Source of the DNA: Tubiluchus corallicola
Taxonomy: Eukaryota > Animalia > Priapulida
Direction: 5' to 3'
NCBI GenBank assembly: GCA_030141605.1
Contig: JAQGDQ010000602.1
Coordinates: forward strand, 62,001 to 126,000
DNA: 64,000 nt
The notes under the pieces are model-generated. The model did not search any database. It saw only the letters and a program-made list of their open reading frames with translations, and was not told where the DNA came from. Each line of letters begins with the position of its first letter. Position 1 is the first letter of the stretch. The position numbers and the translations under genes were made by a program. This document shows, piece by piece, positions 1 through 64,000 of the stretch.

Positions 1-239
1 AGACGTGCAGGCTGTGACGTACAACCCTCATCCACAAGTGCGCGGGCACAGAGCCAAACTCCAATGAAAAGGCGTATTTCCATTTTAAATTACGAAAACG
101 TCTTTGCTATGTAATGAAAACCAAAAAAAACCCTATGCTAAATTACGAAAATCTTGATCACACTTTGTATGCTCTCTCACGAATGCGTGATTAAACTTCA
201 CAACTCGTAAGTGCAAAAGAAAAACGGAAAAAAACTTAC

Positions 240-2077
240 GTTTTCCATACACAGTAACTGCATGCTTAAAGTATGTTTCGTGGTTGCTGTAGTGAACAGT
301 ATAGTGCTCAGTTTTTCCATCGCGAGTGCGAGATCGACTCTCTGACCAACTTACATTTGCCGATCCTTCAAATTTCACTCGAATACCTATACATTAGAAT
401 GTCATGCAAGTACTAAAATAAGTGATAAAGATATAGAGTTCAAAATTAAGTTACGTAAATAATTGTAAAATATTTGATTGTCTGCAGACATTTGTAACTG
501 AATTTAAACGCTTTAAATAATGATAATTGAAACTATTTTATGTATGTAGCGAAGATTCATGTTTAGTGATATTTTTACAGGCTAATCATATAACTATGTA
601 CCATTAAGTTTTTATTTTATTTTTACTCACATAATGTAACTAATAATTCTGCAAATATTGTGTTTATATCAATTTACTAACAGTTATTGAATTTACTAAG
701 CGAGGCGTGCGCGGGTATAAGTTGTTAAAACTTTCTGGCATAAATCGCATAATAAAATTATGTTCAAATTAAAATTAAGAGATAAATATTTGAAAATTTT
801 TGCATTGTAATTGAAATTTGAACAAAACCGATAAACTGGTGATAAACACCAGTTTTATATGAAATGCTATTTGCATCATTATGTACCCTCCTAGCGGATG
901 TTATACTGTTTGCGCTGAATCATTTTGTGTTTGCAATTCCAATTTCCTATTCATAGTTGGCAATTTGCCAAAAAATGAGCAAATTTGCTTGCAACAATTG
1001 TACAGTTCATTTTAGAAACCAAAGACCTTGTCTAGCAAAGAGGTATTTGCAACTAAAATCTTGGCATGTGAATGTAATTTACAGTGCATTTTCAGTAATT
1101 GGAAAGCGAATTTAACAGGAATTCAAATCTACGTTGTTTGACCAAAAGTGGTTAAAAATGTAAAAGTTGGACGTGAAGTGTGAATCATTCTTGCATTGAT
1201 TGAAAATTGATTGAAAATTTACTGGTAAGCTGCTCTGCAGGCCAACTGGGCCTATTCATTGAAGAGATTCAAAAATCGACTTCCGCCTCCTGAACCAAGT
1301 CTTGAAATTGAAAGTGTGCACGAGGGAGTGACACAGCAGGGTTGCTATTACTCCAGAGTCTCCTGAAATTCAGCCATATATCCATAGTTCGCTTGGACTT
1401 TTGGAAAATTCCAAAATTTACAGGTTTTTACCATCGAGTAGAAGTTTAAGTGAAAAATACAAATATGCATGTTCATGCTATTGTAACTTTGCACAAGGTT
1501 AAGTTAAAAATGGCAGAATCTCTGTTAAGAAAACAGCAAACTTATTAAATTAAGTTTAATTCTGCTATAAAGTTTCATCTTTTCACCCCGCCTACACTTT
1601 TTGCCAATTTTAGTTGCAGTAGCAAGTGTAGTGCAAGTAATCTTCGGTGATTTGCAGACTTTGCTTGAGCTTATTTGAGTGCACAAGGGTTACAGGTCTC
1701 AGTAACAGAAAATTCAAGAAAGTTTTACACTTTTAAGAGTCTGAAATCAAGATTTTCATTTCCAAAACAGACCTCGTAAAATGTCTGAAATACAGGAAAT
1801 GCGTCACTGTGCGGTGCTCCGTGGAATAGCCCACTTTTGGAAGCTTACAGTGCTGCCAGCAGAAGCCCTGGCTGCTTCTTTATTCTTGGTATTGATTTGT
1901 GAAAAGATGGCAACCCTATGACACAGAGATATTGTATCCCTACTACTTACCTCTCATTTTCATTGGTTCACTGAGTTCCACCACCATTTGCCCGGATATT
2001 GTCTGCCCGGCATAAAACACCGGGGCCGGCTGAGCACAGTTTAAGAAATGAATTTCCAACTTTGTAAGCTTTCCCAT
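240..2077 (-). CDS. Alpha-arrestin (ARRDC-family) paralog A, coding exons 1-2; gene continues beyond the left edge
   Basis: Exon 1 2077-1951 (ATG; MGKLTKLEIHFLNCAQPAPVFYAGQTISGQMVVELSEPMKMR, donor G|gtaagt). Exon 2 386-240 (tag|GT; GIRVKFEGSANVSWSESRSRTRDGKTEHYTVHYSNHETYFKHAVTVYGK, donor C|gtaagt). Typical Arrestin_N start; exon 1 length (127 nt) and phases equal those of the paralog at 11469. Confidence 0.92.
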
Positions 2078-2258
2078 ATTGCTGTTGTGAGCAGTAGTCG
2101 AAAAAGTGTTAAATGGTTCTCTTTTCTAATTCTGACTATAAAAACCAAAATCACAATGATATAATTTCATATCATATTTTACCTTTTAAAATTCATTCCA
2201 ATTTCTTAATGTGCATTACCAACCTCACTAAAAATTAGTTTATATAAGAAAAAAGTCA

Positions 2259-3771
2259 GAAAAAGTTTTCCTGAAATATGAGCCAAATGCTTCTAATGAG
2301 GAAAAGTTTTCCTGAAATATGAACCAAAGGCTTTTAATGAGGAAAAGTTTTCCTGAAATATGAACCAAATGCTTCTAATGAAGAAAAGTTTTTCTGAAAT
2401 ATGAACTAAATACTTCTAATGAGGAAAAGTTTTCCTGAAATTTGAACCAAATGCTTCTAATGAGGAAAAGTTTTCCTGAAATGTGAACTAAATGCTTCTA
2501 ATGAAGAAAAGTTTTCCTGAAATATGAACCAAATAGTTCTAATGAGGAAAAGTTTTCCTGAAATTTGAACAAAATGCTTCTAATGAGGAAAAGTTTTCCT
2601 GAAATATGAACCAAATGCTTTTAATGAAGAAAAGTCTTCCTGAAATGTGAACCAAATGCTTCTAATGAGGAAAAGGTTTCCTGAAATATGAACCAAATAC
2701 TTCTAATGAAGAAAAGTTTTTCTGAAATATGAACCAAATGCTTCTAATGAAGAAAAGTTTTTCTGAAATATGAACCAAATGCTTCTAATGAGGAAAAGTT
2801 TTCCTGAAATTTGAACCAAAGGCTTCTAATGAGGAAAAGTTTTCCTGAAATATGAGCCAAATGCTTCTAATGAGGAAAAGTTTTCCTGAAATTTGAACCA
2901 AATGCTTCTAATGAGGAAAAGTTTTCCTGAAATGTGAACCAAATGCTTCTAATGAGGAAAAGTTTTCCTGAAATGTGAACTAAATACTTCTAATGAGGAA
3001 AAGTTTTCCTGAAATTTGAACAAAATGCTTCTAATGAGGAAAAGTTTTCCTGAAATATGAACCAAATGCTTTTAATGAAGAAAAGTCTTCCTGAAATGTG
3101 AACTAAATACTTTTAATGAGGAAAAGTTTTCCTGAAATATGAACCAAATGCTTCTGATGAAGAAAAGTTTTCCTGAAATATGAACCAAATACTTCTAATG
3201 AGGAAAAGTTTTCCTGAATTGTGAACCAAATACTTCTAATGAGGAAAAGGTTTCCTGAAATATGAACCAAATACTTCTAATGAGGAAAAGGTTTCCTGAA
3301 CTATGAACCAAATGCTTCTAATGAGGAAAAGTTTTCCTGAAATATGAACCAAATACTTCTAATGAGGAAAAGGTTTCCTGAAATATGAACCAAATACTTC
3401 TAATGAGGAAAAGGTTTCCTGAAATATGAACCAAATACTTCTAATGAGGAAAAGTTTTCCTGAAATGTGAACTAAATACTTCTAATGAGGAAAAGTTTTC
3501 CTGAAATGTGAACTAAATACTTGTAATGAGGAAAAGTTTTCCTGAAATTTGAACCAAATAGTTCTAATGAGGAAAAGGTTTCCTGAAATGTGAACCAAAT
3601 ACTTCTAATGAGGAAAAGTTTTCCTGAAATATGAACCAAATGCTTCTGATGAAGAAAAGTTTTCCTGAAATATGAACCAAATACTTCTAATGAGGAAAAG
3701 TTTTCCTGAAATGTGAACCAAATACTTCTAATGAGGAAAAGGTTTCCTGAAATATGAACCAAATACTTCTA
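2259..3771. repeat. 41-bp minisatellite, ~37 copies
   Basis: Unit GAGGAAAAGTTTTCCTGAAATATGAACCAAATGCTTCTAAT repeated head-to-tail; contains the palindrome AGGAAAA-G-TTTTCCT. Confidence 0.97.
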
Positions 3772-3784
3772 GCTTACAATGCAT

Positions 3785-4393
3785 ACATGGCGGCTCATGT
3801 ATAGGTACTGTGATACTGCAGCACCCCTGTTTTCACTTATTTTTATTGATAATATTCAATATAATAAGTCTTTTTTCCTTAGTTCTTTTTTACACTTGTG
3901 CGAAACCAGAGTTCCAGAGCACGTGAGGGAAGCACAATTTGTTTCACAGCCCAAGCAACGGTGGTGTTTGACTGTTATGTGCAAGCGGCTAAGCGCACGT
4001 GTCTGAGACAACGTGCTGTATGCCGATATCTGCTGCTAGATTGAAAAGTACTGCCTCTGTACTTGTTTACCGTGCACCGTCATATTCTTGGATGTGATAA
4101 AGTGTAAACTTAGCGTGTGTGCTCAAAGCATAAATTATTAATAATGGACGCCTCGCATCCCCAAGAAATAAGTTCTGTGACTGTAGGTGAAGTAACAACA
4201 GCTTAATTTTTCACATTTATCTCTCCATAAGAAAGTTGCAGTTAAGAAAAGAGGCCATTCAACACCCAATCTTCAAATATAACTACATTATTAAAATTAC
4301 GTATGTTTGTTACGTTTTACATGGTGTTGAAACAATGGCAAAACATTTTCTGAAGCAGCACACCCACACTAACATTAGCTACAAGCCGCCACT
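3785..4393. mobile_element. Degenerate non-autonomous DNA transposon; related copy at ~63400-64000
   Basis: Ends CATGGCGGCTCATGTA ... TACAAGCCGCCACT are roughly inverted; the 5' part (GCTCATGTATAGGTACTGTG, AATATTCAATATAATA, CCAGAGCAC) recurs at 63401-63540. Confidence 0.55.
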
Positions 4394-4621
4394 ACTCATA
4401 TAAACTAACAAATTAACCGATTATCCATTTCATGATACTAGACTAGAGATGTTCAAAATCTACTGCCAGCCCCCGTGGTTTAAAGTAAGAAACTTGATGA
4501 TAAAAATGCCGAAAAACAATTCACAGCCAATGCCAGTGGCCAGATATTATCTTTATCCTGGTTGTGTTCGACTGACAAAGACCAAATTAGCTGGATAATT
4601 ACGTATAATTACACATAATAT

Positions 4622-5185
4622 TTTCTTCTTCTTCCCAGCTTTTCCCGATGCGGGGTCGCCGTTGTGAATGAGTCTTCTACATTCCTGTTGTTGACCATCT
4701 CTTCATTTATGTTCTCTCTAAGGTCTCCATTAATACATTCAACCCATCTCCGCTTGGGTCGTCCTCTTCTTCTATTTTCCAGCACTTCCATTTCCATGAC
4801 CTCCCTTCCCACATGATCTTCACCCGACTTTTCTATTCAGGTGTCCATACCATCGCAATCTTGAGCGGCTTTCACTACTTTTACTGTTCCTCTGATATTA
4901 TTATTTCTAATTTTATCTCTTCTCGTTATTCCCACCATCCATTTCAACATCCTCGTCTCCACCACATCCACTTTCTTCTCTTCGGTCTTCGTTAGAGAAG
5001 CTGCTTCCAGCCCATAGATTAGAGCGGGTCCGACCACTTCTTTGTGGATATCTCATTCATAGAAGGTTTTGGCACAGTTTTTACAGGCGGATGCCCTTCC
5101 TGACCATAACCCTCCCTATTTATCCGGGCTTGGCACCGGCACTGAGTTGGGCTGGCTTGCTCCACCCCCCTCCCAGTGGCTAGGT
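4622..5185 (-). mobile_element. RTE-clade non-LTR retroelement derivative (5' leader joined to 3' end), flanked by a TSD
   Basis: TSD TATAATTACACATAATAT at 4604-4621 and 5186-5203. Minus-strand ORF pieces ALIYGLEAASLTKTEEKKVDVVETRMLKWMVGITRRDKIRN and RRRGRPKRRWVECI are RTE ORF C-terminal motifs. (GAA)n 3' tail; leader motif GTCAGGAAGGGCATCCG. Confidence 0.88.
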
Positions 5186-5186
5186 T
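5105..5186 (-). ncRNA. Twister ribozyme-like motif at the 5' end of the RTE-derived element
   Basis: Minus strand U^AA-CCUA-GC-CACUG...CAGUG-CCGG-UGCCAAGC-CCGG-AUAAA-UAGG-GAGGG: P2 CCUA/UAGG, P3 CACUG/CAGUG, P4 CCGG/CCGG. Matches the remembered twister core GCCGGUCCCAAGCCCGGAUAAA..GAGGG with one C>G change. Confidence 0.75.
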
Positions 5187-7428
5187 ATAATTACACATAA
5201 TATAATTCTACATAATTATCTAGCTCATATAGACTTTGTCAACCTGGTGCCAAACGTATCGCTCCGCTTTCCTTTGGACTACACCAGGGAGGAAGAGAGG
5301 GGGTTCCTGTTGTCTGGGCAACGTAGGATCTCCTTACACCTTGCCCAGGCGTGCGCTCTGGAGAGGCCACTCAAGTGTCACTGTTCCACTCCAGTGACAG
5401 AAACAACACGGAAGGCAGCAGTTACAAGTTATAAGCCTAGAGCGAATTCGCGTGAGCTCGGGCGCTATCGACTGTCTAACTGCCGTTCGAGGATCGGACT
5501 GCTGAGCCACAGTCGACGCTGCAGCTCCATCAATGTGATCAATAACTGACTCTCTTGGCACACACTCCATTGTCCTCCGAGACAGGATGCCAGCAAGGAT
5601 AGACGCTGTCTGTTAGACACCAAAATTTTGGCTCATTTGCAGTTTAGGGTGATTTTTATATAAAAAACCTGATCTAGAAGTAACGAAAGCCCTAACATAA
5701 CGAGGCTACCACATGTCCCCAAAGCACGAAAACTGCAGTCAAATCTATCCTAAATATTGCTGCACTTTATAACGGAATTTGACAAAACTTGAAATACTTG
5801 TATGTAATTTGCTTAATTCTTTTTTGTTAAATAGAGATAAAGTTTATAGAGATATATACATCTTTATGAGATAAAGATCATAGCTGCTCTTTGTTGTTTG
5901 TCATTATGTTTATTATCAAAAAATGTTAAAAAAATGGACAACATGAGTTAAAATTATAAAACTTATTGTTTTCGCAATAGCAGCAGTAGTACATGATAAT
6001 AAAATGTCAAATTTTATTATATTAGCAGTTACACAAAAGAATATTATTTAGCAAAAACTGTAAGTGGAACACTAGTGCTTGCTTGACATTTTGGCGAATG
6101 TCGCGCCTTGTACCATATCGCAACGTGCTACGGCACTGTGTACTGCAAACAGCAGGGTAGATGTTACATGGCGTGGAGGTCTGTCATGGTGCTGCACTAC
6201 ACAGAAAGGCACTAACATGGTGCAAGCCGAGGCAGTAGGCGGGGATGTCGAGCATGTGCTCACATCCCTTGTTGATTTGCCAAGTTCTTTTTGTAGTATG
6301 CGTATTTATGTGGGTGGAGCTGTAGTGTAGCGTTTATGTGGAGAAAAATTTTTTAAGCAGGTGGACTCTATAGTCGATTCGCCAAAACAGAAAACTGCCA
6401 TGGCAGCAAAACGCTGAGGACTTTCGGACGAAAGTTGAAATGTGGAAAAAAATCTGTCTATTGCAGCTACTAGCTAACACAACAATCGAGTGATTACATT
6501 GTTTTGTTTGTTTACTTGTTGCGAGGTTGAACGATTGTCTTACCTTTGCATATGCACACTCTGAGGTACATAGCAAAGTGGTATGTAATGCGCAGTATAC
6601 CTCTGCAGTACATGGCAGAGTAATATGTAGTGAGGCAGAATATCGTTCTGCGGTACATGGCGGTTTAATGCGCAAGAAGGTAGTGCACACAGTGCTGTGT
6701 TACAATGCAGGGCAATGTAAAAAATACCATAGATATGGTTTGCGTAGATCAAAGATCTTGGTGATTGCTTAGCAGTGTTCTGCATTCTAGACTGTCTTGC
6801 TGTTCTGATCTTCTTTGTTTAAGTTCCTAATTAGTTTAATAAATACTACTTTATTATGCACGCGTTCGTCTGGTTGCTAATATTATTGTAGCGTGTAACA
6901 GGCAAGGCGGTACATAATGGTGGAAACACTGTGAGCTGATGAAGCACTTATGAGTTTATTTTATGAATTTTCTAAACTCTTTTCAGTAACAGTAAAGCAA
7001 GTGATACTACAGTGTGTAATGAGTTTATTTTATGAATTTATTAAAACTCACTTCAGTAACAGTAAAACATACAGCAGCTGTAGAAAAAATACAAAGTTCT
7101 TTAAGGACAAACTTACAACTCTGAGCTAAAGAAGCATTACGAAGAATTTAACAGAGATAAGTAACAACAGACAGAGATGGAAGCTCTACGAGTTGAAAGT
7201 TTTTCTTTACTGGATCAACTCCAAACTCGTTGACCAAGCCGATGCATCTCATATTCGCTGATACAAGAGAAGTTGTAGCTTTTCTCAGATATCTATGCGT
7301 TATTTAGAAAGCAGGATGTGACAGATTTAGAATGTATGCCAGGCAAAGCACATTTGCCGGGTTTAAAGGCCTTCACAATTTGCTGCACCAGTCTAAAATT
7401 TCATTCAAGTTATGACTTATGTTGTAAA

Positions 7429-10400
7429 CAAGGACTACTATACAACAGGACGTGCACGCTTAGATCTCTGATTCGGCTAGCGGAGGCGATCAATACTTGT
7501 ATGAACGTAATCTATAAATAGTGCGCTTTAGAGAGTAGTGATCTTGGAAATTAAAGAATGGGTGGATCGGTAGATAGCGAGTATTATTTTTCATTTAATT
7601 GGTTCTTTACATTACGGGAGAAAAGTACCAATTGTTTATTTTATGTATCAAAGGAAATTAGTGTTCATTTTTACTTCTTAAATAGCGCACTACTTTAGGC
7701 GTAAGTGTGTTTTACCGGAAGTAGTGCTTTGTCATTGTTAATGTGTCATTGTTCAAAGTCAAGTGAAGCGTTGTTTTCGTGCTTGCGTTTGTTTCTTTGT
7801 GGATTATTTTCAAAATTTCTCGTGGATTTTATACATCTGTGCTCAGCAGCATGTCTAACAAGTGTGGTGTTGTGAAATGCAAAGGTAACTATGACACGGA
7901 GAACAAGTGTCGTGTGTTCAGACTGCCAAGAGATCATGTAGAAAAACAGAAATGGCTAAGTGTTCTTCCCCCACGCGAAGGCTTTGTTGTTGATCCAACG
8001 AAATTTTTCATTTGCGAAAAGCATTGGCCATCGGATACTCAAATGGTCCAAATTCCAGGTGGTCACACCAGGCCAGTGGATCCACCCAGTACTTTCAACG
8101 TTCCAACATCATGCTTTCCCACTCCAAAGCCACCACCTCGCCCTCCAAAAACTGAGGACCAGCAGCTGAATTATTTCTTTAAAAAGGATAAAATAACTTC
8201 TCTCAATGAATTCACTCCTGAGAAAGAGCTGCATAAGACGTATCAGAACCTCATTATATCTCGCACACAAGACAAATTTGTGTGCATGTTCATGGAAGAG
8301 GACCACAGTCAATGTTATATGTCAATTATTGTTCACAATAAGCCTACCTTGTGTTCCCCTCTTACTCTGTATGCTTTCAAAAACGGGATCAGTGTGCCAT
8401 TAAGTAAAATCCTCAGTCCAAACAATGGGCTGCCCTCTTACTCACAATTTTTTGCGGTTGTGAATTCTGTTGTCAACCACATTCATCATGTTGATGATAT
8501 TGTCAACAAAGTGACAAAGTCTCTTGAACTTGAACTAGCTCAAAATCGAGAACAATCTCCTAGTGTTAATGCTAAAGCCAAGAAGCTCAAATTTCTAACA
8601 CGACAGCTTCGACTATTATGTGATAAGACTTTCACAGTGTCTAATTATTGCTTTGCAAGGTGCTAGGTAAAACATTTCAGAAAGTGAAAAGCTCTGAGCA
8701 GAAACACTGTATGCTATTGGTGGATGAAGTGAAAATACGCCCAACAGTGGCTTTTTCAGGGGGTGTGCTAAATGGCATGGCAAAAAATGAGCCAGACAGT
8801 AAAGCTACATCAATGCTATGTGTGATGGCTAAATGTCTACATGGTGGCCCCAGCGTGATGATATCAGTGACCCCCGTTCACAAGCTGACTGCTGCATATC
8901 AATTCTCTGTCGTGAAGGAGGCTGCTACAGTGGTTGAGAATTCGGGAGGAACTGTTTTAGGGTCCATGACGGACAACCACAAGATCAACCAACAATACTG
9001 CAAATTGTTTACCAGACGAACAGACTGGGAGGCTGAACACCCCTGGAAAATACACGAGTGTGGTTCCTGTTGTATGATGCCGTCCACATTCTGAAATGTA
9101 TCAGCAACAACTGGATCACGGAGAAATGTCAGAGATTATCGTTTGACAAGAAAACTGTTGGCTCATTTGCTGAAGTAAAAAGTCTTTACAAAGCTGAGAA
9201 AGACAATGTGCTGAAGTCAACACCTTTGACATATTCTGCAGTCTTCCCATCGAAACTTCAGCTCCAGAATGTGCAACATGTCCTGAGGGTGCTCAACGAT
9301 CGTGTCGTTGCATCGCTGAGACTTCGAGGAGCCCAGGACACTGCAGAATTCATTCAGCAAGTGCTACGCTGGTGGAATGTGGTAAATGTTTCTGCCAGAG
9401 GTCAAGACACGAGGATGAGAGACCCTGATCGATCTGTTCAACAAGATACATCTGATACTCTTCAGTCGTTGTTGACTCTGTTTAAGCAAACCGAATCAGG
9501 ACACGGACCAAATAGAATTGAATGCCTGACACATGATATGCGAAAAGCTTTGATTCAGACCATGGAGGGACTCCTCGCTATCTGTAGGCACTTGTTTTCT
9601 GTTGGATTTCACTACGTATTATTGCGTGAACTTCAGAGTGACAGAATAGAGGGTGAGTTCTCAGTTTACAGGCAGTCAAGGGGGGCCAATGCATTCATGC
9701 AAGCTGGAGATGTCTGTTCAGCACTCAAGCGGAGACTGGTGCGTTTTTCTGCATCATTCCTGGAGTTTGTGGACACAGACACATCATCCGAAATCCAGTT
9801 GCACACATGCAATGGGATTGATTTCGAGGATGCCAAAATTATGGAGATTTGTGTTGACGAGACTCTTTCCAAAACTGAACTGAACGCGTGTGCATATGTC
9901 GCAGGTTAGTTGGAGAGTAAGTGCCAAAATGACATTTCTTTTCCCGAGGATGAGCCTCTCCTTTCTGAGGAAATGAAAATGTTCATTGAAGAAGTGTCTA
10001 GGGGAGGTCTTACAGTGCCCCACACATTCACGTTCGAATTCGTAGCAACTGGCTTGTGTTTTGTGAAGAAGTCAACTCACACAGTCTGCTGCTGCAACAA
10101 GCTCATGAACATCCTCTCCATAATCAATGCCTACTTTGATTTTGGAGAATTTTCAAGAAATGCTCTGAGACGCCTGGCGAATGTACTGCTGCATGGACTA
10201 CACAATTTGGAGAAGGATCACCAGCAGAACTCAGCCCTTTACCAGACCTCCATTAAGAAGGCGCGACTAGCCGACTAATTGTCGCAAATATCTCTGCAAA
10301 ATGGTGAGTGCAATAATTTCATGTATTCTAATTTACACAGAGGAACCTATGAATGAGTTTATATAGTCCTGACAAAATGGTGCAGTCTGTTTATTCTCTA

Positions 10401-10674
10401 TAGAAAGTGACAGGTAATCATCGGGACACAATGAGTTGCAGATATGGTGTGTGTTTTTTTTGGGGGGGGGGGGGGGGATATCATAGGTACCACTGTTTTT
10501 AAATTACTAGATGAATGAGAAATATGTTCTATGTCACGTGTATTGTGGCATGCTATATGTCACCATGGGGGGTAAATATGTCCAAATTATTAGCACTAAA
10601 TGTTAAAAATAGATCGCCTCCGCTAGCCGAATCAGAGATCTGACCGTGCACGTCCTGTTGTATAGTAGTCCTTG
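7429..10674 (+). mobile_element. P-superfamily (THAP-transposase) DNA transposon with both termini intact, 3246 bp
   Basis: 63-bp TIRs 7429-7491 and 10612-10674 (CAAGGACTACTATACAACAGGACGTGCACG..., 2 mismatches), CA...TG termini, exact 8-bp TSD GTTGTAAA at 7421-7428 and 10675-10682. Confidence 0.96.
7851..10278 (+). pseudogene. Disabled P-element/THAP9-like transposase
   Basis: THAP C2CH finger (KCGVVKC...FRLP...KWL...ICEKHW); catalytic motifs LLVDEVK, MTDNH, YDAVHILKC..NN, LQSDRIEGEFSVYRQ. Broken by a frameshift at ~8655, a frameshift at ~9045 and an in-frame TAG at 9907-9909 (YVAG*LE, likely from TGG); ends TAA 10278. Confidence 0.92.
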
Positions 10675-11468
10675 GTTGTAAAATATAATTAATGGTCAAG
10701 ATCGTCCCAAATTTGACGAAAGGTGTTTACCTGTCTGGAGGGCAGATTTACATTTCTAGGAAAACTCTACTACATCTGTTGTAAACAATGATGCATCAAC
10801 ATTTATTAGAGTTCTACTCACTCCTATCTGCAGCGAACAGCATAAATTCATCTACTCCTAACACTCGATAGGGTTAAAGTTGTTGACCAAGGCAATCTTC
10901 GTAAAGCTTTATGAAATTCAAGAAAAACATCTCTAGATAGCCCATATTGCCTGTTGCAGAGGCGGCAGAAACGTGAAAACATATAAACTATATGCAAACA
11001 CTTCAAAACAGGAACTGAAACTGGAACAGGATGTAGGTAGGTAATTGTCCATAGGTGATAATCATTATAACTTTGGTTATGTAGCTAAGTGTCTAGTGAT
11101 TTCAAATACTTACATTTGTGCTGTAGCCTGGGTATAAAAGAACTTAGATAGTTGGGCGAGGTTAGCACTTCAGATTCAGTGATAATTAAAGATTCTACAA
11201 TTTCTAATGCATCCATTATTTGATATGTATGTATTGTGTCACGTGTTTTGCCAGTGTACAGAAGCCTACAAAAATTATGAAATATAATACGCCGAGCTTA
11301 GTGAGAGCAGTTTTCATAAGCCCATGCAAAATGTAGCAAACACTTACAGTACTGAAGGCGTTTAAAATTGGTTTATAAATTAGAATAGCTTTTTCTGTCT
11401 TGACCACCAATTGACTGTTTTTCAGGAAACACCTTTGCTTTACAAGTTGCTAATGCCCGGCTATAACA

Positions 11469-14400
11469 ATGGTAAAATTACAGAGACTGGAAATCCATTT
11501 CTTGAACAGCAATCAGTCATCTCCGGTTTTTTATGCTGGGCAGATCGTGTCCGGACAAATAGTTTTAGAGCTGAACAAACCAATGGAGATGCGAGGTAAA
11601 TTGCAATCAGTTTTTGCTTTTCGTAATAATAATTACTTGCGCATCATTAAACTCATAAACGTGCTTCAACTCGTTAGCATCAGTCATACTGATTATTAAC
11701 TCTCTCTGACTCCATTCAATGTAACTATTAATATCTGAGGGATAAATTTTGTTAGCGTGTCACAAGATATGGGCAGTAAAACATGCTGTAATTCGATAAC
11801 TTCTGCAAATTCTGTGACTTACTGGTACAAAAAAATTAAGTGACGTGTTAAAAATGGAGAATATGTACTTGCATAACAAAATTGTCTACAAGTTGGCAAT
11901 TAAGCTTTTCTAGTGATTTACGTATCGAATTTCCGAGGATCATTTTGATATCAAGCTCATTGCTCTATGTTATTTCTAAGCTGAGATAATGTACATTGAA
12001 GTTGAGGTGCAGGCTGCACACTGAAAAATATAATCTTGAGAAAATTGCTGTAAAAGTCAGCCATTGTTTCTGTGACGTTTCCACGCAAGTTTGTTTAAAT
12101 CCAGTAGATGGCTCTTCCTGGCAAAGATCTATGCTTGTCAAAAGAAAAAATCCAAAGCAAAATGACTGCTTTCATGAGTTACTATGGAAGTTTGGAAATA
12201 TGAGTTTTTTACAATTGTATTACTAGTGTCTAGCCAGAAAAATGGGTATGGAATTATAAAATCAGATTTTTAGTATTTTTTTACATTTTCTTGATAACTG
12301 TAAGCTAGAATATAAAAAGTCCAATATATTAGCATTTCTTTTTGTAAAAAAAAGCAAAAAATTGAGATTTCACAAAATTTTTGATGTATTTTACTTTGAA
12401 GCATGATAACATAGTTTTAACTATGCCGACTTATGGGCGGTTTTGATTTGCAAGCACACAAATTGTAGTTTGTGATTTCAGCTATTCGTGTTACGTTTGA
12501 CGGTTCGGCAAAAGTTCACTGGACCGAGACGAATGACGACTCTTCGGACTCGTATGACAGCAGTGAGAGCTACTTTCATGAAAAGATTACATTATTTGGC
12601 AGGCGTAAGTTTCCCCTGCAGGGCCAGCTTGCCCTCTCATTGTTTTGCCAAAATTTTAGCCACAGCCAAGTTTTTTGGTTGTTTTTAGGTTTTATTAACC
12701 ACCATATAGTGAAAGTTTCATGCTTCATGTGAAAGGCTTCTGTTTCATGAAAAGCTTGTACACAATAGGATCTGTGTTATTAAAGTGCTGGTCAGAAAAA
12801 TGGCAGTTTATCTGTATCTGTGTTTTCACGTTGCAAAAGTGCGTTTTTAATTTGTGTTTTACGTAAATTACTAAGGCCTATTGGCATATAAAAACGGTGC
12901 ATAAAAAACAACGAACTTGATATAATGAAGCTATTGTTCTTAAACCAAGAAGATTTAAGCATTTTGATGTTGATTCAAGTAATTTAGGTGTCACAGGTTT
13001 TGAATATGAAAGAGTATTGAGTTTTAACCCTTGCTTAAATATTTTTTGTGTAACCTTGTCAAATGTCAACTGCAAATGTTTTAGTAGGGACCTTTTTTCC
13101 AGATACCTTTGTTACATATGATTTTCATGTATTAAGTTATGGTATCATTTTTTACAAATTAGTTGGCAATGAACGACATCATTAATTAATAAGTAGATTA
13201 TAACTGCAAATGCCAGAATGTTCTTAACAATTGTGGTTTATTTCACAACAATTGTGGTTTGTTTCGCAACAATTGTGGTTTGTTTTGCAACAATTATTAC
13301 CCGTTGCAGATAACGAGTTAAAGAAAGATATGAGATGATGAAAAATTGTTGACTAGTCGCGATTTGAACCATAGACCTGGAATAAGTACTTCCTAGCTCT
13401 GGCAGCTGAGCTACTAGTCCAACATGACAGAGCAGCCATGAGATTTTCTGCTTGTATTAGAAGAATTTGATACCATGCTTATCCCCCTATTGTGGTTTGG
13501 TTACAGGTGGCGCTGTTGGATTCTGTGAAAATAATGGTAATATTTGTGAAATAAGCAACAGTGGTTTAAGAATGTTGTATCGTTTACTTTCATATACTAA
13601 TTAACAAAATTAAATTATTGTTTTTGTCATTATCTAGAGGAAGGGGAGTCAGGTGATTATGCCACGCTCGAGTCCGGACTGCACAGTTTTAAATTCCAAT
13701 ACACACTTCCCCAAGATTTACCCTCCAGTTTTGAAGGTGGTGACGGTTACGTCAGGTATACTGTAAAAAGTGTAATCGACAGGTAATACAAGTAAAAACA
13801 ACTAACAAAATTTAGTTAAAAACGACACAACTTTTTTAAAAACTTTTACATTAAAAAGTTAAAGTCATGCCAAATGTTTCAACAGACTACTGCTGTAATT
13901 ATCAGAAGAAAAAACTTAAAAACATACAACCAGTTTATAAAGGCAGAACCTATTATGCAGTAATTAAGTATTTAACAGAAGCCAAATAGGTAATGAATAA
14001 ACAGACCAGTAAAGAAATTGATACAGCAACTTAAGCACTAACTATCAATTTCTGTACTGGTCTGTTTATTCATTACTTATTTGGTTTCCGTTAATTACTT
14101 AATTAGTGCATAACAGGCTCTGCCTATATAAACTGGTTGTATGTTTGTAAATTTACCACTGATGATGACAGCAGCAGCTAGTCGAAACATTTGGCATGAT
14201 TTTAAGTTTTAACTTTTAATAAAGTTGTGTTGTTTTTAACTATAAATTGTTTTATGTGCCTGAATTAAAATTAAGTAATAGTTTGTTGTTTTTTTACCAC
14301 TAAAACTACTGATAACAAATGACTGTCGAGGATTTAGTTGTTATTATTTTGTTTCAGGCCATGGAAATTCAATCACACCGTCAAATCTCCATTCACAGTG

Positions 14401-17400
14401 CTCAGTAATCTAGATCTAAACACAAGGCAGGATTGTGCAGTAAGTTGAACAATTGTGTCAGTCTGGGAGAGGTGTGCTGCCTGAGTCGAGGCAGAATTGT
14501 GCAGTAAGTTGAACAATTGTGTCAGTCTGGGAGAGGTGTGCTGCCTGAGTCGAGGCAGGATTGTGCAGTAAGTTGAACAATTGTGTCAGTCTGGGAGAGG
14601 CGTGCTGCCTGAGTCGTTGCAGCGCTTGCCCGTCACTTTGTTACAACATCAGTCTGGGAGAGGCGTGCTGCCTGAGTCGTTGCAGCACTTGCCCGTCACT
14701 TTGTTGCAACATCAGTCTGGGAGAGGCGTGCTGCCTGAGTCGTTGCAGCGCTTGCCTGTCACTTTGTTACAACATTTCGTTTATATATAAACATGTTTAG
14801 AAATTTCTGTTTTTGGCTAGAAAAATTTGCCTATCAAGTCTAATGGTTATGTACATTTAATCATAGGCATTTATTATGATCTGAAAACCTCAGCTTGTAT
14901 TTTCCAGATCGGTGCCGCTGCTTCTGAGCAGAAGTTTGTTTGCTGTTTATGTTGCAAATCTGGACCTCTCCACTGCAGGGTTAAAATACCCCAAACGGGA
15001 TATGTTCCCGGACAACCGATTCCCATCACTGCTGAAATACAGAATGATACAAGTAGAAATTGCAAGTACAGCCAAGCAGTCCTGAGAGCTGTAAGTTTAG
15101 AGTGCAGTAAGCTCACCTTAAAGAATTTCTCCTCTTTCTTGAGAGAGAAACAGAGGAAAGGAAGTAACGGATGCGCAAGTTGATTAAGAAAATAGTATGG
15201 AGAAGACTTCTATCAACGTAGCATAAACACTGTTTTATTTTTGATTTTCATTAAAGCATATGTGAATCTATTTCAGACAACCAAGTTTAAAGCCACCACA
15301 AAGACAAAGGAGTGTACCAAAGAACTCTGTTCTCTGCGCAAGGGTGAGATACGTGGACATTGTTACGAATTTTGGACAGGGGAGCTTTTGATTCCTCCCA
15401 CACCCCCGTCGGAACTGATTCATTGTAGTATTATTGACGTTGACTACAGTCTCGATGTAAGTTGATTTAAAAACAATCTTTCAGTTTCCAATACAGTAAG
15501 TGCCATTTATTAGACTAGCTGTTAATAGATGCACTCACTTAACTGACTCATTGAAACATCTGGTGCAAGCCATTCCTATTCAAATGTATAGAAAAAGTGT
15601 TAATAATTGATTCAATTAACTCCACATAATTGGCTCAATGTTTTTCCTTCACGTACTTAAAATAAGATACTTGTGTGTGCCCAAAAAGCTTTTACTTTTG
15701 AAATGAAACAACCGACCGTGCATGATTTTTTGTAATTTTCAGTGGTCATAATCAGATTTGTGAGAATTTTTCATTTTCTTTTTTTATTAATTCACTTATA
15801 CGCATTAGTATTCTCAGTTAATAATTGCACATGGAAATTTTGACATTAATTCATTTCTATAGTTCATTTAAAGCTTTTGCTTTGCATAATAAGGTGATGA
15901 CTCATACTCCTATGGTAGTAATATGCTACACCCTTAATTGAATTAGTCGGTTAATTAGATCAAAACATTTCCATCGCAAAGTAAGTCTATTAAGTAGTGC
16001 CTACTGTACTTTGTGACTAGATGGGTTCAAATCTCGTGGTGGATAGTTTCTTTCGCCGTACCGATTTTGGCTGTTTATCTTGTTCCTGGAGGATACATAC
16101 CATCCGAACGTGACTAAAACACCTGCGGCCATTTTGTGGCTCGTCTTAGAGGGTTGTCTTTGATAATGAGCTAGGTTCCAATCTTGCCATAAGTATTAGT
16201 GTTTCGTATTGTAAATGTATTGATTGCTCAATTCCAGCTTGCATTGCATTAAATTATATTAAATAAATAAACAAATAATGGATTTTAAAGTTACACAATA
16301 ACAGCATGAGTGAGAACAATAAAAATAGCGCGAAAAAGTGAAACGAGACTTAAGCAGTAAAACACAAGATTATATGTGTGCTTGCAAACCAAAACCGTCT
16401 ATAAGTCGGTATAGTTAAAACTAAGTTACGATGCTTCAAACTAGAATGCATCAAAAAATTTGGTCCACTATCAATTTTTCGAATTTTGTAGAAACCAATA
16501 CTAAATATATATTGGACTTTCATATTCTAGCATTAATTTATCAGGAAAGTGTTGAAAAAACACCAAAAATTTAATTTTATAACTCCTTAACCCACTTTTC
16601 TGTCTAGAAACTAGTACTGCAATTGTAAAAAACTCTCATTTTCAAACTCTGGTTGTACCTTGTGGGAGCAGTCATTTTGCTTTGGGTTTTTTCTGTTAAC
16701 AAACCCAAATTTCGTCAGGAGGAGCCATCTACTGGATTTGAACATAACTTCAACGTGTTCTTGCAAAGTCTGTAGCAACCACACTTTTGTATGGTTGCTA
16801 AGTGTTTTGTAGAAATGCGACAAAAAACAATGGCTGACTTTAACAGCTTTTTTCTCAAGGTTATGTTTTTCAGTGCATAGCCTGCACCTCAACTTCAACG
16901 TGGATTATCTCAGCTTAGAAATAACTTAGAACCATGAAATTGGTATCAAAATGATCCAAATGAAATGGATATGTGAATAACTAGAAAAGTTTTGGACGAT
17001 TTTACTATGCAAGCACGCATATATGAGATATTGCTCTGCTATGCAAGCACGCATATGAGAGACATTGCTTTGTGCTTGCAAGAAAAATTTGAAAGAAGTG
17101 ATGTCACAATGTCAGTAGAGCAGTTTATAAGCTAATTGTAGCTGACATAATGTCGCAAACAAAACTTCAAATTCCGCATTGGCTTGCTAACAGCCGTTTA
17201 TTGTGTGAAAATTAAATAAAGCATTTTGCAAATACAGGCAGGATTACAAGATTATTATAAATTAGGAACCGAATCAAAATATTTAATTATTTGAGTGGGA
17301 ATTACAAAAATGTTCTAATTTGAAGAAAATTCTAAATGTAGAGATGCAAAGTAGAAAATGTTAAGCCAAATAGAAATAAACTTCCTTTATGCAATTTATG

Positions 17401-20400
17401 AATAATGAACGTATTGCACTTAACCTATATTGGCCAGCTTTCGCTTTTAAATCTTACAAGCATCAAATATAAACTGCAGAGAATCTTTACAATGTCTAGA
17501 TCATCATATCAGACTAGAAATTAAAAAGCTGATATCCAACATCTGGACAGTGTAACAGCCTACTGTCTTACTGCATTCTGCTAATAAACATTGAATCACC
17601 TGAGTATGTAAGTACGGGCTAACAAATTTAAATGTAGGCTTCACTCAATGCCTAAAAGGTGGCAGCACATGACAGTGTATCAGTTTATCTCCAATACCAA
17701 TTGTGACAAAAAGTAGCTTCGCATTACTATTTATAGTTCTAACTACAATAGACATTGCGAAACCCGAATAAAACACAGATTTTATTAATAATTATTAATA
17801 ACAATTAATAAGAATATAATAATAATAATAATTGATAAGAATAATAATAATAATAACAAGAAAAATTCTTCTGTTTTAGAAATCTATTTTGCTTTTATTA
17901 ACATGTTTTCGTAACACATTACAGGTTTCCTCTTTGGTGTGAACGTAAGAAATGCAGTCAAACCTCGTTATAACCCTACCTCCCCCCCCCCCATAATGCC
18001 AACCTCGCTTAACACCCATATTTTTAACGAAATAAAATGTCTATGTTTGCAAAGACATGTTTGTATTCATGCATCTTGTTATAATTCGGTGGTATATATA
18101 TATATATAAGAGTCGAGGCTACAGCTCCGACGATGGCAGCATTTGTGGAGATCTATATATTAAACGAATGGTCTCGATCTAGTGTCGTGCCATTGGGAGT
18201 TTATTTTTGAATCGGGCCCACTGGGACGAATGCGGGACAAAAAACCTCCAAAAATGGCAATTTTTTGGCCATTTTTTGCAAAGCTTATACCTCTTATTTC
18301 TGGAGAATGGGCCATGGGTGGTGCTGGCCATGGATAGATGGCCATTTAACAGTGGGTGTAGTAGGTGTATTTAAAATTCGCGAGAGGGCCACGGCGTCTC
18401 ACAAAGGGCGTTTTCCCGGACCCAACTTGCGATTTTTTCGAAATTTTGGTCAAACAGCCTGCAGAAAAAATGTTCTAGCGGCGCTTGGTGGAACTTTCGG
18501 AAGGAGATATATGGCTCTTTAGAAAGAGCAAGAACAGGGCTACACGATGATTGGGCTATATTTAGGACACATCCACCAAGAGGAGCGCCGACGAGTTAAT
18601 TAGATGTTCTATTTTTACTTGGAAAACTGCTGACGCAAAGCCATTGTTCTGGCGTCATCCATTATACGCTGCAGCTTGCTTTGCGTTATAAATGAGGACC
18701 ATGTAGCATGTTCGCGTACTATTGATTATAAGTGTATTTATACGCAAATTTTTTTGCGGGGCCTAGGCCAGTCTTGTTATAATGCCAAAGTCTTGTGATC
18801 GATATAAAGAGGTTTTACTGTATGGAACATCTTTTGATTAATTGATCCACGTGTCAGTATGAAATCTGTGTTTAATTGAAATCTTGTGTCATTGCTAAAT
18901 GTTTGAAACGGTCTGATAAATTTGTTACAATAAACCTTTTCATTGTGCACAGTTGCTGCAGGTCAAAGGTTAAGCGTATCAGCAAATCGTCTTAACTACA
19001 ACCGCCACGTGACATGTGGGTAAAGTAAAACTGTTTGCCTCATCAGCTCAGTAACTTCAGTTGCTTAACGTAAAATTTACTTAATTATTCATTAGTCTGT
19101 GCGTAGAGTGATATACTAGCAGTATCTTGCTTGAGAACAAGAAAAAATGAACTAGATAAGGTTCTAGCTAGCTGTTAAAACTGTTACTATTACAACAGCG
19201 TGAGCGGCGTCAAGTGTACACAAATACGTTGTCTGCCGAATGTCTGGTACACTTAACCTTTGACCTTTTCACAATCAATCGCTAGAACTGTGAAAGGGCT
19301 TATTACAACGGGCATTGCTTGTAACATTCTGTTCCAATTTTAAGCTTGATCAAATTGTTAGAAGTACAAGGTAGTACGATTGCTTATGCTAACAGGTAAA
19401 ACAGGAAAAAACTCTCATTTACAGGTGGATGTTAGTCCTTCTGGTCCGGCCTTAGATCTCACGGTAAAAATTCCGATTGTGATTGGTACGATTCCCCTCC
19501 GAGAGGCGTTCTCTTGTTTCACCTCCTCGTTTCCACCACAGCCAATGGGATTTCAAGAAGACAGAAACCAAACTCAACCGAACTCCGCGTTTCCACCGCA
19601 ACAAGCTCAGGCAATGGGATTTCAAGCAAGCGGAATGGGAACTGAACCGACTGCACCGTTACCACCTGGTTTTGAGAATTACCCGGATGCTCGTAAGTGT
19701 AGAAGTTTTAATTATTCAAAAGCAATTACTGTGGTGATGGTTGGTTAGTCAATTTAAAATGCTCAGTCAACGACTTATACAAAAACAATGATGAACCTGC
19801 ATTCTTAGGTAGTGATGTTAATGATAACGATATGTATCAATAGTTATTGTGTCGATAATTCCTGATTGTTGTATCAATTTGCAAAATTTGTTTTTATCAT
19901 TATCGCACAGATATTATATTATTCTAGCAATATCGCTATTGTATTGTATTTGGTACATATCACTGCTTATTGCTCACATTTATAAGATCGTTGCAGTTAT
20001 TCATTTGTGCAGGTAAGCTACAAGAAAACCGGATGATTGTGTAAACATTAGTTCAGAATAAAGAATGTTCTAAAATATTGAAAACTAGAATAGTTTTTTT
20101 AAATCAAAGCTTAGATTAAAGCTACACGCGGCTCTATGAATCTACTGACATTGGCAGTGGCGCCTTTTTGTCACATGCGCGTGGCTGACAAATAGAAGGT
20201 GGTACCGTAATAACCGTGATCATGAACTGCAGTGTTAGTGTCTAACGTCATATGATGTAAAGCCCATTTTCGTGACATCATGCGTTTAAACGTACTTGAC
20301 GCTCAAGTGAAAACGCCAGCCATTGCACAAATTGTGGTTTGTTTTTGATGTAAGCAATAGCTGCGTTCGGTTTCCGTTAATTAGCTTTCCATGCTAATTA

Positions 20401-21119
20401 TTCAAATATAAGAAACACTTGCCAACTTTTTAAGCAAGAAAATGTATATTTTATACAGTACATTAAAATGAGATTGAGTCTAAACAATTAACCAGTTTTC
20501 CTTTAAAAAAGAGTTATTTCTAAGGCTGTTTGAATAATCTTATTTTTATTTAAGATTGACATCAAGAATACAAAAAAAGTTCTATTCCAGAGGCTAGGCG
20601 TCAAATATGGCTAACATATTCACATGTGTTCCGAATTTTGAGAGGAAAGCTCAGCATGTTTTTAGATGTCACTAGTTCATCGGAAACAGTCAAGATGGCC
20701 GCCGAGCAATTCTGTAGCCAAATATTTAAATCAACAAAAGAAGTTACTGTGGGAATGCCTTCTGAAGCAAACTACCCCTTCAACAAATCGTGTTTATGTT
20801 AGACTTGCATCGAGCTGGCTTAAGAGCAGGCCCCTCAACTCCGTTCCCTTTATTATATTGTAAAATACTAAAAATAACTAGGCCCATTTCATTGGGAGTA
20901 AGTTAGCTTAATATGTTGCTGTAGATCTATTCTTTTAAGTTTGAAAAATTTAAAGCATGAATTTTATCTTTTTGTAACGTAAATTCTTTCATTTTTGCAG
21001 CTCCTCCACAGTACTCACAATTGTTCTCTGGACCTGTGAATATAAAAGGTGACGATGACAATGACTACTCAATGGGGAATTTCAACTATGCGCCGGTCTA
21101 CCCATATTACGCTCAGTAA
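11469..21119 (+). CDS. Alpha-arrestin (ARRDC2/3/4-like) paralog B, complete, 8 exons, 408 aa
   Basis: Exons 11469-11595, 12482-12604, 13638-13782, 14358-14439, 14908-15090, 15277-15456, 19425-19692, 21001-21119; all GT-AG, phases consistent, total 1227 nt. Motifs LPSSFEG.DGYVRY, DRPWKFNH, CCLCCKSGP, GYVPGQ.I, CSIIDVDYSL, IPIVIGTIP, C-terminal PPQY (PPxY). Confidence 0.95.
11861..12463 (+). mobile_element. MITE-like element in ARRDC-B intron 1
   Basis: Imperfect terminal inverted repeats (ATATGTACTTGCA / TGCAAGCACACAAAT); ~600 bp shared in inverted orientation with 16372-17022 (ORFs 11996 + and 16611 - translate near-identically). Confidence 0.75.
13351..13420 (-). repeat. tRNA-derived SINE head remnant
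   Basis: Minus strand GACTAGTAGCTCAGCTG...GGTTCAAATCGCGACTAGTC: A box, B box and acceptor-like stem, no intact anticodon arm. Confidence 0.55.
13804..14251. repeat. ~450-bp imperfect palindrome (Penelope-like remnant) in ARRDC-B intron 3
   Basis: Arms are reverse complements about a centre near 14030 (e.g. GTAATGAATAAACAGACCAGTA / TACTGGTCTGTTTATTCATTAC); each arm carries a CTGATRA...GAAAC core. Confidence 0.8.
14425..14775 (+). repeat. Tandem repeats: 3 x 64 bp spanning the exon-4 splice donor, then 3 x 63 bp
   Basis: GCA|GTAAGT at 14440, 14504 and 14568; followed by the unit CAGTCTGGGAGAGGCGTGCTGCCTGAGTCGTTGCAGCGCTTGCCCGTCACTTTGTTACAACAT. Confidence 0.95.
15494..16006. mobile_element. Tc1/mariner-type MITE
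   Basis: TA|CAGTAAGTGCCATTTATTAGACT ... AGTCTATTAAGTAGTGCCTACTG|TA; same terminal family as 53395-55153. Confidence 0.7.
16372..17022 (-). mobile_element. MITE-like element in ARRDC-B intron 6 (inverted copy of 11861-12463)
   Basis: ATATGTGTGCTTGCAAACC ... GCAAGCACGCATAT ends; reverse-complement similarity along most of its length. Confidence 0.75.
17955..18820. mobile_element. Tc1/pogo-type MITE with a nested GC-richer insertion (~18109-18700) after a (TA)n run
   Basis: CAGTCAAACCTCGTTATA ... ATATAAAGAGGTTTTACTG|TA termini; abrupt composition change after TATATATATATATATA at 18093-18108. Confidence 0.55.
18929..19304. mobile_element. MITE-like dispersed repeat (second copy at 60110-60479)
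   Basis: AATAAACCTTTTCA ... TGAAAGGGCTTATT ends with internal inverted AGGTCAAAGGTTAAG / CTTAACCTTTGACCT; the core GGTTCTAGCTAGCTGTT is shared with the copy at ~60350. Confidence 0.7.
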
Positions 21120-21483
21120 TCGTGATAAGTTCCGAAAACTTTTCACGTGTGATGCTCACTTGTGATTTTAGCGACGCAGACAAATGTCTACTCCTCGCTG
21201 GGAGGGATTGTGATTCTGCTGAAACTTTAATAATTCTGTAGTGTAACTGCTGCCCATGCATCATTGCCTAACTTTGCTTATATCTCATTGGAAGGTGCTG
21301 CCACCTTCGTTTTCGGATCATGTGCGCAGACTGCATAGTTTTCCTGGCATTGTTCAGAGCAGAATGGTCGGAGGTGTTCAAGTCACCTGCCTTTACGGTG
21401 AATACGTTAATAACACAGTGAATTCGTGTAGTATATATGGCGAATACTATAGTAATTACGGGACATTTGTACGGTGATATGAT

Positions 21484-21858
21484 CAGGACCTATTTCAGCC
21501 TAAGCGAGGCCCAGGGAAGTGGGGTGTGTGAGGCCCCCTCGGAAGGGGGGGGCAAAGCACCGGGGGGCATGGTTAGCGCCCAGAAAATTTTTGAACTGCT
21601 GGAACGCCGGAGAAGCATTTTCGAAGAAGTTATACAGTTGTTAAAGGAAAGAACAATTGAAATAAAAACTGCTTTATTCTCAAGACCAGTCCTTAATACT
21701 TGTCAATACTTGCAAACAGCGCGCGTGCGGCAAGAGAGGGAGAGAGGAGGCAGTATGTTCGCATAAACCAAAAAAAATGTTACCGTCGCGCGAGGCCCCT
21801 GGAGGGTGAGGCCCCAGGGAAGTATCCCCACTTCCCCCCCCCCCTGAAATAGGCCCTG
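21484..21858. mobile_element. hAT-type MITE downstream of the ARRDC-B stop codon
   Basis: TIR CAGGACCTATTTCAG / CTGAAATAGGCCCTG; 8-bp TSD GATATGAT / GATATGGT. Confidence 0.85.
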
Positions 21859-22534
21859 GATATGGTTACACATCTTCACTTAAAATTATTTTTTGTGACT
21901 CATTGAAGGCATAATAACCCACCTCAATCCGAACGAATGGCTAGTATCGTTGCATATAGTGTTCCTCTTCAGTAAATGCCTCATCTCCATAGCAACTTTA
22001 ATTTTACCAGTTTCTCAATAGGGGGAGCAAGTGTGAAGCAACCACTCCTCCAAGCACATTTTTTCAAAAGTGACACCTTTTCAACAATTTTTTAAACTCT
22101 CTTTTTCACTAGTTCAATAAAAGTCGAATGTTTTATTTTTTGTATTGTACAGCCTAGGAAGAATTTTCTGCAGTTGTTAGTTTATTTATGTACTTCATTT
22201 AAAACTGTTTCTTCCTTGTGTTTTATTTTAAACCACAAAATTAAAGTGTGTAATGTGTTAAAAATTCTTTGGTATGTGTCACCGTGTTCTTCCTCCCTAA
22301 ACTTTAAAACCTGGTTATCCCAGAATGCCCCTGAACTGTACATGTGTAGGAAGAGTGCGTATAAATTAGTAACTTCATAGTCACTAATAAAAGGATTTAT
22401 GTATAAAATGTACTGACAAAGATTTTCTACTGTCTCTCTCTCTCTTTCTCTCTCTCCCTCCTCCTGTCTCTTTCTCTCCATCTCTCTTTCTCTCTCTCTG
22501 AATGTGAAACTGAATGCAAAACGTAGAAAACTTT

Positions 22535-22812
22535 TCCCCAGGGGGAAAATTAATGCTCCAGAAATGTTTGCGCTTTTGTGCATCAACATTGAAAAGACGT
22601 GGATCGTTTTCCACAGGGGGAAATTAATGCTTTAGAGAATTGTTTGGTGCATCAAAATTGAAAAGACGTGGATCGTTTCCCACAGGGGGAAATTAATGCT
22701 CCAGAAATGTTTGCGCTTTTGTGCAGCAAAATTGAAAAGACGTGGATCGTTTTCCACAGGGGGGAAAATTAATGCTCCAGAAATGTTTGCGCTTTTGTGC
22801 ATCAAAATTGAA
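22535..22812. repeat. ~75-bp tandem repeat, ~4 copies
   Basis: CCACAGGGGGAAATTAATGCTCCAGAAATGTTTGCGCTTTTGTGCATCAAAATTGAAAAGACGTGGATCGTTTT; preceded by a CT microsatellite at 22431-22500. Confidence 0.9.
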
Positions 22813-23285
22813 ATAAAAAATTAAGGCAAAAAATTTAAAAATTTAAGATGATTTTTGGATATTACTGAGTTTTCTTATCCTGTTGTTGCAGTTCAAAATA
22901 CTTTACGTATGCATAAATACATTCTTTTGTATACATTAGAAAGAAAGCTCAGTAGCACTCAGAAATGTTTAGTCTTCAATTTTGATACCCTTTACTACTA
23001 TATATAGAGTGAATGAGTCCCGGTGAAAAAATATTTATTAACATGACATGTTTACCATTAAATAATTGTTACATTTACAATTGTTTTCAAATCTATGCAC
23101 GACAAAAATTTACACGTAAACCCGCCATTCAGGCACACAAGTCACTGCCAATTAAAGCCAAAGGATTTTCGTAATGCGTACAGTGCACACTTAACAAAAA
23201 TTTATACGGTACATATACTATATAAATCGTCGGATGCATTGATGTTACTGTATTATTGAGAATAGTTCTTCTATTTGTGTTGTGC

Positions 23286-23556
23286 TTAGTAATTGTGTTT
23301 GGGTTTCTACTGGTGGCAAAGGAAGTGGTTTATTTATGTTGTCATTAGTAATTTTGTGGGTTTTTACTGGTGGCAAAGGAAGTGGTTTATTTATGTTGTC
23401 ATTAGTAATTTTGTGGGTTTTTACTGGTGGCAAAGGAAGTGGTTTATTTATGTTGTCATTAGTAATTTTGTGGGTTTTTACTGGTGGCAAAGGAAGTGGT
23501 TTATTTATGTTGTCATTAGTAATTTTGTGGGTTTTTACTGGTGGCAAAAGAAGTCA
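23286..23556. repeat. 57-bp tandem repeat, ~4.5 copies
   Basis: TTAGTAATTTTGTGGGTTTTTACTGGTGGCAAAGGAAGTGGTTTATTTATGTTGTCA; gives 19-aa periodic ORFs in several frames. Confidence 0.95.
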
Positions 23557-26500
23557 GTTTAATTTGTTAACTTGCGAGTGAAGCTGTGGAATGAGTGAGA
23601 ACTGAACATTTGATGTGTATGAAAGATTTCAAATGCGTGTGACACATGTGTAATGAGAGTTGACAGGTCTGCGTTTTGGAGTAAGAATGTTGTTAACTAA
23701 ACTGCAGAAATGGGGGTTAAAATTTTTAGGTCGGACAGATACTTATAACTACCTCAGAAGGTACTACAAAAATCTGTGTAATGGTGATAATATATCTACT
23801 AGTTCTTGTCTGTTGATGAATATGGACATAATTGAAACTATTGATTTTGTGATATGCGATATCTTTTTTTGTTATTTAGTAGACTGCTGTATATTTGATA
23901 AGAGCAATTAGTATTTCAAATTAAGTTATTAGACGCAAGAAGATAGTTTTGTGATGTTTTATATTTGTGTCATTGTTTAAAATATTTACAGCCGCATATT
24001 TTTTGGTTTCATAGATAAATTAATATATTGCCTTATATATGTATACGAAAACTTACTATTATGTATGTTGTAATACTATTGTAGTAAAAGGTAATTCTGT
24101 ATTGTTAAATATAATTTATTATAGTCGGGGCAGAAAGAAGCAAAGTGTGATTATTATTTGACTATCGAAACATTTGAAGTACTTGCAGCTTAACATTTTT
24201 TCTACTTTTTACTCATGCCTTTTTAAGTTTTTATTTCCATTTAAATGTTATTTTTACAGCAAAGTGTGTCTGTTTGTTTTTTGTGCGTGTGTAACATTCT
24301 ACATGCTGTATTTTACTATTTTACACTTCTTAACGTCGACTTTTTTTAACATCAGATTTCTCATTCATTATTTTAAACATTAATTAACTTCAATGATGCT
24401 GTTAAGTAAAATAATCCTGATATCCATAGTTTACATTACAATTGACATGTTATTGTTTTCACACTTGTCGAGTGCGTGGTGTAATACACTTTATTTGTAA
24501 ATAAAGATTATGTTTGTCTACTACCTATCTATATAGTATATATACTTCAATTTATGATAGTGTCACGAAGACGGATTTTGACCAACCCCTTAATGTCAGT
24601 AATACAACTGTACTTGTATAGCAGAATGCATGCCGTAATTTGACGATTCCTACCTGACATTTCTGTCTGTACGGGTGAATGATGTATGCTTGCTAATTCT
24701 TATACATAAGTCTGTTCACATATCCTTCTTTTAGTAAAGAGAATCTGTTAAATGTCAGATAATTATGCTAAGAAGAGTATTCATGAAGCCAAACCAAATA
24801 AGGAAATTTAAGGCGCGGTGTCACGTGACGATGAACTGACCCATTTGTCAGACTGCGCACGCATGCTGGCAGGGATGCCGTGAGACCAGCTCGCAGCAGA
24901 GCTTTGGTTAGACTCCTCACTCATGAGCAGGACGTCTCGTAGATCAGGGGCTTTGGCATTTCTATACCTTTATTATATTGTGATGTTACTTAATAAAAGT
25001 GTTATTTCCTAATCCAAGTTTTATAGCTTTGCCATTACTCAAACGTTCATAAACAGCTACACACATCGCTCACATACATACTACCACTATACAAACAACC
25101 TAATAATTTTACTCTTTTTGAAGATTTGGCGCTACTGATTATGCTGTAAAGTTTATTTTATACTCGTATTCTGGATCTTTCAACTTTTCTCGTCTGCTGT
25201 AATATTTCATAGCTTGTATGCCGCTTTATACCTCCCGAGACAGATCTGCGCTGGACACCGCACTCGTTACAACATAATGCCAATCTGAATATATAAAAGT
25301 GTAGTATCCATCTTGAATTTAAAGATAGTACCATGCATTTTTACAAAAGCACTATTGTCTTTGTAAGCAAATAGCCAGACATGCCCAATTAAGCACTACA
25401 TCCACGTTTTAATGCCAAAGAAGACACCTAGATGCAAGCAAGTAAGTGCAAAAGATAACATCCAAAATTCAGAGTTAAAGAGAAGGATTTGGGTTGTGGC
25501 ATTTTCGCCGTCAGCTGCCACGTGGCCAGTTCTATTAATGCTGCAGGTTTCACACTCAAAACACGTAACAAATGAGTACGTACCAGCATAAAAAACATTG
25601 TTTTGATAAAAGTATAAAATGGTAAGATGTACATATGCAGTAGAAAATTTAATTCTTCTGCCATGACCCGATGTCAGTGTCTATTAGTACTCACTCTCTT
25701 CTTTGCCTAATGTTTCTAATAACCATTTTTTTGTTGTCACAATAATAAGGCAAAATAATAATTCTGTTATGTGAACTGAAGGAAACACAAGTATTTGTGT
25801 GATTAAATCCTCACTGAATACCTTTTTGTGCAATTCTACAGCTGCAAGCCATCATCCAACACTTCAAACCAAGACCTACTAGTTACGTTAGTATTGTGGA
25901 CGTACCAGAATCTAGCTAATTATCTGGGATAAATCTCTAAGATGAAACAATTAATTGGTGGAGGTGTTCAGAAGTGTACACAAGCTTCCTGTACGAGGTA
26001 AATAGGCAAATGTAATTGCGTCATGCAAAACAATGGCAGACTTATCCTGATGACCAGCCCTCGATTTAGTATACCGTTTCAACATTGCTTAAATTCGGTT
26101 GCTAACCCCTCACCACTATAATTCAGCTATTCCTCTCACTTTAGCACCGGGATGTGTCCAGAAACCCATTTCAATATATGTTATTCTGTTAATTTGATAG
26201 TGTATGTGTGGGTTAATTTGTAAAAATATCCTATAGCCTTTACTTCTGAATCGGAAGGACCAGCTGTATTAAATAACGGATCAATACTCAATTTTCCTTC
26301 TAAATTCATGGTTACATTGTGGTTAAAGTACTATTTCTCACTTGATGCGTTGAAAGATTTATATAGTCTTACCTCTTGTTGCGCTGGGCCGCGCAGTAAT
26401 TTTCATCAATTTTGAAATACCCTGGTTATGGTCCCAGGTGACCTCATGGATTACTGTTCGTATAATACGATCTGCATATAAATCGAGAAGCACTAAAAGG

Positions 26501-26889
26501 CCCTCTGGCGTGATTAGGCACAAGTTTTCTGAAAGTTGTAAATCTGTACAGAATTTTCTTTGCATTGACTTCAACCCTATTTCATTAAATTAGTTAGCCG
26601 AAAGTTTAGCTCTTTTTAATGACAATGCGACTGAAGCTAACAAATCCAACTTAATCCATCACGGATGTTAATCAGTTAATCAGCATTGAAGTTGCCGAAT
26701 GAACATTTTTCCGATATTTGCATAATTATTCAATGTTAAGGTTATTTGACAAGAACAGTAGCCAGAGTTGAGTAGCTAATATGACACTAAAGTAAATTGT
26801 ATCCTAATATCCTATACATGTAGTTTCAAACGCAGGTTTTATCCTATTTCCTAGATAGAATATTAGATCAAATATTAACTAGATCTAAA

Positions 26890-28260
26890 GAAATTAAATA
26901 CCTCGGTATGTTCATTGATGATAACTTAACATGGTCTACACAAATAAAACACATAACCTACAAAATTAGCAAAATCAAGGGCATAATTGCGAGGATAAGA
27001 CTCTACATAAATACAGATGTACTAAAACTAATATACCATGCTTTGGTTTATTCTTATCTTCACTATGGGATTCTTGCCTGGGGCACTGCATCTTCAAATA
27101 CTTTAAAACCGATACAAACTCATCAGAACATTATAGTTAAGCTGATGACATTTTCTGGTAGACGGGAACATGCAACGCCATCCTACATTAAATTGGGCCT
27201 CTTAAAACTGAATGATATCTACAAACTCGAGCTTGCAAAACTTGTAAACAAATTTAAGAATAACTTACTACCAAAATTGTTTCTAAATTACTATAAGCCA
27301 GCATCTGACATTCACAGTTACAACACTAGGTTTTCTACTAGCAGTTCTTTCTTCATCGAACGATATAAGGTGCAAACTCACCTTTTATAATGCTATATGT
27401 CCAATAATGAACATGCTTCTTATATTACAGGCAGAGAGATAGCACCACAGGTGGATTCACAGGTAGCAAAATGGACAGGCATTTGATTTGGCACAGAAAC
27501 AGTTGTGAAGTATTTTCAATGAGTTGCTTAGTAGTTCATAAATTTGTCACTTAGCTATGCCTTACCAGCTGTACTTACTTTATTGCTTGCATGTTCAGCT
27601 ATGCACTGCCTGCATGATGTCCAATTTGCTTTATTAGCTTGATTGCTAATACAGACACTTGATTATTTATTGTGCATTTATATATTTTTTGCCTTTTCTT
27701 AGTACTGCTTAAAAACTTAAAATATTGCTTATTTGTTAAATCAGACAGTTATTTGTTTTCTGCTGTTATGATAATTAAATCTTGATGACAAATTTGTTAT
27801 TTTTCAAATACAAAATTTTTTTGATTAATGTATTGCAATTGTCAGGACAATTTATTTTGCTTTTTTACCTTTTTTCTTTCTTTTTGCTATTTGAAATTTT
27901 ATCTTGCAAATGTTGTTTTTCTGAACATTAAAATATTCTCTTTTCTCTTTTGTGTTTTGAACCATATATAATTATGTTTTATGTTTGACTATATTTAGGA
28001 ACCACTTTTTGTTTTTGTTTTTTCTTGTTGTTGCTGTATTTTTGTTTTTTTGTTTTTATGGACGTTTATGTATTTTTTAATAGTTGTGTTCTGCTGTCAT
28101 TAGCGTCTTTTTGTTTACTGTCTTTCTGAGAAGGGTGGTTGACTCGATAACCTTTGGTTTTTCGCCACCCTTTCTCCCATGTTCGTTTGTATTTTTGTGT
28201 ATTTTATTGTCAAATTATTGTAAATTTATGGAGAAAAATAAAAAATTACTGACTTACTAT
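26890..28260 (+). mobile_element. 5'-truncated CR1/L2-group LINE (RT C-terminus plus AT-rich 3' UTR)
   Basis: KYLGMFIDDNLTW..QI...ISK..GI...LKLIYHALVYSYLHYGILAWG...H.YNTR; terminal hairpin AGGGTGG..CCACCCT near 28132-28171 and AATAAA at 28237. Right boundary approximate. Confidence 0.8.
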
Positions 28261-30120
28261 TTCCATTCTCCACATTTCTTATATGGATATTTCCACATAA
28301 TAATTTTTGTAATTAAAAAGCACATCACGCTGCAAAACTTGTTTCATATTTATAAAATCTTCGGATTTAAATTTTAAACATTAAAGTTTAATTTAACCGG
28401 CTAAGACTTTAGCTAATTACTAGGTGCCATATATTGGCACTTCTAGTCAGTAGAAGTTTAGTATAAGTTTGTATTCGCCAATATTTACTTAATTGCAGTA
28501 TCAAAATAAATGTCTTATAAGTGCTAAGGAAATAAAGTAATTAATGTTAAATGTTTAATAATCGTAAACCATATACATTTTGGAACTCGCTGTCGTCCGT
28601 CTTTGTCTGTCGCTCTCTCCCTCCCTCCCCCCTCTCTCTCTCTCTCTCTCTCACTCTCGTCTCTTTTCTTTTTAATACGATTTTGCTTCTTTTTCAGAAC
28701 TGATTCTTCTAAAGAAGCATTTCAGGTAGTGGAACTTGAATGTGGTTCTTGGGAGTTGGAAGCTCCCAAACATTTTCTAATATAATATTTTTTGTAATTT
28801 TTCTAAGTATAATATGTGGTCATTTAAAGCATACTTGTATTCCGTTTTTAAATCAAAGTGTTAAGTCAACACTATGCAATATAGTCACAAAAAAATTAGT
28901 ATGATTAATACATATATTACATAAATAAACAAACACATTATTAGATTTAAAACTCCAAACACGTGCCTACCATAGACTTTGTTTTTTACAAGCTATGTAC
29001 AATTATGTGAAATGACTTTACAACACTATAAACTCTTACATATTTATAAGTACTTTGTACAATTTTAAGTACACAGGCATATATTACTAGCTTAGCAATT
29101 CAATTACCTAAAACAGTATGGTATAGAAATTAGTTAAATTACATGGTATTTTATAATTCCACGATGACTCGGCAGTTCGAATGACAATCAATTTTGTGAA
29201 TATTATTGTTGCCTACTGAAAACGGAATGGCATATGATGAAGAACATCTCTCATTTTTACAACAGGTTAGTAATTACTGATACAGATAAGTTGCTTAAGA
29301 TTAAAAACAATAGATGCATTGCATCAGCTCATACAACATTGTGCTTCTTTGAAGTAGCATTGTGATTTTTTCAATAACGCATTGTAAACTTTAAAATTTC
29401 TAAATTTTTTTGTTCAATCATCGTACGAAAGAAACCATGGTATAGTTATACCTGACCATTTTTCCGACACCCTCATTCTACATCGCCACGTAGGCCAATA
29501 CGCCTAATATCCAGGCCTTGAAAGCTAGCCGACCAATCAGAAACGAGTTCCGGGTGAAGTGACCTCAGTATTACAGCGACGAAGCTTTCACGTTTGTTCA
29601 AACTTGGGCATAATATTGTCATGCATAAAATTGTTGCTAAACGTATTTTCGCTTGAAAAATACAAGTCATGTTGAAACGAAACGAATTTCATCTTCTTCT
29701 GCCTAATTACATATTTAAGGAAGCTTAACAGAAAAATGGCTTCATTTAATGGTAACTTCATCAAAAATAATGCTACTCTTGACTAAAGATGGCAGCACAA
29801 GATTGGAATATAAAATCAATACATCAATATTATCAATCATTAGGTAAACAATTCGTGATACCGTTAAGATTAATACTTAAAGTGAAAAATAATTAGTAGC
29901 AGTAATCTGCTAGATGGGGGACGCTCAACAACTTCTATAGTACTTAAACAGTTCTTTTTGTACAAAATTTCTCAGCAAAATTCATCGGCGTTAAAAAGTA
30001 ATCAATGAGTAATCAATTAGCGAGCAAAATAATCAACAGGTAATCAATTAAAACAGCAAATAAATGTTACTTATGACGGATTAAGCAAGCGGCGGAGTTT
30101 GCCAAAAAGCTCAAACCATA

Positions 30121-33100
30121 TTAACAAAAGAATCCACGTGCATCTGCTCCATATAATATATAATCCTCGCGGGTTTTCCACGCAAATTGCGGAACACCAC
30201 GAATATAGCTAGCACCGATGACAACGTCCGACCTAGCGGACAGACTGTTGGCGTTACTGACGTTGATGAAGTCCGCATCTTCCGGACACAGCGAACGGAG
30301 GTCGAACAGTAGGCGGTTTGCAAAGCCTCTTAGCTGAGTGTTTCCACCTGAAAATAAGATAATGGTTACACAAATAGTCCATTCTGCTCACGTTTGATGA
30401 CATTAAATTCTTTACCTGTTCATGACTATGAAACCTTGCCAGAAAGTCAACTCTCCTGAATCAAGATCTGAATCTAAAGATGTCAAATTAAGAAAACGGT
30501 GCTAAATGAATAAATTTAGCAATGAGATAATGAGGTAAAATCAAGCACCACTGAACTACCTATTCACAGGTAACTTAGGAAGCTGGCGTTGCCACATAGA
30601 TGCTGAGGTTTCTCGCAAACATGAACACGTATTCTTTCTTCCGTATCCGATTAAACGTTTATGAAAATGCAACCAATGTCTCATAAGTAATGATGACTTT
30701 TCTTCGCGATGTAATAATGACACTTAATGTTTAGATGATACGACACAGTAACTTATTTTTAACGAAATAACGATACAGAGCTGCACGTGTGCAACTTCTG
30801 CATGATTTGCAATTAGTACACGTGCCAAAATTCAACATCGTGGATGGCACTGTAACATTGAAAAAGTTGTTCTAATGCGGCAGCAACATTGTGTAACAAA
30901 TATATGAACGAATGACAAGATTAAGGAAAGATTCAGGTGCTAATTTTTTTTCAAAAATATATGAGCAGAAAAAGGGAAACAAAAAATAAAGGAGCAGAAA
31001 AGAGAAGAAAACAAAAAATATGGGAGCAGAAAAAGAGAAAGAAACAAAAATATTGGAGCAGAAAAAGTGGAGGAAATAAAAATATTGGAGCAGAAAAAGA
31101 GGAGGAAACAAAAATATGGGAGCAGAAAATTGACGAGGAAACAAAAAATATGTGAGTAGAAAAAGAGAAAGAAACAAAAAATATGGGAGCGCAAAAAGTA
31201 AAGAAACAAAAAACCCTAGTCACAGTCAACCAGTCACGGTCACAGTCATGGTCAACCAATACACAGTTACCTGTTAGTGTAACATTTGACAAGAGATCAC
31301 GTTTGATTAATGGATAATAAGCAACCGCATCCAGTATCATTTGAGGTAACCCCAGCGTCTGATACATGCTCTCCGGTGCCATGTAAAGCTCGGTAGAAAG
31401 AGAGACTCCGTGTAGCTCTGATGATTCCCCTCCACGGCTTTCAACGTTCTTATCCTGAGATTTCCTAAGAATTTTCAAAGTCAAAACTGTAGATCATGGT
31501 AGGAGAGTAACAACATTTGGCTCCTTGTTAACATGTAATAAGAACAGTTGTGCAATGTGGTTGATGCAGTTACATGACATCTCTACGTCCTAATGCCCAT
31601 CATTAAAGGCAAAAATACTAATAAAATATAAGTAGATGTGCAAACGTCTAACTAGAAGTGTTTCAACAATTCACTCGTATTGACTCAAGCAACAGGAAAA
31701 AATACAATATAGCAGAGATTTAGGAAACACTTACATGACTGACTATACATACACATAGTTTTAGATTAATGTAAGATGCTTAAACGGCTGATTGTATGTG
31801 TATATAGTGTTTAACTTTGTGTGAGACACTTACATGGCTCAACAGATATATAGCATTTAAAGTTTGTGTGATACACTTACATGGCTGATTGTATGTATAG
31901 TGTTTTAGGTTCGTGTGAGACACTTACGTGGTTCATTATACATACATGCAGTTTCATTTATGCAAAATGCTTACAAAATCTGATCGTAGATGTATATAGT
32001 GTTTAGCTTTGTGTGAGACGTTTACATGGCTGAACGTGTGTATAGCATTAAAAGTTTATATGAGACATTTACATGGCTGATTATCTGTATAGTGTTCTAA
32101 GTTAGTGTAAAACACTTACGGGGTTTATTATACATACATGCAGTTTTAGATTTATTTTAGATGCTTACATCGCTGATCGTACACGTATATAGCGTTTAGC
32201 TTTGTGTGAGACATTTACATGGCTGAACGTGTATATAGCGTTTAAAGTTTGTAAGAGACACTTACATGGCTGATCGTACATATACTGTTTTAGCTTTGTG
32301 TGAGACATTTACATGGCTAAATGCGTATATAGCGTTTAAAGTTTGTAAGAGACACTTACATGGCTGATCGTACATATACTGTTTTAGCTTTGTGTGAGAC
32401 ATTTACATGGCTGAACGTGTATATGGCATTTAAAGTTTGTAAGAGACACTTACATGGCTGATCGTACATATACTGTTTTAGCTTTGCGTGAGACATTTAC
32501 ATGGCTGAACGTGTGTATAGTGTTTAAAGTTTGTAAGAGACACTTACATGGCTGATCGTACATATACTGTTTTAGCTTTGCGTGAGAAATTTACATGGCT
32601 GAACGCGTGTATAGCGTTTAAAGTTTGTAAGAGACACTTACATGGCTGATCGTACATATACTGTTTTAGGTTTGTGTGACTTAGATTCTTCTCGTGTGAT
32701 ATTGTATGCCAAATAGCACTCTGACTTGACCCTTTTAGCATCCAGACTGCCTACCGTTACCTGTGAAAGCAAGTACATCATGTTTCACGAAATATTACAA
32801 ACAAAATCAAATAGTTTATTGCATATGTTTTGTTCAGCAAGGTACACATCACGACAACAACTAACAACAACTGTACCATAAATTCACTCACTATGGACGT
32901 TACAGAAACGAAATTTTCATTTCGGTATGACGATAATTGCACTTTCGGTTGAGTTTCGTCTTCGTCGACAATTATTAGGTTGCGTAGCCAAAACTTTTGT
33001 AGCAGTTTTTCAAAATTTTAGTCATATTTACCCAGATTACCTTTTCTTTTCTCCTAGATGTTAAAAATCGCTGAAAAATTTTGACTAAAATAATTCAGAT

Positions 33101-36100
33101 AAAGTTTAACTATCGATCATTTAACTTTTTCTTCCATTTGTATCATGCTTTCTACGGCAATGCGGGACATCTTCAGTACTGATGACTCCAGGCATAATTA
33201 ACGGAAATATAAATGCATAATTTAAATAAAACTAAGCTTAATTTCATAATGTACGAAGATATAGGTAACTGAATATTTACAAAATAAAATTTGTCAATTT
33301 TTTTGAAGCTTTATAATATTTAATCGTACACACTGTTCAATTTTTCAGGTTAGGACTTAGCTTAGCTATTAGCCAAGCTTGTATCAGAGCAAATATAAAC
33401 AACAAAGTATTTTACTTATTTCAGATTTTGTTTCAGTTTTGATAATAGTTGTTTTTTGCAATAATAATTTCGGTTCGGTTTCGTTTCTGTATGTTTCTTA
33501 TGTTTCATAAATTTCGGTTTGTAGTTTCAGTTTGATTAACATCCGTGACACTCACTACTGAACTTCTGCTGTGATCAACAATGGCAAAAATCAATGCTTA
33601 TTCAATTCAATCACATATATGCATAAACAGTTACATGCCTTCTCTAGGCGATTACTAGTCTCGATGCACTGTGCCAGATACTGAGCCACGTAGTAACCGC
33701 CCACTGGCTTATGTTGAACCGTCTCCGGATTCAGGGCGTGCTTTACAATAGGAGCTACGACGGTGTGAAAAGCTCCACTGTCCACGACTAAGCAGGTTTC
33801 TCTACCGGCGTACAGCGATATTGCACGGGGTTTCTCTATGAGACACACCCTAAAATGAACTACACTTTAGTAAATTATATAAGAGTCGTACAGTAGTAAC
33901 ACATTAATGCTCCAGGTCACAAAAACACGTCATCGCAAACGTTGCGGAATGTGACGTGAAAGAAGTTTGTCTTCTTAATGGGAAGGAGAAGCTTCCTGGG
34001 ATGTTAGGCCTATTTTAATGCTCCTAAAAACGTTAAAAGAATTTAGTAATAAAAGTGTGATAAACGCTTCGTGTCATTAGTAAAATCACTTTAAAATAGC
34101 TAGGACTCCTGGGATGTTAGGCCTGTTTTAATGCTAGTGAAAAAAGTTAGAAGAATTTAATAATAAAAGTGTGATAAACGCTTCATGTAATTAGTAAAAT
34201 TACTTTAAAATAGCTAGGACGCTCCCATTTTCAATGCCCATTCTTCCATCAATGATGTCATTCACTGGCTGTTGGTGTCAATTGCTCTTAAGATTATAAG
34301 TTTTTAAAAAAATTAGATGGCCACTTTTGTGATATTAAACGTTAGATAACTTGCAGGAATTTGAAATAGTTTAAACAGCACGTCAGGGCCGGAACTAGAT
34401 GTGGCAAGCAGGGGGGGGGGCGCAAAAATTTTCAGGGAGGGTGAGGTATCCGAAGTGGTTAAATAATGGTTAAGCCAATTTTTAACCTCTTTTATACTGC
34501 ATGCAGGCCTATAATTAGCATGTGTGTAGGATGGCGTAGCGGACAGAGCAATAATGAGAAAACTAACTCTCAGTTAACCTAACTTTATTAATGTGCCTCT
34601 AACTAAATTGTTATTTACAGAAATTTATGACACACAAGTTTTAAGAAAATAATACACTGAAGCTCTTATGAAAAGTCACAAAGCCCACCAGTGCATGGCG
34701 GCCGCCATTTCGCCGGGAAATTTCTATACAACGGCAGTGTAAATTAACTTCATGCTTAATAAAACAGTTTCTTTGCAAATTTATTTGTTATATTTTTCTA
34801 AATTTAAGTGATAGCAGTAAAATAAATCCAACACACTGAGTGACTTGTTTTTTCCTTTAGCAAACCACAAACAGTTTACGTGATAACAGTAGAATAAACC
34901 CAACATACTAACTGACTTGTTCTTTCCTTTAGCAAACCACAAACAGTTTAAGTGATAACAGTAAAATAAACCCAGCATACTGAGTGACTTGTTCTTTCCT
35001 TTAGCACACCACAAACAGTTTAAATGATGACAGTAAAATAAATCCAACACACTGAGTGACTTGTTCTTTCCTTTAGCACACCACAAACAGTTTACGTGAT
35101 AACAGTAGAATAAACCCAGCACACTGAGTGACTTGTTCTTTCCTTTAGCACAGCACAAACAATTTAAGTGATGACAGTAAAATAAACCCAACATACTGAG
35201 TGACTTGTTCTTTCCTTTAAAGTTAATTCAAACAATTTTTTTGCAAGTTTAAGTTTTTCATACATACTATTAAACTAGATCATCTACAAAGCTCCATGGA
35301 ATCTTTGGCTTATGAAGAAAATCAGTCTTACTTTTGGTCTCAACACCAGACTACTATACGATGTTCAAATGCTCAGTCATATAATATAGGTCAACATGTA
35401 ATCTGTTTTTTTTTCATTTAATTGCAAATTACTTTATAGGAAGTTTGGGGGTTGAGCTTTGCTTCCATCATGATTTTGTGTTTTTGGCTAGCGTTGCTAC
35501 GGATACACATTTTTGACATACAGCGAACACCGCATATCATCAAATATTTTCTCAAATTAAATTCCGGATTTGGATTACAACAGAATGAGTTAGCTAAATT
35601 TGAATTGAATTTTGCATCAGTTCGGATAATGAAAATAGTAAATGTTTGCAAACTTTAGCGTTTTCATTTAGACTTAACTGATCCTAGCTAACACACTTTA
35701 GAAGCTTTTGAACAAAATGTGAAAGTAGAATAAATAAATATCTCAACAAAAAACAAAATAATATAAATATACATCAACTTTGATGTTGCTACAATTATAA
35801 ATTTATTTGTAATTCAACTCAGTGAGTTTGGCAGTTATGGAAAATCTTTAGCTACTCTAAATGATCGTATGTTATGCGCTACCATGTGAAGATACACCAT
35901 ATTACCACATGCAAACGGAAAGAAACTGTGCGTAGATTTTCGTGAAACACAAACGTAGCCTAAAATGATCTCCGAGTTTTTTGGTACTATTTTATTTATT
36001 AATTTTTGACTGTTGAATTACCGTTTACAATAACACATTATGAAAACTGGATAGCAAACAATTGCAAATATCGAGGTTTTGAAACTACCAAATAATATCC

Positions 36101-39100
36101 GATACAAACTGCGGAATCTCGCGAATATCACGACTTTCAAATTTGAAACGGATATCCATAGCATCACTAGTTGAGGCATTGTTTTCAGTTTAAGCAACGC
36201 AATCGTTATCTTAACTTGACCTTGCATTAGCGTGAAACTTGACCTTGACCTTGCCTACGATCATTTAGAGTAGCTAAAGATTTTCCATAACTGCCAAACT
36301 CACTGAGTTGAATTACAAATAAATTTATAATTGTAGCAACATCAAAGTTGATGTATATTTATATTATTTTGTTTTTTGTTGAGATATTTATTTATTCTAC
36401 TTTCACATTTTGTTCAAAAGCTTCTAAAGTGTGTTAGCTAGGATCAGTTAAGTCTAAATGAAAACGCTTAGCGTGGAACAGTGTCAAATTAAGATTATGC
36501 TTAAAAATAACAGTACTGTTTCCATAGGGTACCCCAGTAATTACCCGCATTGTTTATTTCCTGAGCCTAATATGTCTACTCTGTTCCAACAATGAAAATA
36601 CTGACATTATTTGTGATAAGATAACCATTGTTAGACAATCTAAATGCCATTTTCTGCTGTGCACTTCTACAGTAGATACCTGCTAACAAGACTATTAAAC
36701 TGCTGCACTGGCAGTGCGTCAGGGTAATAGCAAGTAGGGAGATGGCAGATCAAACCATTTTTGCTGTAGGGGTGACTTACAAAAAAAAACTACGATTTCT
36801 TTACTAAGATGTTAATTACCTAGATTGAATTGTTTATTAAAATTTAAAGACCTATTTCAGGCCACTAACAAAGACACGAACAAACAGACGGTGACGTTTA
36901 GCAGCACAAAAAAGGGATAATATAGATTATTTTATTCCACTAATATCTACACTATTAATAGTGCTCAGTGCGATACTACGTATTTCTTGTGTGGGGAAAA
37001 CAATAACTTTAGTGACTCACAGCTTGTGCATTCAGCCTTTCATAGCGTAATAAATTAATGTTTGTTGTTAACATAACAGTGCAGTTAGTTAAAATGTACC
37101 AGTGGTTGTTTTTATTTGTAAATATAAATCATTACAGTTTCTTCACTGCCGCTGAATCTTAACAATCGAGTACCCAACGGGTATAAGTAAAAGGGTACCT
37201 GAGTCTGATTTTTGCTACCCGTGTAAATGCTATTACCGATATCATGTAGTCAAGATAAACTACAGATTATGCAGATTAAATCTGAATTAATTATAAAAAT
37301 AATTAAGTATAGTACCAGTACTCTAACACACCTTTGCACTTTTAACTTCTCAAACAGTATCCTGAGTAGTTCCCGTCTTGACTCACGTGAGCACAGTATA
37401 GGTTCACACATTATAACGGGAACGTTCCACACTTGCAGTTCGTCTAGGTCTCTCCGTACCTAAAATGTAAGAAAATTAAATTGTGCAAAGACGACGCGAA
37501 ACACAGGATTCTTGATCAGATGAAATAAATATGATGGTATCATTCAGAAGAAGGCACAAGACCCCGTCAGTTTAAATCTTACGGATTTTAACGACGTGTT
37601 ACATTATGACAGATGCTGTCATAACTCTAATATGACATCACACATAAAAAGGGAGCATTCGGACGTTACTAGTGGATGGAAGTAGTGAAGTTGGTAGACA
37701 AAAGTGACAGAATATATTAACAAATTTTTTAGGCATATGTTAAAACACACAAGGCCTGAAAAGATTCATTGACGGACCTATCGTGAGATCTTTTATTACA
37801 ATATAGGTATCGCCAAAGTGCACTTGTAGTGTGATAACCTGAGTCAAGATATTTATCAAATTAGTACGTGCTTGATGCTATGCTAATAAAAACGACGTGA
37901 AATAATTCAAGCTGCAGCTGTAAAGCGCCAAAAACTTGTCAAATGCCATACACGAATCAGAAAATTTTTGCAAAATCAAATGCAATACATGAATAAATGA
38001 ATCAGACCGTTCAAAACAACTTTTAAATGTAAAATATTGACATGTTTTGCTTTTCTGGTGGTTTACAATGCAAACAATATTCTACTCCAGGGCTGTGCAA
38101 ATTGTGGCCCACCGAGAGAATTTGTGCGAAGAGATTTGTCAACCTAATGAAAGTGCGGCCCGGGTGATTAATTGAGTGTATCCAGCTGAAGTCTGTGCCA
38201 CGATCCCAAAGATAGTGCGGTCAGTTTTTTCTACTAGATCGGATGCCATTAACCCTTACAAGATGGTTGTTTAGCTTAATGTCACTGTACTACACAGACT
38301 GTGTGATACACATTACTAATATGCATTGTAATGAAATTACCACTATCTGTCCTGAAAGTAGAAATATATGGTTTGTAATATAAATTTTAATAACTTCTTA
38401 AATAGTTTCTTGAGTGTAGTAGTAATGATGTACGCAGGTCGGATGCAACAAATCGTTATCAGACCTTTCTGTACTTTGCTCCTTGATCAAACTGCCTGTG
38501 GCCTGCAGGAATTGTGGAAAAATTTAATGTGTCCTGGCTAGTCAGATAATTTGCACACCCCTGTTCTACACATTATACATGTGATGATTGATGATGATGA
38601 TTGATGAAACATGTCAATATTTATTATCAACGGCTTCATCTAGTTTTTTATAAAATCTTAAAACGTCAACTCAGGAGTATCGTGACACGTAACATAGACC
38701 GGGATCTAGGTGTATAATTACCACCCTAAAATACACATCATTAAAACAGCATCACGTGAACGGAACCAACATTACCATAGACATGAGATGTCGAATAAAG
38801 AACTCCATGACTGCCGGATGACGAATGCCGTATTGAGTAATCGGGGGAATTAGTTTGAACTGATATGATGTTTCGGAGTCTTTAGAAATAATCTCCATTT
38901 CTTCCTGAACCTGGAAACGACAAGCCACTGTTAGTCTTTGAAATTTCCAACAAACAAAAATCAATTTTTCACTAAAATTTGATTAGACATTAAAATGAAA
39001 TTCCTTTTAGACAAAACAAGTTCAGTTATTCAATCTTGATGAATTTTTTATGTAAAATAAAATGTTACATCATTCAAAAACTTTCGGCTTTTCGGCTAGC

Positions 39101-42100
39101 TTCATTCATGTGCATGTGCAATTTTGCTTGTACCAGCTTGCATAATCGTAAATTTATTTTAAGATACAGGTTACCGTTGACTTACGATTGTTCAACTTTA
39201 CGAATTACTCAATTAATTAATTGCACAAAACTAATAATGACTCAATTTTCCTTCCTTTTGGAGTAAATGAATTTTAAATCTGTTTCGATAAATTCATCCA
39301 CAGGCGTCGACATACTTAGTGTGTTGTACACACACAACTTTTTATGTGTATGGGTGCACCACATGAAAATACGTGTCCGACTTGTGTCCAAGTCCGCGGG
39401 AACAGATTGAGGTCAGAGACTACCTACTAAAAATCGATTTATCAGTTTTTTGCAGCGGAGTATTAAATCCTGAAAGCTGGCTGCACACCACATGCAAAAG
39501 TAAACTAATAGGGCTAGAGTGAGCTAACTCATAAATTTGTCATTGTTACTTACTGAATGCAAACTAACATAATTTCTGATTGGCAATTCATGTTCGGCTG
39601 TATCGACATCCACCGAGGCTTGCCGAGGAACCTGAAAACCAACAATGTCTTCTATTTCTTCATCTACCATGGCATTGTTTCCATCATCGTCGTCGTCATC
39701 GACAACGATGATGTTTTCTAGCACGGTCTTTGGAGAGGTGGCTCTGCGATCGAGCAATTCGTCGTAATATGCGTCGCAAAGAGGCATGCGGTCCCCGCTT
39801 CTGCAAAAGAAACATTCCGGAACGATCGGCAAGTTCCGACTGCTCCTTGGATCGGATATGTTCTCCGGAAGCTTCGGGCAGGCAACCAGAGACGGATGTG
39901 TCCTCAACACCATACGATCCTGTTCTTCATCTATGTACTTCGCCCAGGAAGTCTTACCTCCAAAGTCTAACACGAAAGCAAATTTCCAATTGACAATGCA
40001 GTCGATATCACAGAGTTGTTTATCGCACGCTGAACATCGCCATGCGTGTACGGTCGTGCCTCGATACACGCACCACAGTCGCCTTACCGCATCACGGTAA
40101 CAACGAACGCAAGCAAAACTGTTGTGTGGAATTTCTATACCTTTAGCATCAGAAAAATGTACAAACTTTTTCTTCCTAAACAAAAAACAGAGACTGTTAG
40201 TGGAACAGCATTTCAACAGTACACAAAATAACAATATAGACTCAAAGTCACCACAGGTCTGGACTAGCCCATGTGGAATTATGGCGACATTGTATGAAAT
40301 TAAGCAGCGATATTTGACAATCTCTTCCATCAAAGAACTTCAGTCGTTTACTAGGTAAGATAAGAAAACGGAAGTATCTTGGAACACTATTATTAAGCTC
40401 ATGCAACTGTACAAACTTTCATCAAGAAGGCATAGAATTAGATGATCTTCCCGAACTCCAGGAAGACATAAATGATCTTCCTGAAGTTTCCAACAATGGC
40501 AAGCCTGTTTGCAGATGACACTAAAATAGGGAAAAGCATACTGCCTGGATGATTTTGAGGTCATGCAGAATAATATTAACTATGCTGACCAATGGTGTCG
40601 CCAATGGCAAATGGAATTGAACACCGAAAAATGTAATCTCCTGACTATTGGAAGGCATGATATTGCAGGTCGTACATATAAAATGGCACATGGACAAAGT
40701 TCTAAAGAAGTCACAAAAGAAAAATATCTGGGTATCACCATAGACAGTAAGCTTAATTTTCAAGCACATATATTCAATGTTGTTAATAAAGCACATGGAA
40801 GACTGACTTTAATCAAACGTAGTTTCTCTTATCTTGACAGATATATGGTGACCAAACTATATAAATCAATGGTTTGTCCTATCTTGAATTAAATCATCAA
40901 GACATGATAAGGAAAATTGAAAGTGTACAACGTCGAGCTCCTAGACTCGTACCTGCTATTTCTCATTTACCATATGCTGCAAGACTTAAGATTCTGGGCC
41001 ATTCAACTCTGAAGTACAGATGCAAAAGGCAAGATTTAATTCAAACGTTTCACACCATTAAAGGTATAGAAACCATCAACAGCGAAATATTTTTCCATCA
41101 ACAGACATACCATGGTACCAGAGGTCACTCCTACAAAATCAAGAAGAGAACAGTTCCCCAAAGGCGGAGTAGACGGAGGTTCACATTAGCAAGACGAGTA
41201 ATTAATGAGTGGAATACGCTGCGTGACACTGTAGTTCAAGCCTCCAATCCTGCTCAGTTTAAGTCTCATCTCAATAGACACTGGAAATGCAATCCTGAAA
41301 AATATATAGACCCCAGTTTGCCACAATGGCAACAAGAAACCTTGTGCTAAGCTTCATGATCACAGTGTGGCCACCTATTTTGTTCACTTTTTATGTATTA
41401 ACAAAGTAAACAAGGAAAAGTGGAGAGGTCCATAAGCTATTTATGCTTAACCTCCATCGTTCGACGGCAATGATAACGGTAAAAGACTCATGAAAACAAA
41501 GCTTCACAGATGTTTACTCTGATGAATTTAACCACAGTAAAATCAACATCTACACAGGGCATTACATAAGTGCATTGTTTGTTTGGATGGAATGTTTTTT
41601 TTCCACTGATTGTCTAATTAAGATTTCTTACACAACAGTCAATTTGAAAAACATGTTATTAGTAATAACTCAATCACCAGAGAGACACAGAACTAAAAGT
41701 AAGCCAAGAAATAGACATCAAGATTATTGACAGTTTCTACAAAATGTTCAGATACAAATCTGTTGTTCTCACTACTGCAATGACACCTGGAATTCGTTGT
41801 CAGAAAATGCAATGAGAGTTGAACAAAGGACAAATTTTAAACATAAACTCATGGTAAATACTTATTGTTATGCAAAACTTGATAAACACTAAGAAACCTG
41901 TATACTGCGAAGTGGCATACTGGGCCATTAACCATGCCACTATACAAATACAAAAAGCCATTTAGAGCTAGTAAAGATTCACAATTTGTGAACCACAAAA
42001 TAGTAAGAAGTCCATGACAATTTAATAACGCTAGCTAAACTAAAGACGAGACGACCGAGTTAGCGTGTTCAGTGCTCGTTAGTTCAACATACCAAACAAA

Positions 42101-42229
42101 ATCCGACTGTAAATTGTCACGAAACACTTTACACGTTATAGATAATCTACAAAGAGATTTTACGTCACAGTAAGTAAAAATCTTCAATAATAATTCCACA
42201 GGTAAGTTTTGCAAATTTAAATCAGCCAT
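30121..42229 (-). CDS. F-box + Cys-rich segment + divergent actin-fold protein, 8 exons, ~590 aa
   Basis: Exons 42229-42093 (F-box LQNLPVELLLKIFTYCDVKSLCRLSITCKVFR..W), 40175-39554, 38910-38776, 37459-37332, 33849-33639, 32760-32642, 31464-31271, 30347-30121; total 1773 nt, open, phases consistent. Actin motifs in order: VLDFGG, PSLVACP, PITQYG, PVIMCEP, SLYAGRETCLVVDSG, VKSECYLA, MAPESMY, LSNVTLTGGNT..GF..RL, VIGAS, TREDY. The exon 2, 5 and 6/7 junctions are less certain. Confidence 0.88.
30962..31212. repeat. Purine-rich ~30-bp tandem repeat in intron 7 of the F-box/actin gene
   Basis: GAGCAGAAAAAGAGAAAGAAACAAAAATATGG-like units. Confidence 0.85.
31725..32680. repeat. 94-bp (46+48) tandem array seeded by the exon-6 3' end and donor
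   Basis: CTTACATGGCTGATCGTACA at 32261, 32355, 32449, 32543 and 32637; more diverged copies toward 31725. Confidence 0.93.
34800..35218. repeat. 72-bp tandem repeat, ~6 copies
   Basis: CTGAGTGACTTGTTCTTTCCTTTAGCA recurring every 72 bp (24-aa periodic ORF). Confidence 0.95.
35657..36468. repeat. Perfect 213-bp inverted repeat with a 386-bp spacer
   Basis: 35657-35869 is the reverse complement of 36256-36468 with no mismatch seen; no flanking TSD. Confidence 0.95.
38088..38563 (+). mobile_element. hAT (Charlie-like) MITE
   Basis: CAGGGCTGTGCAAA ... TTTGCACACCCCTG; TSD TTCTACTC / TTCTACAC; same family as 62607-63037. Confidence 0.85.
40340..41480 (+). mobile_element. CR1-like LINE 3' fragment (degenerate RT), antisense in intron 1 of the F-box/actin gene
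   Basis: LFADDTK, WQMELNTEKC, EKYLGITIDSKLNF, LYKSMV.P.L, IESVQRRA, TRGHSYK, RVINEWN; frameshifts and stops. Confidence 0.88.
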
Positions 42230-43317
42230 AACCAATTAACCACGAATCACTTCCATCTCACGATTTTTCCTAGTAAACGTTTGGCAATATACGCTATCTT
42301 TTCAACGTCCTGCTCAAAGCTGGGAAAAGTAGTTTTGTATCCACGACTTAGCCACCAATGTCGTTGATCGTTTATTAAGTATTACTAGTATCTACAAAAC
42401 ACCTCGCAACATTATGATGACCGTGTCTTAGGTAAAAAGTTTTTAATTCAATAAAATTATGTAAGGCCTTAAACCTTGCACTGGTCATATTTTCACAAAA
42501 AATGCTTCAGTTAACAATAATCTTTTCAATGTTTTGTGTCTGCTATGAAAATCAAAGTAAAGACAAAGATGTATATTTAATTCATTCTCATAAAGAACAA
42601 ACAAGGAAAGAAAGAAATAAACAAGCAAAAGAAAATAATCAGAATATAAATTGCACATAACTCAACTATTTCTATCGTGCATTTTCATAGACAGTATTTT
42701 ATTTTTGGCATTCAGTGAAAAGTAATTGTAAGTGAAAAGCAATTGCTGCTTCAAATTTCATTAATGTTTGTGGAATTTTTTCTTCATTCTTTGTATGTGC
42801 CCGACACCTCTGTTTCTTCACCATTATAAATCCAAGCAATATAATCTAATCAAATTTCATGTAGAATGTCCTTTCCATTCACATATTAAAATTAATAATT
42901 ATTTTTAAATTTCATTTTTTCTGTCACACTTAATGAATAATAAGCAGTCAAATTTGGAAGTAAAAATAACTTTTTATTGTATTATTTTCAAAACACAAAA
43001 AACGATAAACAGGTAAAAGTTATTATGTGAGAACCAAATGAAAACTAAACAAAACTAAATATGCGTAACAAAAATTAATTACCACTAGTTTTCAATTAAT
43101 AATAATTAATATATATTAATAATATTACTAATGGTCAATAATATTAGTCAAATAATACTGTAATTATAATTGTGAAAGAAAACAGCAATAATTATGTCTT
43201 TTGAGTCTTTTTCCTGACAATACGTATTGGAAGATGATACGAAGCCATTTCACTGTTTAGGAGAAGCCTTCTTTTTAAGACAAGGTGTCTTGGAGTTTCC
43301 TGAAATAAGATGTGCAC

Positions 43318-43606
43318 CATGAATCCTTCCAGAGCATTTACACATTTTACAATTAAAATTTTACTGTGCTGTCTCTGGAATCCTTACAGAGCATTTACAC
43401 ATTTTACAATTAAAATTTTACTGTGCTATCTCTGGAATACTTACAGAGCATTTACACATTTTACAACTAAAATTTTACTGTGCTGTCTCTGGAATCCTTA
43501 CAGAGCATTTACGCATTCTGTAATTAAAATTTTACTGTGCTGTCTCTGGAATCCTTACTGAGCATTTACACATTCTGTAATTAAAATTTTTCTATGCTGG
43601 CTCTGG
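43318..43606. repeat. 57-bp tandem repeat, ~5 copies
   Basis: GGAATCCTTACAGAGCATTTACACATTTTACAATTAAAATTTTACTGTGCTGTCTCT. Confidence 0.93.
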
Positions 43607-44594
43607 TACGCAGTATACATTTCTTAAGTGCAATGTATTTTTACTTTGTTTACACAAGTTTTTAATTGGTACATAAAGATTTTACCCATCTATCTTAAAA
43701 TCACTATGATACTATCAGCAAACCTCGATATAGTCGAAAAACAGGCACTTTATATATAACTGTCTCTGTAAGCCACTATATAATCACAATGAGTCCAGAA
43801 ATCCGAACAAATGCCAGATTCGACATTTCTGCCACATATAATGAATAATAATCTGTCAAATTTGGAAATAATGATAACTTTTTATTGTTATTTTCAAGAC
43901 AGTAACGTTTTGCTGAATGTTAGGGTTAGCTTCTTTGCAATTATATTCTGTCGGTTTGGCTTCTTATTTAGCACCACGTTATCATGAAAGTTGTCTGAAA
44001 GCACAAGAAGTTTAGCGATAAATAATTGTCTTAAGTGAATAGGCGAGCATAACCAGTATTGCCCCATATGAATTTAATAATAGCTTATAATTTCGCTGAA
44101 CTTGCTTATTAAGCATACAGGAACTGCATGCTTTGTTTCCATTAATGTGTTTGATGTAGGTGATAGGGTGTGATGTGCGTGATATGGTGCAATATATGTG
44201 GCATTGTGTGAATAAGTGGTGATTTTTTGGGGTAGGTGGTGTGGTGTGGATGGTGTGTTGTGGTGTACGTAGTTTTGTGCGGTGTAGGTGATGAGGTGTG
44301 ATGTAGTTGGTGTCGTGTGGTGTATGTAGTGTCTTGGGTTTAGGTGGTGTCGTATGGTGTAGGTGGTGTCATGTGTGTGTGTGTGGGTACATGTATCGCC
44401 CGTCGATTTTTTGTTTCAGAAGGTCAAAGGTCAAAATTATGAAGCAAAGAAATGTCACAAAAACAAAACAGATGAGCTGTATTCATCAAACTAGGTACAG
44501 CGACACTTTTTGGCTCAAAAAAATAAAGGTTAAGGTCGAAAGACTAACTAATCTTTGTCTACAGTGACTTCGTGCGAGGCCTGAGTTCGAATCT

Positions 44595-47500
44595 CTATTG
44601 AGTGTCTTCTAATTGAATACTTAAGCCAGAAAGAGTACTCACACTTCCCTTCTCTATCGGCTGTTCATCATCACCGCAAATGCTGAAAACATCATCGTCG
44701 GCTCTCACATTCCCTTTCAGCTCTCCATCCATCTCATCTTGGAGATGTGACACATCTATAAGATCAGAGAGCATTCCATCAATGACCTCATCAATAGTCT
44801 CAAAACGCAAAAGCCGGACGTAAAATTAAATCATCTAATAGAAATACAGTCATTCAACCCCTTCAACTGAATAGAAAGGAAGGCATTTGCAAACAAATGC
44901 AACTGCGAATGGGTAGTTGCGACAGCACCACAACCTCCGTCGCACTTAAACCAATGTTCGGGTCACTAAGATCTGAAGATACGCCATACTTCGTATGACA
45001 TATGACACATTCTTCTTGAACAGGAGAATTATCCTTTAACAATATATTCTTTCAAGCTCTCACTAAGTTCCAAGCACAGACAGATTTGCAGGAGCATAAC
45101 AGGCAAATAATGTTAATAAAAACGTGTTATTTCTAACAGTGTAATGAAAATTTGGGGGTCGTTACATACATTACTGACACATACCCGTCTCGCTGGTACT
45201 GCTAGTAGCACAATCATCTTGGCTGTTTTTTGGGCAAAAGAAGATGTGAGTTTCTGGTGAGGAATCAACATCGGCAGCAGCTGATCTTGCATCACAGGAA
45301 GCAGCAGCAGCAACTGCAGCTGAAGTTGTAAAAATGACATTTAGCAAGTCACACAGAAGTCTGCATCGAACATAAATTCATTATGACAAATTCTGCGCAG
45401 CGCCCTCGTGTGTTTGATATAAGCGATTTTTAGCCAATTTTTCATTTCCTAGTTCATTTATAGAAGACCTACATCATGGCTCACTAGCTTACCAAAACTC
45501 TACATGCAATAGCAAGAAAGTCGAAGTTGAATAAAAAAAAAAAAAACGTTACAAATGACAGCAGAACAACAACTTACTGACAGCAAATATTTTTTTAATT
45601 ATCTGTGACGTATTTAACTTGCAAAATCATGCAGGTATCGGTCACTGGATGATTTTCTTTCAAACACAAATATTTTGAAAAATTAAATCCATCCGGTGAT
45701 CCATTTATACCTGTTTAGTGTTAAATAAAAATGGATGTCAAGTCTCCTAATGGCGGCAAATGATTGAAGTAAACGTCACGAGAAGTGGCGAGATGTAAGC
45801 AAAGAAGTGAGGGTCAAAGGTCAAGGTCAGACATCTGATTCTTACTTACGTTGTTTTTAAAGTTTAAACAAAATCGCTGATGGTAAAATCACAAAACAGG
45901 TAACTTATTACCCTTCACCTCCTTTTGCAAATTAAGAAATACAATTGACATGTAAAGATTGGTGTAAAAATACACAAGAGGTCAATGTCACAAAGGTGAG
46001 AGGTCAACGTCAAAGATGAGAGGTCAATGTCATAGTATAAAATAAAGTTGACACTAAAAATTATTGTATTTTACAGCAGAGTATTGACTCATGGTACTAT
46101 CAGGTTTAGGCTAAAACGACTACAAAAAACATGCAATTTTATTAAGAAAATCATAGCCGAATGAAATACTCGTAACACAACAAACATAACAACAGCAAAT
46201 AGCACAAACAATATTTTAGACTTTTAATAAGCACACAAGTAGTGTTGTTGTGCTTCTTTGCGCAACTATTTTTGCCACAGAAAAGTGACATGCAGAAAAA
46301 TCATCCACACTACTTGCAGTATGCAAAAAGCAAAAGCTTAACTTCTCGGTAGCAAACTTACAAACTATTTTAGTTTTAACAATATTTTATTTGACAAGAA
46401 ACATTACAATCATAAGTACATTTATAATAAAAAAACATTTAGTCAAACGCTGATTGGCTAACAGGTATAACCTATATAAAAGCCTTTCAGAAAGTAGATA
46501 CGTCATTTATAAGTTTAATAGCCACACAATTACAAGAGCTGTTAGTAATTCATTAAGTAAAAGTGAAATTGAGAACGTTTGTAACTTGTTTTTTGACCAG
46601 CGGTCTGCAAAAGGTTGGGACAAGTTGGTTATGATGTGTTTGATGTTGATGTTAAGCTACAAAAATAGAACGAGTGCTGAAGAACCTAATGAAAGATGAA
46701 AGTGTTGGGATCATGGGAACGCATAAGTTTAAATAATTTGTCCTGTAAGGTAGAATTCAGAGATTATTAATGCACTATAGTTTTAATTTTATTAATTAAA
46801 GCGCCCACTTTAGATCAGAAATACTATAGCATTGTTAGAATCAGGAGACAGTGAGATATTGCCACATTCTTAGAATCAGGACACAGTGAGATATTGCCAC
46901 ATTGTTAGAATCAGGGAAACAGTGAGATATTGCCACATTGTTAGAATCAGGAGACAGTGAGATATTGCCACATTCTTAGAATCAGGAGACAGTGAGATAT
47001 TGCCACATTGTTAGAATCAGGAAACAGTGAGATATTGCCACATTCTTAGAATCAGGACACAGTGAGATATTGCCACATTGTTAGAATCAGGTAAACAGTG
47101 AGATATTGTCACATTGTTAGAATCAGGAGACAGTGAGATATTGCCACATTCTTAGAATCAGGAGACAGTGAGATATTGCCACATTGTTAGAATCAGGAAA
47201 CAGTGAGATATTGCCACATTCTTAGAATCAGGACACAGTGAGATATTGCCACATTGTTAGAATCAGGTAAACAGTGAGATATTGTCACATTGTTAGAATC
47301 AGGAGACAGTGAGATATTGCCACATTCTTAGAATCAGGAGACAGTGAGATATTGCCACATTGTTAGAATCAGGAAACAGTGAGATATTGCCACATTCTTA
47401 GAATCAGGACACAGTGAGATATTGCCACATTGTTAGAATCAGGAAAGAGTGAGATATTGCCACATTGTTAGAATCAGGGAAACAGTGAGATATTGCCACA

Positions 47501-50500
47501 TTGTTAGAATCAGGAGACAGTGAGATATTGCCACATTGTTAGAATCAAGGAAACAGTGAGATATTGTCACATTGTTAGAATCAGGGAAGCAGTGAGATAT
47601 TGCCACATTGTTAGAATCATTGAAACAGTGAGATATTGCCACATTGTTAGAATCAAGGAAACAGTGAGATATTGCCACATTGTTAGAATCAGAAGACAGT
47701 GAGATATTGCCACATTGTTAGAATCAGGGAAACAGTGAGATATTGCCACATTGTTAGAATCAGGGAAACAGTGAGATATTGTCACATTGTTGGAATCAGG
47801 GAAACAGTGAGATATTGCCACATTGTTAGAATCAAAGAAACAGTGAGATATTGTCACATTGTTAGAATCAGGGAAGCAGTGAGATATTGCCACATTGTTA
47901 GAATCATTGAAACAGTGAGATATTGCCACATTGTTAGAATCAAGGAAACAGTGAGATATTGCCACATTGTTAGAATCAGAAGACAGTGAGATATTGCCAC
48001 ATTGTTAGAATCAGGGAAACAGTGAGATATTGCCACATTGTTAGAATCAGGAGACAGTGAGATATTGCCACATTGTTAGAATCATTGAAACAGTGAGATA
48101 TTGCCACATTCTTAGAATCAGGGAAACAGTGAGATATTGCCACATTGTTAGAATCAGGGAAACAGCGAGATATTGCCACATTTTTAGAATCAGGGAAACA
48201 GTGAGATATTGCCACATTGTTAGAATCAGGAGACAGTGAGATATTGCCACTTTGTTAGAATCAGGGAAACAGTGAGATATTGCCACATTGTTAGAATCAT
48301 TGAAACAGTGAGATGCCACATTGTTAGAATCAGGGAAACAGTGAGATATTGCCACATTGTTAGAATCAGGGAAACAGTGAGATACTGCCACATTGTTAGA
48401 ATCAGGGAAGCAGTGAGATATTGCCACATTGTTAGAATCAGGAGACACTGATATATTGCCACATTGTTAGAATCAGGGAAACAGTGAGATACTGCCACAT
48501 TGTTAGAATCAGGGAAGCAGTGAGATACTGCCACATTGTTAGAATCAGGGAAGCAGTGAGACACTGCCACATTGTAGTATTCGGATCTGATTCCAAGCAA
48601 GTGCATTTATAGGACAGATATACAGTCATACCTCCGTTGTCGAACGCCTCCGTACTCGTACAAATCGGTTTTTGACCAGAAAATTCGAGCTGAAAGTGTT
48701 TCCTCTCTCCACCAGAATTTAAGTAGTTAACCAATCGCCAAACACGTGATAAACGTATGCATTGCGAGCCGAGTAGAGCCGACCGTAACTGACCGCGCCC
48801 GAGAGTAGTCACGTGCAAGATTTTAATCGCCTACCATCACTAAGTGCTTTCTATGCTTATTTTTTTCGCTTTTTCATGCAGGAATAATTATGTTTTTCTT
48901 TCTAAGTAATTCTATTATGTTTTCTTATCAATTGTATCGCATCTACTGTTTGAATAAACATTTTTGCATTATTATATTTTGTTTTAGTAATACTTACAGT
49001 TCATTTGGTGCTTGAGAACGGATTATTTGCTTTTACATTATTTCTTATAGGAATAAATGATTCGCAACTCAACCAAATCAGGTTTTCAAGCATTTTTAGG
49101 AATGAATTATGGTCGAAAACAGAGGTATGACTGTACTGGATACGGATAACCTATTTCGAAAACACATATCTTCTTTTTTAGGTGTTAAGCATTTAGCAAA
49201 GAGTGAATTTCAAGCTCATTCACATTTCCTGCACTTTTTACATTCTGAATGGCTTCTCTAGTAATGAAGCCAATAACTTTCCTAATGTTTACTAAATCAA
49301 ATGTACTTAGGGGTACCTTGTTGGGAAACATCCTGAATCTTATATTTAGGTGCAACTTGCACCTGAGGTGCCACCTTAGCAACCGGCGAAGGAGTTACCT
49401 TAGCAACCTGTAAACAAAACAGAAGATTACGCCTGATTTACTGCAGCACTAATGTAAAGCTTGTTCGAAATGAAAAAAAAAACTTGTTCAAAACTGTTCT
49501 TCATCACTGCTTTTCATTGAGAAGATCTCAGGGTTTATTTTTAAAATTAACAGACAATGAATAAACTATGATAATGAATTCTATTAATTTTTTTATTAGA
49601 AAAATCCAATATTTCTACTGCTCACTAGTAGTCATCGCCAGGAAGAAATGATGACTGACGATGAGAACTAATGTACAGTAGAAATACTAAATTTTTCTAA
49701 TGAAAATTTAATGAAATTTATTATACCGTGAGAAGTTATCAGATATCGACATTTATAAAATGTGAACTGGAATAACTTGGAGTTAAGAAATGCTGAATTC
49801 GGTTGGTCAGCTATAGTGATGAACTTTGAACAACCTTGACCACTGGAAGAGACAGTGGCCGAGTGGTCTAAGACATCTGCTACTGTCCGCAGAACGTTGC
49901 TGGTTCAAATCCAGGTTGCAACCCAATTTTTTGGCATTTTCTGTGTTTCAGGTTTGCAATCAAAACTTGTGGGTCTGTATCATTATGGAGTAGATAATTA
50001 ACTGTTACTAATTCTGACCAATTCAACAAATGCTGTCCTTGACAAACATTCACAATTGACCACAGGGCAGTGAAACAATGTCCTCTCTATTTTTTTGTGA
50101 AAATACTTATTTTTATTTTGAGGCAGAGAAATATAGTTTATCTTTTACAAATTTAACATTTGACCGAAGAACGGAGGTGTCGATGCATTTTACAATTTAC
50201 AGATACATACAATCATTCTTAAAATCACAAAATTATATCAATTGGAAATAATGCTAAGCTTAAAAAATTTTAAAAGTCACCTTAAAATTGAATAACATAC
50301 AAAATACAGTTATAACTCGGTTTTCGAACGTCTCAGTACTCGTACAAATTGGTTTTTGACCAGAAAATTCGAGTTGAAATTGTCTCCGTTCTTGACCAGA
50401 ATTTCGGTACTCGACCAACCGCCAGGCATGTGATGAACGCATGCACAGCGAGCCGAGTAGAGCTGAGCGTAACCGACTGCACCCGAGAGTAGTCGCACAC

Positions 50501-53500
50501 GTGTTTCTGCTCTTGCCTACGTATACCATCACACTGCTACCAATACGTAAGGTTTTTCATGCAGGAATAATTATGTAATTCTTCCTAAGGAATTCTACAC
50601 TATGTTTTTCTTATCAATTATATCATATCTACTCTTTGAATAAACATTTTTGCATTAGTATGTTTCGTTTTAGTAATACTTTACAGTTCATTTGGTGCTT
50701 GAGAATGGACTATTTGCTTTTACATTATTTCTTATAGGAATAAATGATTCGGTTTTCAAACACTTTTTAGGAATGAATTACGGTCGAAAACAGAGGTATG
50801 ACTGTAGAACTATAATTCATAAAGCTGCCTAAAAAGTTGAGCTTTGAAGTGTTTTTTAAAAGTTTGTAATGTTGGTAGTTGACGCATAGTTAATGGTAAA
50901 CAATTCCACAACCGTGCAGCAGTAACTGTTAAAGCATGATAACCAAATGTTTCTTGCTTGCTTATGTCTGGGTTCCTTTATCCATAAAGGATCAGCTGCT
51001 GCGCAGGTGCGCGAAGCGTAACAATTTCCACCTTGTAAAGTTCTTACCCTACGTATTTGTAATTTCTAGTCAATGAATCTAATCTAATCTAATCTGCATA
51101 CAATCACGTACAAAATACAGCTGTTATTTTTACCGCACAACCATCACTCACCCGCTTTAAGACCGGCAAATATTCAGCAGGTGATCTTTTGCCAGGAATG
51201 GAGCTTTGACAATCTGATTTGGCCGATTTTCCCGCCCCCATGATGGAAGGGGACGAGAAAGAATGCTCCCCGGCATTTGTTGCATACTTCCCATCTGAAA
51301 GAGGAACACCCGAGTCGCTCATCCACTGTTCCGGATGACAGGATACTTCACTGGCAGCAGGCACGTTTGGATTTGGACGAATATCCTTTCTCATGGACTT
51401 GTCAATACACATAGACAACGGAGCTGAAGTCTTTGTGCTAAAAAATGACCAATAATTGTCAAAAACAGATTATAGGTGGATAGAAGGATAATTTAATGAA
51501 AAATCCTGGTTTTACTTTAAAAGGGATATTTTGCAACCCATTACAGGATGCTTCTTCAGTGTGAACATAAGAAATACAGAAAATCTTGAAAAACAAATTA
51601 TGTCCAATGTTTGTTTTGAAAAAACAAAATAATATTTTTTGTGTATCAAGATTTACCACAATTCTTACATTCACTGTGAAAAAAAACTGTAATGGTTTGC
51701 GTAATATCTTGTTTGTTTTTAAAATAAGTGAAATTTTTGATTAATTTGTCCAGGTATCTGTTTATCATTTGCGTTTTATCAATAATGGATCTATATCTTG
51801 TATATCAGATGGTAGAGGTGCACAGATATTAGACTGAGGTCAAGAGGTCGGCAACCAAACAACAATATCAGATTCTAATGTCTTGCAGACATCAGCACAG
51901 GACGTCTAACAAACGGTGAGATAATGTCAGGATTGGACAATGAAACAACATCAAGATCTGGCTTTGCAAAAACTTCCGTTTATGATGAAAAGTTAATGTC
52001 TACCGAAAGTCAGAGGGTAAGGATCTAATGAGAGATAAAAATCCCAACAATCAAAAATGTACATTTGGAATTACTCGTTTCCATAAAATTTAACGAGTCT
52101 TGGACACGTTAATAAATCTCCATCCACAAAAACACAACAATAAAAAATGTACACTTGGAATTACTTGTTTCCACAAAATTTAACAAGTCTTGGACATGTT
52201 AACAAATCTCCATCCACAAAAACACAACAATCAAAAATGCACACTTGAAATTACTTGTTTCCACAAAATTTAACGAGTCTTGGACATGTTAACAAATCTC
52301 CATCCACAAAAACACAACAATCAAAAATGTACACTTGGAATTACTCGTTTCCATAAAATTTAACAAATCTTGAATACGTTAATAAATCTCTGTCCACAAA
52401 AACACAATCAAAAATGTACACTTGGAATTTCTCGTTTCCACAAAATTTAACGAGTCTTGGACACGTTAATAAATCTCCATCCACAAACACACAACAATCA
52501 AAAATTTACACTTGAAATTACTTGTTTCCACAAAATTCAACGAGTCTTGGACACGTTAATAAATGTCCATCCACAAAAACACAACAATCAAAAATGCACA
52601 CTTGGAATTATTCCTTTCTATGAAATTTAACGAGTTTTGGACATGCTAATAAATCTCCGTCTACAAAAAACTTAAAGATGCGAGACAATAAATAAATAAA
52701 TGCTAAGAAGAGAAAAAATACCGCCGAAAATTCTTTTGTCTCTGGTGATCCATATTAGGTGGCGAAACTGGTCTTTGCGGCAGTGAGCTACGAAAAAACG
52801 GCTCTTGATAAGTCGGCACTCCGATGACTTTCCCCTGCACGTAATTAGAGAATGGTGGTGGTACTGATGCTGCTGCATAACGATCACCGAGGTTCATAAA
52901 AGGTGCTGAGACCTGTTGAACTGTGACGAGCTTTGCTAACTTATCAATCTCCTGTAATATCAAAATGCCTGCCTAACAGTGAATAACAACAATGTAATGA
53001 TGTAATAAAGTACACCAAGTCTAGACAGTAAATGGATGGACGACTGGGAGTAAAACTGTCTACGTACGATTTGATTTCCCATATTGCACTAGGTACTTTC
53101 GTCAGGAGGGCGTGCACATATGTATCCAGATATGACTAAAACACATTTACTGGTTCATTGCCTCTTCTTAGATGACTGTTTTTGATAGCTAGCAAGATTC
53201 CGATCCTACCACACAATTAACATTATATTGTCACTGTGTATGTTGTGTACTGGATGCTAGCCTGCTGTGTGCAAAACTGTACTTAAAAACAACAACAGCA
53301 GCACATATTAAGATTCCCACTATTGCCAGTTAATGTAAGACAAGAAAACACTCTTCCAAGATAAACCTTTGAAAATTCATCTTGAAATTTTATACAGTAG
53401 GCACTGTTTGATAGACTCACTTTGGGACTGAAGTGTTTTGACCCAGTTAACCATTTGAACCTATTAACCGATGGGTGTGGTATTACTGGTGTAGAAGTAT

Positions 53501-56500
53501 GAGTCAACAGCTGTGAGTGCACTGCAAAGATTTTTAATGGATTTTAGAAACTAAGTACAGTCAACCCTCGTTAAACCGGACTAATTGGGGGGGGGGGGGT
53601 CCGGTTTAGCCGATTGTCCGATTTATCCGATATGCCTATATATGGTCTATATTATACAGGAATAATAACCTTAATAAGGCCTACATACATTGCACTATAT
53701 ACTATACCGTATATTACTTTAAAATAGTTAACCTGTGAGGATACAGAAATTATTGTACAGTTGGTAGGCCGTGTTGTGTTTAGCGCTCCGCTATTGGACG
53801 GAAATCGGTCACTTTCCTTTACCACGGATGACGTCCGTCTTATCCAATATCCGAGCTAACGGAGTCCGAGGGTCGACTGTAATGTCTAAATGTCTTTGCA
53901 CAGTTAAAAATTAGAGAAAATATTTTAAAATATTAGTTTATATGAGTGAATTAAAATTAAAAAGTATAGTTTTCTAAATCACACAAGTACGTTTATTTGC
54001 AAAAATGACAAAAATTTCTTCAAAGTCGGCTGCTTCATCTTATCACAAGAACTAAGTGATTAAACTTTCGGGTAAAAACATACTGCTGAGCAAGTGATTA
54101 AATGTTTAGCTTCCAGGAATTTTTGGGTAACGAAGTTAATTGCAATGGACGGGCAGTCAAAGCAAACCATTAGGCTATTATAATTAGGATAGGATAAACG
54201 TTCCTTCTTACAAACAAAACGGTACTTAACATGATTGTTTCTATGTATATTATAAGACAAAAGCGAACTAAGATGATATAAAAGCCATAAAAGCTTATTA
54301 GTCATATAAAAGTGTCTTATTAAAGCACATGAAGCAAAAATATTGAGTCAATTATGCGGAGTTATTTGAATCAATTACTGACAGTTTTTATGTACATTTG
54401 AAGAGAAGTGGCCCGTACCAGGGCCGTAATATTAATTTATATAAGTGAATTAGCAATAAAGTAAAAAGTATACTTTTCTAAATCACACAAGTCTGTTTAT
54501 TAGCAAAAATTTCTTCGAAGTCAGTTGCTTCATTTTATCGCAAAGAAGTACTGAAAATCTGTTGTTGTAAGATGCAAGAATCTTTGTAACATGCTTAGTG
54601 CTTGGCGTGCTTAAACTGTTGGAGGTGCCCGTGTTTTCCCGCAAGTAGTTTTGCCCAAGTTTCGCTTGCTATAATTGTGATATACTTACTGTACTGTACC
54701 TGCGTCCTTAATCAGCAACATCTAACTGATTAAAATTTCGGGCAAAGACAGTCAGGACGTCAAAAGCAAACCGCCAAGCAAGTGATTAAATGCTTAGCTT
54801 CCAGGAATTCTTGAGTAACAAGGTTAATTGCAGTGGACAGGCAGGCCACAGCAAATAATAAGGTTATAATGATTAGTGTATGATAAACGTTACTGCTTAC
54901 AAACAAAACGGTACTTAACAATATTGTTTCTATGTATATTATTGGACAAAAGCAAACTAAGCTGATATAAAAGTCATAAAAGCTTATTAGTCACATGAAA
55001 GTGTCTTATTGAAGCATGTGACATAAAGATAATTGAGTCAATTACGCGACAGTTTTTATGTACATTAGGATAGAAGCGGTCTGTACCAGGCGTTTTTGAG
55101 TCAATCAAGTGATTGAATCTATTAACCGTGAGTCTATTAAGTGGCGCCAACTGTATCAATTAAATCTCTTGCATGTGAGTGCTGTCTTATTGCACATAGG
55201 GCTTGCATCGGCAGCTAGGCAATATAAAACTCAAAAAATTAAATTCCTGCGATGACCACTAGGCACCATCATTTTAACAGTAGGTTGTTTGAAACAAGTT
55301 TAGACAACATTGCATAAAGTTTGAAAGAGTAATCAGCGTATTCGTAGCAGGCTCTTCACTAACTAAGCTACTTTATAAATTACTTTGTAATGTCAATAAA
55401 ATCAATAATATGTTTTTTGTGTATCAGTGGTGCACACTGGGATGGCAGTACAGAGAAATTTTACTAATTAGCACGGATATTTTAAATTATTAAGATTTTC
55501 TTTTTCTAATCATATAAGTCTAGCAAACACGTAAACATAATGATAAGCAATATAACATATATGGAAATTCTTTGCGATAAAATGACAAACTTCATGAAAC
55601 GGAATTTTTAATTTGTACCGAGAATTCGGTTCAAGTGACACAATAATTCAAGTTGCAGATTTCGAGTTACACAATGTTCGTTAAAGGACAAGAAAAGGGG
55701 TACCTGAAGCAGGTTTCAGAAAAATCCCCTTAAAAAATTATATTGCTTTACAGCAATTATATGCGTATATCTTGCTCGCACTGAAAGGAATTTTAGTTTG
55801 TTTTCATTTTAAATCTCCCGCAATACTGTTCCGTAGTCGCCATTACATGACGTCATGCACCAAACGTAAATCAAAGGAAGAAAAGGCAATGTTAAATTAT
55901 GTCTCTAAAGATTTTCCGTGTAAATCTATATTACTTAGATTTTCGCTTACCTGCTAGAAAGATTTATGTAACTAGAAAAGAAAATTATTAATTATTTAAA
56001 CTGTTTTCACCAATTGGTAAAATGTCGCTGACTCACCCTCCAGGGTGCGCCACTCGCTAACAAAAAAACATATTTTTAATCTTATTTACAAGATACAGTA
56101 ATTTTAAATTTTATTTAGTTAGTGACGCGTTACGAATGCTCTGATTATTTTTTCAAACTTTACAAAATGTTATCTAAACTTGTTTCAAATGACCTGTCGT
56201 GACAATGGCTGCATCTAACGGTCACCACGGGAGTTTAAATTTACACGTTTTATACAGCGTTACTGCCGATTGAAGTCCTGCATGCAAAAAGGCAGTAAGT
56301 AAGTGATATAAAATTTCAAAACGAATTTTTTAAGCTTTATGTTTATGAAGGGTTCTCTTGCGCTTTAAAGGGAAAATCCCTTCCAAGAGATCTGTTCGAG
56401 ACACGCAAGAATTCGAGTCATACGAGTTGTACATAGTTTAATGCATTACGTATCAGAATCTTTTTCACAAACAAACCTGGATGATTTGAGTCAACTTCTG

Positions 56501-59500
56501 CTGCTGTGCTGAGAAATGTTGGTTCATCTCCTGACGATTCAACTGTTGTTGCTCAGCAAATTTCTCGCGCATATCAGCGACGGCTTTGCCCACATTTTCC
56601 TGTCGAATTTCCTCCATTTTTTTGTTTAGTGAAAGCAGTGCAGCTTCTTCCTAAATAAATGAAGATAATGGAAATTTATCAAGTAAGTAACGTGATAGAC
56701 TGGTCTGTAAAGATGCAACATCGTGTCTTTTAATACTGCATGCATATCGCCAAAGTGTGTTAGTGTGCTCGTGATAATCTGAGTCAATGATATTTAGCAA
56801 ATTAGCACGCCCTTTACCAAATGCTAATAAAAATGGTGTTGAGTAATTCAACTTGCAGGTGTAGCGTTTACTGTAGATACGTAACAATCAGTGCAGTGAG
56901 CAGTAGTTGACTTGACACAGGCACTGCTAGCAGCCAAAGCGGTTGAAAATGTAAGGTGTTTAATCTGCAGTTAGCTAATTACATTGTTTGCATATAATAA
57001 ACTTGTGAAATGGTAAACATGAATCAGAAAATGCACAAGTCTCTTTAAACTACTTAGACCACCTAGTCCATTAAGACTACTTAGACCACCTAGTCCATTA
57101 AGACTACTTAGACCACCTAGTCCATTAAGACTACTTAGACCACCTAGTCCATTAAGACTACTTAGACCACCTAGTCCATTAAGACTACTTAGACCACCTA
57201 GTCCATTAAGACTACTTAGACAACCTAGTCCATTAAGACTACTTAGACAACCTAGTCCATTAAGACTACTTAGACAACCTAGTCCATCAAGACTACTTAG
57301 ACAACCTAGTCCATCAAGACTACTTAGACCACCTAGTCCATTTAGACTACTTAGACCACCTAGTCCATTAAGACTACCTAAACCACCTAGTCCTTTAAAA
57401 CTACCTAGACCACCTAGTCCATTAAGACTACCTAAACCACCTAGTCCTTTAAAACTACCTAGACCACCTAGTCCATTTAGGCCACTTAGTCCATTTAGAC
57501 TATCTATGCCACTTATTCTATTTAAACTACCTAGACCACCTAGTCCATTTAGACTATCCAGACCACATAGTCTATTTAAACTACCTAAACCACCTAGTCC
57601 ATTTAGACTATCCAGACCACCTAGTCTATTTAAACTACCTAGACCACCTAGTCCATTTAGACTATCCAGACCACCTAGTCTATTTAAACTACCTAGACCA
57701 CCTAGTCCATTTAGACTACCTAATCCATCTAAGCTACCTATACCACCTAGTCGACTCAGACTACCCAGGCCACCTAGTCTATTTAGACTATCTAGACCAC
57801 CTAGTCTATTTAAACTACCTAGACCACCTAGTCCATTTAGACTATCCAGACCACCTAGTCTATTTAAACTACCTAGACCACCTAGTCCATTTAGACTACC
57901 TAATCCATCTAAGCTACCTATACCACCTAGTCGATTCAGACTACCCAGGCCACCTAGTCTATTTAGACTATCTAGACCATTTAAGCCACTTAGTGTTGCC
58001 AGGTGAAAATTTTCAAAATTCTAACAACGTGTTCACATCTCTCATACATACAAACACCCGTAAATCTCACCATGAACTAAAAAATATGTTTACGGTTCAC
58101 TGGAATTGCGAGTTAAATGTTAAACATGCTGTATACATTCTACAAATTGAGGCTACGATGTGAAGAACAATTTGACAAAGTAAAGAAGAGCTACTTACAC
58201 TAGCAACAAGAGATTCAATGCGCTGCAGTTTCTCTTTTTCTTCCGAGTTCGACTCCATTGCTGTCAGTAACTCATTCACATTCTGTTTCACGATTTCTTG
58301 AACTGAGACAATAATGAGTTAACAGAATTATGTGCTTACAATATCCTGCGTATTAGACTATTTAAGTAACAGCTGCTAGCGTAACCAGCAAAGAAGCACC
58401 AGCTCTTTACCAGAAACACCCAGCCGGTAAAATTTTCAAGCAACAAATAATGTGCATGGCAACTGGCAGGGACATTTAGGATTAAAAACACAACTGTCTG
58501 CGACCGAAATCATTGAAAAACTTCTCTAGTTTACATGATTTGATTTGATTTAACTCTTTACTTCGAACTAGGTTCATAAAATACATAACATACAATACTT
58601 ACAAGACATACAATAATTATAACCCCTCCTCTCAACACATACAAATTAATAAATAAATAAATAAAATAACAGTACAGTATATATACAATATCATACTTCT
58701 AGCGTGAATCGTCACCCTTAATTTCTACCTAACACTTTCCTCTCTGATGTCTGGACGTGTAAAATGCGTCACTGTTATTCAATGCCTTTATAAGAACATT
58801 TGAGCTTTGCATTACTCTACTGTATAGACTGTATGCAGTTTTCCTATGTATTACATCAAAGTATAAAACATTGTGGTCTACTGAAATGGTCCTAGAACTA
58901 TAATCATATGGGTAGTTGAAAAGTTTGCGTTTTGCAATATTGTGAGCTACTTTAAGTTTGCTGAGACTGTAGTTATAAAAATGTCGCCAGGTGGCCATAC
59001 CGTAGAAAGAATTACAATAAGAGTTGAACAGATGAGTTTTGACATTAGGTGAACAATGAATGTTAGCTATGATTAATATTTAATATGAATGTAACTTTAC
59101 AATCAAACCTACTCTGGGACAGCAAAAAAGAGATGAGATTAAGTGAGTTTGGCATTATAACCGGGTGCATTGATACATGCATGTCCATGCAAATACCGAC
59201 ATTTTGTTTTGCCAAAAAATGGGCATTAAGCGAAATTGGTGCTGTAACAAGGTTGGACTGTACTTTTACTATAGAGTTAAAATACATTTTGTCAACCAGA
59301 AAGAGGGTTTTGTTTCAAATGTCTTCTATGTATACTAGTGGTTCTTAACCTGGGTTCAATCGAACCCTAAGGGTTCGGTGAGTCGATCTCAGGGGTTCAG
59401 CAGAGCCTCCTCTTATCTTTGTGAGCAATCCTTTTCGAGGATGCTGGACATAAAAACGTAGAAAAGGAACAGACTTTGCTGTGAAAATGACATGAGAGTG

Positions 59501-62500
59501 GCACTTGCCAAGGTGAAGCCACGCATATCTGAACTGGTCTCTCAAAGGCAACAGCAGCAGTCACGCTGATTTGCAGGTATGTAATTTGTTGTGAGTTTAT
59601 GCATTGTGTTGGTTTTGTTCTTTGAACAAGGTGATGTTCATGCACGGCTCATTTTGTGTACCAGTAAAAAACACATCTATGTCTTGAATTTGAAAAAAAT
59701 CATATTTTATTTTTCACTAAAGAGGGGTTCAGTGAATGCGCATATGAAACTGGTGGGGTTCGATACCTCCAACAAGGTTAAGAACCACTGATGTATAACA
59801 AGGTGACAATAGTCTATTTGAAGCCAACATTTAAGTAATTGTTATCATTATTGCAACACTGCTGAAATTACTTTAGAAAATCAAATGTTCTATTTTTCTC
59901 ATATGCAATTTTAAAATTTGTTTGCATGTTTTAAAATGATTTAAAACTTCTGTTTTCTTAAAACCTAATTACAACTGTTAGAGTGATGTAACCTCCTTTG
60001 CCACTTTGTTATATTTAAAATATTAATATATCGTTAATTTGAAGATATTTTTGTAACATTTTTATTCATTACATTTTATTCAATGCATTTTGTAGCACTA
60101 CTAATCTAGTAATAAGCCTTTTAACTGGTATGTCATGTTGACGCGTAGTTGCTACAGGTCAAAGGTCAAGTGTACCACACAATGTGTTCTTACACAAGTG
60201 TCACGTGACCTTATGCATGCCGCATATCTGACTCAGTAAAACGGGTGAAACATGAGGCTAGTTCACACTGAAAATTATCATTCTGTAGAGTTATGCAGTT
60301 TGTTGGGATGGTATTTATTTGTTTGAGCACAACAAAGCTAGGCGTGGTTCTAGCTAGCTGTTGAAACTGTTACTATTATAGCGGCATGAGTTGTGGAGCA
60401 ATGTCAAGTGCACTGACAACACTTAACCTTTGACCTTTCACGATCACCATCAATCACTGGACCTGTGAAAAGGCTTAATATTTCTAATTTCGGGATCATT
60501 CGCTAATGATGCAGAAAAACACACAGTTATAATTCGACTTTTGAAAAAGCATGACCGAAAAGAAAGGTAAAAAGCACGGATTTGAACCGGGGACCTTTGT
60601 ACTGTAAGTCCAGCACCACATTTGTGATTACTTACTTGTATCAAGAGACCGCTGTGTTGCATCTTGCTTTTCGTTACACGTCGTTTTCACATCAAGCTTC
60701 ACACTCTCAACAAGCGATTTCACCTCAGTGATGCACTCCTTGAACATTGTCACCAACGTATGGAGTATGTCCCTAGGAAAATAATTGTCAAAATCAGTCG
60801 TGACTACATGCAAGCGAAGTAAATTGAACAACAAAATGTGTTCTTTTGTTAACCGATAAAGGTACTATAATTTAGTTTAGCAATGCAAAACAAAAAACTA
60901 AAAAAAAAAGAAAGTGTGAAAAATGTGCATTGAAAAGATTTAGAAAGTCACTGCTAACCAACTTTGATTCGAACAAACAAACAAACAAACTTTGATTCAA
61001 CTCAAATGTTCTACAATACAACTTTAAACATTAAACGGTCCCTCCCTACTAACATTTCTTAAGCTAATGAGGCAAGAGAAGAAACGAAATTTTTTGTTGC
61101 TCCTAATCAGTGAGATGCAGACAATCGAACAAGAAACTAAGCAAATGGTTGGCAGTTATCCCACTGCTTGCCTATTAGCTGCTCCATTAATAACATACTT
61201 GATTTGTTGTTCCTGGGCCTTCTCCTTGTTTGATTCCGCATTTCGGGGCAAATCGCATTTTTGCACGGCGCGAGGTGCTACTTTTGTGAGCCGTTCCTGT
61301 GATGCCCGATGCTGCTCTTTTGGAAATAGAGAAGGCATTGACATATACTGCTGATATTCCTGTAAGCAAAAGTAGATGTGGCTGTTATAAGTATTGGTGT
61401 AAAAGTAGTATGACTGAATGTATATGCGCATGGGATAGTACGACTGACGGTGCATTCAGACTAAAGAGTTTTCTCTCTGGACGAGTATTTCTGAGTGTCA
61501 ACTCGCACTTACTGTTGGAGAAAACTTTCAGCAACTCTTGGATTCGCAAAAACTTGCTCAGAGAACTCACAAAGCAGTTCACACTTGGGAGTTTATTCTC
61601 GGGAGAGAAAACCGTCTAGTCTAAACACTCCGTAACTCCGTGAAAGAACAGTACAATTGATTGTACAAGCAAGAAAGAGTAGTATGACTGAATGTATGTA
61701 CAAACAAAGAATAGTAGTACTGACCGTATATACACCAAACGAGTAGTATTACCGAAAGTATCTACACCCAAAAAGTAGTATAACTGAATGTATCTACACT
61801 CAAAGAGTAGCATGACTGAACGTATCTACACCAAAGAAGTAGTATTACCGAAAGTATCTTCACCTAAAGAGTAGTATGACTGAATGTATCTACACTCAAA
61901 GAGTAGTATGACTGACTGTATCTACACTCAAAGAGTAGTATGACCGAATGTATCTACACCCAAAGAGTAGTATGATTGAATGTATCTACAATCAAAGAGC
62001 AGTATGACTGAACGTATCTACACCAAAGGAGTAGTAGGACTGAATGTATCTACACTCAAAGAGTAGTATGACTGAATATAACTACACTCAAAGAGTAGTA
62101 TGACCGAATGTATCTACACTCAAACAGTAGTATTACTGAATATATCTACACGCAAAGAGTAGTATGACTGAATGTATCTACGCTCAGAGTAGTATTATTT
62201 AATGCATACACACATACATACATCACAGCAGCCTATAATAAATATTTGTTTTTCAGTCTCAGCACAAACAAACTGCTTATGGTTCGTTGAAATTTTATCA
62301 AAACATAGTAAGGTAAAAATCATAAAATTTTTACTGTGGAATTAACGCATTAATATTTCGCGTAATCTTTTCTGATAAAAGCAAGTATTTCCTGCGATTT
62401 GATCAACATCTTATTTTATCACATCGTGAAATATAGAGCCAATCAGGCAGTCTACAATACAACATTATAATAAACTGAATTTCTCAATGAATCTTCAGCA

Positions 62501-63265
62501 GATGACCAAATAAGAACTAATTAACCACTGGTGAGCATCAGAACTAATGACAGTTGATACAAAATGCTTCAAAAAACATTTTTTGTCATCAGATCAAGAT
62601 CTACATCAGGGGTGTTCAAACTGCGGCCCGCAGGCCACTTGCGGCCCGCCGAGAGATCTTGTGCGACCCGCAAAGAGGTTTGTCAACGTAATGAAAGTGC
62701 GGCCCACGCGATCCAGCTGTAGTCTGCATCAATGTCGCAAAGATAGTGCGGCTAGTTTTTTCCTCTAGATCGGATGGCATTAACCCTTACAAGACCGTTG
62801 TCAATTAATGTCAATGTCGGACATGACGAAATATATGGTTTTTAATATGAATTTTAATAACTTCTAAAATAGTTTCTTGAGTGTAGTATGCAGTAGTAAT
62901 GATGTGACAGATCAGATGCAGAAAAATCGTTATTAAGTCCTACTGTACTTGGCTCCTTGACCAAACTGCATGCGGCCCACAGGAATTGCGGGAAAGTTTA
63001 ATGTGGCCCGGCTAGTCAGATAATTTGCACACCCCTGATCTACATCTTAGCTTTAAAAAAATGTAATGTCAAAACGATGCGACTGAATGCTTAATAAAGG
63101 TACACTTGAAGCTGGTTACGTACTTCTGGGTGTTGCGAGAAGCCAGGTACATTAAGAATGGCCTGGACATGATTGTCTTGAGAAGAAAATTGTGAAAGTT
63201 CTTGAGAATTCTCAGCCGAACCGATGGCCGAATCGTACTCAACTGGTTTCTTGAAAAGATGCTGA
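44595..63265 (-). CDS. IHO1: Coiled-coil protein, probable IHO1/CCDC36 (Mer2/Rec15) homolog; 5' end outside the window
   Basis: Phase-consistent exons 63265-63124, 61359-61199, 60772-60636, 58302-58199, 56650-56477, 52951-52722, 51437-51152, 49407-49317, 45319-45185 and tentatively 44972-44935, 44798-44595 (~567 codons). SQ cluster (ENSQELSQFSSQD); EYQQYMSMPSLF resembles human IFTKYQTKPQLF; ESNKEKAQEQQIKDILHTLVTMFKECITEVKSLVE resembles EEKKKRAKDKCDSETLYNFVSNVRESILRLQTSVE (human sequence from memory); then a long coiled coil and a disordered acidic tail. Confidence 0.65.
46829..48575. repeat. 35-36-bp minisatellite, ~49 copies
   Basis: ACAGTGAGATATTGCCACATTGTTAGAATCAGGGAA; variation mostly confined to the few bases after GAATCA. 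Confidence 0.97.
48623..49133 (+). mobile_element. Tc1/pogo-type MITE, copy 1
   Basis: TA|CAGTCATACCTCCGTTGTCGA ... TCGAAAACAGAGGTATGACTG|TA. Confidence 0.88.
49570..49725. repeat. ~155-bp imperfect palindrome with degenerate hammerhead-like cores
   Basis: ATTAGAAAAATCCAATATTTCTACTG / CAGTAGAAATACTAAATTTTTCTAAT arms; CTGACGAT..GAAA at 49655-49684. Confidence 0.65.
49847..49925 (+). repeat. tRNA-derived SINE head or tRNA pseudogene
   Basis: A box GTGGCCGAGTGGTCTAAG and B box GGTTCAAATCC; acceptor stem does not pair. Confidence 0.6.
50307..50804 (+). mobile_element. Tc1/pogo-type MITE, copy 2 of 48623-49133
   Basis: TA|CAGTTATAACTCGGTTTTCGA ... TCGAAAACAGAGGTATGACTG|TA; colinear internal similarity to copy 1. 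Confidence 0.88.
52045..52671. repeat. 90-bp tandem repeat, ~7 copies
   Basis: T(C/A)AAAAATG(T/C)ACA at 52051, 52141, 52231, 52321 and onward. Confidence 0.95.
53395..55153. mobile_element. Tc1/mariner-type non-autonomous element with an internal duplication and a nested MITE (53558-53879)
   Basis: TA|CAGTAGGCACTGTTTGATAGACTCAC ... GTGAGTCTATTAAGTGGCGCCAACTG|TA. Nested TA|CAGTCAACCCTCG ... CGAGGGTCGACTG|TA. ~53945-54420 is repeated at ~54445-55090. Confidence 0.75.
57047..57985. repeat. 27-bp (3 x 9) satellite with higher-order variants
   Basis: CTACTTAGACCACCTAGTCCATTAAGA; right half has a duplicated ~180-bp block. Confidence 0.95.
58537..59060 (-). mobile_element. LINE 3' fragment (RT C-terminus and tail)
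   Basis: Minus-strand HCSPNVKTHLFNSYCNSFYGMATW...LKVAHN..RKLF; (TCAAA)n-type tail at 58537-58551. Confidence 0.7.
59336..59790 (+). mobile_element. hAT (Charlie/Buster-like) deletion derivative
   Basis: TIR TAGTGGTTCTTAACCT / AGGTTAAGAACCACTG; TSD ATGTATAC / ATGTATAA; retains a transposase C-terminus DMRVALAKVKPRISELVSQRQQQQSR*. Confidence 0.88.
60110..60479. mobile_element. MITE-like dispersed repeat (copy of 18929-19304)
   Basis: TAATAAGCCTTTT ... AAAAGGCTTAATA ends; CAGGTCAAAGGTCAAG / CTTAACCTTTGACCT. Confidence 0.7.
61400..62200. repeat. 32-bp tandem array interrupted by a small palindromic insertion (~61446-61633)
   Basis: AAAGAGTAGTATGACTGAATGTATCTACACTC units at 61675-62200 and 61400-61445; insert has inverted ends AGACTAAAGAGTTTTCTCTC / GAGAGAAAACCGTCTAGTCT. 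Confidence 0.85.
62607..63037 (+). mobile_element. hAT (Charlie-like) MITE
   Basis: CAGGGGTGTTCAAAC ... ATTTGCACACCCCTG with exact 8-bp TSD ATCTACAT. Confidence 0.92.
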
Positions 63266-63559
63266 CTGAAAAATTCAAACAAAAATGCAAATTAACTTTG
63301 GTTCAAGAATTTTAGTTTTCCTGGCTGCATTATAGTCTGAAGTTCTTCGTATTGCTAGCCTGTACGTCGAACAATGTTTCAATAGGTGAACTAGTGACTC
63401 CAATGGCAGCTCATGTATAGGTACTGTGGCACTGCAGCATTCTACATTTCCACTTGATACTATCAATAATATTCAATATAATAGTATATTTTCTTTATAC
63501 ATGTACAGAACCAGAGCACATGAAGGTAGTACTGTTACAGCTTTACAGCTCAGCACAGT

Positions 63560-63961
63560 CAGGGTTCACACACAATTTTAAAATAAGTTTCCCTGACTTT
63601 TCCCTTACCAAATATTGATTTTCCGTGATCAAGATAAGCCAAAATTGCATTACTAGTATACATGATCAAACATGGACATTCATGCATATACTGATACAAA
63701 ATATGTCGACCAATCATAATTTTTGGAACAGAAATCTAAACTCGGAGCCTCCATAGCAAAACGTTTTTTTGAACACGAATCGTTTGGAAAAATATCGGTT
63801 CACAGAGATTATTTTTGCAACCCTTTCCAATTTCCCTGACTTTTCGCCCCAATTTCATCATTTTCCCTGACTTTTTACCAAATTATCTTTTTCCCTGACT
63901 TTTCCACAACTTTCCAGGATAGCCTGTATTTAAAGGATTTTCCCTGACAGTGGGAACACTG
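63560..63961. mobile_element. MITE with TTCCCTGAC subterminal repeats, nested in an older element
   Basis: CAGGGTTCACAC ... GTGGGAACACTG termini flanked by ACAGT on both sides; multiple TTCCCTGAC motifs. Confidence 0.65.
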
Positions 63962-64000
63962 ACAGTAAATGTGGTGTTTGGTTGTTGTGCGCATGTAGCC

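Follow-up and report, generated by a model that had tools for sequence, protein, structure and literature searches.

In this study, we report the analysis of a gene that is predicted to fuse an F-box to an actin-related domain, located in a 64,000-nucleotide stretch of the genome of the priapulid Tubiluchus corallicola (contig JAQGDQ010000602.1, positions 62,001 to 126,000; hereafter the window). The gene lies on the minus strand at window positions 42229-30121. In the splice model its eight exons join into a frame of 1773 nt, which encodes a protein of 590 amino acids (aa) and is closed by a single terminal stop. A sequence-only reading of this DNA had proposed eight phase-consistent exons forming one such frame, and the proposal was borne out; all of the motifs named in that reading are present in the spliced protein. 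The exons are as follows:

Exon 1, 42229-42093, minus strand: aa 1-46; start codon and F-box, phase-2 GT donor
Exon 2, 40175-39554, minus strand: aa 46-253; carries the Cys cluster, beta strands resembling phosphate-1 (VLDFGG to THPS), a second group of Cys and the acidic insert
Exon 3, 38910-38776, minus strand: aa 254-298; the insert ends here and the actin fold apparently resumes
Exon 4, 37459-37332, minus strand: aa 299-341; actin subdomain 1 core, Pfam Actin E 0.12 when taken alone
Exon 5, 33849-33639, minus strand: aa 341-411; degenerate phosphate-2 loop, GC donor at its end, Pfam Actin E 1.1e-8
Exon 6, 32760-32642, minus strand: aa 412-451; within the actin match
Exon 7, 31464-31271, minus strand: aa 451-515
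Exon 8, 30347-30121, minus strand: aa 516-590; GG of the adenosine loop, a C-terminus resembling that of actin, and the stop; Pfam Actin E 0.029

All seven acceptors are AG, each preceded by a pyrimidine-rich stretch, and six of the seven donors are GT. Intron 5 (33639/32760) is best read as a GC-AG intron, the GT alternatives bringing either a poorer acceptor or extra residues. GC content was 45% in the coding sequence compared with 31-37% in the introns. Because between 9 and 27 splice-site pairs per intron leave the frame open, an open frame is weak evidence when taken alone; the gene model is carried by the colinear actin alignment across the splice joints and by the mostly silent sequence differences described below.

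Repeated sequences were also found within the gene. A tandem array at 31801-32679 (47/94-bp unit, 18.5 copies) starts inside exon 6 and repeats the end of this exon together with its donor. The motif around the exon 6 donor occurs 12 times in the array, and the donor of the first copy, the sole copy donor within 45 nt of the joint examined, keeps the frame. Intron 4 carries a perfect 213-nt inverted repeat (arms at 35657-35869 and 36256-36468, with 386 nt between them), which may be either a recently inserted element or a product of the assembly. Intron 1 contains a broken fragment of a LINE reverse transcriptase on the plus strand, antisense to the gene (40530-41350, RVT_1 E 0.0018).

Exonic differences were scored in two public sequencing runs, X1 and X2. 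Among those listed, 17 of 18 were synonymous (p about 2e-7), where about a third would be expected of transitions. Run X2 contributed 14 synonymous differences out of the 15 listed, in exons 2 and 8 (24 differences occur in its two exonic pieces), and in run X1, for which the listed differences only were used, all three were synonymous and lay in exon 7. By exon, the synonymous share of the listed differences was 7/8 in exon 2, 3/3 in exon 7 and 7/7 in exon 8; none of the 18 falls in exon 1, which carries the F-box. Since 17 of the 18 differences are silent, the frame in exons 2, 7 and 8 is under purifying selection. Those non-repeat pieces of X2 that were listed fall on exons 2 and 8, one of them beginning at the exon 2 donor; this was not counted as evidence of transcription.

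The N-terminal F-box claimed in the sequence-only reading was confirmed by profile comparison, exon 1 matching PF12937 (E 3.3e-11, 43.2 bits, cut-off 24.3) and PF00646 (E 1.2e-9, 38.2 bits, cut-off 20.5), both above the Pfam cut-offs. The best PDB match of exon 1 was the F-box of FBXL2 (E 0.021). The pairing of F-box (PF00646/PF12937) and Actin (PF00022) profiles that the reading had anticipated was likewise recovered when Pfam was run exon by exon, with four of the eight exons (2, 3, 6 and 7) giving no match. An in-frame stop lies two codons upstream of the exon 1 ATG. Exon 2 has no Met ahead of its phosphate-1 segment, and an upstream exon is therefore needed.

The actin relationship is clearest in the second half of the protein. 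Residues 311-580 are colinear with actins across exons 4-8, a region that includes four splice joints, and this held for all 14 actins tested. Pairwise identity to these was 21-26%, with a best E-value of 5e-20 and spans of aa 279/313-578, and a profile of the 14 scored 62 bits, aligning aa 310-578 with actin positions 104-366 only. The reference set, also used for residue mapping, consisted of 14 full-length genes from viral-collection contigs (L003-L016); the encoded actins are 369-381 aa long and, among the pairs listed, 66-100% identical to one another. Exon 5 alone exceeded the Pfam Actin cut-off of 27 with 34.6 bits. Its best PDB matches were Arp4, Arp9 and ACTL6A (E 0.02-0.06), and that of exon 8 was Arp1 (E 1.4).

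Further upstream, the segment from VLDFGG to THPS was placed against the first three actin strands by motif alignment. This phosphate-1 segment, which was picked by eye, scored 27.4 against 18.4 +/- 2.6 for shuffled sequences, 3 of 300 shuffles scoring as high; hhalign gave E 0.2, and for the counterpart segment of P0001, the exon 2 relative described below, 20 of 300 shuffles scored as high. At the exit from subdomain 2 (exon 3 region) no alignment above chance was obtained (190 of 300 shuffles as high). AlphaFold2 models of exon 2 were too poor to use, whether made from exon 2 alone (pLDDT 34.4) or together with P0001 (40.5), and a Foldseek search returned no match at E 0.001. Support for the first part of the actin fold is weak, and subdomain 2 appears to have been replaced by the acidic insert. 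The complete actin fold proposed from sequence is likely, but is demonstrated for the last three quarters only: the claim stood for aa 311-580, whereas the phosphate-1 segment is weak and subdomain 2 could not be aligned. Within the aligned part, Y354 (at the Y143 position) and a hydrophobic C-terminal helix are kept, and G168/Y169 are replaced. In actin, Y143, G168/Y169 and the C-terminal helix border the cleft that separates subdomains 1 and 3, in which a helix of many binding partners is accommodated.

The nucleotide site was compared using canonical actin numbering, which was verified against the residues of reference actin L013. In the profile alignment, five positions are replaced (Q137 by P348, D157 by A367, G158 by F368, V159 by H369 and H161 by V371), and D154, G156, G301 and G302 are kept. 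In the motif alignment, S14, G15 and K18 are replaced by G119, K120 and W123, and D11 and G13 are kept. Q137 and H161 are catalytic in actin and D154, G156 and D157 bind nucleotide or metal, according to a source that also covers the roles of S14 and G15 in this site (PMC3510490). Because the Q137, D157, G158, V159 and H161 positions and those of S14, G15 and K18 are all replaced, ATP hydrolysis is unlikely, and the earlier suggestion that the protein is possibly nucleotide-gated is left unsupported by the same replacements. Nucleotide may be bound without being hydrolysed, given the six kept residues; D11 and G302 are described as important for ATP binding in Arp2/3 (PMC2171590), and human Arp8 is described as binding ATP tightly despite replacement of both Q137 and H161 (PMC3510490). 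With its catalytic and phosphate-binding residues replaced and its identity at 21-26%, the protein is not a conventional actin.

Two groups of cysteines and histidine stand out in exon 2:

C93-x2-C96-x4-C101-x3-C105 cluster, 39998..40036, minus strand: all four Cys kept in P0001, which is identical at 11 of the 16 residues of aa 91-106
H139-C145 region, 39860..39898, minus strand: H139, C145, C167 and C170 kept in P0001

The first group is likely to bind zinc, and the second is a possible further zinc site. The spacing of the first is reminiscent of HIT and MYND fingers. No profile match to HIT, MYND, transposase zinc ribbon or RING was obtained for the Cys cluster, and none of five sub-segments of the Cys module matched a Pfam zinc-finger family. 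The best PDB matches of the region were L37A (E 0.11) and the Mdm2 RING (E 0.23), both through C68/C71. Three cysteines, C71, C81 and C179, are not kept in P0001. The Cys cluster noted from the sequence (CVRC, CSAC, CDIDC) was thus recovered in the spliced protein, but its CVRC pair is not kept in the sole relative and, C71 being replaced there, is not the conserved part. The acidic insert (about 120 aa, with 28 Asp/Glu against 11 Lys/Arg) separates the phosphate-1 segment from the rest of the actin fold.

A search of 1,835,955,588 representative proteins with exon 2 gave one match up to E 0.001, named P0001 (E 1.8e-37). P0001 is a 172-aa open reading frame (ORF) on one 2836-nt Logan contig and the sole member of its cluster, and it covers exon 2 only. 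Over aa 72-187, 69 of 119 residues are identical; conservation is highest in aa 107-146 (30 of 40 identical), a block that includes K120 and W123. P0001 starts with an acceptor-like sequence at the same place as exon 2 (FFVCFR/RKK compared with LCFLFR/KKK), and its first 30 residues are unlike an F-box (994 of 1000 shuffles scored as high), which is what a read-through intron would give. P0001 has the look of an orthologue's exon 2 frame preceded by such an intron.

No plant or protist protein was matched by exon 2 among the same representatives. The family would therefore seem to be narrow, a conclusion that is provisional because the sensitive search used exon 2 only and eukaryotic genes with introns are under-represented; moreover, no other part of the protein resembles actin less than exon 2 does, so a search with it could miss remote orthologues. 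Word-index protein searches returned 1360 candidates for exon 2, five for exon 5 and one for exon 1, none of them significant, which is weak evidence. The best score in the ESM Atlas for exon 2 was 0.78 and was unusable. When the exon 2 alignment was used to scan viral sequences, none of 73 matched. Scanning metagenomes with exon 5 let 2 of 261 stretches through, and both were rejected as chance matches in phage DNA.

The sequence-only reading knew of no characterised protein with this architecture, a statement contradicted by Arabidopsis ARP8/SUSA2 (At5g56180), an F-box and actin protein that is described as plant-only and that binds the SKP1 protein ASK1 in split luciferase and co-immunoprecipitation assays (PMC7562919). 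SUSA2 does not need four predicted nucleotide-binding residues to work, the G258A, K313A and G399A/G400A variants still complementing, and no substrate is identified in the accessible part of that paper (PMC7562919). The priapulid protein shares with it the order of domains, in which the F-box is N-terminal and a divergent actin domain comes after it (PMC7562919, PMC11096116), and fits the same model of an SCF receptor whose actin fold would bind the substrate without the predicted nucleotide-binding residues. The differences are also considerable. SUSA2 is described as about 30% identical to actin, with the actin domain making up 70% of the protein, whereas the priapulid protein has 590 aa and 21-26% identity; in addition, the latter has its conserved Cys module and its acidic insert (about 120 aa), neither of which is described for SUSA2 in the accessible part of the source. 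No animal F-box-actin protein was found in the literature consulted, including the accessible parts of PMC12146513, PMC10607326, PMC8291977 and PMC2938197. The locus is thus an apparent F-box and actin gene outside plants, with a Cys module of its own and a rewired ATP site.

Among other actin relatives, the nuclear Arps (Arp4/ACTL6A, Arp7, Arp9 and the INO80 Arp8) resemble the priapulid protein in having a divergent actin fold, large inserts and a changed active site, but the similarity is far below the level of orthologues and the exon 5 matches are weak. To our knowledge, the nuclear Arps have no F-box. Plant ARP8 is reportedly nucleolar, as the title of a 2008 paper has it. Drosophila Arp53D is likewise a lineage-restricted actin relative with an N-terminal extension (PMC8291977); its extension, however, is described as an unstructured 40-aa tail and the protein as closer to actin, while in the priapulid protein the extension consists of the F-box and the Cys module.

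F-boxes bind SKP1, and the remainder of an F-box protein binds the substrate. The best explanation of the gene, and one that we consider reasonably probable, is that it encodes a protein predicted to serve an SCF ubiquitin ligase as substrate receptor, its actin-derived body being unlikely to split ATP. The earlier proposal, in which an actin-related domain forms the basis of a candidate SCF substrate receptor, thus survives as the best reading, with SUSA2 as its precedent in plants, and loses its nucleotide gating and the novelty of its architecture. In the mechanism we envisage, the F-box would dock on SKP1, and the actin-derived body would offer a rigid surface for holding target proteins without splitting ATP. 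Zinc bound at C93/C96/C101/C105, and possibly at H139/C145/C167/C170, may clamp the F-box linker onto the first actin strands. Subdomain 2 and polymerisation would have been lost, and the cleft that subdomains 1 and 3 form could capture a helix of the substrate.

Independent origin of the fusion seems more likely than descent shared with plant ARP8. Our fuller proposal is tentative: an animal lineage may have invented an F-box and actin receptor independently of plants, in which a zinc-clamped, dead actin would act as bait, drawing actin-binding proteins by actin's own cleft towards destruction. We regard it as fairly unlikely that a protein working by the same mechanism parted long ago from plant ARP8/SUSA2, or from other eukaryotic F-box-actin proteins, after an ancient, non-convergent fusion. 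The domain order, identical to that of SUSA2, speaks for common descent, whereas the exon 2 search, with its single match up to E 0.001 and no plant or protist protein, speaks against it, as do the Cys module and acidic insert, absent from the available descriptions of SUSA2. A form of this idea in which a hydroxylase part was lost finds no hydroxylase exon upstream. No 2OG oxygenase or hydroxylase domain was matched in 92 ORFs of the window (89 of the 192 listed and three further), including all those upstream of 42.2 kb, and because of this result and of the in-frame stop before the ATG we conclude that the gene has no hydroxylase part.

Two other explanations deny the protein a role in substrate destruction or break the gene apart. 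A structural subunit of a nuclear complex, comparable to Arp4, Arp7 or Arp9, binding ATP or nothing and using its F-box for SKP1 docking or for its own turnover, is an improbable alternative to which the Arp4, Arp9 and ACTL6A matches of exon 5 do lend some colour. Nuclear Arps typically carry large inserts and have a rewired active site (PMC3510490). These exon 5 E-values are weak, exon 8 is closest to Arp1, no strong basic cluster is present (only KKK at 47 and KRVK at 420), and the HIT/MYND-like spacing, which would suit a nuclear subunit, comes with no Pfam zinc-finger match. Most improbable of all is that the F-box exon is not joined to exon 2, so that a divergent Arp with another first exon would lie beside a stray F-box. 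No exon-exon joint was present among the joints listed for X1 and X2, no RNA run carrying the locus was among the listed runs, the LINE fragment sits inside intron 1, and 11 other ATG-started phase-2 candidates occur at 40.2-46 kb. Against this, exon 1 ends, in the phase 2 that exon 2 requires, with the closing Trp of the F-box, and left unspliced it would yield a peptide of only 64 aa; nine of the 11 other candidates have 16 codons or fewer. Exon 1 is the one of these 12 candidates with a known domain, the Pfam domain scan having covered exon 1 only among them. We therefore predict the splice joint between exons 1 and 2 with high confidence.

Although the pairing of an F-box with actin is not itself new, a second and differently built example beyond plants suggests that the actin fold may be a reusable substrate-binding module of SCF ligases, beside WD40, LRR and kelch domains. 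Surfaces kept in both the plant and the priapulid proteins would then indicate the substrate site. With this gene, the lineage-restricted Arps also gain a member that carries a new cysteine module.

Other features were identified in the window. A spliced arrestin-domain gene at about 13601-19745 on the plus strand points toward the F-box gene, and its closest solved relative is ARRDC3; alpha-arrestins are adaptors of ubiquitin ligases, and no link to the F-box gene is claimed. A THAP-domain, P-element-like transposase is split across four overlapping frames at 7767-10278 (plus strand). The arrestin-domain gene and this transposase, like the LINE fragments and the kilobase length of the introns, would be in keeping with an invertebrate genome. 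On the minus strand, 56468-56650 is a probable coiled-coil exon of another upstream gene, with a Filament match below the cut-off and no useful PDB match, and it is adjoined by a long low-complexity repeat at 56971-58163.
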